Source: a virus. Taken from it: a DNA stretch of 64,000 bases. Below, piece by piece: positions 1 through 64,000 of the stretch; position 1 is the stretch's first letter, and each line of letters starts with the position of its first letter. Below the pieces are notes generated by a model. The model was given only the letters and a program-made list of their open reading frames with translations. It made no database searches and was not told where the DNA came from. Made by a program: the position numbers and the translations under genes. The stretch spans positions 1-64,000 of the IMG/VR virus record IMGVR_UViG_3300036799_000043, one strand, 5' to 3'.

Positions 1-11
1 GGTGCATCTGC

Positions 12-3000
12 ATGAGTCGACCACGTTCAATCTACTTTGGTCACATGAAACCAGGCATGACTGGTTCATGGGCACGCGTGCTCGCTGATTCACAGAAGAC
101 CCCATCACTCGGCTCGCTGACGAGCTATTGGCCGGCAACGTTCGCGTCGATACAGACAGCGCTCAACTTTTTCATAACAAATGGCGCTATCCCAATACTC
201 GACTGGAATTCATGTAGTTTCGGTGCACCTGGTGCTGGCTTCGCGAATAAAGCGATTACCGCCGGCCAACAGGACACGTTTCTAAACCCGTGGTTTGCAG
301 CGTGCGCAGCGTGGAATAAGCCGATTTTCATCGTCTTTGACTGCGAGATGAACGGCAATTGGATGGGCTACAGCGACTACGTGACTACGTGGGGTGACAC
401 CACGTTTGGCATGAATAGCGCTGGCTCATTCTCGGCGATGTTTCAACACGTTGTCAATCTGTCGCGTGCAAACAACTGCACGAACATCTCGTGGGTATTC
501 GCACCTAATACTCAATCACCAGATGGCTCAGGCTTCTCGACTTCTGAGACAACGCAACCACTCGCGCAGTTCTGGCCTGCTGGCTACTGGGATGTGTTGT
601 CGTGGGACGGCTTTGATAACGCTGGTTCGCCTTCACGTGTCTCGCACACAATGACGTTCGATCAGTTGAATCGAGGTTTTGCCGGGACTCTTGGCAATAC
701 GCTCGCACATCTGCTCGCGCTCGATCCAAATCAGGGCATTCTCATCAACAGTTTCGGTACTGACACGCGCTTGGGTTCTGATCTGAATCCAAACGCTGCG
801 ACTGCGCCGATCATCGACGGTGTGCATCGTGGTAATTGGTGGCTAGATTGTCTGCTGACGCAGCTACCGAGCAGTGTCTACAACCGAGTTATCGGCTTGC
901 TCGTGTACGACAGCGACAACGCTGCAGCGACAACGCCATTCCCTCTACCGCCTGGCTTCTCGACGACAGACAATGATTGCTGTGTCGGCTCGCCCGATCC
1001 CGCTGCAGTAAGCGGTACGTACGGTGGCCTGCCATACACCGTACAGAACCCTGCTGCAGCGATTGCTGGCTGGCGCCAGGGCATCTCGTCGTCGCTGTAC
1101 TTGCAGGGTGGCAAATTTATCATGCCAGCGAACGGCACGAAGCCCTCTGCATATTACGCGGTGCGCGACACCGATCTGCTGCGCACGAGCATTCTCGCGA
1201 TGTCTGGGCTTACTGGCTTCTGGGAACTCAACGACGCGAGTGGTACGGTACTCGTCGACTCGTCAGGCAACACACGTAACGGCACTGTACCTGTCGGCTC
1301 GACGATCACGCTCAATCAACCGAAGGTTGCACCACAAGGTCCAGCGTCGATTCGCTTCCCTGGCGATGTCACAAACGGTTACGCGAGCGTCGCTGATAAC
1401 TCAGGCTTCTCTGTCACGACGACGAGCAAGCTGACGATTGGCTGCGTCTTCCAGGTCAATACGTTACCGACAGCCGGTACGTTCGGCACGCTCATGTCAA
1501 AGTCGGCGTCGAGTCAGTTGGAATGGGCGCTGCGAGTGACTCCGACTGGTATTGAATGCGTTATGTGGGCCCTAACAGGTGCAACGTATGCGTCTGTTAG
1601 TAGCTCATCGGTTGTTGTGGGGCAGCCGTACATCGTCATGGTTACGATGGACATTACGCAAGCTGGCTCTTTTGCAACGCCATCAGCGCCGAAAATGACG
1701 ATGTACCTCTACGGTGTTGGTACGCCGCATACAAGCAGCGATGTGTCGCCACCTCCCGCTATTGCAGACGGTACAGGGCCACTCAACTTCGGTCGTCGTG
1801 GTGATGTGACTTCACCATTCAACGGCTGGATGCAGTACGCGTTTATCACGAACACCGCACAGTCTGCAGCGACGTGGGCAGAGCTACTACGCGCGTTTGA
1901 TCCCGGCACTGTACTGCCATATCAACTGAATACGTACATCCAGGACATTCTCGCAACACCTGGCCTAATCGATCTGTTTGTGCTCGACGACGCGACTGGT
2001 ACGCAGCGCATACAGAATAACGTGTCAACTGAGCGCTATCTGACGCCGCATGGTTCGATAGCGCTGCAGCAAACAGGCATCATCCCTGCAACTCCTGGAG
2101 TGCAGAGTCTTGCGACTGGCGGTACGGTCGCTGACTATCTCGACGCAGCAGATGTAGTCGACTGGTCAGTTGCAACTACAGGCCAGTTCTCGATCACAGT
2201 TGGATTCTACCCAACGGCTTTTCCTGCTGCGGGTGCGTACGGAACGATTGTTGGCAAGGTCGGTGCTGGTGTTTTTGAGTGGGCGCTGAGACTAGCAAAC
2301 TCGACCGGAATGATCGAGTTTATCGGTTGGGGACCAACTGGCGCGACTTCGTGGTCAGCACAGGTGGGGCCAGCACTACTCAATCAGTGGAACTTCGTCA
2401 CAGCGATATTCAACAACGCTCACGCTGGTTCAGGTGCGACTCCCAGTGACCCTAAAGCACACGTCAGCCACAATGCTCGACTCACAGCTTTTGGTACTGA
2501 CTACGTTGACGTGTCAGTCAACACTGCAGCGCCGCTGAATGTCGGCCGTCGCGGAGACGGCTCTCAGCCGTTCACAGGACGCATCTCGACGCTTGCGCTC
2601 TACAACGTCGAGCTATCACGCGCGACACACGACACGCTGTACTCAGCGTCACTTGCAGGTGCGCCAATCATTGGTACGGACACCGAGACGCTTGTCGCTG
2701 TTGAGACACCAACTGTCGCAGCGATCACAGCAGCCTCGGGGAGCGCTAAGAGCGCTATCTGGTACGTCCAGAATATCGCGTACGAGACTGGCTTCCCGGC
2801 ACTTCAAACAGGCTACTATGGCCAAACTATCGACGGTACGAATGACGTAATTTCACTGTGGGAATCGCGTATGGCTGCTGCAATGGGGGCGCAGTGGATG
2901 CAGAATGCGAAGCGTGTACCAATGCTGGCGTGGGGACAGCAGTGGATGCAGAACAACGCTTATCGCACGTTCGCGCAGATACAGGTGGGACTCGACAACT

Positions 3001-5102
3001 GTCTCAATGCTGGTCGAATGCCGTTTCTGCATTGGGGCCCGTGGCAGACTACGCCGAATCATGCACCCGACTACTCACTGCGATGTGCCGCTATCGCTGC
3101 TGGTAACCACGACACGTTCCTGCATCAGTGGTTCGCAGCGTGCGCAGCGTGGGGCAGACCATTCTTCATGCGCTGGATTCACGAGATCAACGCGAACGGT
3201 GGGTGGAGTGTCGACGACTTCCCGTGGTGCGTTGGCACCGTACAGTCGACAAGCTCACCGACTTCGTGGACGAATACTCCGGCTGATCTCATCAACGCAC
3301 ACCGCAAAGTGCGCTCGATTCAACTGCAAGAGGGCGCTATCAACTGCGCGCTCGCGACGTGCTTCAACATCATGGGTAACAGCGGCGCGACGAGCGTCTA
3401 CCATCTCGCCGATCTCTATCCTGGCTCTGACAATCAAGTCGACATCAACACCGTCGACGGGTACAACCAGTCGAGCCCGATCACGGGCCCAACGTTTCAT
3501 CAGATCCTACGTGGCCCAAGTGCAACACCGTCATACAGCGGTGTGCGCGACACATGGGGCGAGTTACTCGCGCTTGATCCATCAGGTACTTTGCCGTGTG
3601 GTATCGCAGAGACAAACTGCAATCTCTCTGTCGACGACGCGGCACATCACACCGCGCGCGCTACCTGGTATACGAACATGTTTGCGGACTTTGTCGACCC
3701 GGTGAAGTTCCCGCGCGCTGCATTACTCGCGCCGTTCTATTGGGGCGCTGGTTACGATGCGGTCAACCAGATGGCGCCAGACTACGATGGAACGCGCACG
3801 ACAAACTCTGACTATCTCGCGTTCATACGCGGCCTTGGCAGCGCGAAGTACATCAGTTACCCGCACTTCACTCCGCTACCGAATCGAGCGCGGCCGACGA
3901 GCTACGCTGCGAGCACACAAAATACGCCGTTCGAGAACGCAGTGCTCAGTCAGGAAGTCGCCGTCGGAGTATGGAACTTTGATGTTTCTTCTGGTTTGTT
4001 CACTGACGCAACTGGCTTAGGTCGAGCGCTGACAAATACTGGTATGTTGTATCAGCAGTCGCCTGTGGTGCCATCTGAGACGCGTCTGTCTGCTGGCTTC
4101 ACCGGCACGAGCTTCGCTGATGGCGGTGACCTAGACGACTGGAGCTACGTTACAACCGGTCAACTGTGCGTTGTCGCGACCGTGACGTTCCAGTCAGTCC
4201 CAATAGGCTTATGCACGATTGTTGGTAAAGCTGGTAATAGCGCGTTCGAGTGGGAACTGCGCGCGAATGGCTCAGCTATCGAGTTTCTCGCATGGGAGCC
4301 ACTTGGTGGTAATTACGCGAGCGCGTCAGGGCCAATTGGAATCATAGCCGGCGCGCCGATGCTGATCGTTGCGATGATCGACATGGCTGCTACACCGCGC
4401 ATGAAGCTTTACATGGGCGACCCATCAGTCAATGGCTTCCACACATCGACTGACTACACTGGCTCTGTACCAACGAACACAACATCACCATTACGCTTTG
4501 GGCAACGAGCGCTTGGCGATCACGTCATGATTGCTGGTACGCGTATCGGTGTATGCGCGATTTACAAGAACACGATTCCACAAGGTGCTGTCCAAGAATT
4601 GTGGAACACGTTTTCAGCAGGCGCGCAAAAACCCGCTGTTGATACTGGCCGTCTAACAAGCGTCGAGTCGTACAGCATTCTACCAAACTTACTCGTGAGC
4701 CAGTCGGCAGCAATCAACTCTGCTGAGACTGCTGCTGTACCTGGCACGTTCTTCCTGTCAGACACCGACTTGATTGTCAGCACTGGCTTTGATTCGCTGC
4801 AGCAGTCGCAACTACTCGTCACGACTGATACTGGCCACTTTGTTGACACTCAGGGTGCGACACTGCTGCAGCTTGCAGCACCAGTTATCACGAGTGTTGT
4901 TGCGTCTCGCATCTCTGACACGAGCGTCCTGGTGACGTGGAATACTGATAAGCCAGCAACATCTCAGGTCGAGTACGGGCGCACGATTGTGTACGGCACG
5001 CTGACGCCAATAGATCCAACGCTCGTCACCGCACACAGCGTCACGTTGACGAATCTGCAGGAGAACACAACCTACCACTTCCGTGTCAGGAGTGATGGGT
5101 GA
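12..5102 (+). CDS. Large virion/tail protein: GH26-like domain, 2 LamG/ConA-like domains, second GH26-like domain, LamG, C-terminal FN3/purple-acid-phosphatase-N-like Ig domain
   Basis: GH26-type motifs FDCEMNGNW and RWIHEINANGGW, 'WFAACAAW.(K/R)P.F', 'DGYN'; three LamG-like units with (F/L)EW(A/E)LR and GRRGD-like motifs; C-terminal 'VTWNTDKPATSQVEYG...HSVTLTNL...YHFRVRS'. Confidence 0.8.
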   Translation: MSRPRSIYFGHMKPGMTGSWARVLADSQKTPSLGSLTSYWPATFASIQTALNFFITNGAIPILDWNSCSFGAPGAGFANKAITAGQQDTFLNPWFAACAAWNKPIFIVFDCEMNGNWMGYSDYVTTWGDTTFGMNSAGSFSAMFQHVVNLSRANNCTNISWVFAPNTQSPDGSGFSTSETTQPLAQFWPAGYWDVLSWDGFDNAGSPSRVSHTMTFDQLNRGFAGTLGNTLAHLLALDPNQGILINSFGTDTRLGSDLNPNAATAPIIDGVHRGNWWLDCLLTQLPSSVYNRVIGLLVYDSDNAAATTPFPLPPGFSTTDNDCCVGSPDPAAVSGTYGGLPYTVQNPAAAIAGWRQGISSSLYLQGGKFIMPANGTKPSAYYAVRDTDLLRTSILAMSGLTGFWELNDASGTVLVDSSGNTRNGTVPVGSTITLNQPKVAPQGPASIRFPGDVTNGYASVADNSGFSVTTTSKLTIGCVFQVNTLPTAGTFGTLMSKSASSQLEWALRVTPTGIECVMWALTGATYASVSSSSVVVGQPYIVMVTMDITQAGSFATPSAPKMTMYLYGVGTPHTSSDVSPPPAIADGTGPLNFGRRGDVTSPFNGWMQYAFITNTAQSAATWAELLRAFDPGTVLPYQLNTYIQDILATPGLIDLFVLDDATGTQRIQNNVSTERYLTPHGSIALQQTGIIPATPGVQSLATGGTVADYLDAADVVDWSVATTGQFSITVGFYPTAFPAAGAYGTIVGKVGAGVFEWALRLANSTGMIEFIGWGPTGATSWSAQVGPALLNQWNFVTAIFNNAHAGSGATPSDPKAHVSHNARLTAFGTDYVDVSVNTAAPLNVGRRGDGSQPFTGRISTLALYNVELSRATHDTLYSASLAGAPIIGTDTETLVAVETPTVAAITAASGSAKSAIWYVQNIAYETGFPALQTGYYGQTIDGTNDVISLWESRMAAAMGAQWMQNAKRVPMLAWGQQWMQNNAYRTFAQIQVGLDNCLNAGRMPFLHWGPWQTTPNHAPDYSLRCAAIAAGNHDTFLHQWFAACAAWGRPFFMRWIHEINANGGWSVDDFPWCVGTVQSTSSPTSWTNTPADLINAHRKVRSIQLQEGAINCALATCFNIMGNSGATSVYHLADLYPGSDNQVDINTVDGYNQSSPITGPTFHQILRGPSATPSYSGVRDTWGELLALDPSGTLPCGIAETNCNLSVDDAAHHTARATWYTNMFADFVDPVKFPRAALLAPFYWGAGYDAVNQMAPDYDGTRTTNSDYLAFIRGLGSAKYISYPHFTPLPNRARPTSYAASTQNTPFENAVLSQEVAVGVWNFDVSSGLFTDATGLGRALTNTGMLYQQSPVVPSETRLSAGFTGTSFADGGDLDDWSYVTTGQLCVVATVTFQSVPIGLCTIVGKAGNSAFEWELRANGSAIEFLAWEPLGGNYASASGPIGIIAGAPMLIVAMIDMAATPRMKLYMGDPSVNGFHTSTDYTGSVPTNTTSPLRFGQRALGDHVMIAGTRIGVCAIYKNTIPQGAVQELWNTFSAGAQKPAVDTGRLTSVESYSILPNLLVSQSAAINSAETAAVPGTFFLSDTDLIVSTGFDSLQQSQLLVTTDTGHFVDTQGATLLQLAAPVITSVVASRISDTSVLVTWNTDKPATSQVEYGRTIVYGTLTPIDPTLVTAHSVTLTNLQENTTYHFRVRSDG

Positions 5103-5731
5103 GTCTCGCTTTATCGACAGATCAAACCTTCGTAACAACCGGCGTCGTCGATGTCGAGCAGTTTTCGAGTGCTGTCAATGACCGCATCCAGAAACGTTAC
5201 TTGCCGTGGTACTATGCGCCGGGCGCTCGCACGCGTCGACTGTCGCAGGTCGTCGCGCTAGAGATTCAGTCGCTTCGGGATGCGGTGCTCGACGTGACGA
5301 ATCAGACGTACGCTCGCCAGTCCACGTGGACGATGCCTCAGCAAGAGTCCGACTATGGCCTGTCAATAGAGTCTGACACACCAATCGAACAGCGTCAGGA
5401 CCGACTCGTATCTGCAATGCGACAGCTTGGCACCGCAGACCTACAGCGCATCAAGGCGATCTGCGAGAGCTACGTATTCGGCACTGTCGATGTTATCCCA
5501 GACTTTGCCAACTACACGATCATCGTCCAATTCAAAAGCACTCAGGGCATTCCTGCTAACTTGGCAGACTTGCAAGCACAAGTGCGCTCGCGCATACCCC
5601 CGCCTATCGACATACTGTATTGGACGAAGTTCACGCGCTATGGCGAGATCAAAGCGGCGTCTCGAACCTACGGCGACCTCAAGTCATTGGGCTTGACGTA
5701 TGGTGCTATCAAAACGTGGAGGCCATCCTAA
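5099..5731 (+). CDS. Baseplate wedge-type protein (DUF2313/YmfQ-like)
   Basis: 'YLPWYY...STWTMPQQESDYGL...IEQRQDRL...GIPANLADL...RIPP' resembles DUF2313; overlaps the upstream tail gene. Confidence 0.7.
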   Translation: MSLALSTDQTFVTTGVVDVEQFSSAVNDRIQKRYLPWYYAPGARTRRLSQVVALEIQSLRDAVLDVTNQTYARQSTWTMPQQESDYGLSIESDTPIEQRQDRLVSAMRQLGTADLQRIKAICESYVFGTVDVIPDFANYTIIVQFKSTQGIPANLADLQAQVRSRIPPPIDILYWTKFTRYGEIKAASRTYGDLKSLGLTYGAIKTWRPS

Positions 5732-6514
5732 ATGGGAACACGTACGACATACGTAAATCTGTACAAGCCAGCCGACAATGAGGTGTTCGATCAGCAGCTA
5801 AACGACAACGCTGATTACGATCTCATCGACGCGCAAGTACTGCTCGAACACAATCTCATTGTCGGTCACTCGAATGCAGCATCACCGCACTCAGGGCATG
5901 CAGTGCTCATTGGCACGAACATGTTCCAGGGTCAAGAGCAGATTGTGTCGAGTCCAGACGCGCTCGCGCTGCTCGTCGATACGGGCATACTCGTCGCACC
6001 CGGCACACTGACAGGCTCGCGCGCGACGCTGCGAGCGCACAGCTACGACACACAGGACCATCGACGCGACTTTATCTGGCGAGCGCGCGCGACATCAAAC
6101 GCAGGCAACGGCATCCTTGAACTGCTCACGTCACTCGACGGTGCTGCGCCAACTGTATTGTGGTCTGTCAGCCAGTCAGGCGCGCTTGGCGCAGCACCTC
6201 CAGCGGAGCTTGTCTTCGCGAACTCTGTGCTCGTCACGGGTACGAGCGTCGACCTGACGACGCTACCCAACGTCATGTACGTGTTTCCCACTGCAAACGG
6301 ACTGACAATCACACTGCCTGACGCGCGCGTTACGAATAGGCCGATAACTGTCTACGGTCCACCAATCGCTGGTCAGTCAACGACTGTTGCTGCAGTCTTC
6401 GGCAGCGTGTCAGGTGGCTCAGCGAACCTGACGACTGGCGCGATACAGAACGGCACAGTCGTTAGCGGTGACTCGTTCCTGTACAAGTCGAATACTTCAA
6501 ACTGGCTATCCTGA
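5732..6514 (+). CDS. Putative tail fibre-like protein
   Basis: N-terminus 'TTYVNLYKPADNE...LNDNADYDLID' is typical of the fibre anchor after DUF2313 genes; beta-rich C-terminus. Confidence 0.6.
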   Translation: MGTRTTYVNLYKPADNEVFDQQLNDNADYDLIDAQVLLEHNLIVGHSNAASPHSGHAVLIGTNMFQGQEQIVSSPDALALLVDTGILVAPGTLTGSRATLRAHSYDTQDHRRDFIWRARATSNAGNGILELLTSLDGAAPTVLWSVSQSGALGAAPPAELVFANSVLVTGTSVDLTTLPNVMYVFPTANGLTITLPDARVTNRPITVYGPPIAGQSTTVAAVFGSVSGGSANLTTGAIQNGTVVSGDSFLYKSNTSNWLS

Positions 6515-7320
6515 TGTCGAATAACAGCGCGATTGCATTTTGGTCCAGTCAAGCTAACGACAACAGTGCTGGTCAGCAAGACGCGCTCAGCGGCAATCGA
6601 CATCCTGCTGGCTATGCGTCAGCACAGCGCTGGTCTGCGACTGCTGCACAGTGGAACGCTGAGTATCGAACGCAGTACGGCATCGGGCACGACACCGCTG
6701 GTCAGACGCCTAGTGGTCCAGCACCGATTGCGGGCACGACGCACCCGTCGGGTTGGGTGTCAGGCCAGGCTCAGTCTGTCAGCGCGCAGCAGTGGCACGA
6801 TATGTGGGCAGCAGAGTGGGCGAACGCGCGTGACCCGCAAGGCTTCGCATACAGCTACCCGGGGCAAGCTGCATACGCTGTCATGTGGTCACAGTCAGCG
6901 GCGTATTGGCAAGGCCAGTACAACGCTGAGGTAGGTGCGTACACCGCAATCACGCCGAGTGCACTGCATCAGTTGACAGCGGCAGGTGGCTCTGGCATTG
7001 CAATCACGCTCGACAAAACTGGCACGTGGGATATAGCAGTCATCTTGCACGGTGGTTCGGTCACCGGAGGTACTGGCGGTGTTGCGCAGTTCAATCTCAC
7101 TGTTGGCGGCTCTGTAGTCAACTTCACGGAAAGACTCTTTCCTGGTAGCAGTTCGATGGGTACGGGCGACGTACGCTGGGGCTACTTCGCGACTGCGACT
7201 GTCGGTGCTGGTGGCACGATCAACGTGACGAATGACACTGGCTTTGCATGCACGTTCAACCCGAACAATAGCTGGACGATTACTGCAACATTCGTGCCTA
7301 ATCCCACCTATCCGCACTGA
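6514..7320 (+). CDS. Hypothetical virion protein (Trp/Gln/Ala-rich N-half, Gly/Thr-rich beta C-half)
   Basis: Coupled to upstream gene by TGATG overlap; tail module context. Confidence 0.5.
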   Translation: MSNNSAIAFWSSQANDNSAGQQDALSGNRHPAGYASAQRWSATAAQWNAEYRTQYGIGHDTAGQTPSGPAPIAGTTHPSGWVSGQAQSVSAQQWHDMWAAEWANARDPQGFAYSYPGQAAYAVMWSQSAAYWQGQYNAEVGAYTAITPSALHQLTAAGGSGIAITLDKTGTWDIAVILHGGSVTGGTGGVAQFNLTVGGSVVNFTERLFPGSSSMGTGDVRWGYFATATVGAGGTINVTNDTGFACTFNPNNSWTITATFVPNPTYPH

Positions 7321-7629
7321 GTGTATAAAGCGACTATGCAGAAACAGATCGAACTCAACGAGCGACATGCGCGTCAGGCGCTCGAAGCGATCACGCGACA
7401 GGCGACGACTGTCGAGCACGTACGCGCGCAGATGCGTCGACTCGACATGCTCGCGTCAAATGCTCAGCGTCGACTCGACGAGACGCTTGAGGCGATACTC
7501 AGCGCGCATGACTTCGAGATGCCACAACACTACAACGTGCGGCTATCTGGCACGATGCTCGAACTCAACTACGACAGCACTGCAACAGAAGTCGCCGAGA
7601 AGATTCTCGATACAAATGGTGTGCACTGA
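7321..7629 (+). CDS. Hypothetical coiled-coil protein (possible fibre chaperone)
   Basis: Abuts neighbouring genes; helical composition. Confidence 0.5.
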   Translation: MYKATMQKQIELNERHARQALEAITRQATTVEHVRAQMRRLDMLASNAQRRLDETLEAILSAHDFEMPQHYNVRLSGTMLELNYDSTATEVAEKILDTNGVH

Positions 7630-7805
7630 TGCACAATCTCGAACTGCTCGCTCAAGCGGCATACGAAGCGTACCGACAGACAGTCGGCGGCCGCAGCGCG
7701 ATCACCGGCGACGAGCTTCCTACGTGGGCGCAGCAAAGGCCAGACATTCGCGAAGCATGGCGCGCCGCTGCTGATGCGGTGATAATGCTCGCTTCGCAAG
7801 GCTAA
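7629..7805 (+). CDS. Small hypothetical protein (58 aa, MHNLELLAQAAYEAY...)
   Basis: TGATG overlap; 'AAYEAY...LPTW.....REAWRAAA' is a recurrent small phage protein pattern; below the ORF-track cutoff. Confidence 0.6.
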   Translation: MHNLELLAQAAYEAYRQTVGGRSAITGDELPTWAQQRPDIREAWRAAADAVIMLASQG

Positions 7806-7813
7806 ACACTCGC

Positions 7814-8173
7814 GTGACAATCGACCAGCTATGGCAGAACACTCTGCAGTATGGCGCACTGTTCCTGCTATTTGTCGGTGTTATTCTGTTCTATGCTGGC
7901 AAACTTGTCTCGGGTGATCTCGCTACCCGCGCACGCGAGAGTGAAGTCACCTCAATGCAGCAATCCCACAAAGAGTCCATGCAGGCCCTCAAGGATCGCT
8001 ACGATGAGATGCAGTCAACATGGCGCGAACGTTACCTAGAGGTCGTCAGAGATCGCGACTATTTTCGAGCGCTCGCCGGACAATTAGCGAAGCAGTCGCA
8101 GCAAGCAATCAGCGTTCAGGAGTCTGTAGCAATGGGGCAAGCTCCTTTCAGTTCGCCCTTGGACAGTCGCTAG
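7814..8173 (+). CDS. Putative holin-like membrane protein
   Basis: One N-terminal TM helix followed by coiled coil; lies between tail genes and the putative lysin. Confidence 0.5.
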   Translation: MTIDQLWQNTLQYGALFLLFVGVILFYAGKLVSGDLATRARESEVTSMQQSHKESMQALKDRYDEMQSTWRERYLEVVRDRDYFRALAGQLAKQSQQAISVQESVAMGQAPFSSPLDSR

Positions 8174-8436
8174 TGTGGTTGCGCGACTTGTTCAAATGGT
8201 TTATACCAGGTAACTACCTCAACAGGCCGCACAAGATCGACATTGAGCCTATCGAGCTTCCAGTTATAGACGCGCGCGACGGTAAGGCGCCTGATCTACA
8301 CGATGCAGAGCAAGCACATATTGCGAATGAGCGCGAGCACCTGTCGCAGGTCACAGACGACAACGCAGAGCGTATCGCCGCACTCAACGCGCGTGTGAAA
8401 GCAATGTCGCATCGACGCATTCGGGGAGGAACGTAG
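8173..8436 (+). CDS. Hypothetical protein
   Basis: GTG start overlapping upstream TAG; fills the operon. Confidence 0.5.
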   Translation: MWLRDLFKWFIPGNYLNRPHKIDIEPIELPVIDARDGKAPDLHDAEQAHIANEREHLSQVTDDNAERIAALNARVKAMSHRRIRGGT

Positions 8437-9032
8437 TGCTTGGGCAGATCGTCGCGACGCCAGAAACGATGCTCGACATAGCGCTGTTTCTCGCCCTCTT
8501 GATCGCGTTCGCTGTGACTGTAGTTGGCGTGCTCGCTTCTGTCGGTGATCTACTTGCTGCCCTACGCGAGCATATCCCAGACAGTCCAGCGGTCACGGCA
8601 AGCATTGATGGCATAGTTAGCAATACCTATCGCTTCTCGATTCTTATCGCGATGTGTGGCATTGTGCTCGTGCGGCTCTTTGATCGTCAGCTTACCGGCC
8701 TGACATTGTTTTACGCACTCATGTGGACGATTCTCTCGACGTGCGGTGCATCAATCGTTAGCATGGTGCTTCGCGCGCGCACGATCAGACAGGCTGCGGC
8801 GCTGATCGATCCGTGTGCTGACTGCCCATACGCTAACTCGCCATTCAGACACGCGGCAAGGCGCAATCGAGAGCGACGCGGGCAACCGGTTACAACGCCA
8901 AGTGAAGCTCACATTGCAACACCTGCTGGAGACGTGCACGTGACAGTCACACCGCCTGACGCAGGCGTGCAAGTGACTGTTGAGCAACCTACCGAGCACA
9001 CACACGAGCACACACACGAGGAGCACGAGTAA
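8436..9032 (+). CDS. Multi-pass membrane protein with His/Glu-rich tail (lysis cassette)
   Basis: About 3 hydrophobic segments; SD GGAGG; ends EHTHEHTHEEHE. Confidence 0.55.
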   Translation: MLGQIVATPETMLDIALFLALLIAFAVTVVGVLASVGDLLAALREHIPDSPAVTASIDGIVSNTYRFSILIAMCGIVLVRLFDRQLTGLTLFYALMWTILSTCGASIVSMVLRARTIRQAAALIDPCADCPYANSPFRHAARRNRERRGQPVTTPSEAHIATPAGDVHVTVTPPDAGVQVTVEQPTEHTHEHTHEEHE

Positions 9033-10090
9033 TGCGCTGTCTGCAGATATGGCAGTATTCTGGCGCACAAGCTGAGCAGACGCTTGATGCCGCTATCGAC
9101 ACGTGCTTGACGTATGGCTTCGATACGCTGCTCGTCAAGGCGCTCGACGGCACGATGTGGATGGGAGCAGTCGACAGCGGTGCTGATGCGTTGCGAACGC
9201 TCGACGATGTAGCTCTGCAGTCACAGTACGCGAATGCTCGTGGCATACGCTTCGTCTGTTGGACGAACCCGCTGCAAGCAGACATGATGCAACAGGCCGA
9301 CATGTCTGCAGCGATAGCAAACGCGTGTGATGGTGTCGCGTTCGACACTGAGCCATACGCTGGCTTTCTCGGCGCGTACCCGCCAGTCGGGCTGTGCGCG
9401 AGCTTTATGCAGCGTGTGCGCAGTCAAGTCGATCAGTCGAAGATCATTGCGCTACAGCCAGACCCGCGGGAGAACGCGTTGCTTGAGGTGCGTTTCTGGG
9501 ACGAGTGGGCACCAAATGGCGCGACGCACTACATGCCGCAGGACTACGTAACTGACTTCTATTTCAACCCGACAGCCGATCTCATGCGCGCACTGCTCAA
9601 CAGAACCGCAGAGGTTGCGGCGCAGACCGGACTGGTCGCGATGCCCACGCTGCCGGGCAACTGCGGCGATAACGGCTTATTTGCTGCTGACACGCTGCAG
9701 CAGTTCGCAGGCTTCGTCTCGTGGCGCATGGGCACAACACCGCCTGACGCGCTGAGCTTTCTTGGAGGTACTACGTTGTCTCAGCCAACAGAGGATCCGT
9801 GCTCTGATGCAGTGTCGCGCGCTGCCGACCTTGAGGTCTTCGTCGCAGACATCGCTGACCGCGTTGTTGCGCAACGTCTTGGCGCAGAGCTTCAACGACG
9901 TACGAAGTCAGGTGCGCACGCTGCGATCTCGCGCACGCTCGTCGCGAGTGTGATTGCGGAGGCGGAGGCAGAGCGCACTCAAATACTGCACTCACCGCCG
10001 CCTAGTGCATTGCACGCTGGTTCAGACAGTAGACCGCGTTTGCATCCTGGACTGAGCGGGAATATCGCTGAGGGCGCGAATCAGCACTGA
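9032..10090 (+). CDS. Putative endolysin, glycoside-hydrolase TIM-barrel-like
   Basis: 'GFDTLLVKALDG...W', 'DGVAFDTEPY', 'YMPQDY' fit a GH TIM barrel; follows membrane proteins at end of late operon. Confidence 0.5.
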   Translation: MRCLQIWQYSGAQAEQTLDAAIDTCLTYGFDTLLVKALDGTMWMGAVDSGADALRTLDDVALQSQYANARGIRFVCWTNPLQADMMQQADMSAAIANACDGVAFDTEPYAGFLGAYPPVGLCASFMQRVRSQVDQSKIIALQPDPRENALLEVRFWDEWAPNGATHYMPQDYVTDFYFNPTADLMRALLNRTAEVAAQTGLVAMPTLPGNCGDNGLFAADTLQQFAGFVSWRMGTTPPDALSFLGGTTLSQPTEDPCSDAVSRAADLEVFVADIADRVVAQRLGAELQRRTKSGAHAAISRTLVASVIAEAEAERTQILHSPPPSALHAGSDSRPRLHPGLSGNIAEGANQH

Positions 10091-10139
10091 TCTGCTATAC
10101 TGACAGCAGTCAGAGCACATAGCTCGGGCTAGCCCAGTT

Positions 10140-10184
10140 CGCCGCACTTGCTGTATGGCTCTCAGCAAGTGCGGCGTTCTTGTG
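10140..10184. terminator. Intrinsic terminator hairpin between convergent arms
   Basis: cgccgcacttgctg-tatggctct-cagcaagtgcggcg (14-bp stem) followed by ttcttgt. Confidence 0.75.
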
Positions 10185-10376
10185 TCAGCCGTTTGACACG
10201 ATGCGCATCTCGTGTGCGAGATCGGCAAGTATCACAACCCAGCGCGCAATCTGCGCGACTTGCTCGATGTCGAACGAATCATCCTGAATGGCTTGACCCA
10301 TGAGTGAGACTGTGTTGCCGATCTCTTGCGCGCACTGATGCACGAGAGATTGCATGTCGAGCGCTTCACCGTCCAT
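10185..10376 (-). CDS. Hypothetical protein
   Basis: ATG at 10376 overlaps the upstream TAA (TAATG). Confidence 0.5.
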   Translation of the reverse strand: MDGEALDMQSLVHQCAQEIGNTVSLMGQAIQDDSFDIEQVAQIARWVVILADLAHEMRIVSNG

Positions 10377-10768
10377 TACTCTGACCTCAGCACCCACTCG
10401 ACGCAGTGCGCAGGTAGTCGACAGTCGCCGTAGCTCGGCCGATACAGCAGCACATCGCCTGCTGACTCGCCAGCGGGGACGTTCTTGTTGTCGTCGCTCG
10501 ACGGTCCTTGCCACGTCGAACCGCTGTCGTCAGCGCGACGAGCGAGCCAGAGCGTGCCGATAGCGAACATGTGTCGAGCGCGCGGGCGCAGGCCCTTCGT
10601 GCTGACAATGCGTACGAGGCCGGCAGTGTCGTATACGCCACGATACTGCGGGAATGGCGCTGTCTCGCGCTGCGCTGTCTCGCGCATGTCGTTGCGAATG
10701 CCAACAGCATCGCGATTGCCGATCTCGCGCAGTGTTGCGTTGATGTGATTGCGTCGTGTGGTTTTCAT
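10376..10768 (-). CDS. Hypothetical protein
   Basis: Coupled ORF in leftward operon. Confidence 0.55.
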   Translation of the reverse strand: MKTTRRNHINATLREIGNRDAVGIRNDMRETAQRETAPFPQYRGVYDTAGLVRIVSTKGLRPRARHMFAIGTLWLARRADDSGSTWQGPSSDDNKNVPAGESAGDVLLYRPSYGDCRLPAHCVEWVLRSE

Positions 10769-10784
10769 TACTTTGTGACCTCTG

Positions 10785-10982
10785 TTACTTGACCACTCGA
10801 TATCGAGTGGTCAAGCTGCTCGCGTTTGACGAGCGAATCCAATCGAGCGCCTCTTGCTTCGTCGCGTAGCCCTCAACGCAGCCGTGGTACTGACTGCTCA
10901 TCAGATCACTGTCCCAAATTTGCCAACGCGTTCCATTCGATGCTGTTTTGCTCAGTCGTACTGGCGTCAATGTCTTTCGCAT
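10785..10982 (-). CDS. Hypothetical protein (near-leaderless)
   Basis: ATG 9 nt after the -10 of the promoter at 10992-11020. Confidence 0.55.
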   Translation of the reverse strand: MRKTLTPVRLSKTASNGTRWQIWDSDLMSSQYHGCVEGYATKQEALDWIRSSNASSLTTRYRVVK

Positions 10983-10991
10983 GTCTCTGAC

Positions 10992-11020
10992 ACTATACAG
11001 CGACGTACACGAGCGCGCAA
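10992..11020 (-). promoter_or_regulatory. Sigma70-type phage promoter
   Basis: TTGCGC-17 nt-(TG)TATAGT on the minus strand. Confidence 0.7.
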
Positions 11021-11043
11021 GTTATTACGCCACTCTGTGACAC

Positions 11044-11757
11044 CTAGTCCGGAGGCGTCTTCGCGCTGTACGGCACGTAGAAGAATCCAGCGATGTTCTG
11101 CGGCAGCGTGTACGTGATCTCGATCAGTCGCGTCGTGAGTGCGGTGAACTGCAGCGCTGCGTTGTCTTCGGTTGGATACTCTGGGTCATAGACGTGCAGC
11201 GTGTAATCGTCACCATTCGCGTCGTAGCCGTAGCAGAGCACTTGGCGATTAGCTTCACCGAGCAAGCGTGGGTCTGCTGTTGTCTGCTCGATAAGACATA
11301 GCTGCACTGGGTTTCCAAGATTGATGTCGCGCACGATGCGCGGTAGCTCGTCGAGCACGAGCACGCTTGCGCGAGAACGTAGCTGCTGCTGTCCGACCGT
11401 GCTGAGTCCAGTTGACTGCGCTACCTCACCGTCGTAACGTGGCACACCGGGACTCATCACCGCGATGATGTGTGCGATTACTGACTGATCGAGCGAGTCA
11501 AGCTGTCGCTCGACGAGATACATGTACAGTGCATCGGAACCACTCGGAGCGGGTCCTGACGTGATCTGCTGCAGCACGCGATAGTAATCTGCACTCGCGA
11601 AGCTCATCCCGCCTGCAAGCGTGCGCGTCACTTGATTCAGGTCTAACTGCGAGCCGTTGTTGAGCGTCAACCGAATCGACGGCGACGGCAGATCGTCAGA
11701 CGAGAATTGGAAGCCATTCGTACTTGGCGTATAGCCGTAGCAGTGTTTGCTGAGCAT
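11044..11757 (-). CDS. Papain-fold (C39-like) protein with substituted catalytic residues
   Basis: 'NGFQFS', 'LAGGMS', 'NRQVLCYGY', 'VYDPEYP' parallel the CGGM / NHQVL / YDPN pattern. Confidence 0.5.
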   Translation of the reverse strand: MLSKHCYGYTPSTNGFQFSSDDLPSPSIRLTLNNGSQLDLNQVTRTLAGGMSFASADYYRVLQQITSGPAPSGSDALYMYLVERQLDSLDQSVIAHIIAVMSPGVPRYDGEVAQSTGLSTVGQQQLRSRASVLVLDELPRIVRDINLGNPVQLCLIEQTTADPRLLGEANRQVLCYGYDANGDDYTLHVYDPEYPTEDNAALQFTALTTRLIEITYTLPQNIAGFFYVPYSAKTPPD

Positions 11758-11777
11758 CCCTCAGATTACACTGTGAC

Positions 11778-12080
11778 ATGCAACCATCAGATCAGACGAG
11801 CTACGTGCCGCGCTGGTTCGTCACGCTCGTGACTGTCGTGCTAGCTGGCCTGGCGGTCATCGCGAACGTCATCACCATGACTGTCGCGAGTGGCTCATGG
11901 CTCGGCCTCAACGATATCCAGTGGCACTGGGTGCTACTCGCGTGTGCGGTGCTCGTTGCGCTCAACGCCGCAGTCAATCGCGCTGTGCTGACACTTCCAC
12001 CGACTGCGCATCGAATACGTATTGAGAATCAGATGTCACTCAGCCAGAAGCGGCTAGAGGCTGATCCACAACTGCGCTAA
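11778..12080 (+). CDS. Small two-TM membrane protein
   Basis: Two hydrophobic helices. Confidence 0.55.
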   Translation: MQPSDQTSYVPRWFVTLVTVVLAGLAVIANVITMTVASGSWLGLNDIQWHWVLLACAVLVALNAAVNRAVLTLPPTAHRIRIENQMSLSQKRLEADPQLR

Positions 12081-12163
12081 ACTGTAGTGTTCCCCAACCC
12101 GAGGCAGTGACGCGCAGTCTCTCCCCCCGAGACACCGCGCGCGCGTCACTGCCATCAAACACA

Positions 12164-12200
12164 CGAAAGCCGCTCTACGCAGGTCGTAGGGCGGCTTTCT
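12164..12200. terminator. Bidirectional terminator-like hairpin
   Basis: gaaagccgctctacg-caggt-cgtagggcggctttc between convergent genes. Confidence 0.65.
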
Positions 12201-12238
12201 ACTTACAGCGGCTCAGTACTCACTGAGCGCTCGACGCG

Positions 12239-13369
12239 TCAGTTGTTGCTGACGCTAAGCAGTTCTCGAATGCTCTGCTTGTCGAGCGCGAAGATTTTGC
12301 CTCCGATCTCCTCAAGCTCGGTGCTGCGGTCGTAGTCGTCGACGCTCTGCGCGACGTACGTGACGGCGTTCGCGAGTCCGCCGAGCGTGTAGCCAGTCGT
12401 CTTTTTCGTTTCGAGACCTTCGAGGAACGTGGTGAGAATCGACTTACCCTCATCGTCGCTCATTCGGAAGCGCTTCGTGACGTTCTCGACGACTTTGAGC
12501 GAGTCGGCGGGATTGATGCGAATGCCTTCGGCCTCTTTCATCTGATCGAGAACCTGACCGAGCATCGCTTCACTCATCGCGTGCGACACGATGTCGCGCA
12601 GTTCGAGCATGAGCGCTTGATCGCGCGCTTTGAGCGTGTCGTCCTTGAAGAAGCGCAACGACAGTTCGTCGTCATTGCCACCGAGACGTGCACCGCTGTG
12701 GTACTTGCGCGAGCCAAAGGCATTGTGCGTCGCGCCGTTCGCGCACCATCGACGGAAGCTCATCGGTACGACGCTGAGCGCGCCCTTGCCAACTTCACTG
12801 TTGCGAATGATTACGCCAGCGCTCACGATGTCGCCAACTTTGACTTCGCCGACGATGCTGTTCGACACGACCTTGATGTACAGGTTGGTGTCGGTGATCT
12901 GCATCGACGAGTGCTCCCAGTCGATGTCTGGCATCTCGCTCAGAATCGGCAGCAGATACGCTGCAATGTCCTCGTTGTCGAGCATGCGATAGCGATCAGA
13001 CAGCAGCGCACGAGCGTTGCCGTCAAGCGTGCGAACGAGACGCCGCTCGTCAGCGGGTCGAGCGCGCAGCAGTGAATTGACGGTCACGTCGAACAGCGGT
13101 GCATCGCTGCGGCGCGGCAGATCGACGGTGATCTCACTCGTGTTGTTGCGCAGTGTGTCGTAGAAGTCAGCGGGGATGCTCAGCCAGCTTGAAAGCTGAC
13201 GATGCGCCATCAGGTTGACAGAGAAGATGCCCGAATCACCGAGTCGCAGATCGGTGTGGCCGTTGCTCGCGACGCTGAGCGAGCGCGACGGGATTGCGTA
13301 GTCTTCTTTGGCTTCGGCCTGCCGAACGATCTCGGCTGTCAGTTGCGGAAGCGTGAGTCCAGATTTCAT
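12239..13369 (-). CDS. DUF932-like phage protein
   Basis: 'RLVRTLDGNARALLSDRYRMLDN', 'VKVGDIVSAGVIIRNSEVGKG...RRWCANG'. Confidence 0.75.
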   Translation of the reverse strand: MKSGLTLPQLTAEIVRQAEAKEDYAIPSRSLSVASNGHTDLRLGDSGIFSVNLMAHRQLSSWLSIPADFYDTLRNNTSEITVDLPRRSDAPLFDVTVNSLLRARPADERRLVRTLDGNARALLSDRYRMLDNEDIAAYLLPILSEMPDIDWEHSSMQITDTNLYIKVVSNSIVGEVKVGDIVSAGVIIRNSEVGKGALSVVPMSFRRWCANGATHNAFGSRKYHSGARLGGNDDELSLRFFKDDTLKARDQALMLELRDIVSHAMSEAMLGQVLDQMKEAEGIRINPADSLKVVENVTKRFRMSDDEGKSILTTFLEGLETKKTTGYTLGGLANAVTYVAQSVDDYDRSTELEEIGGKIFALDKQSIRELLSVSNN

Positions 13370-13577
13370 CCAAAAACCTCCGGCGCAGTTCGCGCCTCGT
13401 CGTGTGTTGTTCGAGTGATACAGAGCCTTCGCCTCACGTTACCCCTAGCTTGATTGCGGCCCACGGACGACTTCGCATCGGGCGCTAGCTTGATTGCTCT
13501 GTATCAACTCGACAGAGCTAATAGTAATGCACTCAGGAGAATGATGCAAGAGAAAGAATCTACGAGTTTTCGTCCAG

Positions 13578-14090
13578 CTACGTTTTGTGACGCAGCAAGT
13601 GACGATCTCGACTGCGACTGCGCAGCATCGTACGCACGCTGTGATCTGCGGTGGCGCCGCATACCCAGCAGCCGCGTCGATAGTCGCGCGACTCGATAGC
13701 GCCCGGCTTCGTCACGTAGTAATGCGGGTTCGTTGGCATCGGCAGAACAGACAGCGGACCACTTAGTTGCTCGCTCACGACAACGCGCAGACCCTCAGTC
13801 TCAAGTGCTTCGACGATCTTCGCGATGTTGCCCTGCCAGTGTAGCCAGAGTGTGCCTTGTATGTCGCCGCTGCGTAGCTCGCCGCTGCCGAAGGCACGCG
13901 AGTCTTGATCGACGTACCAGAACACGTTGGGCGTGTCGTAGTTTTCGACTGGCGAATCCTTGACACTCATACGCGTGACGTAGCCGAGCTTGCGTAGCTT
14001 GCGAAACGCAGCAGCGATGCGCTGTCGATCATTGCGGTGATCGGCTGTGTTGCGCAGCACCATCGGTGCAAGCTCGTCGATGAGCGTCAC
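13578..14090 (-). CDS. Hypothetical protein
   Basis: 'AFRKLRKLGY' and 'LWLHWQG' recurrent phage pattern; coupled operon. Confidence 0.55.
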   Translation of the reverse strand: MTLIDELAPMVLRNTADHRNDRQRIAAAFRKLRKLGYVTRMSVKDSPVENYDTPNVFWYVDQDSRAFGSGELRSGDIQGTLWLHWQGNIAKIVEALETEGLRVVVSEQLSGPLSVLPMPTNPHYYVTKPGAIESRDYRRGCWVCGATADHSVRTMLRSRSRDRHLLRHKT

Positions 14091-14251
14091 TGCAGCAGAA
14101 TGATTGGCTCGTCGTCGCTGAGCATCGCTTGATCTACATCAGTGCATTCGACGCTGTGCATCATGCCGTCTGCTCGCAGATAGACTGGCGTGTCGTCGTC
14201 GTAGTCGCTGAGCATACGTACTAGGTCTGCTTTCGTCATGCTGTTCTCCAT
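14087..14251 (-). CDS. Small hypothetical protein
   Basis: 'MTKADLVRMLSDYDDDTPV' is a common small phage protein pattern. Confidence 0.5.
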   Translation of the reverse strand: MENSMTKADLVRMLSDYDDDTPVYLRADGMMHSVECTDVDQAMLSDDEPIILLQ

Positions 14252-14748
14252 TCCGTGTCGGCGCGCCATGGCTTTGGTAGACGAGCTATCGCAGTGACAA
14301 GCTCGCTGTAGTCAGAGCATTCGAGATCGCAGCGTAGAAGCTCAGGCATAAGCTCACTGTCTGCGCGTAGATAGGGCGCTGGCATCTCATCTGTGCCTTC
14401 GCAGCAGTCGTGATAATGAACGACACCGCCAGAGAAGATAACGACGCGCGAGTCACCTATGGGCAGCATGCAGTCCGAGCAGATCGTGTGACCAAAGCTC
14501 GGGCACTCTCCGGGTGGCAGCGTGTAGCTATCTGGGTAGCCGCCTGCGAGTCGACGCACATCGAACGCGCCTACGTGCTGCTGCGCTGTGTAGCCGCACC
14601 ACGTGCAGTGTGTGTCTGAGTGTGCGTCACATAGGAACACGCTGCCAAGTGTCTTGTCGACGACGGGACACGCGCACACGATGCACTCGCCTATGTAGCG
14701 CGTGCCGTGCTGTGGCAGTTGAACTAAAAAATAGTCTTGCTTCGCCAT
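14236..14748 (-). CDS. Cys-rich (Zn-finger-like) hypothetical protein
   Basis: Several CxxC pairs; downstream of the promoter at about 14773-14786. Confidence 0.5.
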   Translation of the reverse strand: MAKQDYFLVQLPQHGTRYIGECIVCACPVVDKTLGSVFLCDAHSDTHCTWCGYTAQQHVGAFDVRRLAGGYPDSYTLPPGECPSFGHTICSDCMLPIGDSRVVIFSGGVVHYHDCCEGTDEMPAPYLRADSELMPELLRCDLECSDYSELVTAIARLPKPWRADTEWRTA

Positions 14749-14788
14749 GTACCGTCCCTATCGTGTGTAGACACTATACAGCGCTGAG

Positions 14789-14986
14789 TTACGATTCTAG
14801 CTCGTCGAGCGCAATCTCAATCGCTTTGATGCTCGCGCGCGACACTCGCTCGCGCAGTATGCGTAAGCCAACTAGCTCCTGCTCGTCGTCGTCTGACAGC
14901 ATGCCCTCAGAGCGTTCTCGCTCAAGCAAGGTAATGCGCTTCTCGACAAGCTGCTCCGCTGTCTGGTAATCGAGTATGCCGCGCAT
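14789..14986 (-). CDS. Hypothetical protein
   Basis: SD GGAGG before the ATG at 14986. Confidence 0.5.
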   Translation of the reverse strand: MRGILDYQTAEQLVEKRITLLERERSEGMLSDDDEQELVGLRILRERVSRASIKAIEIALDELES

Positions 14987-14999
14987 GCGACCTCCATGC

Positions 15000-15263
15000 T
15001 CAATTCGATAACACGCGATAGTGGTCATGCACGTAACGATCTGGTACGCGCAATTCGCTGTCGACTGCAGCGCGCTCTGTCGCATCACACTCTGATACGA
15101 AGATGTCGAATGCACCACATCTCGGGCATGCGTACGCGACAACATCATCCTTCGCGCTTCTGATGCACACTGTGTCGCATTCGCCACAATGGGTGTGAGG
15201 ACCATCGTGGCCCACACACCCATTGCAGTATCGAACGTTTGTGATCGTGACTACGAGTCTCAC
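15000..15263 (-). CDS. Small Zn-ribbon protein
   Basis: Three CxxC motifs. Confidence 0.45.
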   Translation of the reverse strand: MRLVVTITNVRYCNGCVGHDGPHTHCGECDTVCIRSAKDDVVAYACPRCGAFDIFVSECDATERAAVDSELRVPDRYVHDHYRVLSN

Positions 15264-15265
15264 GC

Positions 15266-16465
15266 TTAGTCGGCGAGCGCCGCCTTCGCAGCTTCGAGCG
15301 AGTCGTAGTTGTCAGTGCCGATGCGCCATCGGTACTCGACACCCTTGGCGCTGACGTACACGTCGACGTTCTTGCCTTCGCTGTAGATCAGCGCGTAGTG
15401 CTTGTCACCGCTCCACGTGACTGTCGCGCGCTCTTGTGCGGCGAGATCGCTTGAGAAAGCAGTCCATGCTTCCTCGGGCGCTTTCTCGTCGCTCGGATGC
15501 ACGACTGACGGCGTGTCGTCGACGACTGGCTCAACAACCTTGACGCTCGCGTCGAGCGCTACTGGCTGCTCGACTTTCGGCTTGCGACCACGTGTCTTCG
15601 GGGCAGCAGGCTCTGGCGTCGGCTCGGGGTGCGACAGCTTGAACGCGCAGTCCTTGCAGAACAGTTCTGGTGAGCGCAGATACAGCTTGCCAGGGCGTAC
15701 GTTCGGCATCGGCGCTGCGCGCTCGTGAAGCTCGCACACGACGAGCGCCTTTGCGCCGGCAGCCTGCTCGCTCAGTACAACGCCGAGCTTGTCGGCGGGC
15801 AAATGCTCCAGATCGATGATCGAGATCATTGCACCAGTCTTGCGCGCTTTCGAGCGATAACGCACCGTGCCGGTTTTCGCGTGATCGATCTCGAACTTCT
15901 CCATGTCTGGCAGTTTGTCGACGCTCGCGATCAGACCGGTCTGGCTGATGTCGGGCACGCGGTGATCGGGCAGCATCTTGACTGCCTTGAGCGGCGTGCG
16001 ACCTTCGTCAGGCACGAAAACACCGTCTGGAGGCGTCTCAACAGTTGCCTGTTGCTCAACGTGCGCCTCTTGCTTCTGTTCGTCGACGCTCGCCTCAGGC
16101 GTCGCAGCAGGCTCTGGGCTCTGCGTCTCGTCAACAACGTCTTGTGGTTCGTCCACATTGGGGCGATCTTCGACTGCGGTGCCAGCCGGGAAAGCTACGT
16201 CGAGCTTGTCGGTCACGACTTTGGTCCTCGCTTCTGGGATGTCGCTCTGTGCGATCACAGAGCGCAAAGCGCTCGCGGCGCTCGCGTCGAGCAACAGCGT
16301 GCGCGAGTGGCCCTTGTAGTTCTTGCTGTTCTCGATTGTATTCGAGAGTGCCAGCATCTCATTGCTGTCGCCGGTTTCGCGCAGCGTGCCAAGGGTCGTG
16401 AGCACTGCGTCGAGCACTGCGTTCGCGACGTTGATTGGCGTCGCATTGGAAGTAGCCGTAGTCAT
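15266..16465 (-). CDS. Hypothetical protein with acidic/Pro-rich linkers
   Basis: Long ORF; ATG 16465 coupled via TGATG; preceded by ACACGAC box and GGAG. Confidence 0.65.
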   Translation of the reverse strand: MTTATSNATPINVANAVLDAVLTTLGTLRETGDSNEMLALSNTIENSKNYKGHSRTLLLDASAASALRSVIAQSDIPEARTKVVTDKLDVAFPAGTAVEDRPNVDEPQDVVDETQSPEPAATPEASVDEQKQEAHVEQQATVETPPDGVFVPDEGRTPLKAVKMLPDHRVPDISQTGLIASVDKLPDMEKFEIDHAKTGTVRYRSKARKTGAMISIIDLEHLPADKLGVVLSEQAAGAKALVVCELHERAAPMPNVRPGKLYLRSPELFCKDCAFKLSHPEPTPEPAAPKTRGRKPKVEQPVALDASVKVVEPVVDDTPSVVHPSDEKAPEEAWTAFSSDLAAQERATVTWSGDKHYALIYSEGKNVDVYVSAKGVEYRWRIGTDNYDSLEAAKAALAD

Positions 16466-16815
16466 CAGTTTGTCTCCGTCGTGTGTGTGGTTTGCGCCTG
16501 TAGAATGCGCTGGCGCGTCGCGCACGTATCGACGTGTCGATTGAACGCGAACTCGGCAGTCTTGCGAGCATGACTACGAGCACGTGAGCCAGTAGCGCCC
16601 TTGATCTCAAACTCCTCGTTGCAGGATGGGCACACGCGAGTACCTTGCGTCAGACGAGGGCGCTCGCCAGTCTCACGCTGATACTCGCGCTTGTGGAATA
16701 CACACAAAGACTTATTCGCGCCAGGAACGAAGCTAAGGGCAGTGAACACAGCGCAGTCGCGCTTGCTCTCTGTCTCGTGCTCGCAGCTTGCTCGTCGAGT
16801 CGATGTGCTTTCCAT
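16465..16815 (-). CDS. Zn-finger-like hypothetical protein
   Basis: CPSC and H..TC motifs; follows the promoter at 16826-16854. Confidence 0.5.
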   Translation of the reverse strand: MESTSTRRASCEHETESKRDCAVFTALSFVPGANKSLCVFHKREYQRETGERPRLTQGTRVCPSCNEEFEIKGATGSRARSHARKTAEFAFNRHVDTCATRQRILQAQTTHTTETN

Positions 16816-16825
16816 GACAAGACTG

Positions 16826-16854
16826 ACTATACAGCACTGCATCGCATGGTGCAA
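16826..16854 (-). promoter_or_regulatory. Sigma70-type phage promoter with CAGTGCTG
   Basis: TTGCAC-17 nt ending CAGTGCTG-TATAGT. Confidence 0.7.
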
Positions 16855-16893
16855 GTGTTTTTGGCGCGAGTCCTAGACGAGTCCTAGGATTCG

Positions 16894-17526
16894 TCAGTTC
16901 AACGTTTTGACGCGCTCAAGAACAGAGATGCAGCTTGGTGTCGTTTTGTGCATCGCGAGCGCGTAGTCAATCGCGCGCCACGTACCACCCTTGTACTTAC
17001 CCATCTCGTATAGCGACATGAACGGCCATGCGTAGAACCAGTCGCACAAATTGACCATGCGCTCATTGCGGTGCTGATAGGTCGTGAAGTCTGGCATCTG
17101 CTCGAACGTGTCGCAACAATTCTGCCAGTCCGGGTCGACCTGCTTGTGATCTGCAGGCAAGACGGTGTGCACCCTGACCTGCTTGCGTAAGGCGGACTGA
17201 AAACCCCAGCGTGCAGCGTACGCGTCAAGACCGACCGCACCGCCAGTGATGAGCACAATGCCTCGATGTCGAGCGATGAGCGTTTCGAGCACACCACCGA
17301 CAAGCTCGCGATGCTTGCTTATCTCGAACTTACGCGCACCGCTGACAGCGATTCGCACATGCGGGAAGGGCAAGTCTGTTCCAGCTAGCTTCTCTGTGTC
17401 GACCTGCGCATCAGTCCAGCCAGTCGTCGAGTCTGCTGCGACGTGATATGTGCTGTCGTGCTGATCGCGCAGCACACACTGCCAGCGTCGACTGGGATGC
17501 AGCGATGCGCAGCGCGGGCTACTCAT
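16894..17526 (-). CDS. SLOG-superfamily (YspA/DprA-like) nucleotide-binding protein
   Basis: 'RIAVSGAR', 'LITGGAVGLD', 'RNERMVN', 'GGTW..I.YA'. Confidence 0.75.
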   Translation of the reverse strand: MSSPRCASLHPSRRWQCVLRDQHDSTYHVAADSTTGWTDAQVDTEKLAGTDLPFPHVRIAVSGARKFEISKHRELVGGVLETLIARHRGIVLITGGAVGLDAYAARWGFQSALRKQVRVHTVLPADHKQVDPDWQNCCDTFEQMPDFTTYQHRNERMVNLCDWFYAWPFMSLYEMGKYKGGTWRAIDYALAMHKTTPSCISVLERVKTLN

Positions 17527-18226
17527 CGTCGCGCTCTGCTGCGAGTGTGAGCGGTGCAGGCTCACTCGTGAGCGACACACCAGCAAGTCGAGCGTTCCTG
17601 TCGAGCCATGCAGCGAGATCGGCCTTTGCTTCGTCGAGTGAATTCTCCATGTCATCCTCGAATCTCTCAGCTATCCATGGAATGTTGCTGAGTAGCTCTT
17701 GTTTGAGTGAGACGACGCTGCGCAGCAGTTCCTCGCCGCGACCTTTGCGCAATGCGCCATCGTGCATAGCTGCGCCAATCTCGCGCTGTAGCGAGCGTAG
17801 GGTAGACATCGCGCGTGTCGTGCGCTGAGCCATGTCAGTGCGGAACTTGTCACTGCTGCGCGGTGGTAGCGGCGGACGTGGGATGCGACTGTGCTCGTCG
17901 CGCTCGACAACGAACTCATTCGGCAAGTAGCGAATGGTGCATGGCACACCATCACCGATATTTGGCTGCGTCAACAGTCGACCAAACTGCGCTTCGCTCA
18001 TCTCGATCTCGATCAGCACGTCAGCAGTGCTGTACACGCGGTCGTCTGTCAGATCGCGCTGTACGAACGCGCGTCGAATGCTGATGCCCAACACCGTGTG
18101 GTGACGCGTCTGACTGCCGAACAGGGTCAGGCCATCGCCACCAGCGGTAGCTCGACTGACACCGATCATGCCGAAGGATGGGTGGTCAGCGCGCGGGTAG
18201 TCATGCTTCACGCGGTGCATTCCCAT
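17519..18226 (-). CDS. Conserved hypothetical phage protein
   Basis: 'HPSFGMI..SR', 'LFGS', 'IEIEMSEAQF', 'GDGVPCTI'. Confidence 0.65.
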   Translation of the reverse strand: MGMHRVKHDYPRADHPSFGMIGVSRATAGGDGLTLFGSQTRHHTVLGISIRRAFVQRDLTDDRVYSTADVLIEIEMSEAQFGRLLTQPNIGDGVPCTIRYLPNEFVVERDEHSRIPRPPLPPRSSDKFRTDMAQRTTRAMSTLRSLQREIGAAMHDGALRKGRGEELLRSVVSLKQELLSNIPWIAERFEDDMENSLDEAKADLAAWLDRNARLAGVSLTSEPAPLTLAAERDDE

Positions 18227-18395
18227 CGTCGAGGTAGTACTCGTCGTGATTCATGTTGCGCAGTGCGCCACTGACCATCATCTGATGCGCACGTGACGTT
18301 GGCTCGCACGAGCACTCCCAGCTATCGGTGATCGTGCGCACAGGCGTCTCCTCGTCTCTGTCGCGCAGCGTGCGCACATAATTGACCCACGTCAT
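18201..18395 (-). CDS. Hypothetical protein
   Basis: Fills the operon. Confidence 0.4.
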   Translation of the reverse strand: MTWVNYVRTLRDRDEETPVRTITDSWECSCEPTSRAHQMMVSGALRNMNHDEYYLDDGNAPREA

Positions 18396-18643
18396 TTTCG
18401 GAAACTCGCGCGTCGCTCATTACGCTCTTTTGCTTCGCGTTCGAGCTTCTCTATCTCGCCGCTCAGTTCGGTGCGGTATCGGCCTGAGACACCAGTTTTA
18501 TCGTCTGGTGTCTCAGTGAGCATTTTCTTGAGCGCGTCGATGTGGATACGTGAGTGGTTGTGCGCATCACGGCCCATGCCGTTATTCGTCGTGCGCTTGC
18601 CACATATGCTGCAGCTTCGATGTTGATAGCTACGTGCCATCAA
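18392..18643 (-). CDS. C2H2-like Zn-finger hypothetical protein
   Basis: CSIC...H...H. Confidence 0.5.
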   Translation of the reverse strand: MMARSYQHRSCSICGKRTTNNGMGRDAHNHSRIHIDALKKMLTETPDDKTGVSGRYRTELSGEIEKLEREAKERNERRASFRK

Positions 18644-19232
18644 TCCTCCAGTAGTCGTCGTCTGTTGCTTCGCGTGTCAGCGTGTACGCTGCTGGGTCGC
18701 GCAGCACTTCGTACTCCCAGTGGCCGATGATGCGACGCGCTTCGTCATGCTGCAGTGGCATGACATGCCTGTCTCCATCAACAGTCATCGACGCTGACGC
18801 GATGCCGATATTGATGTGTATGACAGTACCCATCGGTCGCGTGAAAGTGACGCGCTCAGCCTTAGGCTCGTGCTTCTCTTGCCATGAGCGCATACGCGAC
18901 TGTTCGAGCACCTTGCGCGCGTCACGGATGGCTGCAGATTTCATGTCGACTTCGGCTTGAGCTTTGGCCAACACCTTCTCGATTGCTTCCTCAGGCGTCG
19001 ATGCACTTTCAGCCCAGATGCCACCGCCCTTGTAGCGTGGGTGTTCTTCACCCAGGAACGCTGAGAAGCTCGGTGGATGGCCATAGCTTTCATGAAAGTG
19101 AACAAACAACCCATCGGTCAGTTCCGCGCTAGCGTAGAAGCCCAGGTTTTCGTTGACGTGTGGCCTCCAGCCAGCACCGAGTCGAGCGGCGAGCTTGTTG
19201 GCGATCTGCTGAGCTTGCTCGTGTGTTTTCAT
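18630..19232 (-). CDS. Hypothetical protein
   Basis: Coupled ORF (ATGA overlap). Confidence 0.6.
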   Translation of the reverse strand: MKTHEQAQQIANKLAARLGAGWRPHVNENLGFYASAELTDGLFVHFHESYGHPPSFSAFLGEEHPRYKGGGIWAESASTPEEAIEKVLAKAQAEVDMKSAAIRDARKVLEQSRMRSWQEKHEPKAERVTFTRPMGTVIHINIGIASASMTVDGDRHVMPLQHDEARRIIGHWEYEVLRDPAAYTLTREATDDDYWRIDGT

Positions 19233-20035
19233 CGCACTTTCTCGATACCGATGATCTCGTGCAGATTGTCGATGCGCTCTTTTGCCTGCTGCTCTGCTTG
19301 CGCGTAGCTCGACGCAGAGAACGTGCGCTCAATCTCGACTGGCTGATACACCAACATCTTGACTTTGAATTGTGAAATGGTGATAGGCGTCGTCACGCCA
19401 AAGACACTGACGATGTTGTCTGGCACGTCTTGCTGCGGTGCGGGTTCGTCCGTCCACAGTTGACTCGCATCGATCTCAAGCTTCTCCGGCACATACGTAT
19501 CAGCAGCTTGCTCAACGACTGGTGCTGGCTTGTCGTGCAGAATAAGCGCGTCTGTGTAGTGCTCAGCGCCCCACGCGATTACAAGCCCGAGCACTTGCCT
19601 GCCAATACCCCAGGTCCTGATGATCTCGTCAGTCTCCATACGAGCTTGTCGCGCTTCAAGAATCTCGCGCCGCTCTGCATCTGTCAGTGCGTCGAAGCGA
19701 TCTTTCCAACTCTGACGCTGGTTCGCTGCGTACGCTTCGGTACGCGTCTGAGCCTTTGGCATCTCCGAAACCTCTGATTCGTCGTCGAGTGTTTCTACGT
19801 CCTGAACCAGCACGTAGTTGCTTGCGAGTGGCTCGAATTCAAGGTGCCACTCGCGGTCGGTGTTCTTGCTGCTGCCGCCCATTGAATTTGTGTGGCGATT
19901 CTTGAGCGTGTGCAGTTTTGCGGTGTGACCGTTGACGCGCTCGACAACGACTCGCAGGCCAGCGTGACTGCTACCCGCGCGCTTCTCCCACACCTGACCG
20001 ACTTCGATGCGCGGCAGCGTCTTGTCGGCTGTCAT
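19229..20035 (-). CDS. Hypothetical protein (possible central HTH)
   Basis: Start at MTADKTL via ATGA overlap with the upstream gene. Confidence 0.55.
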   Translation of the reverse strand: MTADKTLPRIEVGQVWEKRAGSSHAGLRVVVERVNGHTAKLHTLKNRHTNSMGGSSKNTDREWHLEFEPLASNYVLVQDVETLDDESEVSEMPKAQTRTEAYAANQRQSWKDRFDALTDAERREILEARQARMETDEIIRTWGIGRQVLGLVIAWGAEHYTDALILHDKPAPVVEQAADTYVPEKLEIDASQLWTDEPAPQQDVPDNIVSVFGVTTPITISQFKVKMLVYQPVEIERTFSASSYAQAEQQAKERIDNLHEIIGIEKVR

Positions 20036-20328
20036 ACTGGCCCACCAGTAAGAAAACGGCTGAGGTTCTTGCGCCCGTTGCGCATCGACTCGCTTTGTTT
20101 GCGAGAGAATGAGCCAATGACGCAGCCGTTCTTGCACTCGAACAGCAGTGGCGTGCCGGGTACAGCTTTGACTGGTCGAACCTCGTGGTAGTCGTTGTTC
20201 GGGCAGAACGGTGGCAGAATTGCTCTGCACTGGTAGCACGTCACACGATGTACGTCGCGTGACATCACCCACTGTGCACCGCACTGAGAGCAGAGTCGTC
20301 CGTTGGGCTTGTCGTCTGTTTTTGGCAT
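20032..20328 (-). CDS. Cys-rich hypothetical protein
   Basis: SD AAGG plus ACACGAC box upstream; CxxC pairs. Confidence 0.5.
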   Translation of the reverse strand: MPKTDDKPNGRLCSQCGAQWVMSRDVHRVTCYQCRAILPPFCPNNDYHEVRPVKAVPGTPLLFECKNGCVIGSFSRKQSESMRNGRKNLSRFLTGGPV

Positions 20329-20377
20329 GATTACCTTTCGTCGTGTGTGTGTCTTAGCAGTCTACAGCACTGTCTAG

Positions 20378-21250
20378 TTAGCGCGCAACACGGCGCTTGA
20401 TTGGTTGATGCTCAACGCGCAGTAGGTCTGCTGCCTGCAGCGTTGCGAGCGTCGCTGCTCTGTAGCCTGACTGCAGTCGTCGGTTGAACAGCATGCGTAC
20501 TGTGTCGTCGGTAGCGATCTTTGCGCCGCCACTCAGATAGCTCTCGCGCAGTTGATCTGCGAGTGACGCATCGACGAATTCGCGAGTCAGCAGAATGTGC
20601 AGTGCGGTGAACACTGGACCGTGATGCTCGTCTACTGGAGCGAGCAAGTGCGCAAGCTCGTGTACAAGTACGAGCGGGCTCCATGACCAGCGACCAGCAA
20701 GTTTGATCGAGCGCTCGTGAGATCGAGCGCTCGCAGTGGATCGATTGCTGTGTGTGACGCGCGGGCGCTCTGCGCCGAAACCGCTACGTGCAACCCACCA
20801 GCCGCTCTCAGTGATCGAGTACACGAAACTCTCTGCTTCTTGCGCAGACGCGAGAGGCTCGTTCCTGAGCTTGTCCTCAGCGCGATACACGCGCTTGCGC
20901 TGACCGTCTCTGATTTTATTTGTCTGTCGATGCCCATCTTCCAGAAACAGCGCGAACGAACGCCGCGCGCGAATGATTTTGCTTCCACTCTGCATGCGCC
21001 CAACGAGCATTCGGCACATGTCGTCACCTTCGTTCGCGAGTGTCGCGAGCAGTCTCTCCGCGTCTGGATAGTGAACAATGCTGTTTGTGCCAACATACTC
21101 GCCGCGAGTGTTGACGAGCCTGTACTGCAGGTACGCGTGCTCGAATGGGTTCTCCCATGAGTGGTACCCGTCGTTTGGATTGAGTCTGTCGTATGTCTGA
21201 CGTACGAGCTTCGCGCAGTAGCGTGCAAGCTCAGCAGTTGATGTAGCCAT
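20378..21250 (-). CDS. HEXXH zinc metallohydrolase (SprT/TIGR04338-like)
   Basis: 'QRKRVYRAE', 'VLVHELAHLL....HHGPVF'. Confidence 0.7.
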   Translation of the reverse strand: MATSTAELARYCAKLVRQTYDRLNPNDGYHSWENPFEHAYLQYRLVNTRGEYVGTNSIVHYPDAERLLATLANEGDDMCRMLVGRMQSGSKIIRARRSFALFLEDGHRQTNKIRDGQRKRVYRAEDKLRNEPLASAQEAESFVYSITESGWWVARSGFGAERPRVTHSNRSTASARSHERSIKLAGRWSWSPLVLVHELAHLLAPVDEHHGPVFTALHILLTREFVDASLADQLRESYLSGGAKIATDDTVRMLFNRRLQSGYRAATLATLQAADLLRVEHQPIKRRVAR

Positions 21251-21468
21251 TATCGACCCTGCCAAGCTTCTTTGTACATCTTGGCCGGAACGTCGACAGT
21301 CGCATGGAAGAAGTGCTCTTTTGTCACGCTGAGTGCATGACGGCCGCTGGGCTGCATGAGTGGCTTACCCTTGTGACTCATGACGCAATCGAACGTGCCA
21401 CGCTCGAACCCACAGCCCTTGCGGCAGACGCTGGAGACTTTGATCTTTTTCGCTGTCGTCGTGTTCAT
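21250..21468 (-). CDS. Small hypothetical protein (leaderless, MNTTT...)
   Basis: ATG 7 nt after the -10; TAATG-coupled to the next gene. Confidence 0.55.
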   Translation of the reverse strand: MNTTTAKKIKVSSVCRKGCGFERGTFDCVMSHKGKPLMQPSGRHALSVTKEHFFHATVDVPAKMYKEAWQGR

Positions 21469-21475
21469 TACGAGC

Positions 21476-21504
21476 ACTATACAGTGCTGAATACTGATAC
21501 ACAA
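21476..21504 (-). promoter_or_regulatory. Sigma70-type phage promoter with CAGCACTG
   Basis: TTGTGT-17 nt-TATAGT. Confidence 0.65.
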
Positions 21505-21530
21505 GCACTTTAGCCATTTTGTGACCTAAG

Positions 21531-21950
21531 TCAAGCTGCAGCAGCAGCTAGCTGCGCGTCAATCTCGCTCAATCGATTCAGCCAGAAGCGCTCGTCACCG
21601 ACTTCCGTGCGCGCGAGTATCTCAAGCACTTCGTCGCGATCAGACTCAAGCTCGTCGAGCAACATCTCTTTGTCTTTGCAGCCGATCTCAATCGACGCAT
21701 CACCGTATGGATCGAAGTGAGACATACCGAAGTACGTCGACAAACGACGCTCAGCGACGTGTCTGTCCAGATCATCCCAGTCAGCGCCAATGTACGACCG
21801 AATCATCTGTCGCTCGCGCGCGTCCAACTCTATGTATGGAACAGAACGCGTCCTATTCCATTGCTGACTCTTGGCTTTGGATTCGTTACGGCCGCGCAGC
21901 ATTGGACTGTGCGCAAGCCTTTTCGGCGTTACACCGCCAGAAGATGGCAT
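21531..21950 (-). CDS. Hypothetical protein, first gene of leftward arm
   Basis: Preceded by a TAGACT promoter and ACACACGACGA box. Confidence 0.55.
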   Translation of the reverse strand: MPSSGGVTPKRLAHSPMLRGRNESKAKSQQWNRTRSVPYIELDARERQMIRSYIGADWDDLDRHVAERRLSTYFGMSHFDPYGDASIEIGCKDKEMLLDELESDRDEVLEILARTEVGDERFWLNRLSEIDAQLAAAAA

Positions 21951-22324
21951 TAGTGAGCTACTCGCTTTCGTCGTGTGTGTAGCTCAAGTCTACAGCGTCG
22001 AGCGTCTCACCGCAACAGAACTGTAGACTGTGGTGAAAGCCTGTGCGAGATCGTCTCCGTCTCCTTTTTCTTGAGCGCGCGTCCGCAGCGCGCGGCGACT
22101 CGTACACCTAAAATTGAATCCATCAACGGCCAAAAGACTGCAAGCGACCCACGCGCGCGCACGCGTGAGGTATAAACCTACTTTATAGGTAAACCTAAGT
22201 CTTTACCTGGTCATTCTAACTTTAGAGTGAGCCGCGCTTCTGGAAGCGCTCAGTAAAAGGAGACGGTACGAGGTGGAACCTAGGGACACCGCGCGCGCGA
22301 GGCGCTCAGAGTCTACGGTGCTGC

Positions 22325-22353
22325 TTGCTAATTAGACAGCGCTGCTTTATGAT
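22325..22353 (+). promoter_or_regulatory. Promoter of rightward arm (leaderless HTH gene)
   Basis: TTGCTA-17 nt containing CAGCGCTG-TATGAT; ATG 6 nt later. Confidence 0.6.
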
Positions 22354-22359
22354 CGCGAC

Positions 22360-22683
22360 ATGCAAGCACAGGCATCACGTCCGTCGCGCTCAGGTCGCGG
22401 TGGCTACGGGCGCAGCAAGTACAACGAAAGAGGAGAGCGACTCGACAGGATCATGTCGGCGCAAGGGCGTCGACTCAAGTGGTTGCTCGACAGACTCGAA
22501 GATTCTGAGCGACCAGTCTCGCGGCAGACTCTCTACCGCGCTCGCCTACCAGAAAGCGATCCGCTGTACATCAACGTCGACAACAGCGTCTGGCTAGAAG
22601 TAGCCAAGATACTGCACGTTCACCCGAGTGAGCTACTCGGCAACAGCCTGTCGACTGCGGTGCCCAGCCAGAAAGCGGGCTAG
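22360..22683 (+). CDS. Putative XRE/Cro-like HTH regulator
   Basis: 'VSRQTLYR...VAKILHVHPSELL'; first gene after the divergent region. Confidence 0.6.
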   Translation: MQAQASRPSRSGRGGYGRSKYNERGERLDRIMSAQGRRLKWLLDRLEDSERPVSRQTLYRARLPESDPLYINVDNSVWLEVAKILHVHPSELLGNSLSTAVPSQKAG

Positions 22684-22780
22684 ACAACACAATGCCCGGT
22701 CCTTGCGAACCGGGCACCGTGCCACACGACGAAAAACAGCGGAGCAGATGTAACCCAGCGTTCTTCGGAGACACTATAGC

Positions 22781-23161
22781 GTGACAGGCAACATCACCGA
22801 TCATAAAAAGGTTACGGACACTCGCACACAAACCGTGCGTATTGAGCAGATCGAGCAGCAGTACGTAGCCGATCACATGCGCGTACCTGATCTAGAGCCA
22901 GATGACACTAGCTGGATATGGATGCAGTACGGCTTCGACCTTGCGCTGTTCGCAGTCGAGCAGTGGGCGAAGCTCGAACCAGACGCAGCAAAGTCTGTCT
23001 GGCAAGCGTGGCACGACGCCATGACTCTGCAGGATCGCCCGCACCGAGATCGCGACACGTGGCAAGCACTCGACCGCAAAGAGCGCGTGTTGGATGCGGC
23101 GATTGCCAAGCAGGTCGTGTTCGACATCATCAAACACGTAAGGGGTACTACCGATGAGTAG
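22781..23161 (+). CDS. Hypothetical protein
   Basis: ORF in rightward operon. Confidence 0.5.
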   Translation: MTGNITDHKKVTDTRTQTVRIEQIEQQYVADHMRVPDLEPDDTSWIWMQYGFDLALFAVEQWAKLEPDAAKSVWQAWHDAMTLQDRPHRDRDTWQALDRKERVLDAAIAKQVVFDIIKHVRGTTDE

Positions 23162-23534
23162 CAGAACGTCCACAGGAGCGCCGCGCGAAGATCGTCGTCA
23201 GCGACGCGAGCGACAGGTGACTAACGCGAATCGCGTGAGCACGTACGGCTTGACAGACGACGTGCAGGCGAAGCTGCGCGAGATGACCGTGACTGCGCTG
23301 CTCGACGAAGCACCGCATCCAGACAACGAAGTGCGCATGCGTCACATCGGCGCAGAGCTTGCGAAGCAGATCGTTACCGCCGGCGTGCTTCAACGCAACG
23401 ACTGGGCAGTCGCGATCATCGACGGTGTTCTGTCGACAGAGCTACGTCGGTGGGCGGTGCGCGTCGAGCGTGACGAATTCAACCAGTCGACAGCACCGCA
23501 CGTGAAGCCGAATCAGGAAGCGCTGTTCTCGTGA
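23154..23534 (+). CDS. Hypothetical protein
   Basis: Overlap-coupled. Confidence 0.55.
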   Translation: MSSRTSTGAPREDRRQRRERQVTNANRVSTYGLTDDVQAKLREMTVTALLDEAPHPDNEVRMRHIGAELAKQIVTAGVLQRNDWAVAIIDGVLSTELRRWAVRVERDEFNQSTAPHVKPNQEALFS

Positions 23535-23896
23535 CGCTAAGCGGCTACAACGAGCCACAGCCGATGCCAACCGGTGACGGTCAGCTTGTGTCGCCCACTG
23601 CACAAGGTCTCGTGCGGTGGCAGGGCATTTTGCTCGACGCCGTAGGGATAGCCAATGCGATCTGCGTTGATTTACAGCAGCGTATCGACCATGGCACTGC
23701 CAAGTATGGTACGCCGCTGAGAACGCACAACGGGCGTGATGCGAAGATCGATGCGTACCAAGAGGTGCTCGACGCGATCCACTATTACCAGCAGGACTAT
23801 CTTGAGTCGCCAGACCAGGGGATGTTTGCTGATCTGACCGCCTTTGTGCAACTCGCAATCAAGATGCGCAAGAGACTCGACGCTCGCACGCCATAG
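23531..23896 (+). CDS. All-alpha NTP pyrophosphohydrolase-like (MazG-fold) protein
   Basis: 'G.AKYGT.L...NGRDA..DAYQEVLDAIHY' EXXD motif. Confidence 0.55.
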   Translation: MTLSGYNEPQPMPTGDGQLVSPTAQGLVRWQGILLDAVGIANAICVDLQQRIDHGTAKYGTPLRTHNGRDAKIDAYQEVLDAIHYYQQDYLESPDQGMFADLTAFVQLAIKMRKRLDARTP

Positions 23897-23983
23897 TCAC
23901 AGTTCTGCGCGTCGCTTGTGCAGACAAGCGCGAACAGATTTACACTGAATCCTTTCACACACGACGAAAGAGGGTTGACTGCA

Positions 23984-24709
23984 TTGACGCAGGCAGATGT
24001 GCAAATTGCACAGGACAACGTTGAACCAGCGTTCACACCGTCGACGCTGTATCAGCAGCTAACAGCACCGTTCCAGACACTGCACGACAAGCGTGGTGGT
24101 GCTGAATTCGACTACATCACTGGCGAGCAGTGCGTCACGCGACTCAACACTGTCTTCGGTGTTGGTGGCTGGTATTTCAAGATAACCAGTCGCGAGATCA
24201 TCGAGATTGCAGACGAGTGTCTCGTCGAAGGCGAGTTAGGTGCGTACATCAGCGATCAGTGGGTGGTGCGCACTCAGTTTGGCAGCCAGAAGCTCAAGCG
24301 CTCGCGCGCGTCTGGAACGGTGCTCGATATTGGTTTCGACTTCAAAGGTGCAACGACAGACTGCATCAAGAAATGCGCCAGTCTGTTTGGCGTCGCTCTG
24401 TATTTGTACGAGAAAGAACCACCGCACGGCGAAGCTCAGCACCCAAAGCCGACGACGAGCGACGACAGGACGCGCGGTGCACCGTACAACGCTGGCACGG
24501 CTGCAAAGCCGATATGCGAGAAGTGTGGCGAAGCACTCAAGGGCATCAAGTTCACTGTCGTCACGAACGGTAACGAGAAAGAAGTGACGTGGACGGCAAC
24601 GCAGCTTGCTCAGAAGGGCAAGCGCAACTATGCGGCGGTGCTGTGCTCGCTGCACTATCGCGAAGCAAAGAAACTCGCATCAGAAGCGCCTAGTCAAGGC
24701 GCTGACTGA
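23984..24709 (+). CDS. Rad52/Rad22-family (Sak-like) single-strand annealing protein; start uncertain
   Basis: 'YITGEQCVTRLNTVFG..GW', 'KGATTDCIKKCASLFGV..YLY'. Confidence 0.8.
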   Translation: MTQADVQIAQDNVEPAFTPSTLYQQLTAPFQTLHDKRGGAEFDYITGEQCVTRLNTVFGVGGWYFKITSREIIEIADECLVEGELGAYISDQWVVRTQFGSQKLKRSRASGTVLDIGFDFKGATTDCIKKCASLFGVALYLYEKEPPHGEAQHPKPTTSDDRTRGAPYNAGTAAKPICEKCGEALKGIKFTVVTNGNEKEVTWTATQLAQKGKRNYAAVLCSLHYREAKKLASEAPSQGAD

Positions 24710-27015
24710 TGCCAGATAGCGTTACACCGCAGCAGCGCTTCACAGCGCGACAGCCGTGTCCCATCTGTGCTGGTCACTCGAACATGCCTCAAGGCAAGGG
24801 CATGCGCTGCTTCGGCTTCCTAAGTGAAGATGGCGAGTATGCGCACTGCTCACGTGAGGATCATGCTGGCGAGATCGAGTCAGATCAAGCGAGCACGTAC
24901 CCGCACAAGCTGCACGGCAAGTGCGCGTGCGGTGTTCAACACGGCGAGGACATCGAAGAACGTCGACCAGTCAATCTGTCGAAACAGCGTCTACAGCGTA
25001 CAGGTGAAGCTCGACGAGCACCAGACATCGAGTATGAGTATCGCGACGAGGCGAATCGTCTCGTCGGCGTCAAGGGTCGCTGGAATATACCAGCGACCGT
25101 AGCTGGCGAGAAAGCAGACAAAGACATCGCATGGCGCATGCCTCAGGGCACGTACAGCGAAGGTCTGCGCAAGTACGGCATGTCTGTCGAGCAGATGCCG
25201 CTTTACAACGCGCACAAGCTCGCGCAGTTGCCAAAGGGCAGCATCGTCTACTTCGTTGAAGGCGAGAAGACTGCAGACGCGTGCGAGAGTGCCGGCCTAG
25301 TCGACTGGCAAAAGACTGGTGTCACATCGAATGCTGGTGGCTCAGCGCAGACAAAATTCGGTGAGTCACTCAGCGCAATCGAAGGCTTCCACTTACGACC
25401 GTGGCCTGACAACGATCCGCAGGGGCGCAAGCTCATGCGCGCACTGCGCCCGCTCGTCGAGCAGCGCTGTCTATCGTGGCGACCAGTGCTCGTCAGTGTC
25501 CCTGAGGGCGGCGATGCGTATGACTTCTTCTTTCCAGACGAGAACAGCGGTTACGACGCAGGCACCGTTGAGCAGGTCGTCAGTCAAGCGCTCGTCAAGC
25601 CAACGACTGAGCGTCTCGACGAGGAGACGATACGCGTCACCGCACCCACAACGCTGCCTGAGACACGTGCAGTGTTCACGTTCTCAGAGATCGAGCGTCA
25701 ACGCAGAAAGCTCGTGTGCGTCGTGCAGACGCAGGTCCTTGGCCTTGCGAGCATCAGCGCGCGCAAGACGCTGCAGTACGACATCGACGTACTGTCAATC
25801 AGCGCTGTCGACAACTATCGCAAGATGCTCGACAAGGCGTACACGCCAGAGCACGACTGGCACGATGTGTTGACTACAGCGGTGAGCGAGATGCGCACCG
25901 CGTGGTCGTCGAGCACAGGCGAGGTCGATGGTGTCGACATCGACGCGAGCGAAGGTGACGAGTTACTCATGGCGTGTCAGCGTATCTTGCCATGGGGTGA
26001 GCACGTGGTGATTTACGGTCGACGAGATAGCACGAAGTCATACGAAGTGCTGACGTTGGTGTGCAGCGCGTCGCTCGGTCTGCCGTTTGCGGGCATGCCA
26101 ACGAACTGTGAAGGCACGTGGCTGTACATCGATAACGAGACGAATGAGCGCAACTTTGGTCGACGCTTGCGACGCATCTGGCGTGGCATGGGTTTCGAGC
26201 CAGGCAGCTACCCGCGTGGACGCGTGCTGTACAAGAACGCTCGCGGTCGCTCGGTACCTGATCTATTCGACGACCTCAAGCCGCGCATCGATGAGCTTGG
26301 CATCGTCGGTATCGTTGTCGACTCTGCAGTACTGGCGTGTGGCGGTGATCCACTTGACTCGCTTGCTGTCGCGCATTACTTCGCGATGTGCGACCGCTTC
26401 CAGCGCACGATGATAACGATTGCACACGTGCCAAAGCCAGACAAGGAGAATGCTCGCCCGCCGACAGACCCATTCGGCTCGACAGTCTGGTCGAACAAAG
26501 CGCGCGCGTGCTGGCGTGTTGATCGTCAATCACACAGTGAGGGCGAGTCGCGTGTCAACGTCATGCTGACATGTACGAAAGGCAACGACTTACCAGACAA
26601 GCGCCCACTGTTCATGGAAGTCTGCTTTGAAGAAGACAACGGTCCTGTCAGTGTGCGACAGAAGCGTGCGAACGAAGCACCGCGCGAGCTACAGCAGAAC
26701 CTCACGCTCATCCAGAGAATCTGGAACGTGCTGCAGCGAGGCGCACTGACCGCGTACGACATCGCTGCGATCTTGAACGAAAACGCTATCGATAGAGTCG
26801 AAGCGAAGACGATCAAGGACACGTGCTATCGCCATACTCTGCCAGATGCACGTCCGAGACTCGTCGCGCTCGACAACGCGAACGAAGGTGGTCGTGGTCT
26901 GCAGACGCGCTATGCACGCGCTGAGATAGCGCACGCGCCCGCCTCAGCACAGCGACAAGCTGTCGGGCAAAACACGACGCCTGCTGCTGCTGACGACGAT
27001 GATCTGCCGCTGTAA
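24709..27015 (+). CDS. Primase-helicase: Zn-finger, TOPRIM, AAA_25/RepA-like helicase
   Basis: CPIC N-terminus; 'YFVEGEKTAD', 'WPDND..G' TOPRIM; Walker A GRRDSTKS, 'LYIDNE', Walker B 'IVVDS', 'IAH..K'. Confidence 0.85.
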   Translation: MPDSVTPQQRFTARQPCPICAGHSNMPQGKGMRCFGFLSEDGEYAHCSREDHAGEIESDQASTYPHKLHGKCACGVQHGEDIEERRPVNLSKQRLQRTGEARRAPDIEYEYRDEANRLVGVKGRWNIPATVAGEKADKDIAWRMPQGTYSEGLRKYGMSVEQMPLYNAHKLAQLPKGSIVYFVEGEKTADACESAGLVDWQKTGVTSNAGGSAQTKFGESLSAIEGFHLRPWPDNDPQGRKLMRALRPLVEQRCLSWRPVLVSVPEGGDAYDFFFPDENSGYDAGTVEQVVSQALVKPTTERLDEETIRVTAPTTLPETRAVFTFSEIERQRRKLVCVVQTQVLGLASISARKTLQYDIDVLSISAVDNYRKMLDKAYTPEHDWHDVLTTAVSEMRTAWSSSTGEVDGVDIDASEGDELLMACQRILPWGEHVVIYGRRDSTKSYEVLTLVCSASLGLPFAGMPTNCEGTWLYIDNETNERNFGRRLRRIWRGMGFEPGSYPRGRVLYKNARGRSVPDLFDDLKPRIDELGIVGIVVDSAVLACGGDPLDSLAVAHYFAMCDRFQRTMITIAHVPKPDKENARPPTDPFGSTVWSNKARACWRVDRQSHSEGESRVNVMLTCTKGNDLPDKRPLFMEVCFEEDNGPVSVRQKRANEAPRELQQNLTLIQRIWNVLQRGALTAYDIAAILNENAIDRVEAKTIKDTCYRHTLPDARPRLVALDNANEGGRGLQTRYARAEIAHAPASAQRQAVGQNTTPAAADDDDLPL

Positions 27016-27093
27016 GCCAAAGTACTACACTGATAAACTACGTGTGCCAATCTCACGTAGTAGATCGTGTAGTAGATATAAGAGGAAAACGTA

Positions 27094-27552
27094 GTGGTTT
27101 CACACGTCGAAGACACAACGATCATCAAGCAACTGACCGATCCCAAAGCAGCGCTCAAGCTGAGCGACATGACGCAAGAGGACATGCACCAGTATTACCT
27201 CGTGCTCGAACGTCGCGTAGTTGGCTCGAACGTCGCAATGTTCGAGGTCAATCATCGCTCAGCGTGGGTGCCAGGCTTACCCGAAGACGATATGGCATTC
27301 GCGTTCGAGGCGGTGCATGCGCGCTGGATGGATGTCGTCAGAGCGCTAGACTTCGCTGATGCGCACGCGCTTGCCACCACAGCTAACAGCCGCCGCGAGA
27401 AGATCCGTCAGGAAGTCCGTCAAAAGCTCGCCGAAAAAGACGCCAGCGCAAATAGCACTGGCGAAGGCGAAGTGGAAAGCGAACAACGACAAGCACGTAC
27501 TACCAGCGATGCTGTCGATAGTCGCTCGGGGGTATCCGCAGCCAGTTCGTGA
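27094..27552 (+). CDS. Hypothetical protein
   Basis: SD AGAGG; overlaps the next gene extensively. Confidence 0.45.
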   Translation: MVSHVEDTTIIKQLTDPKAALKLSDMTQEDMHQYYLVLERRVVGSNVAMFEVNHRSAWVPGLPEDDMAFAFEAVHARWMDVVRALDFADAHALATTANSRREKIRQEVRQKLAEKDASANSTGEGEVESEQRQARTTSDAVDSRSGVSAASS

Positions 27553-27835
27553 GCACGCGTTCGCGACAGATGTTGGTCGAGAATTCCGATTCGATCTAGC
27601 CTGGCCGGACGTGCAGTTTGAATCGCTGGGTGGCATGCGTCTCGCGTTCGAGATAGATGGTGGCGGTGAGCGCGGCCGACATCAGAAGCATTTGGGTTAT
27701 ATTGAGGATTGTCGCAAGCTGAATCTCGCACTGTTGCTCGGTTGGGCGGTGTTCCGATTCACGCCGACACAACTCGCTGAGGGCGAGCATATCAAGGTGC
27801 TCGCAACCGTCTGTATGAAATTGGCTCACCAATGA
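27359..27835 (+). CDS. PD-(D/E)xK endonuclease (DUF559/Vsr-like)
   Basis: 'EHAF....FRFDLAWP....AFEIDGG...RH....DCRKLN..LLGW..FRFT'. Confidence 0.75.
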   Translation: MRTRLPPQLTAAARRSVRKSVKSSPKKTPAQIALAKAKWKANNDKHVLPAMLSIVARGYPQPVREHAFATDVGREFRFDLAWPDVQFESLGGMRLAFEIDGGGERGRHQKHLGYIEDCRKLNLALLLGWAVFRFTPTQLAEGEHIKVLATVCMKLAHQ

Positions 27836-27893
27836 CTCTAGACGTGTAGCTACGCACCGCTGTATAGTCAGTCATACACACGAGAGGAGCAGA

Positions 27894-28202
27894 ATGAACA
27901 ATCTGGCTTTGTTGCGCGTCGCGCGCGAGCCTGTACCTTTACGCGTAGCTCCGGTGCGCGTCGATCCTCATGTGCAGTACTGGCGTGCAGCGTTGACGAA
28001 TGAATTGACGCTGTGCGACGAGCTTGAGTATGCGCGCACACTGCGCCGTATGCTTTCTGAGCTTGCCGATGGATGGCTAGTGCTACCACGTAGGTGTCGC
28101 TCGTGCGCGTATTACTTCGATCAGCCGATGCCGCCGATAGGTGTCTGGCGTGTGTACTGCTCGAAACGATGCCGTAACAATTTCAAGCGAAAGGTTCTAT
28201 AA
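27894..28202 (+). CDS. Zn-finger hypothetical protein
   Basis: CRSC and YCSKRC; promoter and SD upstream. Confidence 0.55.
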   Translation: MNNLALLRVAREPVPLRVAPVRVDPHVQYWRAALTNELTLCDELEYARTLRRMLSELADGWLVLPRRCRSCAYYFDQPMPPIGVWRVYCSKRCRNNFKRKVL

Positions 28203-28979
28203 ATGGTCACTGGCGATAAGATTGTCATTACTCCGTTTGTCGAAACAGATCCGAAGCCCGACATGCGCCTGGGTCGACACCAGGAACTTGACGGGCGCTC
28301 GATCCCGTACGCGATCAGCGCCGAAGACGCAGCGAGAGTCAAGATTCAGCCCGTCGAGTGGGTGCCGCCCATCAAGACGCTCAATCAGGGCAACCTCGGC
28401 TCGTGCGTTGGCAACGCGAGTACGTACCACCTATCCGAAGTGGTCGGCGCTGATGGGCTTGCGCGCGCAACTATCGATGGCGTGACGCTCAGCAAAGATG
28501 GCGACAACGAGCCATTCGCGGTGAAGCTGTATCACGGCGCGACTGTCAAAGACGGCTACCCGGGTTCGTACCCACCTGACGACACTGGCTCGTCTGGCCT
28601 CGGCGCGTGTCGCTTCCTGAAAGGCGTGAAGCTGATCGGCAGCTACACCCACGCGACGAGCGCGAAAGCATTCGGCGCGCTGCTCATGAAGCGCGGCGTT
28701 ATTACGGGCTGGCCATGGTACAACGACTGGTTCAATCCAGACAGCAATGGCTTTATCGATCACGGCAACTGGCACGCGTCCGGCATCGCAGGCGGTCACG
28801 AGATTTACTGCGAAGCCATCGAAGCGTGGGACGACAGCGACCCTGACAAGTGCATTCTGCGCTTCCACAATTCGTGGGACACGTCATGGGGTGACGCCGG
28901 CCGATTCAGACTGCATCTGTCGACGTATGTCAAGCTGCAGTCGCAGGTCGACGTGAAGCAGTTCCAGATAGCCGCATAA
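28203..28979 (+). CDS. C1 (papain-family) cysteine peptidase
   Basis: QGNLGSCVGN, GGHE, NSW..SWG..G.F catalytic motifs intact. Confidence 0.8.
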   Translation: MVTGDKIVITPFVETDPKPDMRLGRHQELDGRSIPYAISAEDAARVKIQPVEWVPPIKTLNQGNLGSCVGNASTYHLSEVVGADGLARATIDGVTLSKDGDNEPFAVKLYHGATVKDGYPGSYPPDDTGSSGLGACRFLKGVKLIGSYTHATSAKAFGALLMKRGVITGWPWYNDWFNPDSNGFIDHGNWHASGIAGGHEIYCEAIEAWDDSDPDKCILRFHNSWDTSWGDAGRFRLHLSTYVKLQSQVDVKQFQIAA

Positions 28980-29024
28980 CGACTCACGGGGCGCCTAGTG
29001 CGCCCCAGTTCTCACACGACGAGA

Positions 29025-29876
29025 ATGGACAACATGACAGTAGAGACAGTGAAGATCAACGCGCGTACAGTCGCAGATGTCGACCTAGAGGAAGTCATGG
29101 GCGACGACTTGGCCATTGTCAACGCCGCTCGCGTCAGTCTGGGAAAGCGTAGTAAGTGGCGATACAGATGCAACGCGTGCCAACTGGAAGATATTCCAGA
29201 GATGAACATCGCGACTATCGCGCGCGGCCCCGCACAAGGGAAGGTCGCTATTGGGCAGTGCTTTGCCGATCAGGGCCTTCCGTTTCACGTCGAGACGAAT
29301 GTCACGCGTCACCTGAGTGATGCAGACATCGGCCTTATCAACTATCTGATGCGCAAGAAGCACGGCACGCCGTTCGAGATGGTGCAGCTACGCTTCCGAA
29401 TCTCAGCGCCGATACGTGTCATGCGCGAGTGGCAGCGACATAGGATTGGCTCTTTCAATGAGGTTTCGACGCGCTATGTTGAGATGCAGCCAGACTTCTT
29501 CGTACCCTCCGACGGCGACGTGCGCATACAAGAAGGCAAGCCTGGCCACTACATCATGCGCGACGCGCCAGAGCTTGCCGAGCAGATAAAGTCGACAATG
29601 CTTGCTGCGTACGAGCTTGCGTGGTCAAAGTACGAAACACTGCTCGCTATGGGTGCGGCGAAAGAGCTTGCTGCGTACGTACTGCCGATGGGTCTGTATA
29701 GCGAGCAGATATGGTCGGTGAACTTGCGCTCGCTGTTCAACTTCGTCGCACTGCGCAACCATACCGAGGCATTGCGCGAGATTCGACGCGCTGCAGAGGT
29801 CGTTGAGAGCACCGCGACAGCGAATATCCCACACGCGTTCGCAGCGTTTGAGAAGAACGGGAGAGTCGTACCGTGA
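29025..29876 (+). CDS. thyX: FAD-dependent thymidylate synthase with Cys-rich insertion
   Basis: 'IVNAARVS', 'HGTPFE', 'REWQRHR..SFNEVSTRY', 'NLRSL.NF..LR'. Confidence 0.95.
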   Translation: MDNMTVETVKINARTVADVDLEEVMGDDLAIVNAARVSLGKRSKWRYRCNACQLEDIPEMNIATIARGPAQGKVAIGQCFADQGLPFHVETNVTRHLSDADIGLINYLMRKKHGTPFEMVQLRFRISAPIRVMREWQRHRIGSFNEVSTRYVEMQPDFFVPSDGDVRIQEGKPGHYIMRDAPELAEQIKSTMLAAYELAWSKYETLLAMGAAKELAAYVLPMGLYSEQIWSVNLRSLFNFVALRNHTEALREIRRAAEVVESTATANIPHAFAAFEKNGRVVP

Positions 29877-31144
29877 CTGCAACTGGAAGTCCTGTCGAAG
29901 TCAACGCGAAAGATGCGGCGCGACTGTTCAAGCGCTACTCCGCGCCGTACGTACACGGCCCATTCGGACCGCCAACACCACCGACAGTGCAGCAGGCGAT
30001 TGATAAGCGCTCGCTGTACGCGACGCTGCTGCTCAACTCGGAGAAGCAAGAAGTGCCGCAATTGGTGGTTCTCGCGAACCAATTGAAGTCGTCGAGCACA
30101 CATACGGGTTTCGACGGTACTGAGATGCGCATCGCTGCAGGCGAGCTATACGCGAGTGACATCGCGAAGCTCGACGAAACGCCAAATATGGATATCGTCG
30201 ATCTGCTCGACTTTATACAGCGCGTCAATCAAGCGCCGGCATGGGTTGAGATATACGAGGAAGATCCAATCATGCGCGCGATGATGCTCGAAGGCAACTT
30301 TGCCTATCGCGGCACGAAGGTCAACGCGTACGGTGACTTGACAGGTATGTACTATCGTCCATTCCCAACGGTTGCTGTAGACGATGTGACTGTCGAGCCG
30401 CATGACGCAGCGACGCTGACAGTGCTCGACAAGGGCTTTATCAGCGACGCAGAGTCACACGCGATTCTCGCCGAACTGCGTAATTTTGCGCAGTGGTGGA
30501 GCGACTACAGCGGCGCGAAAGTCTGGGCCGATCATTACTCGACGTACAACAAGAACAACACATGGTCGGCGTTCTCGTTGCGCAACTTCGTGCCAGACGA
30601 TCCGACGAGCATCGTCAAGCCGAAAGAGATGCCGCGTGATTGGAAGAAAGAGCACGAGGACATGCTCGAACTCGAATGCGCTGACAGCATCGCGCTCGAT
30701 CACTTCCCGACTGTCAAGGACATCATGCGCCGACTCGCTGTGATGGGTTACGCCGCTGGTTTCGAGCGCGTACGACTCATGCGGCTGACAGCGAGTGGCG
30801 GTGAACTGACGCGACATAGCGACATCACCGATCGCACAGCGGGTACGCGCGACGGCTTTATCTCGCGACTGCACATCCCACTCGTGACACACGAAGCTGT
30901 GCAGTTCCAAATGTGGGATCATCGCGGCCGACGCTTTCAGCGCCACTTGTCAGCGAATGACTTGTGGTATCTCGATCAGCGTAAGCCACATGCCGCAGTC
31001 AACAAGAGTGCTGTTGAGCGCGTGCACCTGGTTATTGACGTGGTCGCGTGTGACGCGTTTCGTTCGCAGTTGGCAGATGCGTATATCGACGAGATCGCTG
31101 CAGGCACACACGGTCTGCAACAGGATCCACTCTCGCGCGACTAA
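29873..31144 (+). CDS. 2OG-Fe(II) oxygenase (Asp/Asn beta-hydroxylase-like) with unknown N-terminal domain
   Basis: 'RVRLMRL...GELTRHSD', 'RLHIPL', 'WYLD.RKPHAAVN....RVHLVID' (HxD...H triad). Confidence 0.8.
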   Translation: MTATGSPVEVNAKDAARLFKRYSAPYVHGPFGPPTPPTVQQAIDKRSLYATLLLNSEKQEVPQLVVLANQLKSSSTHTGFDGTEMRIAAGELYASDIAKLDETPNMDIVDLLDFIQRVNQAPAWVEIYEEDPIMRAMMLEGNFAYRGTKVNAYGDLTGMYYRPFPTVAVDDVTVEPHDAATLTVLDKGFISDAESHAILAELRNFAQWWSDYSGAKVWADHYSTYNKNNTWSAFSLRNFVPDDPTSIVKPKEMPRDWKKEHEDMLELECADSIALDHFPTVKDIMRRLAVMGYAAGFERVRLMRLTASGGELTRHSDITDRTAGTRDGFISRLHIPLVTHEAVQFQMWDHRGRRFQRHLSANDLWYLDQRKPHAAVNKSAVERVHLVIDVVACDAFRSQLADAYIDEIAAGTHGLQQDPLSRD

Positions 31145-31212
31145 GCGCGAGCTTGCGAGCACTTCGATAGTTCTGTACACTACCGCGTACACACGATGAG
31201 ACTCAAACGCTG

Positions 31213-31575
31213 ATGGGATCGAAGCAGTTTGGCGACAGATACAATCGTCGAGGCAACTGGCGTCTAGACGTTGCGTCTCTTGACGAAGTTGCAAGCATGT
31301 TGCGCCTGAAAGGCGACATTAGAGACTTCGACGACTGCGTACACCCAAACTGGGAGCAGTACCAGTGCCCTGGCATGCCGCCTGCAACGTTCTGCATCCA
31401 AGCGAGCGCACCGCACACTGAGCATCTCGTGCGCGTGCCAATGTACGACTGCAGGAATTGCGGCGAGCGCTATTCGGGCGTGATACGCATCTCAGATCGT
31501 GTTGGCTTCTGTTCGCAGTGGTGTCAAGACAAATACGACGAGAAAGCAGAGACAGATTGTAATGACCATGACTGA
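31213..31575 (+). CDS. Zn-finger hypothetical protein
   Basis: CRNC and FCSQWC. Confidence 0.5.
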   Translation: MGSKQFGDRYNRRGNWRLDVASLDEVASMLRLKGDIRDFDDCVHPNWEQYQCPGMPPATFCIQASAPHTEHLVRVPMYDCRNCGERYSGVIRISDRVGFCSQWCQDKYDEKAETDCNDHD

Positions 31576-33673
31576 AATGGACACCATCACATCAGATGAT
31601 GTCGCCGCAGAGATCGCGCAGTCAGCGATGTTCTCAGACGAGGAGATCGAGCGCTCATCGCCGGTGTTCTTGCCTGGCTTTGAAGACTTAGGGCGACTGA
31701 CTGGTCAGCCAGTCTTCGCCGACGAGGAAGTTATTGAAGCTGCAATGGCGTACTATCGCGCGCTCGGCTTCCCCTATCGCAAGCTGCCGATGCACGTGTC
31801 AATGCAGCAGATCAACCAGCTTGCGCAAACAGACGACAAGAACCTGCTCGGCACTGTCGTCGGCTATCAGGTCGCTGACACGTACCACCCGCATCGCTTT
31901 CACTCGTCAGCAGCGGGAATGAAATCACCGCTCGAATCGTTCGAGAGCGACAAGCAGCTACATCGAGCAATCGATAAGACGCTGCAGCACGGTGCGATCG
32001 GTGAAGAATTCTTGGGTATGATGGCGATTGTTGCCGGTACTCAAGCGTGCAGCAACTTCCGGCCAGGCTTCGCACTGAGCTACTACAGACGCTTCTGTCG
32101 TCGAGGCGGTGAGGTTGTGCTCGATACGTCGACGGGCTACGGTGGTCGACTCGTCGGCTTTCTCGCCACGAACACACGCGGGACGTACATCGGCATCGAC
32201 CCGAACGTGCCAACGCATGAGGGCAACGTGCGACTGATGCAAGAGCTTGGTGTGCCAAAAGGCTACGCCGCAGTGCTCATCAATGCACCCGCAGAAGACG
32301 TTGACCCGAGAGTCGTACTGTCGCGCGACAACGCGACATTGATCGGTATGGAGGGTGACGGTGCTGCATGGGCGCTAAGCGAGTCGTGCGACTTCGCCTT
32401 TACATCACCGCCATACTTCTCGAAAGAGCACTACAGCGAAGACGGTACGCAGTCGTGGGTACGTTACGGTGACGATCCGACTCGCTGGCGCGATCTGTTC
32501 TTGCAGCCCATGCTGCGTCTGCAGTTCGCAGCACTCAAGCCAGGCGCGTACTCGTGCATCAACATTGCTGACGTGAAGGTCGGCAAGTTCGGCGTCGTAC
32601 CGCTGAGCGACTGGACACGCGAAGCTGGCATAGCTGCTGGCTTTGAGTACGTGCACGAGGATAAATATCGACTCACACGACGAATGGGAGCAGGTGCATC
32701 GAACGGCGTCGTCGCATACGAGCCAGTGCACGTGTTCCGCAAGCCTGAGTCGAAGGTTCAGATTGTCAAAGAGGGACCAGTGACAGCAGCAGAGATCGCA
32801 CAAACGATTCGACTCCCGCAGGACGACACGCTGTGCTCAGCGACAGACTGCGCACACAAGTTTGCGAAGCACGACGACGAAGACGGCTCGTGTCTCGTCA
32901 AGACATGCACGTGCGCGAGCTTCGAGACGCCATGGTGCTCTGAGTGCGGTGCTGACGCAGGCACTGAGCATGCGTCGACGTGCCCGACGCTCACGCCCGC
33001 GACTGCTGCGCAGTTGAACGGTCAAGTAGCTCAGGACGCCAATATCTTTCTCGCTGAGCGACCCATCGACGAGCACGTGTTGTGTGGTGAAAAAGACTGC
33101 TCGCATGCGCTCATCAAGCACGACGACGACGAAGGCGAGTGCCTCGTCAAGAAATGCGAGTGCAGCCACTTTCAGGTGGTGTGCGCCGTCTGCGCTGCGC
33201 GCGACGGTGAGCATCACCGAGAGCAGTGCAGTGAATTCGAGCCGAGCGACATCGCTCAGGCGGGTGCTGAGCTTGCAGAGCGTCTAGCTGTCGCGCGCGC
33301 GTCGAGCGGCATGGGCGTTGAGAAAGGTGTGGTAGCTGAGCAGTATGAGGCGCTGCTCGACAAGGCAGTTGCGACACCGACGCCAGAAGCGCCCAAGTGG
33401 AATTGCCCAGTCGACGACTGCGTACGCGACGACAAGCACGTACCTGGTAACGCGTGCAGTCGCGGTGCAATCGTTGCGACGCAGACAGAGATGCCTGTCG
33501 CCGTACAGCGTCGATCAGCGACGCCGCCTCCGGCCGCTGAGGGCAAGTTCACGTCGTACGGTGCTGCAACAGAGCATTGCAAGGAGCGCGTCGAGGACGG
33601 CGCAGGCAGACCGCTCTCCGTGAAGTGCAGAGGGTGTGGTGCACCGCGAGCATGCTGGTGCAATCGTGGCTGA
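31562..33673 (+). CDS. SAM-dependent amino (N4-C/N6-A) DNA methyltransferase with Cys/His-rich C-terminal extension
   Basis: Motif I 'VLDTSTGYGGRL', 'YIGIDPN', catalytic 'FTSPPYF'. Confidence 0.8.
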   Translation: MTMTEMDTITSDDVAAEIAQSAMFSDEEIERSSPVFLPGFEDLGRLTGQPVFADEEVIEAAMAYYRALGFPYRKLPMHVSMQQINQLAQTDDKNLLGTVVGYQVADTYHPHRFHSSAAGMKSPLESFESDKQLHRAIDKTLQHGAIGEEFLGMMAIVAGTQACSNFRPGFALSYYRRFCRRGGEVVLDTSTGYGGRLVGFLATNTRGTYIGIDPNVPTHEGNVRLMQELGVPKGYAAVLINAPAEDVDPRVVLSRDNATLIGMEGDGAAWALSESCDFAFTSPPYFSKEHYSEDGTQSWVRYGDDPTRWRDLFLQPMLRLQFAALKPGAYSCINIADVKVGKFGVVPLSDWTREAGIAAGFEYVHEDKYRLTRRMGAGASNGVVAYEPVHVFRKPESKVQIVKEGPVTAAEIAQTIRLPQDDTLCSATDCAHKFAKHDDEDGSCLVKTCTCASFETPWCSECGADAGTEHASTCPTLTPATAAQLNGQVAQDANIFLAERPIDEHVLCGEKDCSHALIKHDDDEGECLVKKCECSHFQVVCAVCAARDGEHHREQCSEFEPSDIAQAGAELAERLAVARASSGMGVEKGVVAEQYEALLDKAVATPTPEAPKWNCPVDDCVRDDKHVPGNACSRGAIVATQTEMPVAVQRRSATPPPAAEGKFTSYGAATEHCKERVEDGAGRPLSVKCRGCGAPRACWCNRG

Positions 33674-33842
33674 TCTAGCAAAGCTCGAAGCGTTGTGCAA
33701 AGACTTCGTGAAAGCACAGCACATCAGATCGGCGGAATCGATTTACCAGATGGATAACGTCATTGAGAACGCGTACGAATTTATCCAAGGCGTGTGCGAC
33801 ATCGTTGGCTACTTTGACGATGATGAGAACGATGATGGCTGA
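33666..33842 (+). CDS. Small hypothetical protein
   Basis: GTG start overlapping the MTase end. Confidence 0.5.
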   Translation: MADLAKLEALCKDFVKAQHIRSAESIYQMDNVIENAYEFIQGVCDIVGYFDDDENDDG

Positions 33843-34239
33843 TGTCGCGCTGTTCGTGCTGTACGACTACGCGCGCGATCAAGCACTCATGGAGAATCGA
33901 CCTGAGTACATCAACAACGAAGGCGATCACTGGGTGTATCCGGGTGGCAAAGTCGAAGACGGAGAGATGCCCGAAGCAGCGATGCTGCGCGAGCTACACG
34001 AAGAACTCTCAACAGTCAAAGCTGACAGCTACGTCAAGCTTGTCGGGCCGGTTCTTGGCGAGAACGGCTGGAGCACGTACGCGTACCTGATACTGCGCTG
34101 GAGCGGCACAATCCCAGAAGTGACTGACGCGCAGCATCCTATCAAGTGGATCAAACCACTTGAGATCACTCAGGTGTCTCCAGGGCCGACAGCTACGCTG
34201 GCTGTCGCGTTGAAGCTCGTCAAAGTGCGTTGGTCGTGA
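33835..34239 (+). CDS. NUDIX hydrolase
   Basis: PGGKVEDGEMPEAAMLRELHEEL Nudix box. Confidence 0.85.
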   Translation: MADVALFVLYDYARDQALMENRPEYINNEGDHWVYPGGKVEDGEMPEAAMLRELHEELSTVKADSYVKLVGPVLGENGWSTYAYLILRWSGTIPEVTDAQHPIKWIKPLEITQVSPGPTATLAVALKLVKVRWS

Positions 34240-34581
34240 ATGGCAGCGCGCAAGACGCGACCGACAGGTAGACGACTCAATGGCACACACTATCTCGCAG
34301 AACGTGACGCGTGCATCAGAGGGCACAAGCTCGAAGGCGAGAACGTCGTGCATCGTCGCGACGCGAATCACCCGAACGGTGGCCGTATGTGTCGCACGTG
34401 CTCGCGCGAGCGTGCGCGTCTCGACAGTCGCATGCGCTACTGGCGCAAGAAGTGGTACGAACATCAACGCGTCGCACACTCGCATGCCCGCGCGTGTACA
34501 GACTGCGCTGATTGGCTGCAACAGTGCAGACTTTGGACTGGTCGTCTAGAGACATGGCGACTTGATGGTCGTCGACGTTGA
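34240..34581 (+). CDS. Zn-finger protein of the HNH-associated 'CxRGH' type
   Basis: 'CIRGH...EN....R.CRTC'. Confidence 0.5.
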   Translation: MAARKTRPTGRRLNGTHYLAERDACIRGHKLEGENVVHRRDANHPNGGRMCRTCSRERARLDSRMRYWRKKWYEHQRVAHSHARACTDCADWLQQCRLWTGRLETWRLDGRRR

Positions 34582-34770
34582 GACGTGCCCGCGATGCGGA
34601 GTCAAGCATCGCGGGCTATTCTTCAAGAAGCTACAGCAAGCGTCGTCACCAGTTGCTGGACCGATTCAACCGTATACACACTGGTCGACGTGCCCGAAGA
34701 CACACGAGCCGATGTTGTATGCGGTGCTACTTGAGGCACTTCCGCGTGAGCCAAGATTCAGTCAGGTCAC

Positions 34771-35349
34771 CTAGCACCCTGAGACAGTCCACTGCGCGCG
34801 TCTGCCGAGCGCTAAGTCGTGCGCAGCGACAGACTCAGCCTGCCACGGTACCCACGGTGACCAGTCGAAGTGACCCATCTCAGCAGCGTGCGCGTAGAAC
34901 GTGCCCGGCAGGTACTGCATCACACCTGACGCGCCGCTACCGCTTCTGTTCGCGACGTTCGCGCCGCCGCTCTCTTTCATCTCAATGCAGTACACCCGGG
35001 AATTGACGACAGGTGCGACGAAGGTGACAGGCGGCTCTGCGTTCTCACCCTGCCACTCGACGATGCGATTGCCGACGAGCGCAGCGTGAGCGTAGCCGTC
35101 TGTGAATGCGATAGTGCCAGTGTCACTGTGCCAATACACTGCGCCTGTTGAAGTCAACTGCATCGTGCCGATGTCAGTGCCGAACTCTCTCGTTAGCGGT
35201 GTACCAACGCGCTCAGGCAGAACGTCTGCGAGCTTTGCAAAGCCGTCGGTGTCGAACGATTCATCAGCGAAGACGCTGACAGAGCTAATGGCAAACAGCG
35301 CGAACGCTGCGAGAAGGGCGAGCCAATATCGCCAGTTTAGAGTAAGCAC
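34771..35349 (-). CDS. Secreted lytic transglycosylase/Rpf-like protein
   Basis: Signal peptide; 'CI..KESGG...N..SGASGVMQY...TF', C-terminal W...GC. Confidence 0.75.
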   Translation of the reverse strand: MLTLNWRYWLALLAAFALFAISSVSVFADESFDTDGFAKLADVLPERVGTPLTREFGTDIGTMQLTSTGAVYWHSDTGTIAFTDGYAHAALVGNRIVEWQGENAEPPVTFVAPVVNSRVYCIEMKESGGANVANRSGSGASGVMQYLPGTFYAHAAEMGHFDWSPWVPWQAESVAAHDLALGRRAQWTVSGC

Positions 35350-35397
35350 TGATCGACGTTATCGAACAGCGCTGCATAATGCAAATGAGGAGCGCGC

Positions 35398-35805
35398 ATG
35401 AAACACTTGCGATTGGACTATCAGGGAATACAGGACACGGCCGGCTCGACGAGTATTGGCGAGGATGAACTCGTGTTTATGGTGCGCTCAAAAGATCGCA
35501 ACGCATCGCAGACAGCGCGTGTCTGGGCGGCGTACACGCTGCGCGACGGCGGTGATCCTGCGATGTGTGCGCGCGTGCAAGAGTGGGCTGACGAGATGGA
35601 CGAGCAGCGTGCGACGATGTTCCATGGTGGCAAGGTTGCAGACGTACCGCGCGACATGCTGCTCCCGTCGAATCGCATACCTGTCCCAGTCCCGATTTTC
35701 TGCCCACACTGCGGTCGACGCTTCGCAGACGGTCACACAGACGATTGTGCGCACGTGTTGTATCTGCAGGCCATCGGCCAGTCTGACACGGAGCAGAGCC
35801 AGTAG
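35398..35805 (+). CDS. Hypothetical protein
   Basis: SD GAGGAG; 'DELVFMVRSKD' recurrent phage motif. Confidence 0.55.
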   Translation: MKHLRLDYQGIQDTAGSTSIGEDELVFMVRSKDRNASQTARVWAAYTLRDGGDPAMCARVQEWADEMDEQRATMFHGGKVADVPRDMLLPSNRIPVPVPIFCPHCGRRFADGHTDDCAHVLYLQAIGQSDTEQSQ

Positions 35806-35822
35806 CGCTACACTGATCTCAG

Positions 35823-36143
35823 ATGCAGCCGATGCGCGACTTCTCGAATCTGCACGGCGTTCGCCGCACCCTCAAGAAGCTGGTGTGGAATCCCACATCG
35901 CAGTCAGCGTGCGTTACGTGTAATTGTCAGTGGCTAGACCATCGACAGGAGCCGACAGACACAGCCTGTCGACGCTGCACGTGCGAGACGTTCGTAGTAG
36001 ATACCAGTGGGCCACCCGATGAGGCGGTTACGATTGTCGAATGGCATCATCCTGAAACTGATGCCCTAATCAGTGACCCGTACGAGGTCGCTGAGCTTGA
36101 CAGACGCGTAGCACTCGTCGGAGGGGCCAATGGCAGAACATAG
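35823..36143 (+). CDS. Cys-rich hypothetical protein
   Basis: C..C.C...H...C..C.C..F. Confidence 0.5.
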   Translation: MQPMRDFSNLHGVRRTLKKLVWNPTSQSACVTCNCQWLDHRQEPTDTACRRCTCETFVVDTSGPPDEAVTIVEWHHPETDALISDPYEVAELDRRVALVGGANGRT

Positions 36144-36612
36144 GACACGTCACGAGGCCGAAGCGGCCGCAGACGATTGGGAAGACCCTGGCTACAGCGC
36201 TTTGCCACCTGAGGGCAGTACGTGCATTTGCGGTGAGATCGCGCATGCCGTTGTCGTTATGCAGACTGGCGTCGATAAGTGCGAGTCATGCGGTAACGAG
36301 AAGGCTGTCACTCAGGAGATCCACCTGTGTGACATACACAACGATCTCCGAATGCAAGGCAAGCTCGACGGCGGGAAGCTGCTGCTTGCGCACCGCTTGC
36401 ACGTTGCCGGTGGCCTCAAGTCAATGGCCAAAGCCGAGCGTGACCAGACACTCGAACTCGTGCTCGGCGTTGCTGACCCAGGGAGCATACAGCGCGTCTG
36501 GGCGAGCGATGCGTCCGGCGTCAGTCTGCTCGAACGCACTGACTCCGAGCGACTGACAGCGCAGCTACAGAAGACGCTGACGCCGAAGGCAGCGAACGGG
36601 GAGGCCAAGTAA
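36130..36612 (+). CDS. Hypothetical protein
   Basis: SD GGAGG; coupled to the next gene by TAATG. Confidence 0.55.
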   Translation: MAEHRTRHEAEAAADDWEDPGYSALPPEGSTCICGEIAHAVVVMQTGVDKCESCGNEKAVTQEIHLCDIHNDLRMQGKLDGGKLLLAHRLHVAGGLKSMAKAERDQTLELVLGVADPGSIQRVWASDASGVSLLERTDSERLTAQLQKTLTPKAANGEAK

Positions 36613-36989
36613 TGCCACTCGTCAACGCCGCGCGCGACATTATCTGCGCGATGATTGACGGCGAAGCCGCCACGGCCTGGAACAACGCAAACGCGTATCT
36701 GGGTGTCGGTGATTCTGCGACAGCGTTTGCCACTTCGCAGACCGATCTGCAAGCAGCGACGAACAAGGTGCGCGTCGCGATGATGGCGACATACCCGTCG
36801 CGCTCGTCGAATGCGATCACGTTCCAATCGAGCTTCGGCAGCGCTGTCGGTAACTACGCTTGGCAGGAAGTGTCAGCGCACAATGCTGCCGCTGCTGGCA
36901 CGATGCTGTTCCGATTCACCCAGTCGCTCGGCACGAAGGCATCTGGCTCAACCTGGCAACTCACCGTCACGGAAACCATCACAGTTTAG
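36612..36989 (+). CDS. Conserved small virion-associated protein
   Basis: 'YLGVGDS.TAF..SQTDLQ...YP.RS...F......NYAWQE....LGTK' pattern seen in phage tail modules. Confidence 0.6.
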   Translation: MPLVNAARDIICAMIDGEAATAWNNANAYLGVGDSATAFATSQTDLQAATNKVRVAMMATYPSRSSNAITFQSSFGSAVGNYAWQEVSAHNAAAAGTMLFRFTQSLGTKASGSTWQLTVTETITV

Positions 36990-37098
36990 CAAACTCGTGT
37001 TCGAGAGCATAGGCGGCCTGCGTCGCAGGTCGAGCGGTCTATGGGTGCCAATTGGCACCCTTACGCTTGCGTCTGTTGCCGCACTCGCGACGCTTGGC

Positions 37099-37638
37099 AT
37101 GGTGCAGCCTGTCAAGCACAAGTTTGCGAGCGCGAAGTCAGACAGCGCCGACGCAACGCTCGTCAATCCCAGTAATTGGAACGATACACACTCGGGTGTT
37201 GACGTGTACGTCGCGCCTGCTGATGTCTCGCAGTCGACAGTCACACCGGCAGATATCACTGGGCTGACGTTCGCGATTGCGGCGAGCCAGAAGTGCGTCA
37301 TACGTGCGCACATCATGTTCCAGACAGCAGCGACGACGACTGGTCTCGGACTGAATACGAACGGCCCTGCAATCGGCACAGGCATCTTGCGCTTTACGTA
37401 CGAGATCACGACGACGAGCGCAGGTGCGACAGTCACGGGTTCGCAGAGCGCGCATTCGTCACGTGTGATTGGTACTGGCGTTACCGCAGCGAATACGACG
37501 TACCCCGCATATGTCGACGGTTTCATCGAGAACGGTACGACTGCAGGTACTTTCGCGCTGCAGTACAGCAGCGAGGTTGCGGCGAGTGCCGTGACTGTGC
37601 GACAGGGTAGCTCGATGATCGTCTTTACGTACGGTTAG
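37099..37638 (+). CDS. Fibre-like virion protein
   Basis: 'VKHKF.S.K.D..D..LV.PS.WN..H' N-terminus followed by Thr/Gly-rich beta domain. Confidence 0.5.
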   Translation: MVQPVKHKFASAKSDSADATLVNPSNWNDTHSGVDVYVAPADVSQSTVTPADITGLTFAIAASQKCVIRAHIMFQTAATTTGLGLNTNGPAIGTGILRFTYEITTTSAGATVTGSQSAHSSRVIGTGVTAANTTYPAYVDGFIENGTTAGTFALQYSSEVAASAVTVRQGSSMIVFTYG

Positions 37639-37641
37639 CTA

Positions 37642-40600
37642 ATGGCCTTTGCGCCAGTCGCGTTCGATCTCGCTGCGTTCGGTGGCGGTCCGCTTGCTGC
37701 GCTGATACAAGACGACACACCTGTTAGCTGGTGGCGACTGGGTGAAGCATCGGGCACTGCGGCCTCAGACAGTGGCTCAGCAGGCGCACCTGGTACGTAT
37801 ACCGGTAGCATCGCGCTCGGGCAGATACCTCTAGAAAACGCAGATGCAACCACATCTGCCGGTTTTGACGGCTCGACTTCGTACGTCACTGTTCCGGACA
37901 ACAACGCTCACTCAATCGGTACAACTGGTGCGCTGACTGTCGTAGCTGTTGTCATTCTGCCAGCGAAGCCATCAGCACTGCTCAGCATCGTCGCGAAAGC
38001 GACTGGCTCGGTGTTTGAGTGGGCATTGCGCGTCTCCGCTAACGGCGGTGTCGAAGCTGACGTATGGACGACGGGCGGTACAACCCTTGCGTCGTCAGGC
38101 GGTGCGAGCATCAGTACGTCGGTCTGGAACTCAGATTACCAGGGGCGCGCGGTACTGCTCGCGTTCACGTTCGATAACTCTGTGGCTGGCGTAAACCCGC
38201 TGCGTTCATACATCAACAAAACGTCATTTGGAAGCGCAGCGAAGACGCTTTCTATAGGCAACACGACTGCGCCAGTCACGATTGGTCGGCGCGGTGACAA
38301 CACTGGAATAGTGCCGAACGGCACGCTTATCCAAGATGTTGCCATATTCGATCACGTGCTCAGCCCGACTCGACTTGCTCAGTACGTCGACGCGCTGCTT
38401 GGTGAGCCGAGCACGTCCGACACGTCTGCGCTGGCTGCGTCAGAGAGTGCTACTGCACCCGATGCAACGTTTGTCCCGACCGACTCGACAGCTTTGGTAT
38501 CGTCTGAGCTTGCAACGCAAGGTGCTGTCTACGCGAGCTACAGCGGCGACAGCGATACGTTCGATACACCGACGAACTGGAGCATAGGGCCGCAGTCTAG
38601 CGTAACTGGTAGTCAAGGGCTACTAACACCGCTCAACACTGGCGCAAACAGTACGTACCTGTCGGAAGTCGCACTGCACGACCTGACCGGTTCGTTTGCG
38701 TCTGTGCAGATTGTGCAACCGCTCAATCAGGTTTCTGGCGCGCAATCGCAGTTCGAGTTACGTTCGCACGGTCTTGGCACGTACTCAACTCTGCTCGTGC
38801 TTGAGAATGGCATATTGTACTTTGAGCGCAATCTGGCAGGAACGTATACGCAAGTAGCGTCTGTTGCCTGGGATGCACCGAACATGACGTTTTGGCGCAT
38901 CAGAGAGGCAGACGGCTATCTGTACGGTGATACATCGCCAGATGGCTCGACGTGGTCGAATGTCGGTTCGTTCCGTTACTTGGGCACACCGATCACCGTA
39001 ACCGACATGCAGGTGAACATCGTCGGCAGTACTTGGAAGTTGGTCGCGTCACCTGGCACGTTGATCGTCGACAACCTGAATCTGTTTATCACCTCGATCA
39101 CACCTGGTGATTCATCAACGATCTTGTCGACGGGCACTGACTCGCTCGCAGCGACGACGAGTGCAACTGACAGCGAGTCGCTCACTAGCGGTGAAACCGA
39201 CGCACTCGCGACGACGAGCAGCGCATCCGATACAAGCGCTATTGCCAGTACTGGTTTCGATTCATGGCCAGCATTCTTACCAACGACCGACAGTACATCT
39301 GTCGGCAGTTCTGAGGCGTCGACACTCGGCAGCACAATACCGTCCACTGACAGTAGCGCGCTGACAGCGAGCGAGACTGCTACTGCGAATGCCGGAGGGC
39401 CTGCTGCGCAGAGCGATACTGCGGCGTTCGCGAGTGTCGAGACTGCCGCTGCTGGACTGACGCAGAGCACAGGCGTCGCGAGCTTTAGCGAAGAATTCAA
39501 TAACAACGCCACTGGTACGTGGGGACTGTCGACCGGTGCAGTCATTAGTGGCGGTGTACTCACGACGACGATCCAGAGTACGACTGCTGCAGACTTTCAA
39601 GCCGCACAGACCACAGTCCTCTGGGATGCGACTGACGCGATTGTCAGCGCTCAAGTCGTGCAGTGGCCGAATGCACTCTCTGGTAGTCAAGCGATCTATG
39701 CGTTACGCGTCGCTGGACTCGGAAGTGACACTGTTGACTTTACGTGGGACAACGGCAATCTCACGCCAGAGTACTCAGTTGGTGGTATATACACACACGG
39801 GCCGACAATCACCGCACCTAGTGCGCCAGTGTTGTTGCGCTTCCGAACATCGCATGGTTGGCTGTATTGGGAATACTCATTTGATGCAGTGTCCTGGACT
39901 GCATTGTGGTCGTGGAACTACACGATTGATCTCGCGAGCGTACAGGTTCTGTTTGAGAGCCAGACTTGGAAGGCAGTTACCGGTGCTGGCTCTGCGATCT
40001 GGGACAACCTAAATGTCACCACGTTGCTCTCTAACGACAGCAGCGCCCTGTCGTCGAGTGAAACATCGCTAATTGGCGAATTACTCGTTGCAACTGACAC
40101 TGGTGCACTTGCAAGCAGCGAGGTCGCACTCATCAGCGCTGTCGCAGTCACCGCAGTTGACAGCGATCTATTGCTCAGTCTCGAAAGCTTATTGCTGTCG
40201 AGCACGCGCAGCACGAGCGATAGCAGCGCGTTTGGCAGTACTAACGTTGCCAGTCTGACTGTCAGCACGGTCAGCGTAGATAGTGACGCACTCGCGAGCG
40301 GCGAGGTGCTGAGCGCCCAGCAGAGCACACTGGCATCTGACGCAGAGACGTTGATCGCGAGTGAAGCGACAGTAATCGCTGCGACATTGAGCGCAAGCGA
40401 CAGCGAAGCACTCGTATCTGCCGAGCCAGTGTCAATGACCGCGTTTCGCAGCACGACCGACGCGAGCACGCCAGTCGGCACTGAGACGCCGACGAGCGCG
40501 CAGCAGATCGCACTGAGCGAGTCAACAGGCGTCGCGTCGAGCGACACTGCGCAAGCGACTGCGCTACCCACGCTCAGCGATAGCACGCCGCTGCTGAGTA

Positions 40601-41784
40601 CAGACGCGTCGAGTCTGACAGCGCAGCCTGTTGCGAACGATAGCGAGTCACTCGTGACAGGTGAAGCTGCGCAATATTCTGCGCAGTCGACAGCTAGCGA
40701 TGTCGCGCCACTTACAAGCGCCGAGCAGATCGCAGGCGTATTCCCTGTCCTTGCCAGTGACGCATCGAGTGTCAGCGCGAGCGAGTCTGACCTACTGTCT
40801 GCGGTGATCCCATTGGCTGATAGTGAGTCGCTCGCAAGTAGTGACGTGTTGAGTTACCTGCCAATGCTTGCGTCGAGCGACAGCGGCAGCATTGCGGCAA
40901 GCGAGATTGGTTTTGGTGGATCACCAATCGTCGCGAGTGAGACTGCAGCTATCGCGTCGAGTGAGTCGCATAGCTCGACAGCGAGCTACGCAAGCGGTGA
41001 CGGTGTGCTCGTACACAGCGCAGAGCTTGCAGCACCGCTAGCAACGTCTGCAGCGAGCGAGACGACTGCTACTACGTCGAGCGAGCAATCGACGCTGACG
41101 CCCTTTGTGAGCGTCTCTGATGCGACGCTGACGCTCACGTCTGAGGCAGCGCAGACTACCGAGTTTGCGTTTCCAGTGCAAACGGGTGACGCATCGCCAA
41201 TTACTGCTGACGAACATCTCTCACCGCTGATCGCATTCGCTGCGAATGAGACTGCAGCACTGCTGTCGAGCGAGCTTATCTCCGCACTCGCGCGCGGCAC
41301 ACTGAGCGACGCGAGCGACCTGAGTGCAAGTGAATTTGGCGATGCAATACGCCTAACAGCGTTCTTCGCAAACGACATCGCGCCGTTGCTATCTGATGAG
41401 TCGGGCACATATGCGGTGAGTGTCGGGCGTATCGAAACTGTGCAGATCGTAGCCGCTGAAACGCTGCTCATTTTCGGTGCATTCGCGATCTCTGACGATG
41501 CGACAGTCGCGAGCATCGAACTTGCCGTTATACCGGCGCTGCTGTTTATTGTTGACGCGTCACTGATACAGACAAGCGAGCTAGCGTCGACGTTGCAGTT
41601 TGCCGGCAAGGGCTATCACGACTTCTCGCCAGGTCGTACACGCGCAGATGTCGTCGATAATGGCAGTGTGACAACCAGTACAGCGCGACGCCCGACACGC
41701 GCAGAAATTCTTGTGCCAGGTAGACGCACTGCTAGCACCACCGCGCGCTCGACAGCAGCGACGACGAGCTTGGTCAGGAGATAG
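37642..41784 (+). CDS. Large LamG/ConA-domain protein with long Ser/Thr/Ala-rich (SD...SE) repeats
   Basis: 'PVSWWRLGE.SGT.A.D', FEWALR, GRRGD; two ConA-like units ('WRIRE...SPDGSTW', 'LRFR...EYS.D...W'); roughly 21-aa periodic repeats. Confidence 0.7.
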   Translation: MAFAPVAFDLAAFGGGPLAALIQDDTPVSWWRLGEASGTAASDSGSAGAPGTYTGSIALGQIPLENADATTSAGFDGSTSYVTVPDNNAHSIGTTGALTVVAVVILPAKPSALLSIVAKATGSVFEWALRVSANGGVEADVWTTGGTTLASSGGASISTSVWNSDYQGRAVLLAFTFDNSVAGVNPLRSYINKTSFGSAAKTLSIGNTTAPVTIGRRGDNTGIVPNGTLIQDVAIFDHVLSPTRLAQYVDALLGEPSTSDTSALAASESATAPDATFVPTDSTALVSSELATQGAVYASYSGDSDTFDTPTNWSIGPQSSVTGSQGLLTPLNTGANSTYLSEVALHDLTGSFASVQIVQPLNQVSGAQSQFELRSHGLGTYSTLLVLENGILYFERNLAGTYTQVASVAWDAPNMTFWRIREADGYLYGDTSPDGSTWSNVGSFRYLGTPITVTDMQVNIVGSTWKLVASPGTLIVDNLNLFITSITPGDSSTILSTGTDSLAATTSATDSESLTSGETDALATTSSASDTSAIASTGFDSWPAFLPTTDSTSVGSSEASTLGSTIPSTDSSALTASETATANAGGPAAQSDTAAFASVETAAAGLTQSTGVASFSEEFNNNATGTWGLSTGAVISGGVLTTTIQSTTAADFQAAQTTVLWDATDAIVSAQVVQWPNALSGSQAIYALRVAGLGSDTVDFTWDNGNLTPEYSVGGIYTHGPTITAPSAPVLLRFRTSHGWLYWEYSFDAVSWTALWSWNYTIDLASVQVLFESQTWKAVTGAGSAIWDNLNVTTLLSNDSSALSSSETSLIGELLVATDTGALASSEVALISAVAVTAVDSDLLLSLESLLLSSTRSTSDSSAFGSTNVASLTVSTVSVDSDALASGEVLSAQQSTLASDAETLIASEATVIAATLSASDSEALVSAEPVSMTAFRSTTDASTPVGTETPTSAQQIALSESTGVASSDTAQATALPTLSDSTPLLSTDASSLTAQPVANDSESLVTGEAAQYSAQSTASDVAPLTSAEQIAGVFPVLASDASSVSASESDLLSAVIPLADSESLASSDVLSYLPMLASSDSGSIAASEIGFGGSPIVASETAAIASSESHSSTASYASGDGVLVHSAELAAPLATSAASETTATTSSEQSTLTPFVSVSDATLTLTSEAAQTTEFAFPVQTGDASPITADEHLSPLIAFAANETAALLSSELISALARGTLSDASDLSASEFGDAIRLTAFFANDIAPLLSDESGTYAVSVGRIETVQIVAAETLLIFGAFAISDDATVASIELAVIPALLFIVDASLIQTSELASTLQFAGKGYHDFSPGRTRADVVDNGSVTTSTARRPTRAEILVPGRRTASTTARSTAATTSLVRR

Positions 41785-41786
41785 TC

Positions 41787-42167
41787 ATGCCATCAGCAGC
41801 AACTCAATACGGCAAATCAGGCGACACGATCCCGCAATTTAGCGCAACACTACGTGACGCAGCCGGAGTGCCAGTTGCGCTACTTACAACTGATCTCGTG
41901 ACGTTCAAGCTGCGCGAGCGCATGTCAGCAGGCGCGTCAATGGGCGGTACTGCGACGATCATCGAGCCAGATATAGACGTTGCGACTGACCCAGACAATC
42001 CAAACCTTGGGCTAGTCGAGTACATACTGGCACCGGGTACTGTACTCACGCCTGGCGTGTATCTCGCAGAGTGGATGCTGCACTCTGTCAGCGGTCACGA
42101 AACGACGTTCCCAGACGTTGGCGCAGACACCGTGTATATCTCGCGTCGCTTGCCAGCACCCGCGTGA
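41787..42167 (+). CDS. BppU-like/Ig-fold virion protein
   Basis: 'K.GDT.P...ATL.D....V.L', 'G.VEY', 'G.Y.AEW', 'TFP'. Confidence 0.55.
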   Translation: MPSAATQYGKSGDTIPQFSATLRDAAGVPVALLTTDLVTFKLRERMSAGASMGGTATIIEPDIDVATDPDNPNLGLVEYILAPGTVLTPGVYLAEWMLHSVSGHETTFPDVGADTVYISRRLPAPA

Positions 42168-42178
42168 CGTTCTCGAAA

Positions 42179-42268
42179 GACGTTGCGGTACGCACTGGGC
42201 CATACTCCCCGGTCATATCACGAGACGTTGCAATACGTACTGGGCCATACTCTCCAGTCAGATCACGT
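42179..42268 (+). repeat. Two-copy 45-bp imperfect tandem repeat
   Basis: gacgttgcggtacgcactgggccatactccccggtcatatcacga / gacgttgcaatacgtactgggccatactctccagtcagatcacgt. Confidence 0.85.
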
Positions 42269-42452
42269 GACCATCGCTTTACGACTCGACGCTTGCGCTC
42301 TGTTAGTCAGTCGTGTAGACTGAGACTACACACGACAGAGCAGGGAGGGCGTGCATCAAAGAGTACGCAGCGATTGAACCAGTGATCCCAGCGCGTTGAA
42401 CGGGTCGTGGCTCTACCCGTAAACAGAGCCGATCAGAGACTAGGAGAATCAC

Positions 42453-42926
42453 ATGGCTGCAGAGACACTCAACAAAGTGATCTTCGGTGGACGCGTCGCA
42501 GCAGACGCCGAGATTCGCTACACACAAGACGGAAAACCAGTGTGCCACATTCGCTTCGTGCTCGGCAATCGAAAGAAGGGCGACGACGGCGAGTGGAAAG
42601 ACGATCCCATGTGGATGCGCGTGACGTGCTTTGGTCGCCTCGCTGAGCGCTATTCAGAGCGCCCGCTGCTCAAGGGCCAGCGCATCACCGTGATTGGCCG
42701 CATCGACACGCCGTACATCTACAACGGCGAGCGCGGTTCGGGCGTCAACATTAGCGTCGTCGCTGACGAGATCGCACGCTACGACTTCGACGAGAGCGCT
42801 CAGCGTGGCGGCAACGATGAGGAGTTTGAGGACGCTCGTCCAGCGCGTCAGCCTGCTGCCCAACGTAGTCAGCCAGCAAAGGCAGCGGCGCCGCCCGCAG
42901 ACGACCTGGATGATCTGCCATTCTGA
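42453..42926 (+). CDS. ssb: Single-stranded DNA-binding protein
   Basis: 'LNKVI..GRV.AD.EIRYT..G', 'KG....V.GR', acidic tail DDLDDLPF. Confidence 0.9.
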   Translation: MAAETLNKVIFGGRVAADAEIRYTQDGKPVCHIRFVLGNRKKGDDGEWKDDPMWMRVTCFGRLAERYSERPLLKGQRITVIGRIDTPYIYNGERGSGVNISVVADEIARYDFDESAQRGGNDEEFEDARPARQPAAQRSQPAKAAAPPADDLDDLPF

Positions 42927-42927
42927 G

Positions 42928-43890
42928 ATGAGTAAGAAGCACGCCAGCGGTTACCCAGCCACGCGCGAGCGTGTGTCCGCACAAGTCAAGTCGGTCGTCA
43001 GACTGCTTGACTTGGGCGTGGACGAAGCAGAGGCAGTACAGATCGTCAAAGACTATGGCTGCGAACGTGTGCATGAGCTTCTCGAACTGTCAGACTCACA
43101 ACTGTATGCCCCTGAGGGCGAAGGCGAGTCGGCACGCGCAAGCGCCGAATGTGCACTGCGCGCGTACATCAAGACGCAAGTCGACGCGACGCGCGACAAG
43201 CATCCGTGGCCGTATCAGTCAGTCTGCGATCTACTGCAGAAACACGGCGAAGTCTTCCGAGTCGAGTCGTACGCGAAGCAACCATATTCGCTCGGCAAGA
43301 TTGGCCGCTGCTACGCGAACGCGATTGATGCGGTGCTGCGCCGACCGACGCATCTGACGTACGTCGAAGGCTACGCACTGTCGCGATTGGGAGTGCCATT
43401 AGAGCACGCGTGGGTCGTCGACGACGCTGGCAAAGCGTGGGACGTTACATGGAAATGGTCAGAGCGCAGCGAGCATCACCGAGCAGACGAGAGTGCGCTC
43501 ATCGGCGTTCGTGTGCCTATCAACGCGCTGCAAGCTCACTGGAGGACGTGTGCTGGCGCGGCGTTTCTCGAAGATAGGCGGCATCACTTTCCAGCGCTGC
43601 GGGTGCCGTATTCCGCCTGGTCAGACGTGCTCGTTGACGAGCTTGCGCAGATACGCGAGAAACACTGTCTGCCAATCGTTGCGTCAGGAAAGGCAGTCGA
43701 AGACGAAATGTCCGGGATGATAAACACACTCGTTCCGGGTGCTGTCGTGTGTACGCGGTGCAACACTCAGATTCTCAAGGATGAGAAGCGTATGTGGATA
43801 ACAGACGTGACAGACGGTACGCAGTCGAGAGTATGCGAGCCGTGTGGTTTGACGGTTGCGGCGCGCTACAACGTGCCGCTAGTCGAATGA
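42928..43890 (+). CDS. Hypothetical protein with transglutaminase/papain-like C-H-D motif
   Basis: 'CYANA...YVEGYA...EHAW..D....DVTW'. Confidence 0.5.
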   Translation: MSKKHASGYPATRERVSAQVKSVVRLLDLGVDEAEAVQIVKDYGCERVHELLELSDSQLYAPEGEGESARASAECALRAYIKTQVDATRDKHPWPYQSVCDLLQKHGEVFRVESYAKQPYSLGKIGRCYANAIDAVLRRPTHLTYVEGYALSRLGVPLEHAWVVDDAGKAWDVTWKWSERSEHHRADESALIGVRVPINALQAHWRTCAGAAFLEDRRHHFPALRVPYSAWSDVLVDELAQIREKHCLPIVASGKAVEDEMSGMINTLVPGAVVCTRCNTQILKDEKRMWITDVTDGTQSRVCEPCGLTVAARYNVPLVE

Positions 43891-44543
43891 CGTTTGGTCA
43901 GAGCGCTGGTGTGGCGGTGAGCATAGCTGTTATCACTGCGGTATATGCTGTCGCGTGCTCAGCGCCAGTCACTCATCCAGAAGCGGCACCGACGCCATAC
44001 CCCGAGACTGCAGCTATCGGTGTCGCGACGTACTTTGCTCGCGACGCCGAGCACCCGGAGCAGATCGTCGTGCAAGACGTGAACTCTGCGCAGAGCGAGA
44101 TCGTCACCGCCATGTACAGCTTCACGTACAAGCCAATCTGGGACGCGTACGTCGCAGCAGTCAAGCGTGGCGTAGCAGTGACGCTGCTGACAGATCAGAC
44201 CGAGCTACGCGGCAATGCTGCACAGACGAGCGGTGTTGCGTCGCTGTGTGCGCTCGGCGTCAAAGTGCGCGAGAACGTGCCGAAAGGTCGCGCGCTCGAA
44301 CATCTCAAGCTGAGCGTGATTGATAAGCGCATCGGCTTGGTTGGTAGCTTCAACTACACAGTCAGTGCCGTCTTGACGAATGACGAGATACTCATCAGAG
44401 TCGCGTCACCGCTCTACGCTGCAGACTGGCGCACTCACATCCTCAAGATGTATTCAGACTCGACGTATTCGCGCGACGCGTGCTCGCTCGTCTCACCGAG
44501 CACACCGACAGCGACAGACAACGCCTCAGACGGCGGCGAGTAA
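43887..44543 (+). CDS. Phospholipase-D-superfamily (Nuc-like, single HKD) probable lipoprotein
   Basis: HLKLSVID-KRIGLV-GSFN matches HxK(x4)D(x6)GSxN; hydrophobic N-terminus ending AVAC. Confidence 0.8.
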   Translation: MTFGQSAGVAVSIAVITAVYAVACSAPVTHPEAAPTPYPETAAIGVATYFARDAEHPEQIVVQDVNSAQSEIVTAMYSFTYKPIWDAYVAAVKRGVAVTLLTDQTELRGNAAQTSGVASLCALGVKVRENVPKGRALEHLKLSVIDKRIGLVGSFNYTVSAVLTNDEILIRVASPLYAADWRTHILKMYSDSTYSRDACSLVSPSTPTATDNASDGGE

Positions 44544-44634
44544 CAAAGGTCACAAAGCTGGCAAAACTCTTGCGATTTATGTAGTCAGCACTGCATACTC
44601 AGTAAGTCACACACGACGAAGGAGAAACAGAACG

Positions 44635-45105
44635 ATGTACGCAAGCGATGCAGTAATCAAGTTCTTGCCAGCGACCGAAACGATTGCCGTTGCCAATGAG
44701 ATCGTCAATCGACTTGGCCGACTCAACGAAGACGTGTCGGCAACAGACGTGTTCGCGACGTACGACGCGATGAAACGAGAGCAGTTCACCGCAAGCGTGC
44801 AGGCTGCGCTCAATCAGGGCAACCACACGAGCGCGCAGCGCTGCAACAATCAAGTACAGCACATCATCGACAGCATCGCTGCTGACAGCTTCACGACCGT
44901 GACGCTCAGCGGTTGCCGCAAACCAGCGTACTGGCTGCATCGCAACAAGTTTGACAATCGCGTGATCGTGTCTGATCGCAAGGGCATTCGCATGCAAGCG
45001 AGTGTCGATGGCGAGAATGGCGCCGCGGGTCGCGACTACGTGTCTAGCTTGCTCGGCAAGAAGCTCGCAGAGGGAGCGCGAGTCGATCAGGGCGTGAGCT
45101 TCTGA
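44635..45105 (+). CDS. Hypothetical protein
   Basis: Promoter, ACACGAC box and AAGGAG upstream. Confidence 0.6.
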   Translation: MYASDAVIKFLPATETIAVANEIVNRLGRLNEDVSATDVFATYDAMKREQFTASVQAALNQGNHTSAQRCNNQVQHIIDSIAADSFTTVTLSGCRKPAYWLHRNKFDNRVIVSDRKGIRMQASVDGENGAAGRDYVSSLLGKKLAEGARVDQGVSF

Positions 45106-45131
45106 TCGATGTCACAAAGATGGCTAAAGTC

Positions 45132-45161
45132 TTGTTTGTCGAATAGTCAGCGCTGTATAGT
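45132..45161 (+). promoter_or_regulatory. Phage promoter with CAGCGCTG (leaderless gene)
   Basis: TTGTTT...CAGCGCTG-TATAGT; ATG 6 nt later. Confidence 0.65.
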
Positions 45162-45167
45162 GGACGC

Positions 45168-45356
45168 ATGAACACGACGAGCGAGCAGCAGCCAGTCTTC
45201 CAGACTCGACACTTTCACATCTACAACTGGAACAATCGGGTTGTCTTCGCGTGTGTCAGCGCGACACGTATCGAAGCTGGCAAGATGCACGGTGGGATTC
45301 GGGAAGTGCGCAGCGAGCGTGACAAGTGCGCGCTGCGACGAAAGCTGGAGGCGTAA
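45168..45356 (+). CDS. Small hypothetical protein (MNTTS...)
   Basis: Leaderless start. Confidence 0.5.
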   Translation: MNTTSEQQPVFQTRHFHIYNWNNRVVFACVSATRIEAGKMHGGIREVRSERDKCALRRKLEA

Positions 45357-45358
45357 TC

Positions 45359-45673
45359 ATGAGCACACCGCTAACCACAGACGAGATCACCGCGATTCGT
45401 GCCGATCTGAAGGCGAACGGCCTGAGCCGCATCGTCAACATGCGCGTCAACAAGCAGCAGTACGCGGCTGGCAGCATCTCACTCTACCCAAGCATCGCGA
45501 CCAGATCGAATTCCTACAGATGGAGTGCGCGCGAGTTTCCGCTTGTTTTCGAGTTTGTGCGTAAGCACAATCTTGGGGCGATCAACGGCACCGACTATTA
45601 CGTGCACGATCTCGGCCACGTCGAGACGGTGTACGGTGCGGGCTTCGCGTTCATCGCACGTAAGACAGACTGA
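45359..45673 (+). CDS. Hypothetical protein
   Basis: SD GGAGG. Confidence 0.55.
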   Translation: MSTPLTTDEITAIRADLKANGLSRIVNMRVNKQQYAAGSISLYPSIATRSNSYRWSAREFPLVFEFVRKHNLGAINGTDYYVHDLGHVETVYGAGFAFIARKTD

Positions 45674-45834
45674 TGAACTTCTGGTACGTGCTCGCGAAGC
45701 TCTTGAGTCTGCATCGCGACGTGCGCGCGCTGCAGCGTGGGCCCGATGCGTTCGCGCGTCGACAGCTTCGCAAGTCGCTGTATCGCACAACTGGCCGGCA
45801 GATCAATTCACTCACACGACGGAGACGAGCATGA
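45673..45834 (+). CDS. Small basic protein (53 aa, MNFWYVLAKLL...)
   Basis: TGATG and ATGA overlaps on both sides; below the track cutoff. Confidence 0.5.
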   Translation: MNFWYVLAKLLSLHRDVRALQRGPDAFARRQLRKSLYRTTGRQINSLTRRRRA

Positions 45835-46370
45835 GCGATAACCCATTCGAGCGCGCACAAGCTGCGCAGAAAATGACGAGCGCAGAGACGCCCATGGATC
45901 TGATGGAGGCGGCGAAGTACTCAAACCCACGTCTCAGCGAGCTTGTTGCGGCGAACCTCGACCTGTCGCTGCAGGCGATCAGACTCGCTGAGACATCAGC
46001 GAAGCAGTCAACGAACATGGTCAATCAGATGACACTGCAGCGCGTTGCCGAGAAGCTCAAGAGTGCACTGCATCAAGCAGCACACCCGCAGGCAGCCGCT
46101 CAGGCACAGCAGCTTGCAGAGGATGACGTTCTCGTCGTCGAAGTCAGAAAGACGGCTCAGGCGCGTCTTGACGCGATCTCGCAGTCAGAGCAGCGTAAGT
46201 ACTGGTTCGACGGCGTGCCGAAGCTCGTCGAGCTTGAGGTCGAGATCAATCGCGACCTCGTCGAGCCGCTTGTGGCGTCGGGTCGTATCAACAAAGGACT
46301 TGTGCGCATCTGGGTTGGCCCGAATCACGTGCTCGCAGTGCATCATGTCGCACTGGAGGTCGCAGCATGA
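45831..46370 (+). CDS. Hypothetical protein
   Basis: SD GGAG; coupled. Confidence 0.55.
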   Translation: MSDNPFERAQAAQKMTSAETPMDLMEAAKYSNPRLSELVAANLDLSLQAIRLAETSAKQSTNMVNQMTLQRVAEKLKSALHQAAHPQAAAQAQQLAEDDVLVVEVRKTAQARLDAISQSEQRKYWFDGVPKLVELEVEINRDLVEPLVASGRINKGLVRIWVGPNHVLAVHHVALEVAA

Positions 46371-46621
46371 GCCGACGTGTGCGCTACATGCTGATGCTGC
46401 AAGCAGTCGTGTTGCTGTTCTCTGGCTACGTGTGGGGGTCGCTCGTGCAGCGCTTGATTGACGGCATTCTCTGGGGCACAGCGCAGACTAACGACGAGAT
46501 AGACAACTGGAAGCTCTTACTGTTTTCCGGTGGCTTCGTCGTCGTGCTCGTCGTGTTTCTGATTGCGCGCAAAGTGTTCCAGAAAATGCTTGACGCTCAA
46601 GTGCGCAGTGCTGTAGACTGA
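46367..46621 (+). CDS. Two-TM membrane protein
   Basis: Two hydrophobic helices. Confidence 0.55.
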   Translation: MSRRVRYMLMLQAVVLLFSGYVWGSLVQRLIDGILWGTAQTNDEIDNWKLLLFSGGFVVVLVVFLIARKVFQKMLDAQVRSAVD

Positions 46622-46625
46622 GACT

Positions 46626-47009
46626 ATGAGCACGACGACACAGCGACAGCAGCTTGCCGCTCTGCGACCCAGTGGCGAAGCCTACAAGCATCACACGTAT
46701 TGGTTCGCAGACGTTCGCAATGGTCGCAGTCACGCGTGTGACTGCCCGGACTACTTTCACCGCAACATCGTTGCCGGCGAGCCTTCGCACCTGTGTCGAC
46801 ATCTGCGCGAGCTTGCAATCGTCGCGATGCAAGCGATCCACAGTGCAGTGAACACCGCGCGCGACGGTAACGTCGACGAGATCGCAGACGCACTGGGAAT
46901 TCCGCACCCAGTGTTCCACGCGTACCAGTCTGTCTACGTTGACGGCAAGCTCGACGACACAGCAGCAATTCGCTATGCGCGTAGCTCGCACATGCGGCTC
47001 GTGTCATGA
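46626..47009 (+). CDS. SWIM zinc-finger protein
   Basis: CDCPDY...CRH; leaderless after a TTGACG...CAGTGCTG-TAGACT promoter. Confidence 0.65.
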   Translation: MSTTTQRQQLAALRPSGEAYKHHTYWFADVRNGRSHACDCPDYFHRNIVAGEPSHLCRHLRELAIVAMQAIHSAVNTARDGNVDEIADALGIPHPVFHAYQSVYVDGKLDDTAAIRYARSSHMRLVS

Positions 47010-47215
47010 ACTGGCAAGACGAGTACAAGCGCTGGGCGATCTACCGTGAAGCGATCCGACACGGTTTCTACGATGATTGGTCTATCGCTGACACTGCGCT
47101 GATCGAGCGCGTGCTGAGGTGTCCGATCAAAATCGAGCAGACTATCGATGAGCTTGAATTCGATGCAGTCGTGCTTGAATTGCCAGTTGTCGTAGACAAC
47201 GTTCTGGTTCAGTAG
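47006..47215 (+). CDS. Hypothetical protein
   Basis: ATGA overlap. Confidence 0.45.
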   Translation: MNWQDEYKRWAIYREAIRHGFYDDWSIADTALIERVLRCPIKIEQTIDELEFDAVVLELPVVVDNVLVQ

Positions 47216-47247
47216 AGCCACCAATACACGACAAGGAGACTTACCCA

Positions 47248-47916
47248 GTGACTTCTCGACTTCGTATCGCCCTTGCATTCGCGCTACTGCTCGCTGTGGT
47301 GTTCCCAGCGGCGTCTGCGTTCGCGTGGACGTGTCAGCCGGGCGTAAAGGACACGCCCGCTAACGAGCAGGCAGGACTCTGCGTTTTGCATCCAACACCG
47401 ACCCAAATCCCGACGACTGCACCTACTCCGCAGCCGACAGTGCAAACACCTGCACCGACCCCGCCGATTGTCGTCGTACCCACGTCAGCGCCGCCCGTGA
47501 GCGCACCGCCGCAGACCAATACGAGCAGCGCGCCGAGCTTTGAGAACATCTGCGTCACGAGTGTGAGCGACAACGTGCAGCACACGGACATCGTGCGCAC
47601 GAGCGACGCCAATGCGTATCTCGCGCAGCACGCTAACGCATATCACATGCCAGACATCGGCAACTGCGGACCGACAGACGTGTACTTGCAGACTGCAAAG
47701 CCGACTGTGGCGATCACGCCCGTCCCCGTCACAGCGACGCCAGTAGCAACTGTCGAGTCGACGCCCGCGCCAACTGTGACGCCAGAAGCGACGCCGACTG
47801 CTACTGCTACGCCAGTTATGACGACGCCGACTGCGACGCCAGAAGTCGTCGAGACACCAGTACCCGCTGTGCCTGACACGGGCGACGGAACTGCCGCCGA
47901 TGAGATCGCTCCTTAG
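47248..47916 (+). CDS. Secreted Pro/Thr-rich protein with C-terminal VPDTG sortase-type motif
   Basis: Signal peptide (AFA-W); PT-rich linkers; ends VPDTGDGTAADEIAP. Confidence 0.75.
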   Translation: MTSRLRIALAFALLLAVVFPAASAFAWTCQPGVKDTPANEQAGLCVLHPTPTQIPTTAPTPQPTVQTPAPTPPIVVVPTSAPPVSAPPQTNTSSAPSFENICVTSVSDNVQHTDIVRTSDANAYLAQHANAYHMPDIGNCGPTDVYLQTAKPTVAITPVPVTATPVATVESTPAPTVTPEATPTATATPVMTTPTATPEVVETPVPAVPDTGDGTAADEIAP

Positions 47917-48367
47917 CATCACCGCAGCGCTGCTTGTCGCGGTGCTCAGCGTGTCGAGCGCCTACGCTGACGATCTGACTGTCTCGATCCCAGACATCAG
48001 CGTCAGCGCAGCGACAGAGCGACTGGGTGTCGTCGATGACGTGCTCAGCGCTCCAGACGATCCCGACTCGCTCGGCGTATTCGAGTTTGGCGAGCAGACG
48101 ATCATTGCCGGTCACCGAGACTGGCAGTATCGTCTGCGCGCTTTCTCTCGCCTGGATCAGCTACAGCAAGGCGCAGAGGTCGACTTGAGTGACGGTCGCA
48201 GCTACAGCGTCGACTCGACTGCGGTGCTCGACGTAGACGACGCAGACGCGTGGTCGAGCTATCTGACTGGTGACGACTCGCTCGTACTCGTAACGTGTAC
48301 AGGCCCGTTCTCCTTGAGTCGACACGAGTACTTGCAGCGCTTCGTCGTGCTCGCGTTGCCAAATTAG
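47900..48367 (+). CDS. Class F sortase
   Basis: 'TIIAGHRD', 'AF..L..L..G', 'LVLVTC.GPF', 'Y..R.VV.A' give the His-Cys-Arg triad. Confidence 0.88.
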   Translation: MRSLLSITAALLVAVLSVSSAYADDLTVSIPDISVSAATERLGVVDDVLSAPDDPDSLGVFEFGEQTIIAGHRDWQYRLRAFSRLDQLQQGAEVDLSDGRSYSVDSTAVLDVDDADAWSSYLTGDDSLVLVTCTGPFSLSRHEYLQRFVVLALPN

Positions 48368-48370
48368 TAC

Positions 48371-48399
48371 TTGCGCTGCGATATGCAGTGCTGTATAGT
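48371..48399 (+). promoter_or_regulatory. Phage promoter with CAGTGCTG (leaderless gene)
   Basis: TTGCGC-17 nt-TATAGT; ATG 7 nt later. Confidence 0.75.
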
Positions 48400-48406
48400 G
48401 AGAGCA

Positions 48407-48631
48407 ATGAACACGACGACAGAGATCAAGCGCACGACACTCACCGCTACAGCCGCAGCCAAGCTGCACTGCTCGCAGACCCACCGCTGCACCGACAGCG
48501 TTGTGGTCGTGCTGAGCTACCAGTTCGCAGACGGCGCTCGGCTCAACCACTACCCACTGTGCGAGTCGCATCAGGGCGACTATTCGCGCGACAGCCAAAC
48601 GCTGCGCGCAATCAAGGAGATCGTGCGATGA
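48407..48631 (+). CDS. Small hypothetical protein (MNTTT...)
   Basis: Leaderless start. Confidence 0.55.
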   Translation: MNTTTEIKRTTLTATAAAKLHCSQTHRCTDSVVVVLSYQFADGARLNHYPLCESHQGDYSRDSQTLRAIKEIVR

Positions 48632-49125
48632 GCAGCGTTCTGCCAGCGATGCCGAAGAACGCGATCCAGCGCAGCAAGCTCGAACTCGACGCAGAGAAAG
48701 CAGCGCGCAAGTCGCTTGAGGACAGCATCACCAATCTGCGTTCGCTGATGCACAGCGACAAGTTCCGCGAGAACCCGTACGTCAACATCGTCGACATCCT
48801 GACGTGGGCAGAGCAAGCGATGAGTGCTGCGAGCGACGCCGAGTCTGCTTCGTACGCAGTCGGCCGTATGCGCCAAGCTGTGTACAGCAACATCACTACA
48901 GCGCTCGACACGAACGGCGCCAACGCTCTGTACAAAGTCGACGCGTTCGCTCTCGAAGGACCTGAGACGCGCACTGTGTACGTGCTCAAGTCAGATGTCG
49001 AATTCGCGCTTGAAGTGCTGCGCGCTGATGGCATCTACTATCGCGCCGAACTGAGCGAATGGGAAGATGCACGACCGTGGGAGCGCGAAGGTCGCTGGCT
49101 CTACGCACAGTCGGTGACGCTGTGA
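48628..49125 (+). CDS. Hypothetical protein
   Basis: SD AAGGAG; ATGA overlap. Confidence 0.55.
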   Translation: MSSVLPAMPKNAIQRSKLELDAEKAARKSLEDSITNLRSLMHSDKFRENPYVNIVDILTWAEQAMSAASDAESASYAVGRMRQAVYSNITTALDTNGANALYKVDAFALEGPETRTVYVLKSDVEFALEVLRADGIYYRAELSEWEDARPWEREGRWLYAQSVTL

Positions 49126-49460
49126 AGCACGAACAGACCGAATACACGCTCGGGCCTGCGCCAACCTTTTACCATCACGCGCACTGCTCGTGCGGCTGGA
49201 GAAGTAAGGGCAGAGGTCACGTTGAGACTGTGCGGCGAGACTGGGAGCAGCACGAGCGAGAATCCAACTTGCCGAAGCTCGTCGAAGGCGAGTGCTCGTG
49301 GTGCTGTGAGCGGTCTGCGCGTTGCGTCGAATTCTTCTCCGGACTGTCGTACGCGCGACTGTGCCCAGACTGCATCAAGCGCATGCACAAGCGTAACAAC
49401 CAGCTTGCGACAGCAGATCGTCACGTGCGCTATGCGGAGAGGGCTGGACATGCCAGATAG
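49122..49460 (+). CDS. Cys-rich hypothetical protein
   Basis: CSCGW, CSWC, CPDC. Confidence 0.5.
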   Translation: MKHEQTEYTLGPAPTFYHHAHCSCGWRSKGRGHVETVRRDWEQHERESNLPKLVEGECSWCCERSARCVEFFSGLSYARLCPDCIKRMHKRNNQLATADRHVRYAERAGHAR

Positions 49461-49788
49461 GGTGCAGTCAATGGAAGGCATGATGCTCGAAGCTGAGCAG
49501 CACGCGGCGCGCAACGAAGCCGACAAACAGGCCCTTGAGCGCATTGTCGAGAACCGACGACAAGCGTTGCAGATCGCAGAGACGAAGTGGACGGAAGTGC
49601 GCGATGGTCTTGTGTTGCAGCTACAGTGCTGCACAGGACCTCGTGACAACTTCGCGCTGCCGAGTGTCGTTGCGCACAGCGCAGACAAGCTCAATCAGTG
49701 GTTGACAGCCTACGATCAAGCGAGTGAGGAATACTACGCCGCACGACGGGCGCTGCGCTGCTTGAGAGGGGAGCCAGAAGATAGCTAA
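49450..49788 (+). CDS. Hypothetical coiled-coil protein
   Basis: SD-like GAGG; overlap-coupled. Confidence 0.5.
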   Translation: MPDRVQSMEGMMLEAEQHAARNEADKQALERIVENRRQALQIAETKWTEVRDGLVLQLQCCTGPRDNFALPSVVAHSADKLNQWLTAYDQASEEYYAARRALRCLRGEPEDS

Positions 49789-49803
49789 CGTTAGACTGTC
49801 AAC

Positions 49804-50301
49804 GTGAGCGAACCAGCAGCGAGCGACGTTGTAGAGGCGTTTTGCGACGCGCTCGCTATTGCGGTCAGATACGCCACAAGAGCGCAGCGAATATATCTGC
49901 GCATCAATGGGAAGCGAGGAACCGGAACAGTGGTAGATATTCCTGATGATCGCGCATTCGGCCTTGTCGTCGACTTTGAAGACAAATTTGGCGAACAGGC
50001 GCGCGAGCCGGGCGCAGTCACTTTCAGCAGCGACCAGACTGATCTCGTCACGATCACGCCGAACACGATGCTTGACGCCGACGGCAATGTCGTGCCCGCA
50101 ACTGACGACATGCACGCGACTGCTATGGCGAACGCCGGCAGCGGCAGCTTCAATCTGTTCGCGAGCAGCGGCACGCTGAATCTCGAAACGCCCGAGGCGT
50201 GCAACATCGTCGCTGGTTCTGCGGTGACCGGCCACGTGGTCGTCGAATTGACGCAACCCGCTGCGTCGTCGGCACATCACCGCACTCACAAGGACAAGTA
50301 G
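49804..50301 (+). CDS. Hypothetical beta-rich protein (start possibly 49930)
   Basis: Ig-like composition; followed by a hairpin at about 50307-50334. Confidence 0.45.
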   Translation: MSEPAASDVVEAFCDALAIAVRYATRAQRIYLRINGKRGTGTVVDIPDDRAFGLVVDFEDKFGEQAREPGAVTFSSDQTDLVTITPNTMLDADGNVVPATDDMHATAMANAGSGSFNLFASSGTLNLETPEACNIVAGSAVTGHVVVELTQPAASSAHHRTHKDK

Positions 50302-50352
50302 CTCACAGGCGTCGCAGTTTATCTGCGGCGCCTTCTCTGACACACACGACGA

Positions 50353-50844
50353 ATGGTGGGGCCACCGATGAGTGACTTATTGATCGAGCGCGCGACACAC
50401 GACGATTACTGGCTTATTCAGCAGATTGTAGAGTCTGCAAATTTGCCATCAGACAATGTGCATTCGACACCGTTTCTGATTGCGCGCAAAGATCAAATAC
50501 CAGTAGGCGTGATTGGCTACAGTATCGAGAGAGAGGGCTGGGTGCATGTGCGCTCACTCAGCGTACGTAAGTCGTTTCGGCGTCAAGGTATTGGCGAAGC
50601 ACTGATACAAGCGCTCGTGGACTATCTCAAGACGCGCGATGACGCAACGGTGTTGATCGTTATGTGCATGTACTGGAACATTCGTTTCTACAAGAATCGA
50701 GGTTTTCAGCGCATCTCGTCGCAGGCGAAGCAACACGATCCAGTCGCAGCGCTTGAGGAACATTCGCACTGCACGTGCTTCGCTCTGCGACTACAGCAGC
50801 CTATTGAGGACGTGCTCGCGCCGCAGATGCTAAATGCCAAGTAG
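50353..50844 (+). CDS. GNAT-family N-acetyltransferase
   Basis: 'VRSLSV...RRQGIGEALI', 'FYKNRGF'. Confidence 0.85.
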   Translation: MVGPPMSDLLIERATHDDYWLIQQIVESANLPSDNVHSTPFLIARKDQIPVGVIGYSIEREGWVHVRSLSVRKSFRRQGIGEALIQALVDYLKTRDDATVLIVMCMYWNIRFYKNRGFQRISSQAKQHDPVAALEEHSHCTCFALRLQQPIEDVLAPQMLNAK

Positions 50845-51421
50845 GCCACCGCTACCCGACAGTGACGCTGCGTACGTTTGCCGTAACCATCACACGGACG
50901 AGCTTGTCAGCGGCGCATTGTTCTCTCAAAACAACGAGCATCGATACGCGCTCTGGCGCATGTGGGGAGACGGTGCGTACGTGCTGTTTTGCGGATTGAA
51001 CCCGTCGACTGCTGACGATCTCAAGAACGATCCGACGTGTACGCGTGAAGTGAACTGGGCGCGAGCATGGGGCTTCGATGGCTTCGTCAAAGTGAACTGG
51101 GGCAGCTATCGCTCGACGAGTCCGCTCGTGCTCAAGGGTCTTGGGCCTGACACTGCGACTGGTGGGTTATTCAACGATATCGCGTTGATCCACTACGCTC
51201 GTCAGGCCGCGCTCGTCGTGGTGTGTTGGGGCGTACACGGTGCGCTCTGGCAGCACGGTAGGAAGGTCGTCAGAGCATTGCAGACGTGGGACGTGCAGCC
51301 ATACGCGTTTCACTTCTATCGCGCTGGTAAGCGTTACGCAGAGGTGGCAAACGGTGAGCCTCGTCACACGCTGTACCTGCCAAATTCTGCTCGACTGCAC
51401 GCGTATCAAACGCGCCTCTAA
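50834..51421 (+). CDS. DUF1643 family protein
   Basis: 'RYALWR.W', 'GLNPSTAD...DPT', 'VVVCWG', 'EPRH.LY'. Confidence 0.85.
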   Translation: MPSRPPLPDSDAAYVCRNHHTDELVSGALFSQNNEHRYALWRMWGDGAYVLFCGLNPSTADDLKNDPTCTREVNWARAWGFDGFVKVNWGSYRSTSPLVLKGLGPDTATGGLFNDIALIHYARQAALVVVCWGVHGALWQHGRKVVRALQTWDVQPYAFHFYRAGKRYAEVANGEPRHTLYLPNSARLHAYQTRL

Positions 51422-51476
51422 CGCCACGCTGATGCTGCTCTGATACGAGATGTCGCATTCTGATGTACGTAAACAG

Positions 51477-51669
51477 ACCGGGGTAGCTCAGTTGGTAGAG
51501 CACGGAGCGGGTACAAGTCGACACGATGAGCGCGCAGAGCACGTAGCTAGTGCCGAGCAGACTCAAAGCGAGAATTCGCGGCCCTTGCCGAAGCCAGACA
51601 CGTTTGCAAGCGTGCGCGGAACAGGGAAAGAAACCTCCGAGGTCGTGGGTTCAAGTCCTGCCCCCGGTG
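51477..51669 (+). tRNA. tRNA-like gene with a 127-nt structured insert in place of the anticodon loop (identity uncertain)
   Basis: Acceptor ACCGGGG/CCCCGGT, D arm GCTC-AGTTGGTA-GAGC, anticodon stem CGGAG/CTCCG, variable AGGTC, T arm GTGGG-TTCAAGT-CCTGC; no encoded CCA. Confidence 0.75.
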
Positions 51670-52118
51670 CTAGATCGAGAGCAGGCGTACAGCTTCGCTG
51701 GCGTCAAGCTCTTGGCAGAGCAGAGTGCCCGTACGCGTACCGCTGGGTGCTGCCACTCGGTCGCTTCGGCTCGATCAGGCTGCATCAGTGGTTGCGATCA
51801 GACGACGAGCGCGCAGCGCACGATCACCCGAGCGACTTTCTGACGCTCGTGCTGTTCGGCGGCTACGTCGACGCGCTTGAGCATGCAGACGGCTCGCAGA
51901 GTTACGACAGACTAGCTGTCGCAGCGGTGCGCTACAGACGCGCTGAGCACCGTCACAGAGTCGTCCTGACGCATTCCCCAACGTGGACACTGCTGTACTT
52001 TGCGCCCGCGCGTCGTGACTGGGGTTTCTACAAGCGTCGAGCGATCGGTGGCTTTCGCTTTCTTCGGCAACACAAGTGGTTCGCGAGCTTCGGTCACCAT
52101 CCGTGCGACCAGCAGTGA
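51645..52118 (+). CDS. Cupin-fold phage protein (start uncertain)
   Basis: 'IRLH....SD.....HDHP..F.TLVL.GGY', 'RRAEHRHRV', 'WTL....R.WGF'. Confidence 0.65.
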   Translation: MGSSPAPGARSRAGVQLRWRQALGRAECPYAYRWVLPLGRFGSIRLHQWLRSDDERAAHDHPSDFLTLVLFGGYVDALEHADGSQSYDRLAVAAVRYRRAEHRHRVVLTHSPTWTLLYFAPARRDWGFYKRRAIGGFRFLRQHKWFASFGHHPCDQQ

Positions 52119-52217
52119 CGCGTCCGTAATGTTTAGCTCTTGTCTAAGCAGCCGTGATTACACATACTGCGCTCGCTGACAGCGAAGACTGTCAAGCACA
52201 CGACTAAGGAGCGAACG

Positions 52218-52682
52218 ATGTTTCGCACAATCTCTCGCACTGTCACTGTTCTCGCCGCCGCTGCAGTTCTCGCCGCCTTCGCTGTTGCACCCGCGTCAGC
52301 GTATATGCCAACGCAGAGCGACTATCTGCATCTCGACAACTTCAACCTGAAAGCTCAAGACGTTGGCGGCAATAACTGGCTGACGCTGGGTGATCTCAAG
52401 ACGACTCGCTATGCCGTAGTGCGAGCCACGAACGTCAAAGGCGCTGCCGGCGTGACTATGACGCTCTGGGTGAGCGGTCGCGAGGACAAGCTTTACGTGC
52501 AGAACAACCAGACCGTGCTCGTCGACTTCGGCAAGTACATCAACACTGACACGTTCACCGAGATGCAGATGCAGTTCCCGCGCGGCACTCAGGTGACCAA
52601 CGTCACGCTCGACGTGTACGCAGTGTCGAGTGGCTTCTTCTCTGCTATCGCTGCGCCGACGCCAGCGCCGTACGTTCCCTAG
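52218..52682 (+). CDS. Secreted protein of unknown function
   Basis: Ala-rich signal peptide ending APASA; SD TAAGGAG. Confidence 0.65.
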   Translation: MFRTISRTVTVLAAAAVLAAFAVAPASAYMPTQSDYLHLDNFNLKAQDVGGNNWLTLGDLKTTRYAVVRATNVKGAAGVTMTLWVSGREDKLYVQNNQTVLVDFGKYINTDTFTEMQMQFPRGTQVTNVTLDVYAVSSGFFSAIAAPTPAPYVP

Positions 52683-52701
52683 CTTTCAGCGCTCGCGTCA
52701 C

Positions 52702-52737
52702 AAAACGCCACGAGTCTTCGGATTCGTGGCGTTTTCT
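52702..52737 (+). terminator. Intrinsic terminator with cUUCGg loop
   Basis: aaaacgccacgagtc-ttcg-gattcgtggcgtttt. Confidence 0.8.
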
Positions 52738-52777
52738 ATTGCGCTCGCAGTATGCAGCACTGTATATTGAAAGAGTC

Positions 52778-53620
52778 ATGAACACGACGACGCGAACAGA
52801 TGTCCACTCACCGAAGAACCTCATCACTGAGGACTACGAACTCGTCAACTGCTTCGACAACCAGACTGCCTGGGCAATCACTGAGTACGGCTTGACGATC
52901 TCGCGCAAGCTGCACGCTGATGACGAGCTTGGTCGCGGTGCGAACCAGTGCCACCACTGCGGCGCTCACATTCGCTACTTTGCAGTGCTTGAGCACACGC
53001 CGACCGGCAAGTACATCGTTGCTGGCGAGACCTGCGTCGACAATCGATTCTCGCGAGCGACCGCTGACTTCCAGCGCCTCCGCAAGCAAGCTGAGCTAGA
53101 TCGCGCGCAGCAGCGCATCAAGCGAGCGCTCGAACAGTTCGCCGCTGACAACAGCGATGTTGCGTTTCTCGCGACTGGCGAGCTTCCGGAGAGCATCTCG
53201 TGGAACAACTTCGTGAGTGACATCTCGCGCAAGCTGCGCATGTACGGCGAGATCAGCACTCGTCAACTGACCGCCGTTCGCGACGCCATCCAGCGCGCCG
53301 AGCAGCAGAACGCAGAGCGCGCCGCTCGCAAAGCAGCCGAAGCGACGCAGATCACGAGCGATGTCGTTGAGGGCCGCATCGAGATCAGCGGCGAAGTGCT
53401 CTCGACCAAGTGGATCGAAAGCCAGTTCGGTAGCTCACTCAAGATGCTCGTACGCGACGCTCGTGGCTTCAAAGTCTTCGGCAGTGTCCCGAGCAGCATC
53501 AGCGCGAATCGTGGCGACCGCGTTCGCTTCGTCGCGACAGTCGAGCGCTCGCGCGACGACTCGCAGTTTGGATTCTTCTCTCGCCCGAGCAAAGCAGCGG
53601 TCATTACGACCGCTGCGTAG
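52778..53620 (+). CDS. Conserved phage protein with Zn-ribbon and C-terminal OB-fold-like domain
   Basis: CHHCG...GETC; 'G.V.S.K...S.FG...KMLV', 'GFFSRP.K'; promoter TTGCGC...TATATT just upstream. Confidence 0.65.
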   Translation: MNTTTRTDVHSPKNLITEDYELVNCFDNQTAWAITEYGLTISRKLHADDELGRGANQCHHCGAHIRYFAVLEHTPTGKYIVAGETCVDNRFSRATADFQRLRKQAELDRAQQRIKRALEQFAADNSDVAFLATGELPESISWNNFVSDISRKLRMYGEISTRQLTAVRDAIQRAEQQNAERAARKAAEATQITSDVVEGRIEISGEVLSTKWIESQFGSSLKMLVRDARGFKVFGSVPSSISANRGDRVRFVATVERSRDDSQFGFFSRPSKAAVITTAA

Positions 53621-53679
53621 CTTGCACGTGAGTTAGCAGTAGAGTAGACTGAGACTACACACGACAAGGAGACAGTCAG

Positions 53680-53826
53680 ATGCCTAAACTCGAACGCGCC
53701 GCTCGCCGCGACGCACGCGAAAAAGCCGAACCACGCCGCAACGTGCACCAGAAGTCGGCTCGGCGCCGACAACTGCGCCGCTCAAGCGTCATGCGACTTA
53801 CGGCCGCTTACGGCCGAGCCGCATGA
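53680..53826 (+). CDS. Small Arg-rich protein (48 aa)
   Basis: SD AAGGAG after promoter and ACACGAC box; ATGA overlap with the next gene. Confidence 0.5.
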   Translation: MPKLERAARRDAREKAEPRRNVHQKSARRRQLRRSSVMRLTAAYGRAA

Positions 53827-54026
53827 CGAGCATCGATAAGCTCCCGAATGCACTCGTCGAAGCAGCGCGCCAGACTCTCGGCGTCGACGCTGGCGACACA
53901 AGCCGCGACGCACTGATTGAGAGTATGAACGCGCGCACGCTCGTCAGCAAGTACACACAGTGGCATCTTGGCGATAGATCATGGGGCACGGCCATCTACG
54001 ACTACATCAAGGAGATCGAGCCGTGA
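53823..54026 (+). CDS. Hypothetical protein
   Basis: Coupled. Confidence 0.5.
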   Translation: MTSIDKLPNALVEAARQTLGVDAGDTSRDALIESMNARTLVSKYTQWHLGDRSWGTAIYDYIKEIEP

Positions 54027-54307
54027 CACTCAACTATCAGCCAATCCCGAGTGTCAGTGGCAATGGCTACACCGCGCTCACACTGCGCGAACCAGGCGAA
54101 TGGTTCGACCAGCCGACGTGGTTCGTGTTCGTGGGAGGTTGCGGTGTTGCGCAGACCACGACACAAGCTGACGCCGAGCGCGAGCTACTCGCGCGCGCTG
54201 TTAGCTACTGTGACCGACACATCGCGTACGCCAAGACGCAGATTGAGCACTACGAGCGTCAGAAACGGGTGCTGCAATCGAATGGACTGATAAGGCAGGT
54301 TGACTGA
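54023..54307 (+). CDS. Hypothetical protein
   Basis: SD AAGGAG; GTGA overlap. Confidence 0.5.
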   Translation: MTLNYQPIPSVSGNGYTALTLREPGEWFDQPTWFVFVGGCGVAQTTTQADAERELLARAVSYCDRHIAYAKTQIEHYERQKRVLQSNGLIRQVD

Positions 54308-54507
54308 GTGGCTTCCGGCAATATCGACGATCCAGAATTCACGTTCAACGATCTAGTCGACTGGGCGGCGAGCTACTTGCTGATCGAACTGATAGCTGGT
54401 CGCTTCCGTCAGGGTGTTTGGATGGTGTGTTCACAGTCCGTACGTTGGCGAGCGATGCGCAGTGATGAGGCTGTTGGCGCAAATATGTCGTGGACGAAGA
54501 AAGTCAA

Positions 54508-54861
54508 ATGACCGACGACGAGCGCATGTCACTCGACGAGCTACAGCGCCTCATGCAAGCGCATCAGGCTGAGTGGGTAATCATCCCCGAACAGAAGCTA
54601 GACGAGCTTGGCATTGTCGACTACACGAGTCTCAACACGACCATAAGCTCGTCGCGCGAACTGCTGTGTCGTGAGTGCTTTATCGCGACACGATCCATCG
54701 TGGTTGCGGCGTGGCCGTGTACGACGCACAAGCTGCTCGCGCGTAACCAGGAGATGACCGAATTGGTACAGCGCTTGTGGGGAGCGGTGCATCACTTGGA
54801 TCGTGAGAATCCCTTTATACGCCAGGCATACGAGCACCTCGGGCTACACGTCGAGCGCTGA
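54508..54861 (+). CDS. Hypothetical protein
   Basis: CREC...WPC.T motif. Confidence 0.5.
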   Translation: MTDDERMSLDELQRLMQAHQAEWVIIPEQKLDELGIVDYTSLNTTISSSRELLCRECFIATRSIVVAAWPCTTHKLLARNQEMTELVQRLWGAVHHLDRENPFIRQAYEHLGLHVER

Positions 54862-55011
54862 AAATGGAGCATCAATGTCGATAACGCTTGTGTTTCCAGA
54901 CTGGCCAGCGTGGGTCTACGTAGTCGTTGTTGCCCTGTTGGTACTCATTGGCTCGATAGGTGAGCAGATCGGGCGTGATCTGTACGACTTTTTCGCTCGA
55001 CGCGTACGACG

Positions 55012-55422
55012 ATGACTGACAAGCTGCTACATGGCCTACGACCACTGACGCTGCAGTACGCCGGCATGATCGCGCTCGCGCTGCTCGAAAGCGACGAGTT
55101 TCGCTGCACCGCTGAGAAGTGGATGGACGACGACGCAGATCAGCACGAAGACTGGTACGACGACAAGGATCGCTGTACACACGTGCTGACCGTCGAGATC
55201 GAACACGAGTATGGCGAGTACGGGTCGCTGCTGTCTAGCGCGCTCGTCGTGCGCGGTGTGTGTGCAGCGTGGCACAGATACGAGTGGGGCGAAGGTGGCG
55301 TATACGAGGAGATCGCGCATCGCTACAGCGAGCGTCAGCAGCTACTCCGTCGTGTGCGCGAAGTGATGCGCCTGGGTGATCTACCAATCAAGCACAAGAT
55401 GTGGGATGTGATGCCATTCTGA
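55012..55422 (+). CDS. Hypothetical protein
   Basis: Coupled ORF. Confidence 0.5.
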   Translation: MTDKLLHGLRPLTLQYAGMIALALLESDEFRCTAEKWMDDDADQHEDWYDDKDRCTHVLTVEIEHEYGEYGSLLSSALVVRGVCAAWHRYEWGEGGVYEEIAHRYSERQQLLRRVREVMRLGDLPIKHKMWDVMPF

Positions 55423-56042
55423 TGCCAACAGCTATTACAACAGACGCTAGCTGCGAGACATGCGGTAAGCGTGTCGAATTCTGGTACACGTCAAGCGGTC
55501 CCGTCGATGTCGGCGCGTGCACAAACTGCGGTGCGTCGGCGGTCTTTGCGCATGTGGTGTCTTCGACGATTGCTAATTACGGCGACACGGGCATGTCGCT
55601 CGAACAGCTTGGCAAGCTACCTGCACACGAAGCCGACTCTCTGCTCATGCGCAAGCTGTATGAAGTCAAGCAGCAGATCAACGCTCTGACCGCCGCCGCT
55701 AATCAACTCGATTCAATGCTGTACGAGCGCGTCAGGTCGCGCGGTCCCAAAGCAGATCGTACGAGCGACGGCGTGTACGAATACCGAGTACACGAGACAG
55801 TCGGCAAGTGGTCTTTCAATCTCGAAACACTTGCCGAGTTACAGCAGCACATCACACCAGACGAATTCGACAATGCCGTTGTGTTCGTGCCAGAGCAAGT
55901 GATTGCAGCGACGCGCAAGCCGAATAAGACGAAGCTCAACGAACTCGCGAAGCGCGGTGGCGACATCGAGCGCATCGTAGACGCGGGTTGCTCGCCAGAA
56001 TCGACGAGCATCAAGACAGAAGTGACACGGAAGAAGAAGTGA
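55422..56042 (+). CDS. Hypothetical protein with N-terminal Zn ribbon
   Basis: CETC...CTNC; TGATG overlap. Confidence 0.55.
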   Translation: MPTAITTDASCETCGKRVEFWYTSSGPVDVGACTNCGASAVFAHVVSSTIANYGDTGMSLEQLGKLPAHEADSLLMRKLYEVKQQINALTAAANQLDSMLYERVRSRGPKADRTSDGVYEYRVHETVGKWSFNLETLAELQQHITPDEFDNAVVFVPEQVIAATRKPNKTKLNELAKRGGDIERIVDAGCSPESTSIKTEVTRKKK

Positions 56043-56241
56043 CACGTCTGTCGCAGGCGGCGCGTGTGCGGTGTCAGTCATGCGATTGGCGTGGCTATCG
56101 TACGTACTTCACAGAGTGTGAGCACGACACCGCCTGCTCATGCGCGCACCTCAGCGTTGTCGCAAACCCGTGTCCGCGCTGTGGCAGCAGACTGCTCGGT
56201 GAGTATCCAAGGTATGCACGTGAGGAGGTCACACGACGAAA

Positions 56242-56754
56242 ATGAGCGACAGCCAGGAGCACTATCTGGTGGTGCGTAACGCGCTCGACGAGCAGAACCC
56301 AGACAAGTACACCCACCTACTGCGCAGTGGCATTGGTTCTGCTGCACAGTGGAGTATCACAACTGCACTGCAGGAGCTTGGCGTCAAACACCGCTATAGC
56401 GTCAGCGTGCAAGACATTGCAATTTGGACGACGCCAGATGACGCCGAACGCGCCGAGTGGATCGCGCACCGCGTCGAGGAGCGCTCCAAGACGTGGGAAT
56501 TCGTGCAGCGCTTCGCTACAGTTATGGAGCACAAGTTCTCACTGAATCGCCACAAGGGTGATCGTGATGGCTGGCTTGTAATGTCGCCAAACGAGATCAT
56601 GCTCAAGCTACGCGCTGAGATGTGTGAGCTTGAAGCCGCATATCACGAGTGGTATCTAAACTCAACAGTTGAGGCAGCGCGTGCTGTGCTGCTGGAAGCT
56701 GCAGACGTTGGTAACTTCTGTGTCGAGCTAACCGACAAGATTGGTGCCCTCTGA
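56242..56754 (+). CDS. MazG-like (all-alpha pyrophosphatase) domain protein
   Basis: 'ME.K...N.HKG..GW', 'E..EL', 'EAADVGNF'. Confidence 0.55.
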   Translation: MSDSQEHYLVVRNALDEQNPDKYTHLLRSGIGSAAQWSITTALQELGVKHRYSVSVQDIAIWTTPDDAERAEWIAHRVEERSKTWEFVQRFATVMEHKFSLNRHKGDRDGWLVMSPNEIMLKLRAEMCELEAAYHEWYLNSTVEAARAVLLEAADVGNFCVELTDKIGAL

Positions 56755-56982
56755 TGGCGGCCATTGTCGCGCGCGAACCTGGTAAGTCAGCGTCGGTAGT
56801 CAACAGTCAAAACGTGGCGTTTGTCGATGCTGACTACCGACGCAAGACAGTGACCGTGTACTTTGCGCCAAGTCCAGCGAATGTCTTGAGCAAAACATGG
56901 TTATTCGACTCCAGAGAAGGTGTTGACAGGATGCTGGACACGTGCGCTGCTGCGTTCGACGCCGACGCTGGGATTGGTAGCA

Positions 56983-57342
56983 ATGATTGACGCTATCGAG
57001 GCGCGACTCATCAGCGGTTGCACAGAATGGACGACAGCCGACGTGCAAGCGCTCGTCGACGAGATGCGTAAGCCGCTACGACACGAGTACGACCCAGTTT
57101 CGCTGCTTGAGGCCGCACAGTGGCTAGAGACGTTGCGCTCGCTGTATCACCGAGAGGAGGCGTACTGCAAAAGGCTTGAGGCCGCCAACGCAGCGATGCG
57201 CGAAGTCGTCGAGTTTGCCGGCTACTGGGCGACCGCTCGCGGCAAGCATATCGAGCGCTGGGCGCGACGCCTCAAAGAGGTGTACCGCGAGTATCGCGCT
57301 ACGACACCGCAAGAGACTGCCGCAGGGAGCTACATGGGATGA
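56983..57342 (+). CDS. Hypothetical protein
   Basis: Overlap-coupled. Confidence 0.5.
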   Translation: MIDAIEARLISGCTEWTTADVQALVDEMRKPLRHEYDPVSLLEAAQWLETLRSLYHREEAYCKRLEAANAAMREVVEFAGYWATARGKHIERWARRLKEVYREYRATTPQETAAGSYMG

Positions 57343-57478
57343 GCGTAGAAGCCGCATTGACGTTGGCTGTTGTGTTTGACATTATCATGCTCGCCTGGCT
57401 GTTCGCGCTGACAGCGAACGTGCGCGCACTTGAGTCCGATCTGCTGGCGATGTATCGGGAGACACGCGAGCGCACAAA

Positions 57479-57949
57479 GTGAGTGGGCCACACTGCGACG
57501 TGTGCGGTGCTGACAGCATTGCTGTCGCGTGCAGTGCCCTGGGTGCGGTCAGCTTCGCTTACTGTCGAGACTGCGCTATCAATGGTGCAGAGCCGCGCGG
57601 CATTCTTGAGGGCATGGTGCTCGACATGATGAGCGGTCCAGTTCCGTTCACGCCAGAAGTCGAGACAGCTAATTGGCTGCTCGACGGTGTGACAACGCTG
57701 ATCGACGGCGAGTACGTCGTCGCGCGCGAAGCGCTCAAGCTGCCGAGTGATGACGACATCGCGCGCTATCTCGACGACGGTGGGCCTGTCGACCTGATGG
57801 GCTGGGCACATCGAGTGATGCGCGCGTCCAGAGAAGCGACTGACATGTCAAACAAGCTGCACTGCGAAGGTGTGCCACATGTCGACTGTCACTGCACGTG
57901 CTCGTGCTGTTTTCGCGTGTGTGATCCTGATGCGACATGTGCGTTCTGA
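57479..57949 (+). CDS. Cys-rich hypothetical protein
   Basis: 'CDVCG.....VACS..G..S.AYC..C...GAEP'. Confidence 0.55.
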   Translation: MSGPHCDVCGADSIAVACSALGAVSFAYCRDCAINGAEPRGILEGMVLDMMSGPVPFTPEVETANWLLDGVTTLIDGEYVVAREALKLPSDDDIARYLDDGGPVDLMGWAHRVMRASREATDMSNKLHCEGVPHVDCHCTCSCCFRVCDPDATCAF

Positions 57950-58392
57950 GTGATGGATCGCTGCTGCGCGCGCTGATGAGCGGTGTACTCGTCATACGCC
58001 CCTGGGACGTAAAGTACATACAGCCGTGTAGCTACGATCTGCACTTAGCACAGGACATCGACCTTGAGCCATTCGAGAGCGCACTTGCCGACACGGTCGA
58101 GTGGATCGAGATGCCACCGCACCTGCGCGGTACGCTCGCTGGCAGGTCGTCAGTTGCACGACTGTTCGTGCAGCCGCACTGTCAGGGTGGCTACATAGAT
58201 CCTGGCTTTCACGGCACGCTGACACTTGAGATTACCAACTTGAGTCGCGAGCATCGACACTTCGACGCTGGCGACAGACTGCTACAGATGGAGGTAAGTC
58301 AACTCGACAAAGCCGCGCTCAATCCGTATCACGGTCGTTACTTAGACCAATCAGGACCTACGTCGAGTCGTTTCGGGCACGGCGACAACTAG
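57937..58392 (+). CDS. dcd: dCTP deaminase (compact form)
   Basis: 'IQPCSYDLHL', 'GRSSVAR', 'IDPGFHGTLTLEI.N', 'PY.GRY..Q.G'. Confidence 0.9.
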   Translation: MCVLSDGSLLRALMSGVLVIRPWDVKYIQPCSYDLHLAQDIDLEPFESALADTVEWIEMPPHLRGTLAGRSSVARLFVQPHCQGGYIDPGFHGTLTLEITNLSREHRHFDAGDRLLQMEVSQLDKAALNPYHGRYLDQSGPTSSRFGHGDN

Positions 58393-58411
58393 CTTTCCCA
58401 CACGCGAAAGG

Positions 58412-60685
58412 TTGCACGTGACACTTAGCTTAGAAGAACAGCGCGCAGTCACAGAGGCAGTACCGCCCAAGCAGATCACGAAACGTGACGGCAGAGTCGT
58501 CGACTTCGACGCCACACGTATTCGACGAGCGTTGGCGTTGTGCTTCACCGGCGTCGGTAAATACGACGCAGAGCGCATTGACGAGATCGCGGGTCGCGTC
58601 GTTATGGCGGTGTCGTATCGAGACTCGATCACTGTCGAGCAAGTGCAGGACATCGTTGAGGTGATTCTGCAAGCTGCTGGCGAGTACGCTGCAGCGAAGC
58701 ACTACATCCTGTATCGTGCAGAGCACGCCAAGCAGCGCGCAGAGCGTCCTGTGCCGGACGACATGCGCGCGCTGTTCGAGTCGAGCGCGACGTACTTTCC
58801 AACGCAGCTACAGCAGTTCCAGTTCTTCGATAAGTACTCGCGCTTCGACTACGACAAGGGCAGGCGTGAGACGTGGGAGGAGACCGTCAATCGTTCGGTC
58901 GACTTCCTGCACGAGCTTGTCGCCAGTCGCACGCGCATCGACCTTGGCGGCAACTTCTACGACACAATCCGACGTGGCATGCTCGACATGCGCGCCATGC
59001 CCAGTATGCGTCTGCTCGCGATGGCTGGCCCCGCAGCACGACGCGACAACTCGTGCATTTACAACTGCACGTACTTGCCCATCAGCGACATGGGCGCGTT
59101 CGCAGAGACGCTGCTACTCAGCATGGCAGGTTGCGGTGTCGGTTTCTCTGTCGAGTCGCGCTATGTCGAGCAGTTTCCTCGAGTTTCTCGCCAAAATACG
59201 CGTGACGCGATGCCGTACCTTATCGACGACAGCACGGAAGGCTGGGCGCAAGCACTGCTGTTCGGACTCGAATGCTGGTTCAGCGGCTGGGATGCCAAGT
59301 TCAACTACGACGAGATTCGACCAGCAGGCACGCCGCTGCGCACGAAAGGCGGTCGTGCGAGCGGGCCCGAGCCGCTGCGTAAAATGCTCGACTTCACACG
59401 CGCTCGAATCCTTGCACGTCAAGGGCGTACGCTGCGCACGATAGACGCGCACGACATAGCGTGCATGGTCGGCTCAGCAGCGGTCAGCGGCGGTATGCGA
59501 CGCACTGCAATGATCTCGCTCTTTGACTTCGACGACACCGCAATGCGTCTGTGCAAGAGCGGTGACTTTGAGCGCGAGAATTCGCAGCGCTGGAATGCCA
59601 ATAACTCTGCAGTCTGGCCAGACGAGGACCTAGACCAGCTACAGGTAATCGAGCAGGTGATGGACATGGTGAAGTCGCAGCGCGGAGAGCCGGGTATCTT
59701 CAACCTGCGTGCTGTGCGTCTGACGCTGCCTGAGCGACGCACGTACAGCGACGAGCTACGTACGAACCCATGCGGCGAGATCATTCTGCCACCGTATGGC
59801 ATGTGTAATCTGAGCATCGCTGTCGCGCGTGCTGGTGACACGCTGTACGACTTGCGTCAGAAGGTCGAGCTTGCAGCGCAGATCGGCACAATCCAGTCAC
59901 TCGCAACACACTTCCCGAATCTACGTGCAGACTGGAAGAGTAACTGCGAGCGTGAGCGCTTGCTGGGCGTCGACATCACTGGCCAGCTAGACTGCATTGC
60001 TGCACAGGTTCCAGAAGTGCAGCGCGATCTACGGCGTCACGCTGTCGATGTCAACAAACGACTTGCAGACGTGCTTGGCATCAATCAAGCAGCGAGCGTG
60101 ACGTGCGTCAAGCCAAGTGGCAATAGCTCGCAACTGCTCGACTGCTCAAGCGGTCTGCACGCGCGCTGGAGCAAGTTCTACGAACGCAACGTACGCGTCT
60201 CTGCACACGGCACGCTGTACAAGGTGCTCAGAGACGCGGGTGTGCCTATGGACCCGGAGAACGGTCAATTTGCGGGCACCGCAAATACGTACGTCGCGCA
60301 CTTCGTCGTCAAGGCGCCTGATCGAGCGATCACGCGCGACTCGCGTACTGCGCTCGAACAGTGTCGCTACTGGCTGCAGTGCAAGCGAGAGTGGACTGAG
60401 CACAACCCGTCGGTGACGATCACGTACGCGCCAGACGAGATCGCTGGTCTGATTACGTGGATATGGGAGAACCGCGACGTGATCGGCGGCATGGCCTTCC
60501 TGCCGATCAACGATGCCAAGTACGCGCAGCTTCCATACATCGAGATCGACGAAGCCGAGTACGAGCGACGCGCAGCAGCGTTTCCCACAATCGACTTCTC
60601 GAAGATTTACCGATACGAATCGGTCGATCTGACAACAGCGGCGCAGGAGCTTGCATGTCTCGCTGGAGTCTGCGAAGTCGAGTAA
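58412..60685 (+). CDS. nrdJ: Class II (adenosylcobalamin-dependent) ribonucleotide reductase with N-terminal ATP cone
   Basis: ATP cone 'ITKRDGRVVDFD', 'PSMR', 'YNC', 'GCGVGFS', 'TNPCGEI', 'TCVKPSG', C-terminal CLAGVCE. Confidence 0.92.
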   Translation: MHVTLSLEEQRAVTEAVPPKQITKRDGRVVDFDATRIRRALALCFTGVGKYDAERIDEIAGRVVMAVSYRDSITVEQVQDIVEVILQAAGEYAAAKHYILYRAEHAKQRAERPVPDDMRALFESSATYFPTQLQQFQFFDKYSRFDYDKGRRETWEETVNRSVDFLHELVASRTRIDLGGNFYDTIRRGMLDMRAMPSMRLLAMAGPAARRDNSCIYNCTYLPISDMGAFAETLLLSMAGCGVGFSVESRYVEQFPRVSRQNTRDAMPYLIDDSTEGWAQALLFGLECWFSGWDAKFNYDEIRPAGTPLRTKGGRASGPEPLRKMLDFTRARILARQGRTLRTIDAHDIACMVGSAAVSGGMRRTAMISLFDFDDTAMRLCKSGDFERENSQRWNANNSAVWPDEDLDQLQVIEQVMDMVKSQRGEPGIFNLRAVRLTLPERRTYSDELRTNPCGEIILPPYGMCNLSIAVARAGDTLYDLRQKVELAAQIGTIQSLATHFPNLRADWKSNCERERLLGVDITGQLDCIAAQVPEVQRDLRRHAVDVNKRLADVLGINQAASVTCVKPSGNSSQLLDCSSGLHARWSKFYERNVRVSAHGTLYKVLRDAGVPMDPENGQFAGTANTYVAHFVVKAPDRAITRDSRTALEQCRYWLQCKREWTEHNPSVTITYAPDEIAGLITWIWENRDVIGGMAFLPINDAKYAQLPYIEIDEAEYERRAAAFPTIDFSKIYRYESVDLTTAAQELACLAGVCEVE

Positions 60686-60721
60686 GCTTGTAGCGATCCG
60701 TCGTACGGGTCTCCTGTTTCT

Positions 60722-60756
60722 GAAACGCCACTCGTTGCCGCGAGTGGCGTTTTCTT
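60722..60756 (+). terminator. Intrinsic terminator after nrdJ
   Basis: gaaacgccactcg-ttgccg-cgagtggcgttttctt. Confidence 0.8.
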
Positions 60757-60795
60757 ATTGCGCTCAGCAATACAGTGCCGTATAGTGTCAGAGAC

Positions 60796-61041
60796 ATGAG
60801 CAAGCGACGACAGGGAACGAACGCAGCGCTTGAGAGCTATGACGAGACGTTGAGCGCGAGCTACATCGCCAGGCAGCAAGCACGCGAGAGCGAAGCGCAA
60901 CTCCTTGAAAGTCGCGCGCTCGAAGCCGACCAGAACGCGAGCGAGTGGGAGCACGACGACGACGACTGCGGATGTCACTGCATGTACGTTCGTATGGCCG
61001 AGAGCTACCGCGAGCGCGCTAGCACGACACGAAGGGGATAA
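60796..61041 (+). CDS. Hypothetical protein
   Basis: After promoter TTGCGC-17-TATAGT (60758-60786). Confidence 0.5.
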   Translation: MSKRRQGTNAALESYDETLSASYIARQQARESEAQLLESRALEADQNASEWEHDDDDCGCHCMYVRMAESYRERASTTRRG

Positions 61042-61045
61042 CGCC

Positions 61046-61282
61046 ATGACAGCACGACAGATTGACACGACGCGCATGATCGCCAGCTTCGACTCGATCA
61101 GCAAGAAGAACGGCCAGAGCGCTCGACACTACGTCGCACTCGGATTCAGAGCGGTGCAAGCGTGCGACGGTCGCAGCATCAGCGCCGTCTCTGTCAGCGC
61201 GACAGACGAGCGCTACAAGACATGCGTACGCTGCGCGAAGCTTGCTGCGTCACAAACTGGCGAAACACTTGCGTCGACGTAA
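61046..61282 (+). CDS. Hypothetical protein
   Basis: SD AAGGGG; H...C...CVRC. Confidence 0.5.
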   Translation: MTARQIDTTRMIASFDSISKKNGQSARHYVALGFRAVQACDGRSISAVSVSATDERYKTCVRCAKLAASQTGETLAST

Positions 61283-61306
61283 ACAGCGCTGTATATTGTG
61301 AGAGTC

Positions 61307-61690
61307 ATGAACACACGACGAAAGCCCCGCTGGGTGATGTATGCAGAGAATCAGGAAGCTCGCAAAGCAGCAGCGCGCGACGCGCTCAAGAACCCCATGA
61401 CCGTAATCAACGGCCGCGTGCGCAGCAGCAGCGAGTACGCATCCGCAGTCGAGCGCTGCGCCGCCGCCATCACCGCTTTCTACTCGCGCGATCTGACAGA
61501 CGAGCAATTTACTGCAGAGTTTCGCGCTCGTGGTGGACGCACGAAGATTCGATGCGAGATCGTCTCGGAGACGCTCGCTGGCGAGACAGTCTTCGGCAGC
61601 GAACTTGCTGGAAACATTCCGATGGAATGCTTTATCTCGCTCGAAGACATGCAGCTAGTCGAGATACGCGCGCTCCGATCGCGCGAATGA
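61307..61690 (+). CDS. Hypothetical protein
   Basis: After promoter TTGCGT-17-TATATT (61269-61297). Confidence 0.55.
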   Translation: MNTRRKPRWVMYAENQEARKAAARDALKNPMTVINGRVRSSSEYASAVERCAAAITAFYSRDLTDEQFTAEFRARGGRTKIRCEIVSETLAGETVFGSELAGNIPMECFISLEDMQLVEIRALRSRE

Positions 61691-61698
61691 GGAGAGTC

Positions 61699-61914
61699 AT
61701 GAACAACACGACACCAGAGTACCTGTTGAGTGGTTGCGAGCGCGATATCTGCTACGGCGGACACGAGGACGCCGTCAAGCAGCGCAAGAGCGACGCGCGC
61801 TGGTTCATCACAATGGGCCACCCAGGCTTCAATAGCGCGACAAACAACGGGCGTGGCTACAGAACATACGCGACCGCTTACGCTGCGCTGGATCGATACG
61901 GAGCCCGCAAGTGA
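61699..61914 (+). CDS. Hypothetical protein
   Basis: SD GAGGAG. Confidence 0.5.
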   Translation: MNNTTPEYLLSGCERDICYGGHEDAVKQRKSDARWFITMGHPGFNSATNNGRGYRTYATAYAALDRYGARK

Positions 61915-62138
61915 TTGCTCGTGCCGAGACGCGTGAGTATCGAGCCGCGTACACACGCGGCTGGAGCTACTCGCAGCGCGAGACAGCGACTCTCGATCAC
62001 GTCGACTCGCAGTACGGCCGAGATCCGCGTTACAACGCGATTCTTGACGGCTACCTAGATGCCGCTGCGGGACGTGAGAAGTACCACATGCTGCAGTGCT
62101 CGCTTGGCAAGATCGAGTGCAGCGAGCACGACTGGTGA
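61911..62138 (+). CDS. Hypothetical protein
   Basis: GTGA overlap; 'YTRGW..S', 'DGY.D.A.GR.K.H'. Confidence 0.5.
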   Translation: MIARAETREYRAAYTRGWSYSQRETATLDHVDSQYGRDPRYNAILDGYLDAAAGREKYHMLQCSLGKIECSEHDW

Positions 62139-62206
62139 AATGTAACAGAAGTCACAGAGTGGCGTAATCGCTTGCGCTTTAGTATGCAGCGCTGTATATT
62201 GAACGC

Positions 62207-62854
62207 ATGAACACGATGAAGACACCGCTGCAACAGCAACAGTTCGCGACCGCCCTCAAAGTGCAGACGACAGAGGCAATCAAGCAGTACACAATCATCC
62301 AAGCGCGATTGATTCAACTGGGTTTTGGCGAATATTGCGGGCGCTGCGGTGGCAGTGGCCACTACTCGTTCAATCTGCGCGATGGAACGATCTGCTTCGG
62401 ATGCGCCGGCAGCGGCTGGGTCGCTCGCAAGCTCACCGCGAAGCTGCTCGCTGAGATCACTGCGATTGGCGACGACAAGCTCGCTGCAGCTATCGAGGAG
62501 ATCACCGAGCGCACGCGACTGCGCAAAGCAGCGACAAATGCAGCCAAGCGCGTACTCGACACGTGGAGCGCGACTGACGTTAGCAAAGCATACAAGTGGA
62601 CGAATGCGTACAAGTCGAGCCACACGTACAGCGAGCGGGACGAGTACATCGCTGACACGTTCAATAAGCCGATGCACGATCTCTACAAAGCAGTCGAGCA
62701 GGAGAGCGCGCAAGTCGCGTGGATGAGCCAGCGACTCGCGACGCGCGATCCCGAACTGCTCGCAGCGCAGCGCACGCTCGTCGAGCACGCTGACGCCGCA
62801 GTCGTGTCGATCAACGCCCTTGCAGAGCAGCTACGCAGCTTTCTCGCTGCGTAG
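62207..62854 (+). CDS. Protein with DnaJ-like CxxCxGxG zinc finger
   Basis: CGRCGGSG...CFGCAGSG; leaderless after the 62172-62200 promoter. Confidence 0.65.
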   Translation: MNTMKTPLQQQQFATALKVQTTEAIKQYTIIQARLIQLGFGEYCGRCGGSGHYSFNLRDGTICFGCAGSGWVARKLTAKLLAEITAIGDDKLAAAIEEITERTRLRKAATNAAKRVLDTWSATDVSKAYKWTNAYKSSHTYSERDEYIADTFNKPMHDLYKAVEQESAQVAWMSQRLATRDPELLAAQRTLVEHADAAVVSINALAEQLRSFLAA

Positions 62855-62900
62855 TTCTTGCGCATTGCACACTCAGCGCTGTATAGTGCGACTACACACG

Positions 62901-63107
62901 ATGACAACAGCAACGAACGCCCTGTGGTTCTTAGGACCACCGCTGCCACAAGCAGAACGCGCTTACGCCGCCGCTCAGCAACGCGCTACAGAACGCCAGA
63001 GCGAGAGTGCTCAGCGTGACGCAGCAGCAGTCAGACGAGCGCGTAACGCGCGCTTCGCGATGCTGCACGATCTCAACGTCAAAAGCTGGAAAGGAAGTCA
63101 ACGATGA
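62901..63107 (+). CDS. Hypothetical protein
   Basis: After promoter 62858-62887. Confidence 0.45.
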   Translation: MTTATNALWFLGPPLPQAERAYAAAQQRATERQSESAQRDAAAVRRARNARFAMLHDLNVKSWKGSQR

Positions 63108-63532
63108 TACAGCGAGTCACCGAGCGCCCAGCATCGTACTGGGTCGCTCAGCAGAAAGATTGGATCGCACGCTGCGGCGGCGATCTCGAAGGCTACATCG
63201 CGAACTACGGCAGCGTGCACGACGAGCAGCACAGCGGCGACGGCGGTGAAGCGATCTACGCTGCAGACATCGCGTATTTGCGCCAGCTTGAAGCTCGACA
63301 CGCCGACGAGCGCGACCTGCGACGCGTAAACGACAGCCGTGCCGGGCGTGCGCAGAGCGAGCGTCGCTTGCGCGCTGAAACGGCGCTTACGCATCTCGCG
63401 CACGCCATTGGCTGTATCGAGCGCATACGCGACATGTACCCGCTGGCGCTCAGTGAGGACGCGCGCTCGCTAAGCATGGCTATTGAGGACTTAGACGATG
63501 TGCGCAACTTCGTCTCGTCAACACTGCAATGA
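63104..63532 (+). CDS. Hypothetical protein
   Basis: ATGA overlap; 'QQ..WI..CGG.L.GYI..YG...G.GGEAIY.AD'. Confidence 0.55.
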   Translation: MIQRVTERPASYWVAQQKDWIARCGGDLEGYIANYGSVHDEQHSGDGGEAIYAADIAYLRQLEARHADERDLRRVNDSRAGRAQSERRLRAETALTHLAHAIGCIERIRDMYPLALSEDARSLSMAIEDLDDVRNFVSSTLQ

Positions 63533-63569
63533 CGCCCGAGCCGCGCATCAGAGACGGCAGTATCGCGCG

Positions 63570-63965
63570 GTGAGTGACTATTCGAGCTTCGCTGTGCCGA
63601 AGCCCGTCAAGCGCGTGAAAGCCCAGAAGCGTCGGAAACCGCTCGGAGCGCGCGCTGACCGTGTTGATGATTCGCTGCGCGTCGAAGTACTCAAGCGCGA
63701 CGGCGTATGCTTTCTACGCACGCTGTATGAGGACCACGTGTGCTTCGACAAATTCGACGAGCAGCACGCGTCGACCGACCTCGACAAGCTCGAAGTCGAT
63801 CACTTCTGGCTCGACGGTGCGCACATGGGCGACAGAGCGCCGAGCGACCTCGCGCATCTCGTTGCGATGTGCCACTGGGCGAACGTGATCCACAAACCAA
63901 CACGCGAAGAAAGGGCCGCAGAGCGTGACTACAGCAGACGACTCTACCCAGACGCGCACGACTGA
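63570..63965 (+). CDS. HNH-like endonuclease
   Basis: 'V..RDG.C', 'LEVDH', 'LVAMC...N'. Confidence 0.55.
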   Translation: MSDYSSFAVPKPVKRVKAQKRRKPLGARADRVDDSLRVEVLKRDGVCFLRTLYEDHVCFDKFDEQHASTDLDKLEVDHFWLDGAHMGDRAPSDLAHLVAMCHWANVIHKPTREERAAERDYSRRLYPDAHD

Positions 63966-64000
63966 GACGCACTGTCGCGAGTGCCAGCACCCGCTCGACA

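What the first reader, a model, noticed from the sequence alone, without database searches (positions are those of the whole stretch)
47248..48367. Phage-encoded class F sortase with its own adjacent VPDTG substrate
Seen: a secreted Pro/Thr-rich protein (two Cys pairs) ending VPDTG-DGTAADEIAP overlaps a gene with the full sortase His/TC/Arg triad. The pair is preceded by an ACACGAC box and SD. Known: sortases cleave LPxTG-like motifs and normally need a following TM helix and basic tail; they are host enzymes and I do not recall them as usual phage genes. Here the substrate lacks the TM anchor and the sortase N-terminus looks like a cleavable signal (AYA-D). Inference: a phage system that covalently decorates the infected cell surface (receptor masking or exclusion) by an anchor-independent route.
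Basis: partly seen in the sequence, partly recalled or inferred. Interest (0 to 1): 0.78.

Follow-up and report, generated by a model that had tools for sequence, protein, structure and literature searches.

The report
Phage sortase with anchor-less private substrate
An uncultured 111-kb soil phage carries a two-gene module taken from Chloroflexota bacteria, a small exported protein-stapling enzyme (sortase) and the one exported protein built to be its target; the target's recognition tag lacks the usual membrane anchor, which makes this a rare and easily testable variant of a well-known cell-surface anchoring system.

Summary
ORF A (47248-47916) is a secreted Pro/Thr-rich protein with two Cys pairs, ending VPDTG-DGTAADEIAP. 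It overlaps by 17 nt ORF B (47900-48367), a 155-aa protein with the sortase fold and the His72/Cys133/Arg147 triad. ORF B is only class-F-like: 44.8 bits against a cut-off of 166.

The same coupled pair, with the same 17-nt overlap, recurs in nine soil Chloroflexota loci. The conserved tag is P-x-[A/T]-G-D-G-[T/S]-x-A-D-[E/D]...P-stop, never followed by a hydrophobic segment. Its codons vary synonymously, so the constraint is on the protein. The nearest outside relative is a Chloroflexota surface protein with LPNTGDGS twice, just before a fused sortase domain. Each genome holds one tag.

Best reading: a host-derived sortase plus dedicated substrate, adapted to the phage's composition and gene-start signals. 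Surface decoration is plausible. Receptor masking is untested.

Anchor-less dedicated pairs (AbpA-SrtB) and phage sortase-substrate modules (a 2026 preprint) are already described, and this scan has noted similar phage pairs on other DNA. No second phage carrying this pair was found.

The parts
47226..47238 (+). ACACGAC box directly followed by the AAGGAG Shine-Dalgarno site, 9 nt before the GTG start of ORF A
   Evidence: Sequence. The identical 13-mer recurs at 53659. ACACGAC precedes the SD of many genes of this phage and is enriched, 38 against 22 expected.
47248..47916 (+). ORF A, 222 aa: the secreted Pro/Thr-rich partner and presumed substrate
   Evidence: Homologous partners sit upstream of the sortase in nine other loci. 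No Pfam, NCBIfam or PHROG family matches.
47248..47325 (+). Predicted Sec signal peptide of ORF A (residues 1-26, ...ASAFA|W)
   Evidence: AFA|W is conserved in all full-length partners. The cleavage site is inferred from the -3/-1 rule; no predictor was available.
47551..47667 (+). Cys-bracketed module C102-x37-C140, with invariant Leu, His and Met
   Evidence: The C-x37-C spacing is kept in 10 of the 12 module copies found (C-x36-C in L009, C-x40-C in L011). Alignment A4 has invariant C, L, H, M, C. AF2 pLDDT 82.4. No structural match, best Z 3.3. Found only in this partner family.
47869..47913 (+). C-terminal tag V208-P-D-T-G-D-G-T-A-A-D-E-I-A-P222. The presumed cut is between T211 and G212. 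No hydrophobic segment or basic tail follows.
   Evidence: Invariant P209, G212, D213, G214, A217, D218 and P222 in A3. Synonymous codon variation with fixed residues. The same core, LPNTGDGS, lies before a fused sortase domain in L022/L052. One copy per genome.
47900..47916 (+). 17-nt overlap between the end of ORF A and the start of ORF B (translational coupling)
   Evidence: The same 17-nt overlap is present in all nine related loci.
47900..48367 (+). ORF B, 155 aa: a small exported class-F-like sortase
   Evidence: Pfam Sortase 46.1 bits. Class F is the best NCBIfam hit but sub-threshold. AF2 pLDDT 89.8, pTM 0.81. All top Foldseek hits are sortases. It nests inside a clade of small Chloroflexota-type sortases.
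47900..47968 (+). Signal-peptide-like N-terminus of the sortase (residues 1-23, ...SSAYA|DD)
   Evidence: A short hydrophobic stretch followed by a small-x-small site is conserved in the sub-family. One member (P0019) has a twin-arginine signal. Cleavage is inferred.
48113..48115 (+). Catalytic His72 (CAC)
   Evidence: Invariant in A1 and A2. Aligns to the GH motif of solved sortases.
48296..48298 (+). Catalytic Cys133 (TGT) in LVTCTG
   Evidence: Invariant in A1 and A2. Aligns to the TC motif of solved sortases.
48338..48340 (+). Catalytic Arg147 (CGC) on the last strand
   Evidence: Invariant in A1 and at least 90% conserved in A2. It lies on predicted strand 143-154, which follows the Cys strand.

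Best explanation
The pair is a self-contained, translationally coupled two-gene cassette that originated in soil Chloroflexota and now sits in a phage genome.

Both products are exported. ORF B is a minimal sortase of about 130 residues once mature, probably soluble after signal-peptide cleavage. ORF A is its single dedicated substrate: one or two small disulfide-bracketed modules held on Pro/Thr-rich stalks, ending in an extended tag x-P-x-[T/A]|G-D-G-[T/S]-x-A-D-[E/D]...P.

Proposed mechanism, which is inferred:
1. Cys133 attacks the bond after Thr211, releasing the acidic 11-residue tail GDGTAADEIAP.
2. This forms a thioacyl enzyme.
3. The intermediate is resolved by an envelope amine, most likely a peptidoglycan stem peptide, so the protein is fixed to the wall of the infected cell.
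4. The strongly conserved prime-side residues take over the job that the hydrophobic anchor and basic tail normally do, which is to bring substrate and enzyme together.

Shown: sortase fold and triad; conservation of the pair, the tag and the overlap; protein-level constraint on the tag; one tag per genome; adaptation of the pair to the phage.
Inferred: the cut site, the acceptor, cleavage of the enzyme's signal peptide, and any benefit to the phage.
For: - Sortase domain, fold and triad.
- Partner plus sortase with a 17-nt overlap in nine other loci, at least one of them flanked by cellular genes in a Chloroflexota MAG.
- Tag residues are invariant while their codons vary synonymously, and the sortase frame upstream of its Met is not conserved.
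- The same core motif, LPNTGDGS, occurs twice just before a fused sortase domain in the nearest outside relative. It is absent from 35 other distant sortase loci.
- Exactly one tag in the phage genome and one in MAG G001.
- The Pro/Thr stalk directly before the tag matches the usual layout of wall-anchored proteins (established knowledge).
- The sub-family enzymes have export signals, one of Tat type.
- The phage copy has phage-like GC3 (0.66 and 0.71, against 0.74-0.80 in the cellular partner genes) and the phage's own ACACGAC-SD start context.
- The phage sortase nests within the cellular clade (100/99; sister group 89/82).
- Experimental precedent for a dedicated sortase acting on a tag without an anchor: AbpA-SrtB (PMC4974636).
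Against: - No biochemical data exist for any member.
- Most relatives have Ala, not Thr, at the presumed P1 position, which is unusual for sortases.
- A soluble enzyme and a soluble substrate are hard to reconcile with membrane-bound lipid II as acceptor.
- No conserved Lys, nor an N-terminal Gly or Ala, is available as an obvious alternative nucleophile.
- The pair was found in no other phage, so selection for a phage function is not shown.
- Cleavage of the enzyme's signal peptide is only inferred. If it is not cleaved, the enzyme is a normal membrane-tethered sortase on a very short linker.
Confidence: 0.6

Rival explanations
1. Processing only. The sortase acts as a dedicated endopeptidase (hydrolysis instead of transpeptidation) that matures ORF A or releases the highly conserved acidic 11-mer GDG[T/S]xAD[E/D]xxP as a diffusible peptide. 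Nothing is attached to the wall.
For: The prime-side, released part is the best-conserved stretch of the whole partner, unlike canonical sorting signals. Both proteins appear soluble. AbpA-SrtB also shows processing and release into the medium.
Against: In the fused relative only G-D-G-S is shared and the rest of the prime side differs, so a conserved bioactive peptide is not general. The Pro/Thr stalk before the tag fits wall spanning. Sortases hydrolyse poorly when an amine acceptor is present (established knowledge).
Confidence: 0.15
2. Polymerisation. The sortase joins ORF A subunits to each other, through the new N-terminus (conserved Trp after AFA) or through a side-chain amine, to build a covalent fibre, as pilus sortases do.
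For: Both termini of the partner are conserved (AFA|W and the tag). AbpA forms a SrtB-dependent ladder. An earlier scan note reports a T4SS-like operon about 20 kb downstream (untested here).
Against: No Lys is conserved: the window's protein has only K34 and K151, at positions not shared with relatives. No pilin motif or pilin-like fold was found. Trp is not a known sortase nucleophile. The T4SS genes are not adjacent.
Confidence: 0.1
3. Passenger DNA. The cassette is a recent or neutral capture of host genes with no role in the phage life cycle.
For: No other phage in GenBank or IMG/VR carries it. The cassette is rare and patchy even in Chloroflexota (a close homologue in 1 of 401 genomes). 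It is lost in some genomes, leaving a remnant.
Against: Both ORFs are intact with all conserved residues. Divergence from cellular copies is deep (at most 53% identity, branch length 0.94). GC3 is at phage level and the phage's own ACACGAC-SD leader precedes the pair. The 17-nt coupling is kept.
Confidence: 0.1
4. Not a substrate. The conserved tail of ORF A reflects only nucleotide constraints from the overlapping sortase start and ribosome-binding site, and ORF A is an unrelated co-transcribed secreted protein.
For: The last 17 nt are dual-coding, and the G-rich GDG codons lie where an SD for the sortase could be.
Against: Third codon positions of G, D, G, T and A vary among loci while the residues stay fixed, and the alternative frame is not conserved. 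The same peptide motif occurs inside a single ORF before a fused sortase domain, where no gene start exists.
Confidence: 0.05

Closest known systems
AbpA-SrtB pair of oral streptococci (Liang et al. 2016, PMC4974636)
   Same: A dedicated sortase is encoded next to one secreted substrate. The substrate's sorting signal has no hydrophobic domain or charged anchor (LPKTS followed by only AVK). Anchoring and processing were shown experimentally.
   Different: That enzyme is described as a distinct SrtB-type, membrane-associated sortase of Bacillota. The tag is LPKTS with a 3-residue tail rather than x-P-x-[T/A]-G-D-G-T-x-A-D-E with an 11-15 residue conserved acidic tail. It is not phage-borne.
Sortase B plus upstream substrate modules in gut huge phages (bioRxiv 10.64898/2026.10.24.761521)
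   Same: Phage-encoded sortase with a signal-peptide-bearing putative substrate immediately upstream, proposed to display proteins on the infected cell surface.
   Different: Those are class B enzymes related to Bacillota, in phages over 200 kb from animal guts. Their substrates have a complete canonical signal (PXTG, hydrophobic segment, basic tail). Here the enzyme is class-F-like and Chloroflexota-related, the phage is a 111-kb soil phage, and the substrate has no anchor.
Class F sortases (NCBIfam NF033748; P. acnes SrtF is the only characterised member) and the GVDTG_CTERM sorting domain (NF058571)
   Same: Class F is the best-scoring sortase class for the window's enzyme and for 41 of 42 relatives. 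The window's tag shares D-T-G with GVDTG. The physiological roles of class F enzymes are still unknown (PMC13251363).
   Different: It scores 44.8 bits against a cut-off of 166. It is much shorter than typical class F enzymes and lacks their membrane anchor and linker. NF058571 matches none of seven partners, nor the three genomes searched.
Chloroflexota surface proteins ending in a fused sortase domain (example L052, G349:C277)
   Same: Nearest sortase relative outside the sub-family (107 bits). The same extended motif, LPNTGDGS, precedes the enzyme, and no membrane anchor follows the motif.
   Different: Enzyme and substrate are one polypeptide of more than 1,212 aa with Ig-like repeats. In the window they are two genes, each with its own export signal.
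Class GN ('marine') sortase with its single adjacent target (TIGR03784)
   Same: One sortase, one dedicated neighbouring substrate. There is a weak HMM match (28.8 bits).
   Different: The score is far below the cut-off of 158. From my own knowledge, that system is proteobacterial and its target keeps a transmembrane anchor.

Membership tests
Sortase superfamily (Pfam PF04203) | HMM score above the gathering threshold | tested here: met
   46.1 bits against 26.6, E 5e-12.
Sortase superfamily (Pfam PF04203) | Eight-stranded sortase beta-barrel fold | tested here: met
   AF2 pLDDT 89.8. The listed Foldseek PDB matches (120 at E <= 0.001) are all sortases of classes A, C, D and E, with TM about 0.6.
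Sortase superfamily (Pfam PF04203) | Catalytic His-Cys-Arg triad | tested here: met
   H72 and C133 are invariant and R147 is at least 90% conserved. GH and TC align to solved sortases. Spatial geometry was not measured because no coordinates were available.
Sortase superfamily (Pfam PF04203) | Transpeptidase activity on its sorting motif | not testable with these tools
   Needs an enzyme assay.
Class F sortase (NCBIfam NF033748) | Score above the curated cut-off of 166 bits | tested here: not met
   44.8 bits. It is still the best class for 41 of 42 relatives.
Class F sortase (NCBIfam NF033748) | N-terminal membrane anchor plus linker before the catalytic domain | tested here: not met
   There is a short signal-peptide-like segment and about 8 residues before strand 1. 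Distant class-F-like hits do have a long anchor and linker.
Canonical cell-wall sorting signal (LPXTG, hydrophobic segment, basic tail) | Pentapeptide with Pro at position 2, Thr/Ala at 4, Gly at 5 | tested here: met
   VPDTG in the window; LPDAG, PPFAG, PPGAG, PPDAG and PPAAG in relatives.
Canonical cell-wall sorting signal (LPXTG, hydrophobic segment, basic tail) | [quoted passage not shown] | tested here: not met
   The motif is followed by 10-14 acidic or small residues and then the stop, in all 14 partners seen.
GVDTG_CTERM sorting domain (NCBIfam NF058571) | HMM match at or above 29 bits | tested here: not met
   No hit at E <= 10 in seven partners. No hit in G000, G001 or G002.
AbpA-SrtB-type anchor-less dedicated pair | Adjacent dedicated sortase and a substrate whose tag lacks a hydrophobic or charged anchor | tested here: met
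   The definition comes from PMC4974636.
AbpA-SrtB-type anchor-less dedicated pair | SrtB-type enzyme and LPKTS-AVK tag | tested here: not met
   The tag is V-P-D-T-G-D-G-T-A-A-D-E-I-A-P. The listed NCBIfam hits are class F, sortase_fam, GN, C and D, with no class B model among them.
Phage sortase-substrate module (huge-phage SrtB type) | Phage genome, with the substrate gene immediately upstream of the sortase gene | tested here: met
   Viral record with tail, replication and nucleotide-metabolism genes. Gene order.
Phage sortase-substrate module (huge-phage SrtB type) | Complete CWSS on the substrate; class B enzyme | tested here: not met
   compared with the description.

The most novel reading that the evidence does not exclude
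A clade of minimal, fully soluble secreted sortases recognises an extended two-sided tag (x-P-x-[T/A]|G-D-G-[S/T]-x-A-D-E) on a soluble substrate. Peptide recognition on the prime side replaces membrane tethering. A phage has captured this system to staple a protein of its own covalently onto the wall of infected Chloroflexota late or throughout infection, for example to block adsorption or to aid cell contact for its secretion machinery.
Probability: 0.3. Interest if true: 0.7.

Novelty: new variant of a known kind. Interest (0 to 1): 0.52.

Why it matters
- Sortases related to class F are widespread in high-GC and Chloroflexota bacteria, yet their substrates and roles are largely unknown: an Actinoplanes quadruple knockout had no phenotype (PMC13251363). 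Here a sub-family comes with its substrate attached genetically, one to one. The tag is defined from comparative data, and it is seen in both split and fused architectures.
- The enzyme is tiny and probably soluble, so the cut site, the acceptor and the role of the prime-side residues can be tested with a synthetic peptide.
- If the tag works without a membrane anchor, it is a second, independent example (after AbpA-SrtB) of anchor-free sorting, and a possible new ligation tool with a longer, more specific recognition sequence.
- For phage biology it extends phage-borne sortase-substrate modules from Bacillota gut phages to a soil Chloroflexota phage and to a different enzyme class.

Tried and rejected
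- Contexts of the protein hits on long contigs (for example P0005, 59 kb) could not be read, so contexts came from the search for related loci and the genome search.
- **Frameshift or fusion idea.** I asked whether the sortase's N-terminal helix is really the substrate's missing TM anchor. Rejected: the two-frame arrangement with a 17-nt overlap recurs in all loci, and in the sortase frame basic residues precede the hydrophobic stretch, which is signal-peptide order.
- **Tail conservation as an overlap or RBS artefact.** Rejected on synonymous variation and on the fused relative.
- **Cytochrome-b5-like reading of the Cys module.** There are only sub-threshold Pfam hits in three soil partners (E 3e-4 to 8e-3, below the gathering score), none in the window's protein. 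Foldseek and VIA-align gave no meaningful match (best Z 3.3). The conserved His and Met remain unexplained.
- **Homology searches on the partner.** The profile search was swamped by low-complexity words, with 2 hits. The protein atlas gave no usable hit.
- **Other phages.** No relative in IMG/VR by two pattern scans or in 50,697 GenBank phages by tblastn. No nucleotide match for 40000-55000. The IMG/VR scans rely on short peptide patterns and could miss divergent copies.
- **Lifestyle.** No integrase or recombinase was found in the record. The same loose first look also missed the sortase itself, so this is weak evidence.
- **Promoter and terminator scans** near the pair were at chance level.
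- **Extra substrates.** No canonical CWSS substrate is present in the phage genome.

Full report
**1. The observation**

The window is the first 64 kb of a 111,054-bp IMG/VR viral record, about 86% complete. It carries tail/baseplate genes, a primase-helicase, ThyX, a ribonucleotide reductase and a peptidase.

At the stated coordinates two plus-strand ORFs overlap by 17 nt.

ORF A (47248-47916, 222 aa):
- It starts with a signal-peptide-like segment ending AFA|W.
- It has Cys29/45 and Cys102/140 and long Pro/Thr-rich linkers.
- It ends AVPDTGDGTAADEIAP, with no hydrophobic segment.

ORF B (47900-48367, 155 aa):
- It passes the Pfam Sortase threshold (46.1 against 26.6 bits).
- His72, Cys133 and Arg147 are invariant or nearly so.
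- The model is confident (pLDDT 89.8), and all its PDB matches are sortases.

The ACACGAC box plus AAGGAG is real. The heptamer is over-represented (38 against 22). It stands directly before the Shine-Dalgarno site of many genes of this phage, and the whole 13-mer recurs at 53659. So the pair uses the phage's own gene-start context.

**2. A conserved cassette from Chloroflexota**

Sixteen proteins 40-53% identical to ORF B exist in public data.

Wherever DNA could be fetched with enough upstream sequence (nine loci: one Chloroflexota MAG and eight soil contigs), a homologue of ORF A lies upstream with the same 17-nt overlap. Four more partner proteins retrieved by sequence alone end in the same tail.

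The partners share:
- the AFA|W signal end;
- one or two modules bracketed by two Cys, C-x37-C in 10 of the 12 copies (C-x36-C in L009, C-x40-C in L011), with invariant Leu, His and Met;
- low-complexity stalks;
- an invariant C-terminal tag P-x-[A/T]-G-D-G-[T/S]-x-A-D-[E/D]...P-stop.

None has a hydrophobic segment after the tag.

In MAG locus L001 the neighbours are cellular genes: an MFS transporter, a TPR/transglycosylase protein and an ABC binding protein.

In L011 the cassette follows a PhnB-like gene. The 85%-identical gene in a second Chloroflexota MAG (L002) is followed only by a 37-residue 3' remnant of the sortase. So the cassette is chromosomal in Chloroflexota and is sometimes lost.

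Distribution in 401 sampled Chloroflexota genomes:
- Only one has a close homologue.
- Thirty-nine have more distant sortases. This tally includes the unpublished genomes G040 and G274; nothing else in the report rests on them.
- The distant ones have other neighbours and long membrane-anchored N-termini.

**3. Is the tail really a sortase tag?**

Three lines of evidence say yes.
1. Across loci the codons for G, D, G, T and A vary at synonymous sites while the residues stay fixed. The sortase-frame reading upstream of its Met is not conserved. The constraint is therefore on the partner protein, not on an RBS or the overlapping gene.
2. The nearest relative outside the sub-family (107 bits) is a Chloroflexota surface protein of more than 1,212 aa. 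It carries ALPNTGDGS twice, 40-60 residues before a fused C-terminal sortase domain, with no membrane anchor. The extended motif is absent from the other 35 distant sortase loci; shuffles give a mean of 0.24 hits.
3. The tag occurs exactly once in the phage genome and once in the 5.1-Mb MAG, each time in the gene next to the sortase.

The window's Thr at P1 is the exception; most relatives have Ala.

**4. The enzyme**

Class F is the best NCBIfam class for the window's protein and for 41 of 42 relatives. The score (44.8) is far under the cut-off of 166. Structure matches do not single out a class.

The sub-family is short (141-176 aa). It has a brief hydrophobic stretch followed by a small-x-small site, then only about 8 residues before strand 1. 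One member has a twin-arginine signal. A soluble exported enzyme is the likeliest reading, but cleavage is inferred.

**5. Phage or host DNA?**

The pair is flanked for tens of kb by phage genes.
- Its GC3 (0.66 and 0.71) matches phage genes (0.59-0.70) rather than the cellular partner genes (0.74-0.80).
- It has the phage's leader box.
- In a maximum-likelihood tree the phage sortase sits inside the sub-family clade (100/99), sister (89/82) to the group that includes the L011-type genes, on a long branch of 0.94.

This fits an old host-to-phage capture. The root of the tree is arbitrary, and most rows come from short contigs of unknown origin.

No other phage with the pair was found. Neighbours are small unknown ORFs, a PLD-like gene and a GNAT. 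There is no lysis cassette nearby.

**6. Mechanism and rivals**

Most likely (0.6): Cys133 cuts after Thr211, releasing GDGTAADEIAP, and passes ORF A to an envelope amine. The conserved prime-side residues substitute for membrane tethering.

Rivals:
- hydrolytic processing or peptide release (0.15);
- subunit polymerisation (0.1);
- neutral passenger DNA (0.1);
- not a substrate at all (0.05, largely refuted).

The proposed purpose, receptor masking or exclusion, is untested.

An earlier scan note reports a monoderm-type secretion operon about 20 kb downstream in this phage. I did not test that note, and the genes are not adjacent.

**7. What is known**

- Anchor-less dedicated pairs exist: AbpA-SrtB, with LPKTS followed by AVK, shown experimentally (PMC4974636).
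- Phage sortase B genes with canonical upstream substrates were reported in October 2026. That preprint says sortases had not been documented in viruses before.
- Class F roles remain unknown (PMC13251363, PMC8225981).
- NCBI's GVDTG_CTERM model, said in earlier notes to pair with class F enzymes, matches none of the partners or genomes here.
- This scan has repeatedly noted phage sortases with tail-less substrates on other, mostly actinobacterial, DNA. None shares sequence with this stretch.

**8. Verdict**

This is a real, intact, host-derived sortase-substrate cassette on a phage. Its tag and enzyme sub-family are not described in the sources I could search. It is a new variant of a known kind, of moderate interest, and directly testable in vitro.

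Noticed in passing
window 45168, 48404, 52778, 61306, 61700; also 64403, 66014, 66754, 77420 of the whole record: At least nine small ORFs start ATG-AAC-ACG-AC (Met-Asn-Thr-Thr/Ser...) behind a similar upstream string (for example AGTGAGAGCA or TTGAAAGAGTC). This is a second, coding context of the ACACGAC heptamer. It could be a paralogous small-gene family or a shared start-region signal.
   Followed up: partly
window 42310-42336 and 53644-53671: The 22-mer GTAGACTGAGACTACACACGAC occurs twice. At 42310-42336 it is part of an inverted repeat (GTCGTGT...ACACGAC) upstream of the ssb region. At 53644 it leads straight into AAGGAG and an ATG. It is a candidate phage promoter or operator element.
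   Followed up: no
L002:5950-6108 (Chloroflexota MAG DATGER010000063); similar 30-aa match in L013: A 37-residue 3' remnant of the small sortase (..LISCTGAFSISRHEYLQRVAVQAERTSK) sits just after a PhnB-like gene that is 85% identical to the gene preceding the intact cassette in L011. This is evidence of cassette loss at a syntenic site.
   Followed up: yes
L052 (G349:C277:2-3640): A surface protein of more than 1,212 aa: Pro/Thr stalk, many Ig-like repeats, ALPNTGDGS twice, then a complete C-terminal sortase domain and no membrane anchor. Enzyme and tag are on one chain.
   Followed up: partly
L008:499-501: The partner gene in this soil contig has an in-frame stop where relatives (for example P0173) have Tyr (AAYNK-Y-LKDHPG). 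It is either a pseudogene or a sequencing error.
   Followed up: partly
window 47248-47916: The public gene call for ORF A in the source record is only 139 aa (P0169, 100% identical over 63% of the ORF). That shorter call would lack the signal peptide and the first Cys pair.
   Followed up: no
window 47551-47667 and partner modules in L003-L011: The Cys-bracketed module has invariant Leu, His and Met, and an HPG(S/G)F string that gives sub-threshold Cyt-b5 hits in soil partners. Metal or haem binding is possible but unsupported by fold searches.
   Followed up: partly
window 43794-44540 and 50353-50841: A PLD-like single-HKD protein (PF13091, E 4e-21) and a GNAT acetyltransferase (E 4e-15) lie within 4 kb of the pair, among unknown small ORFs.
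   Followed up: no
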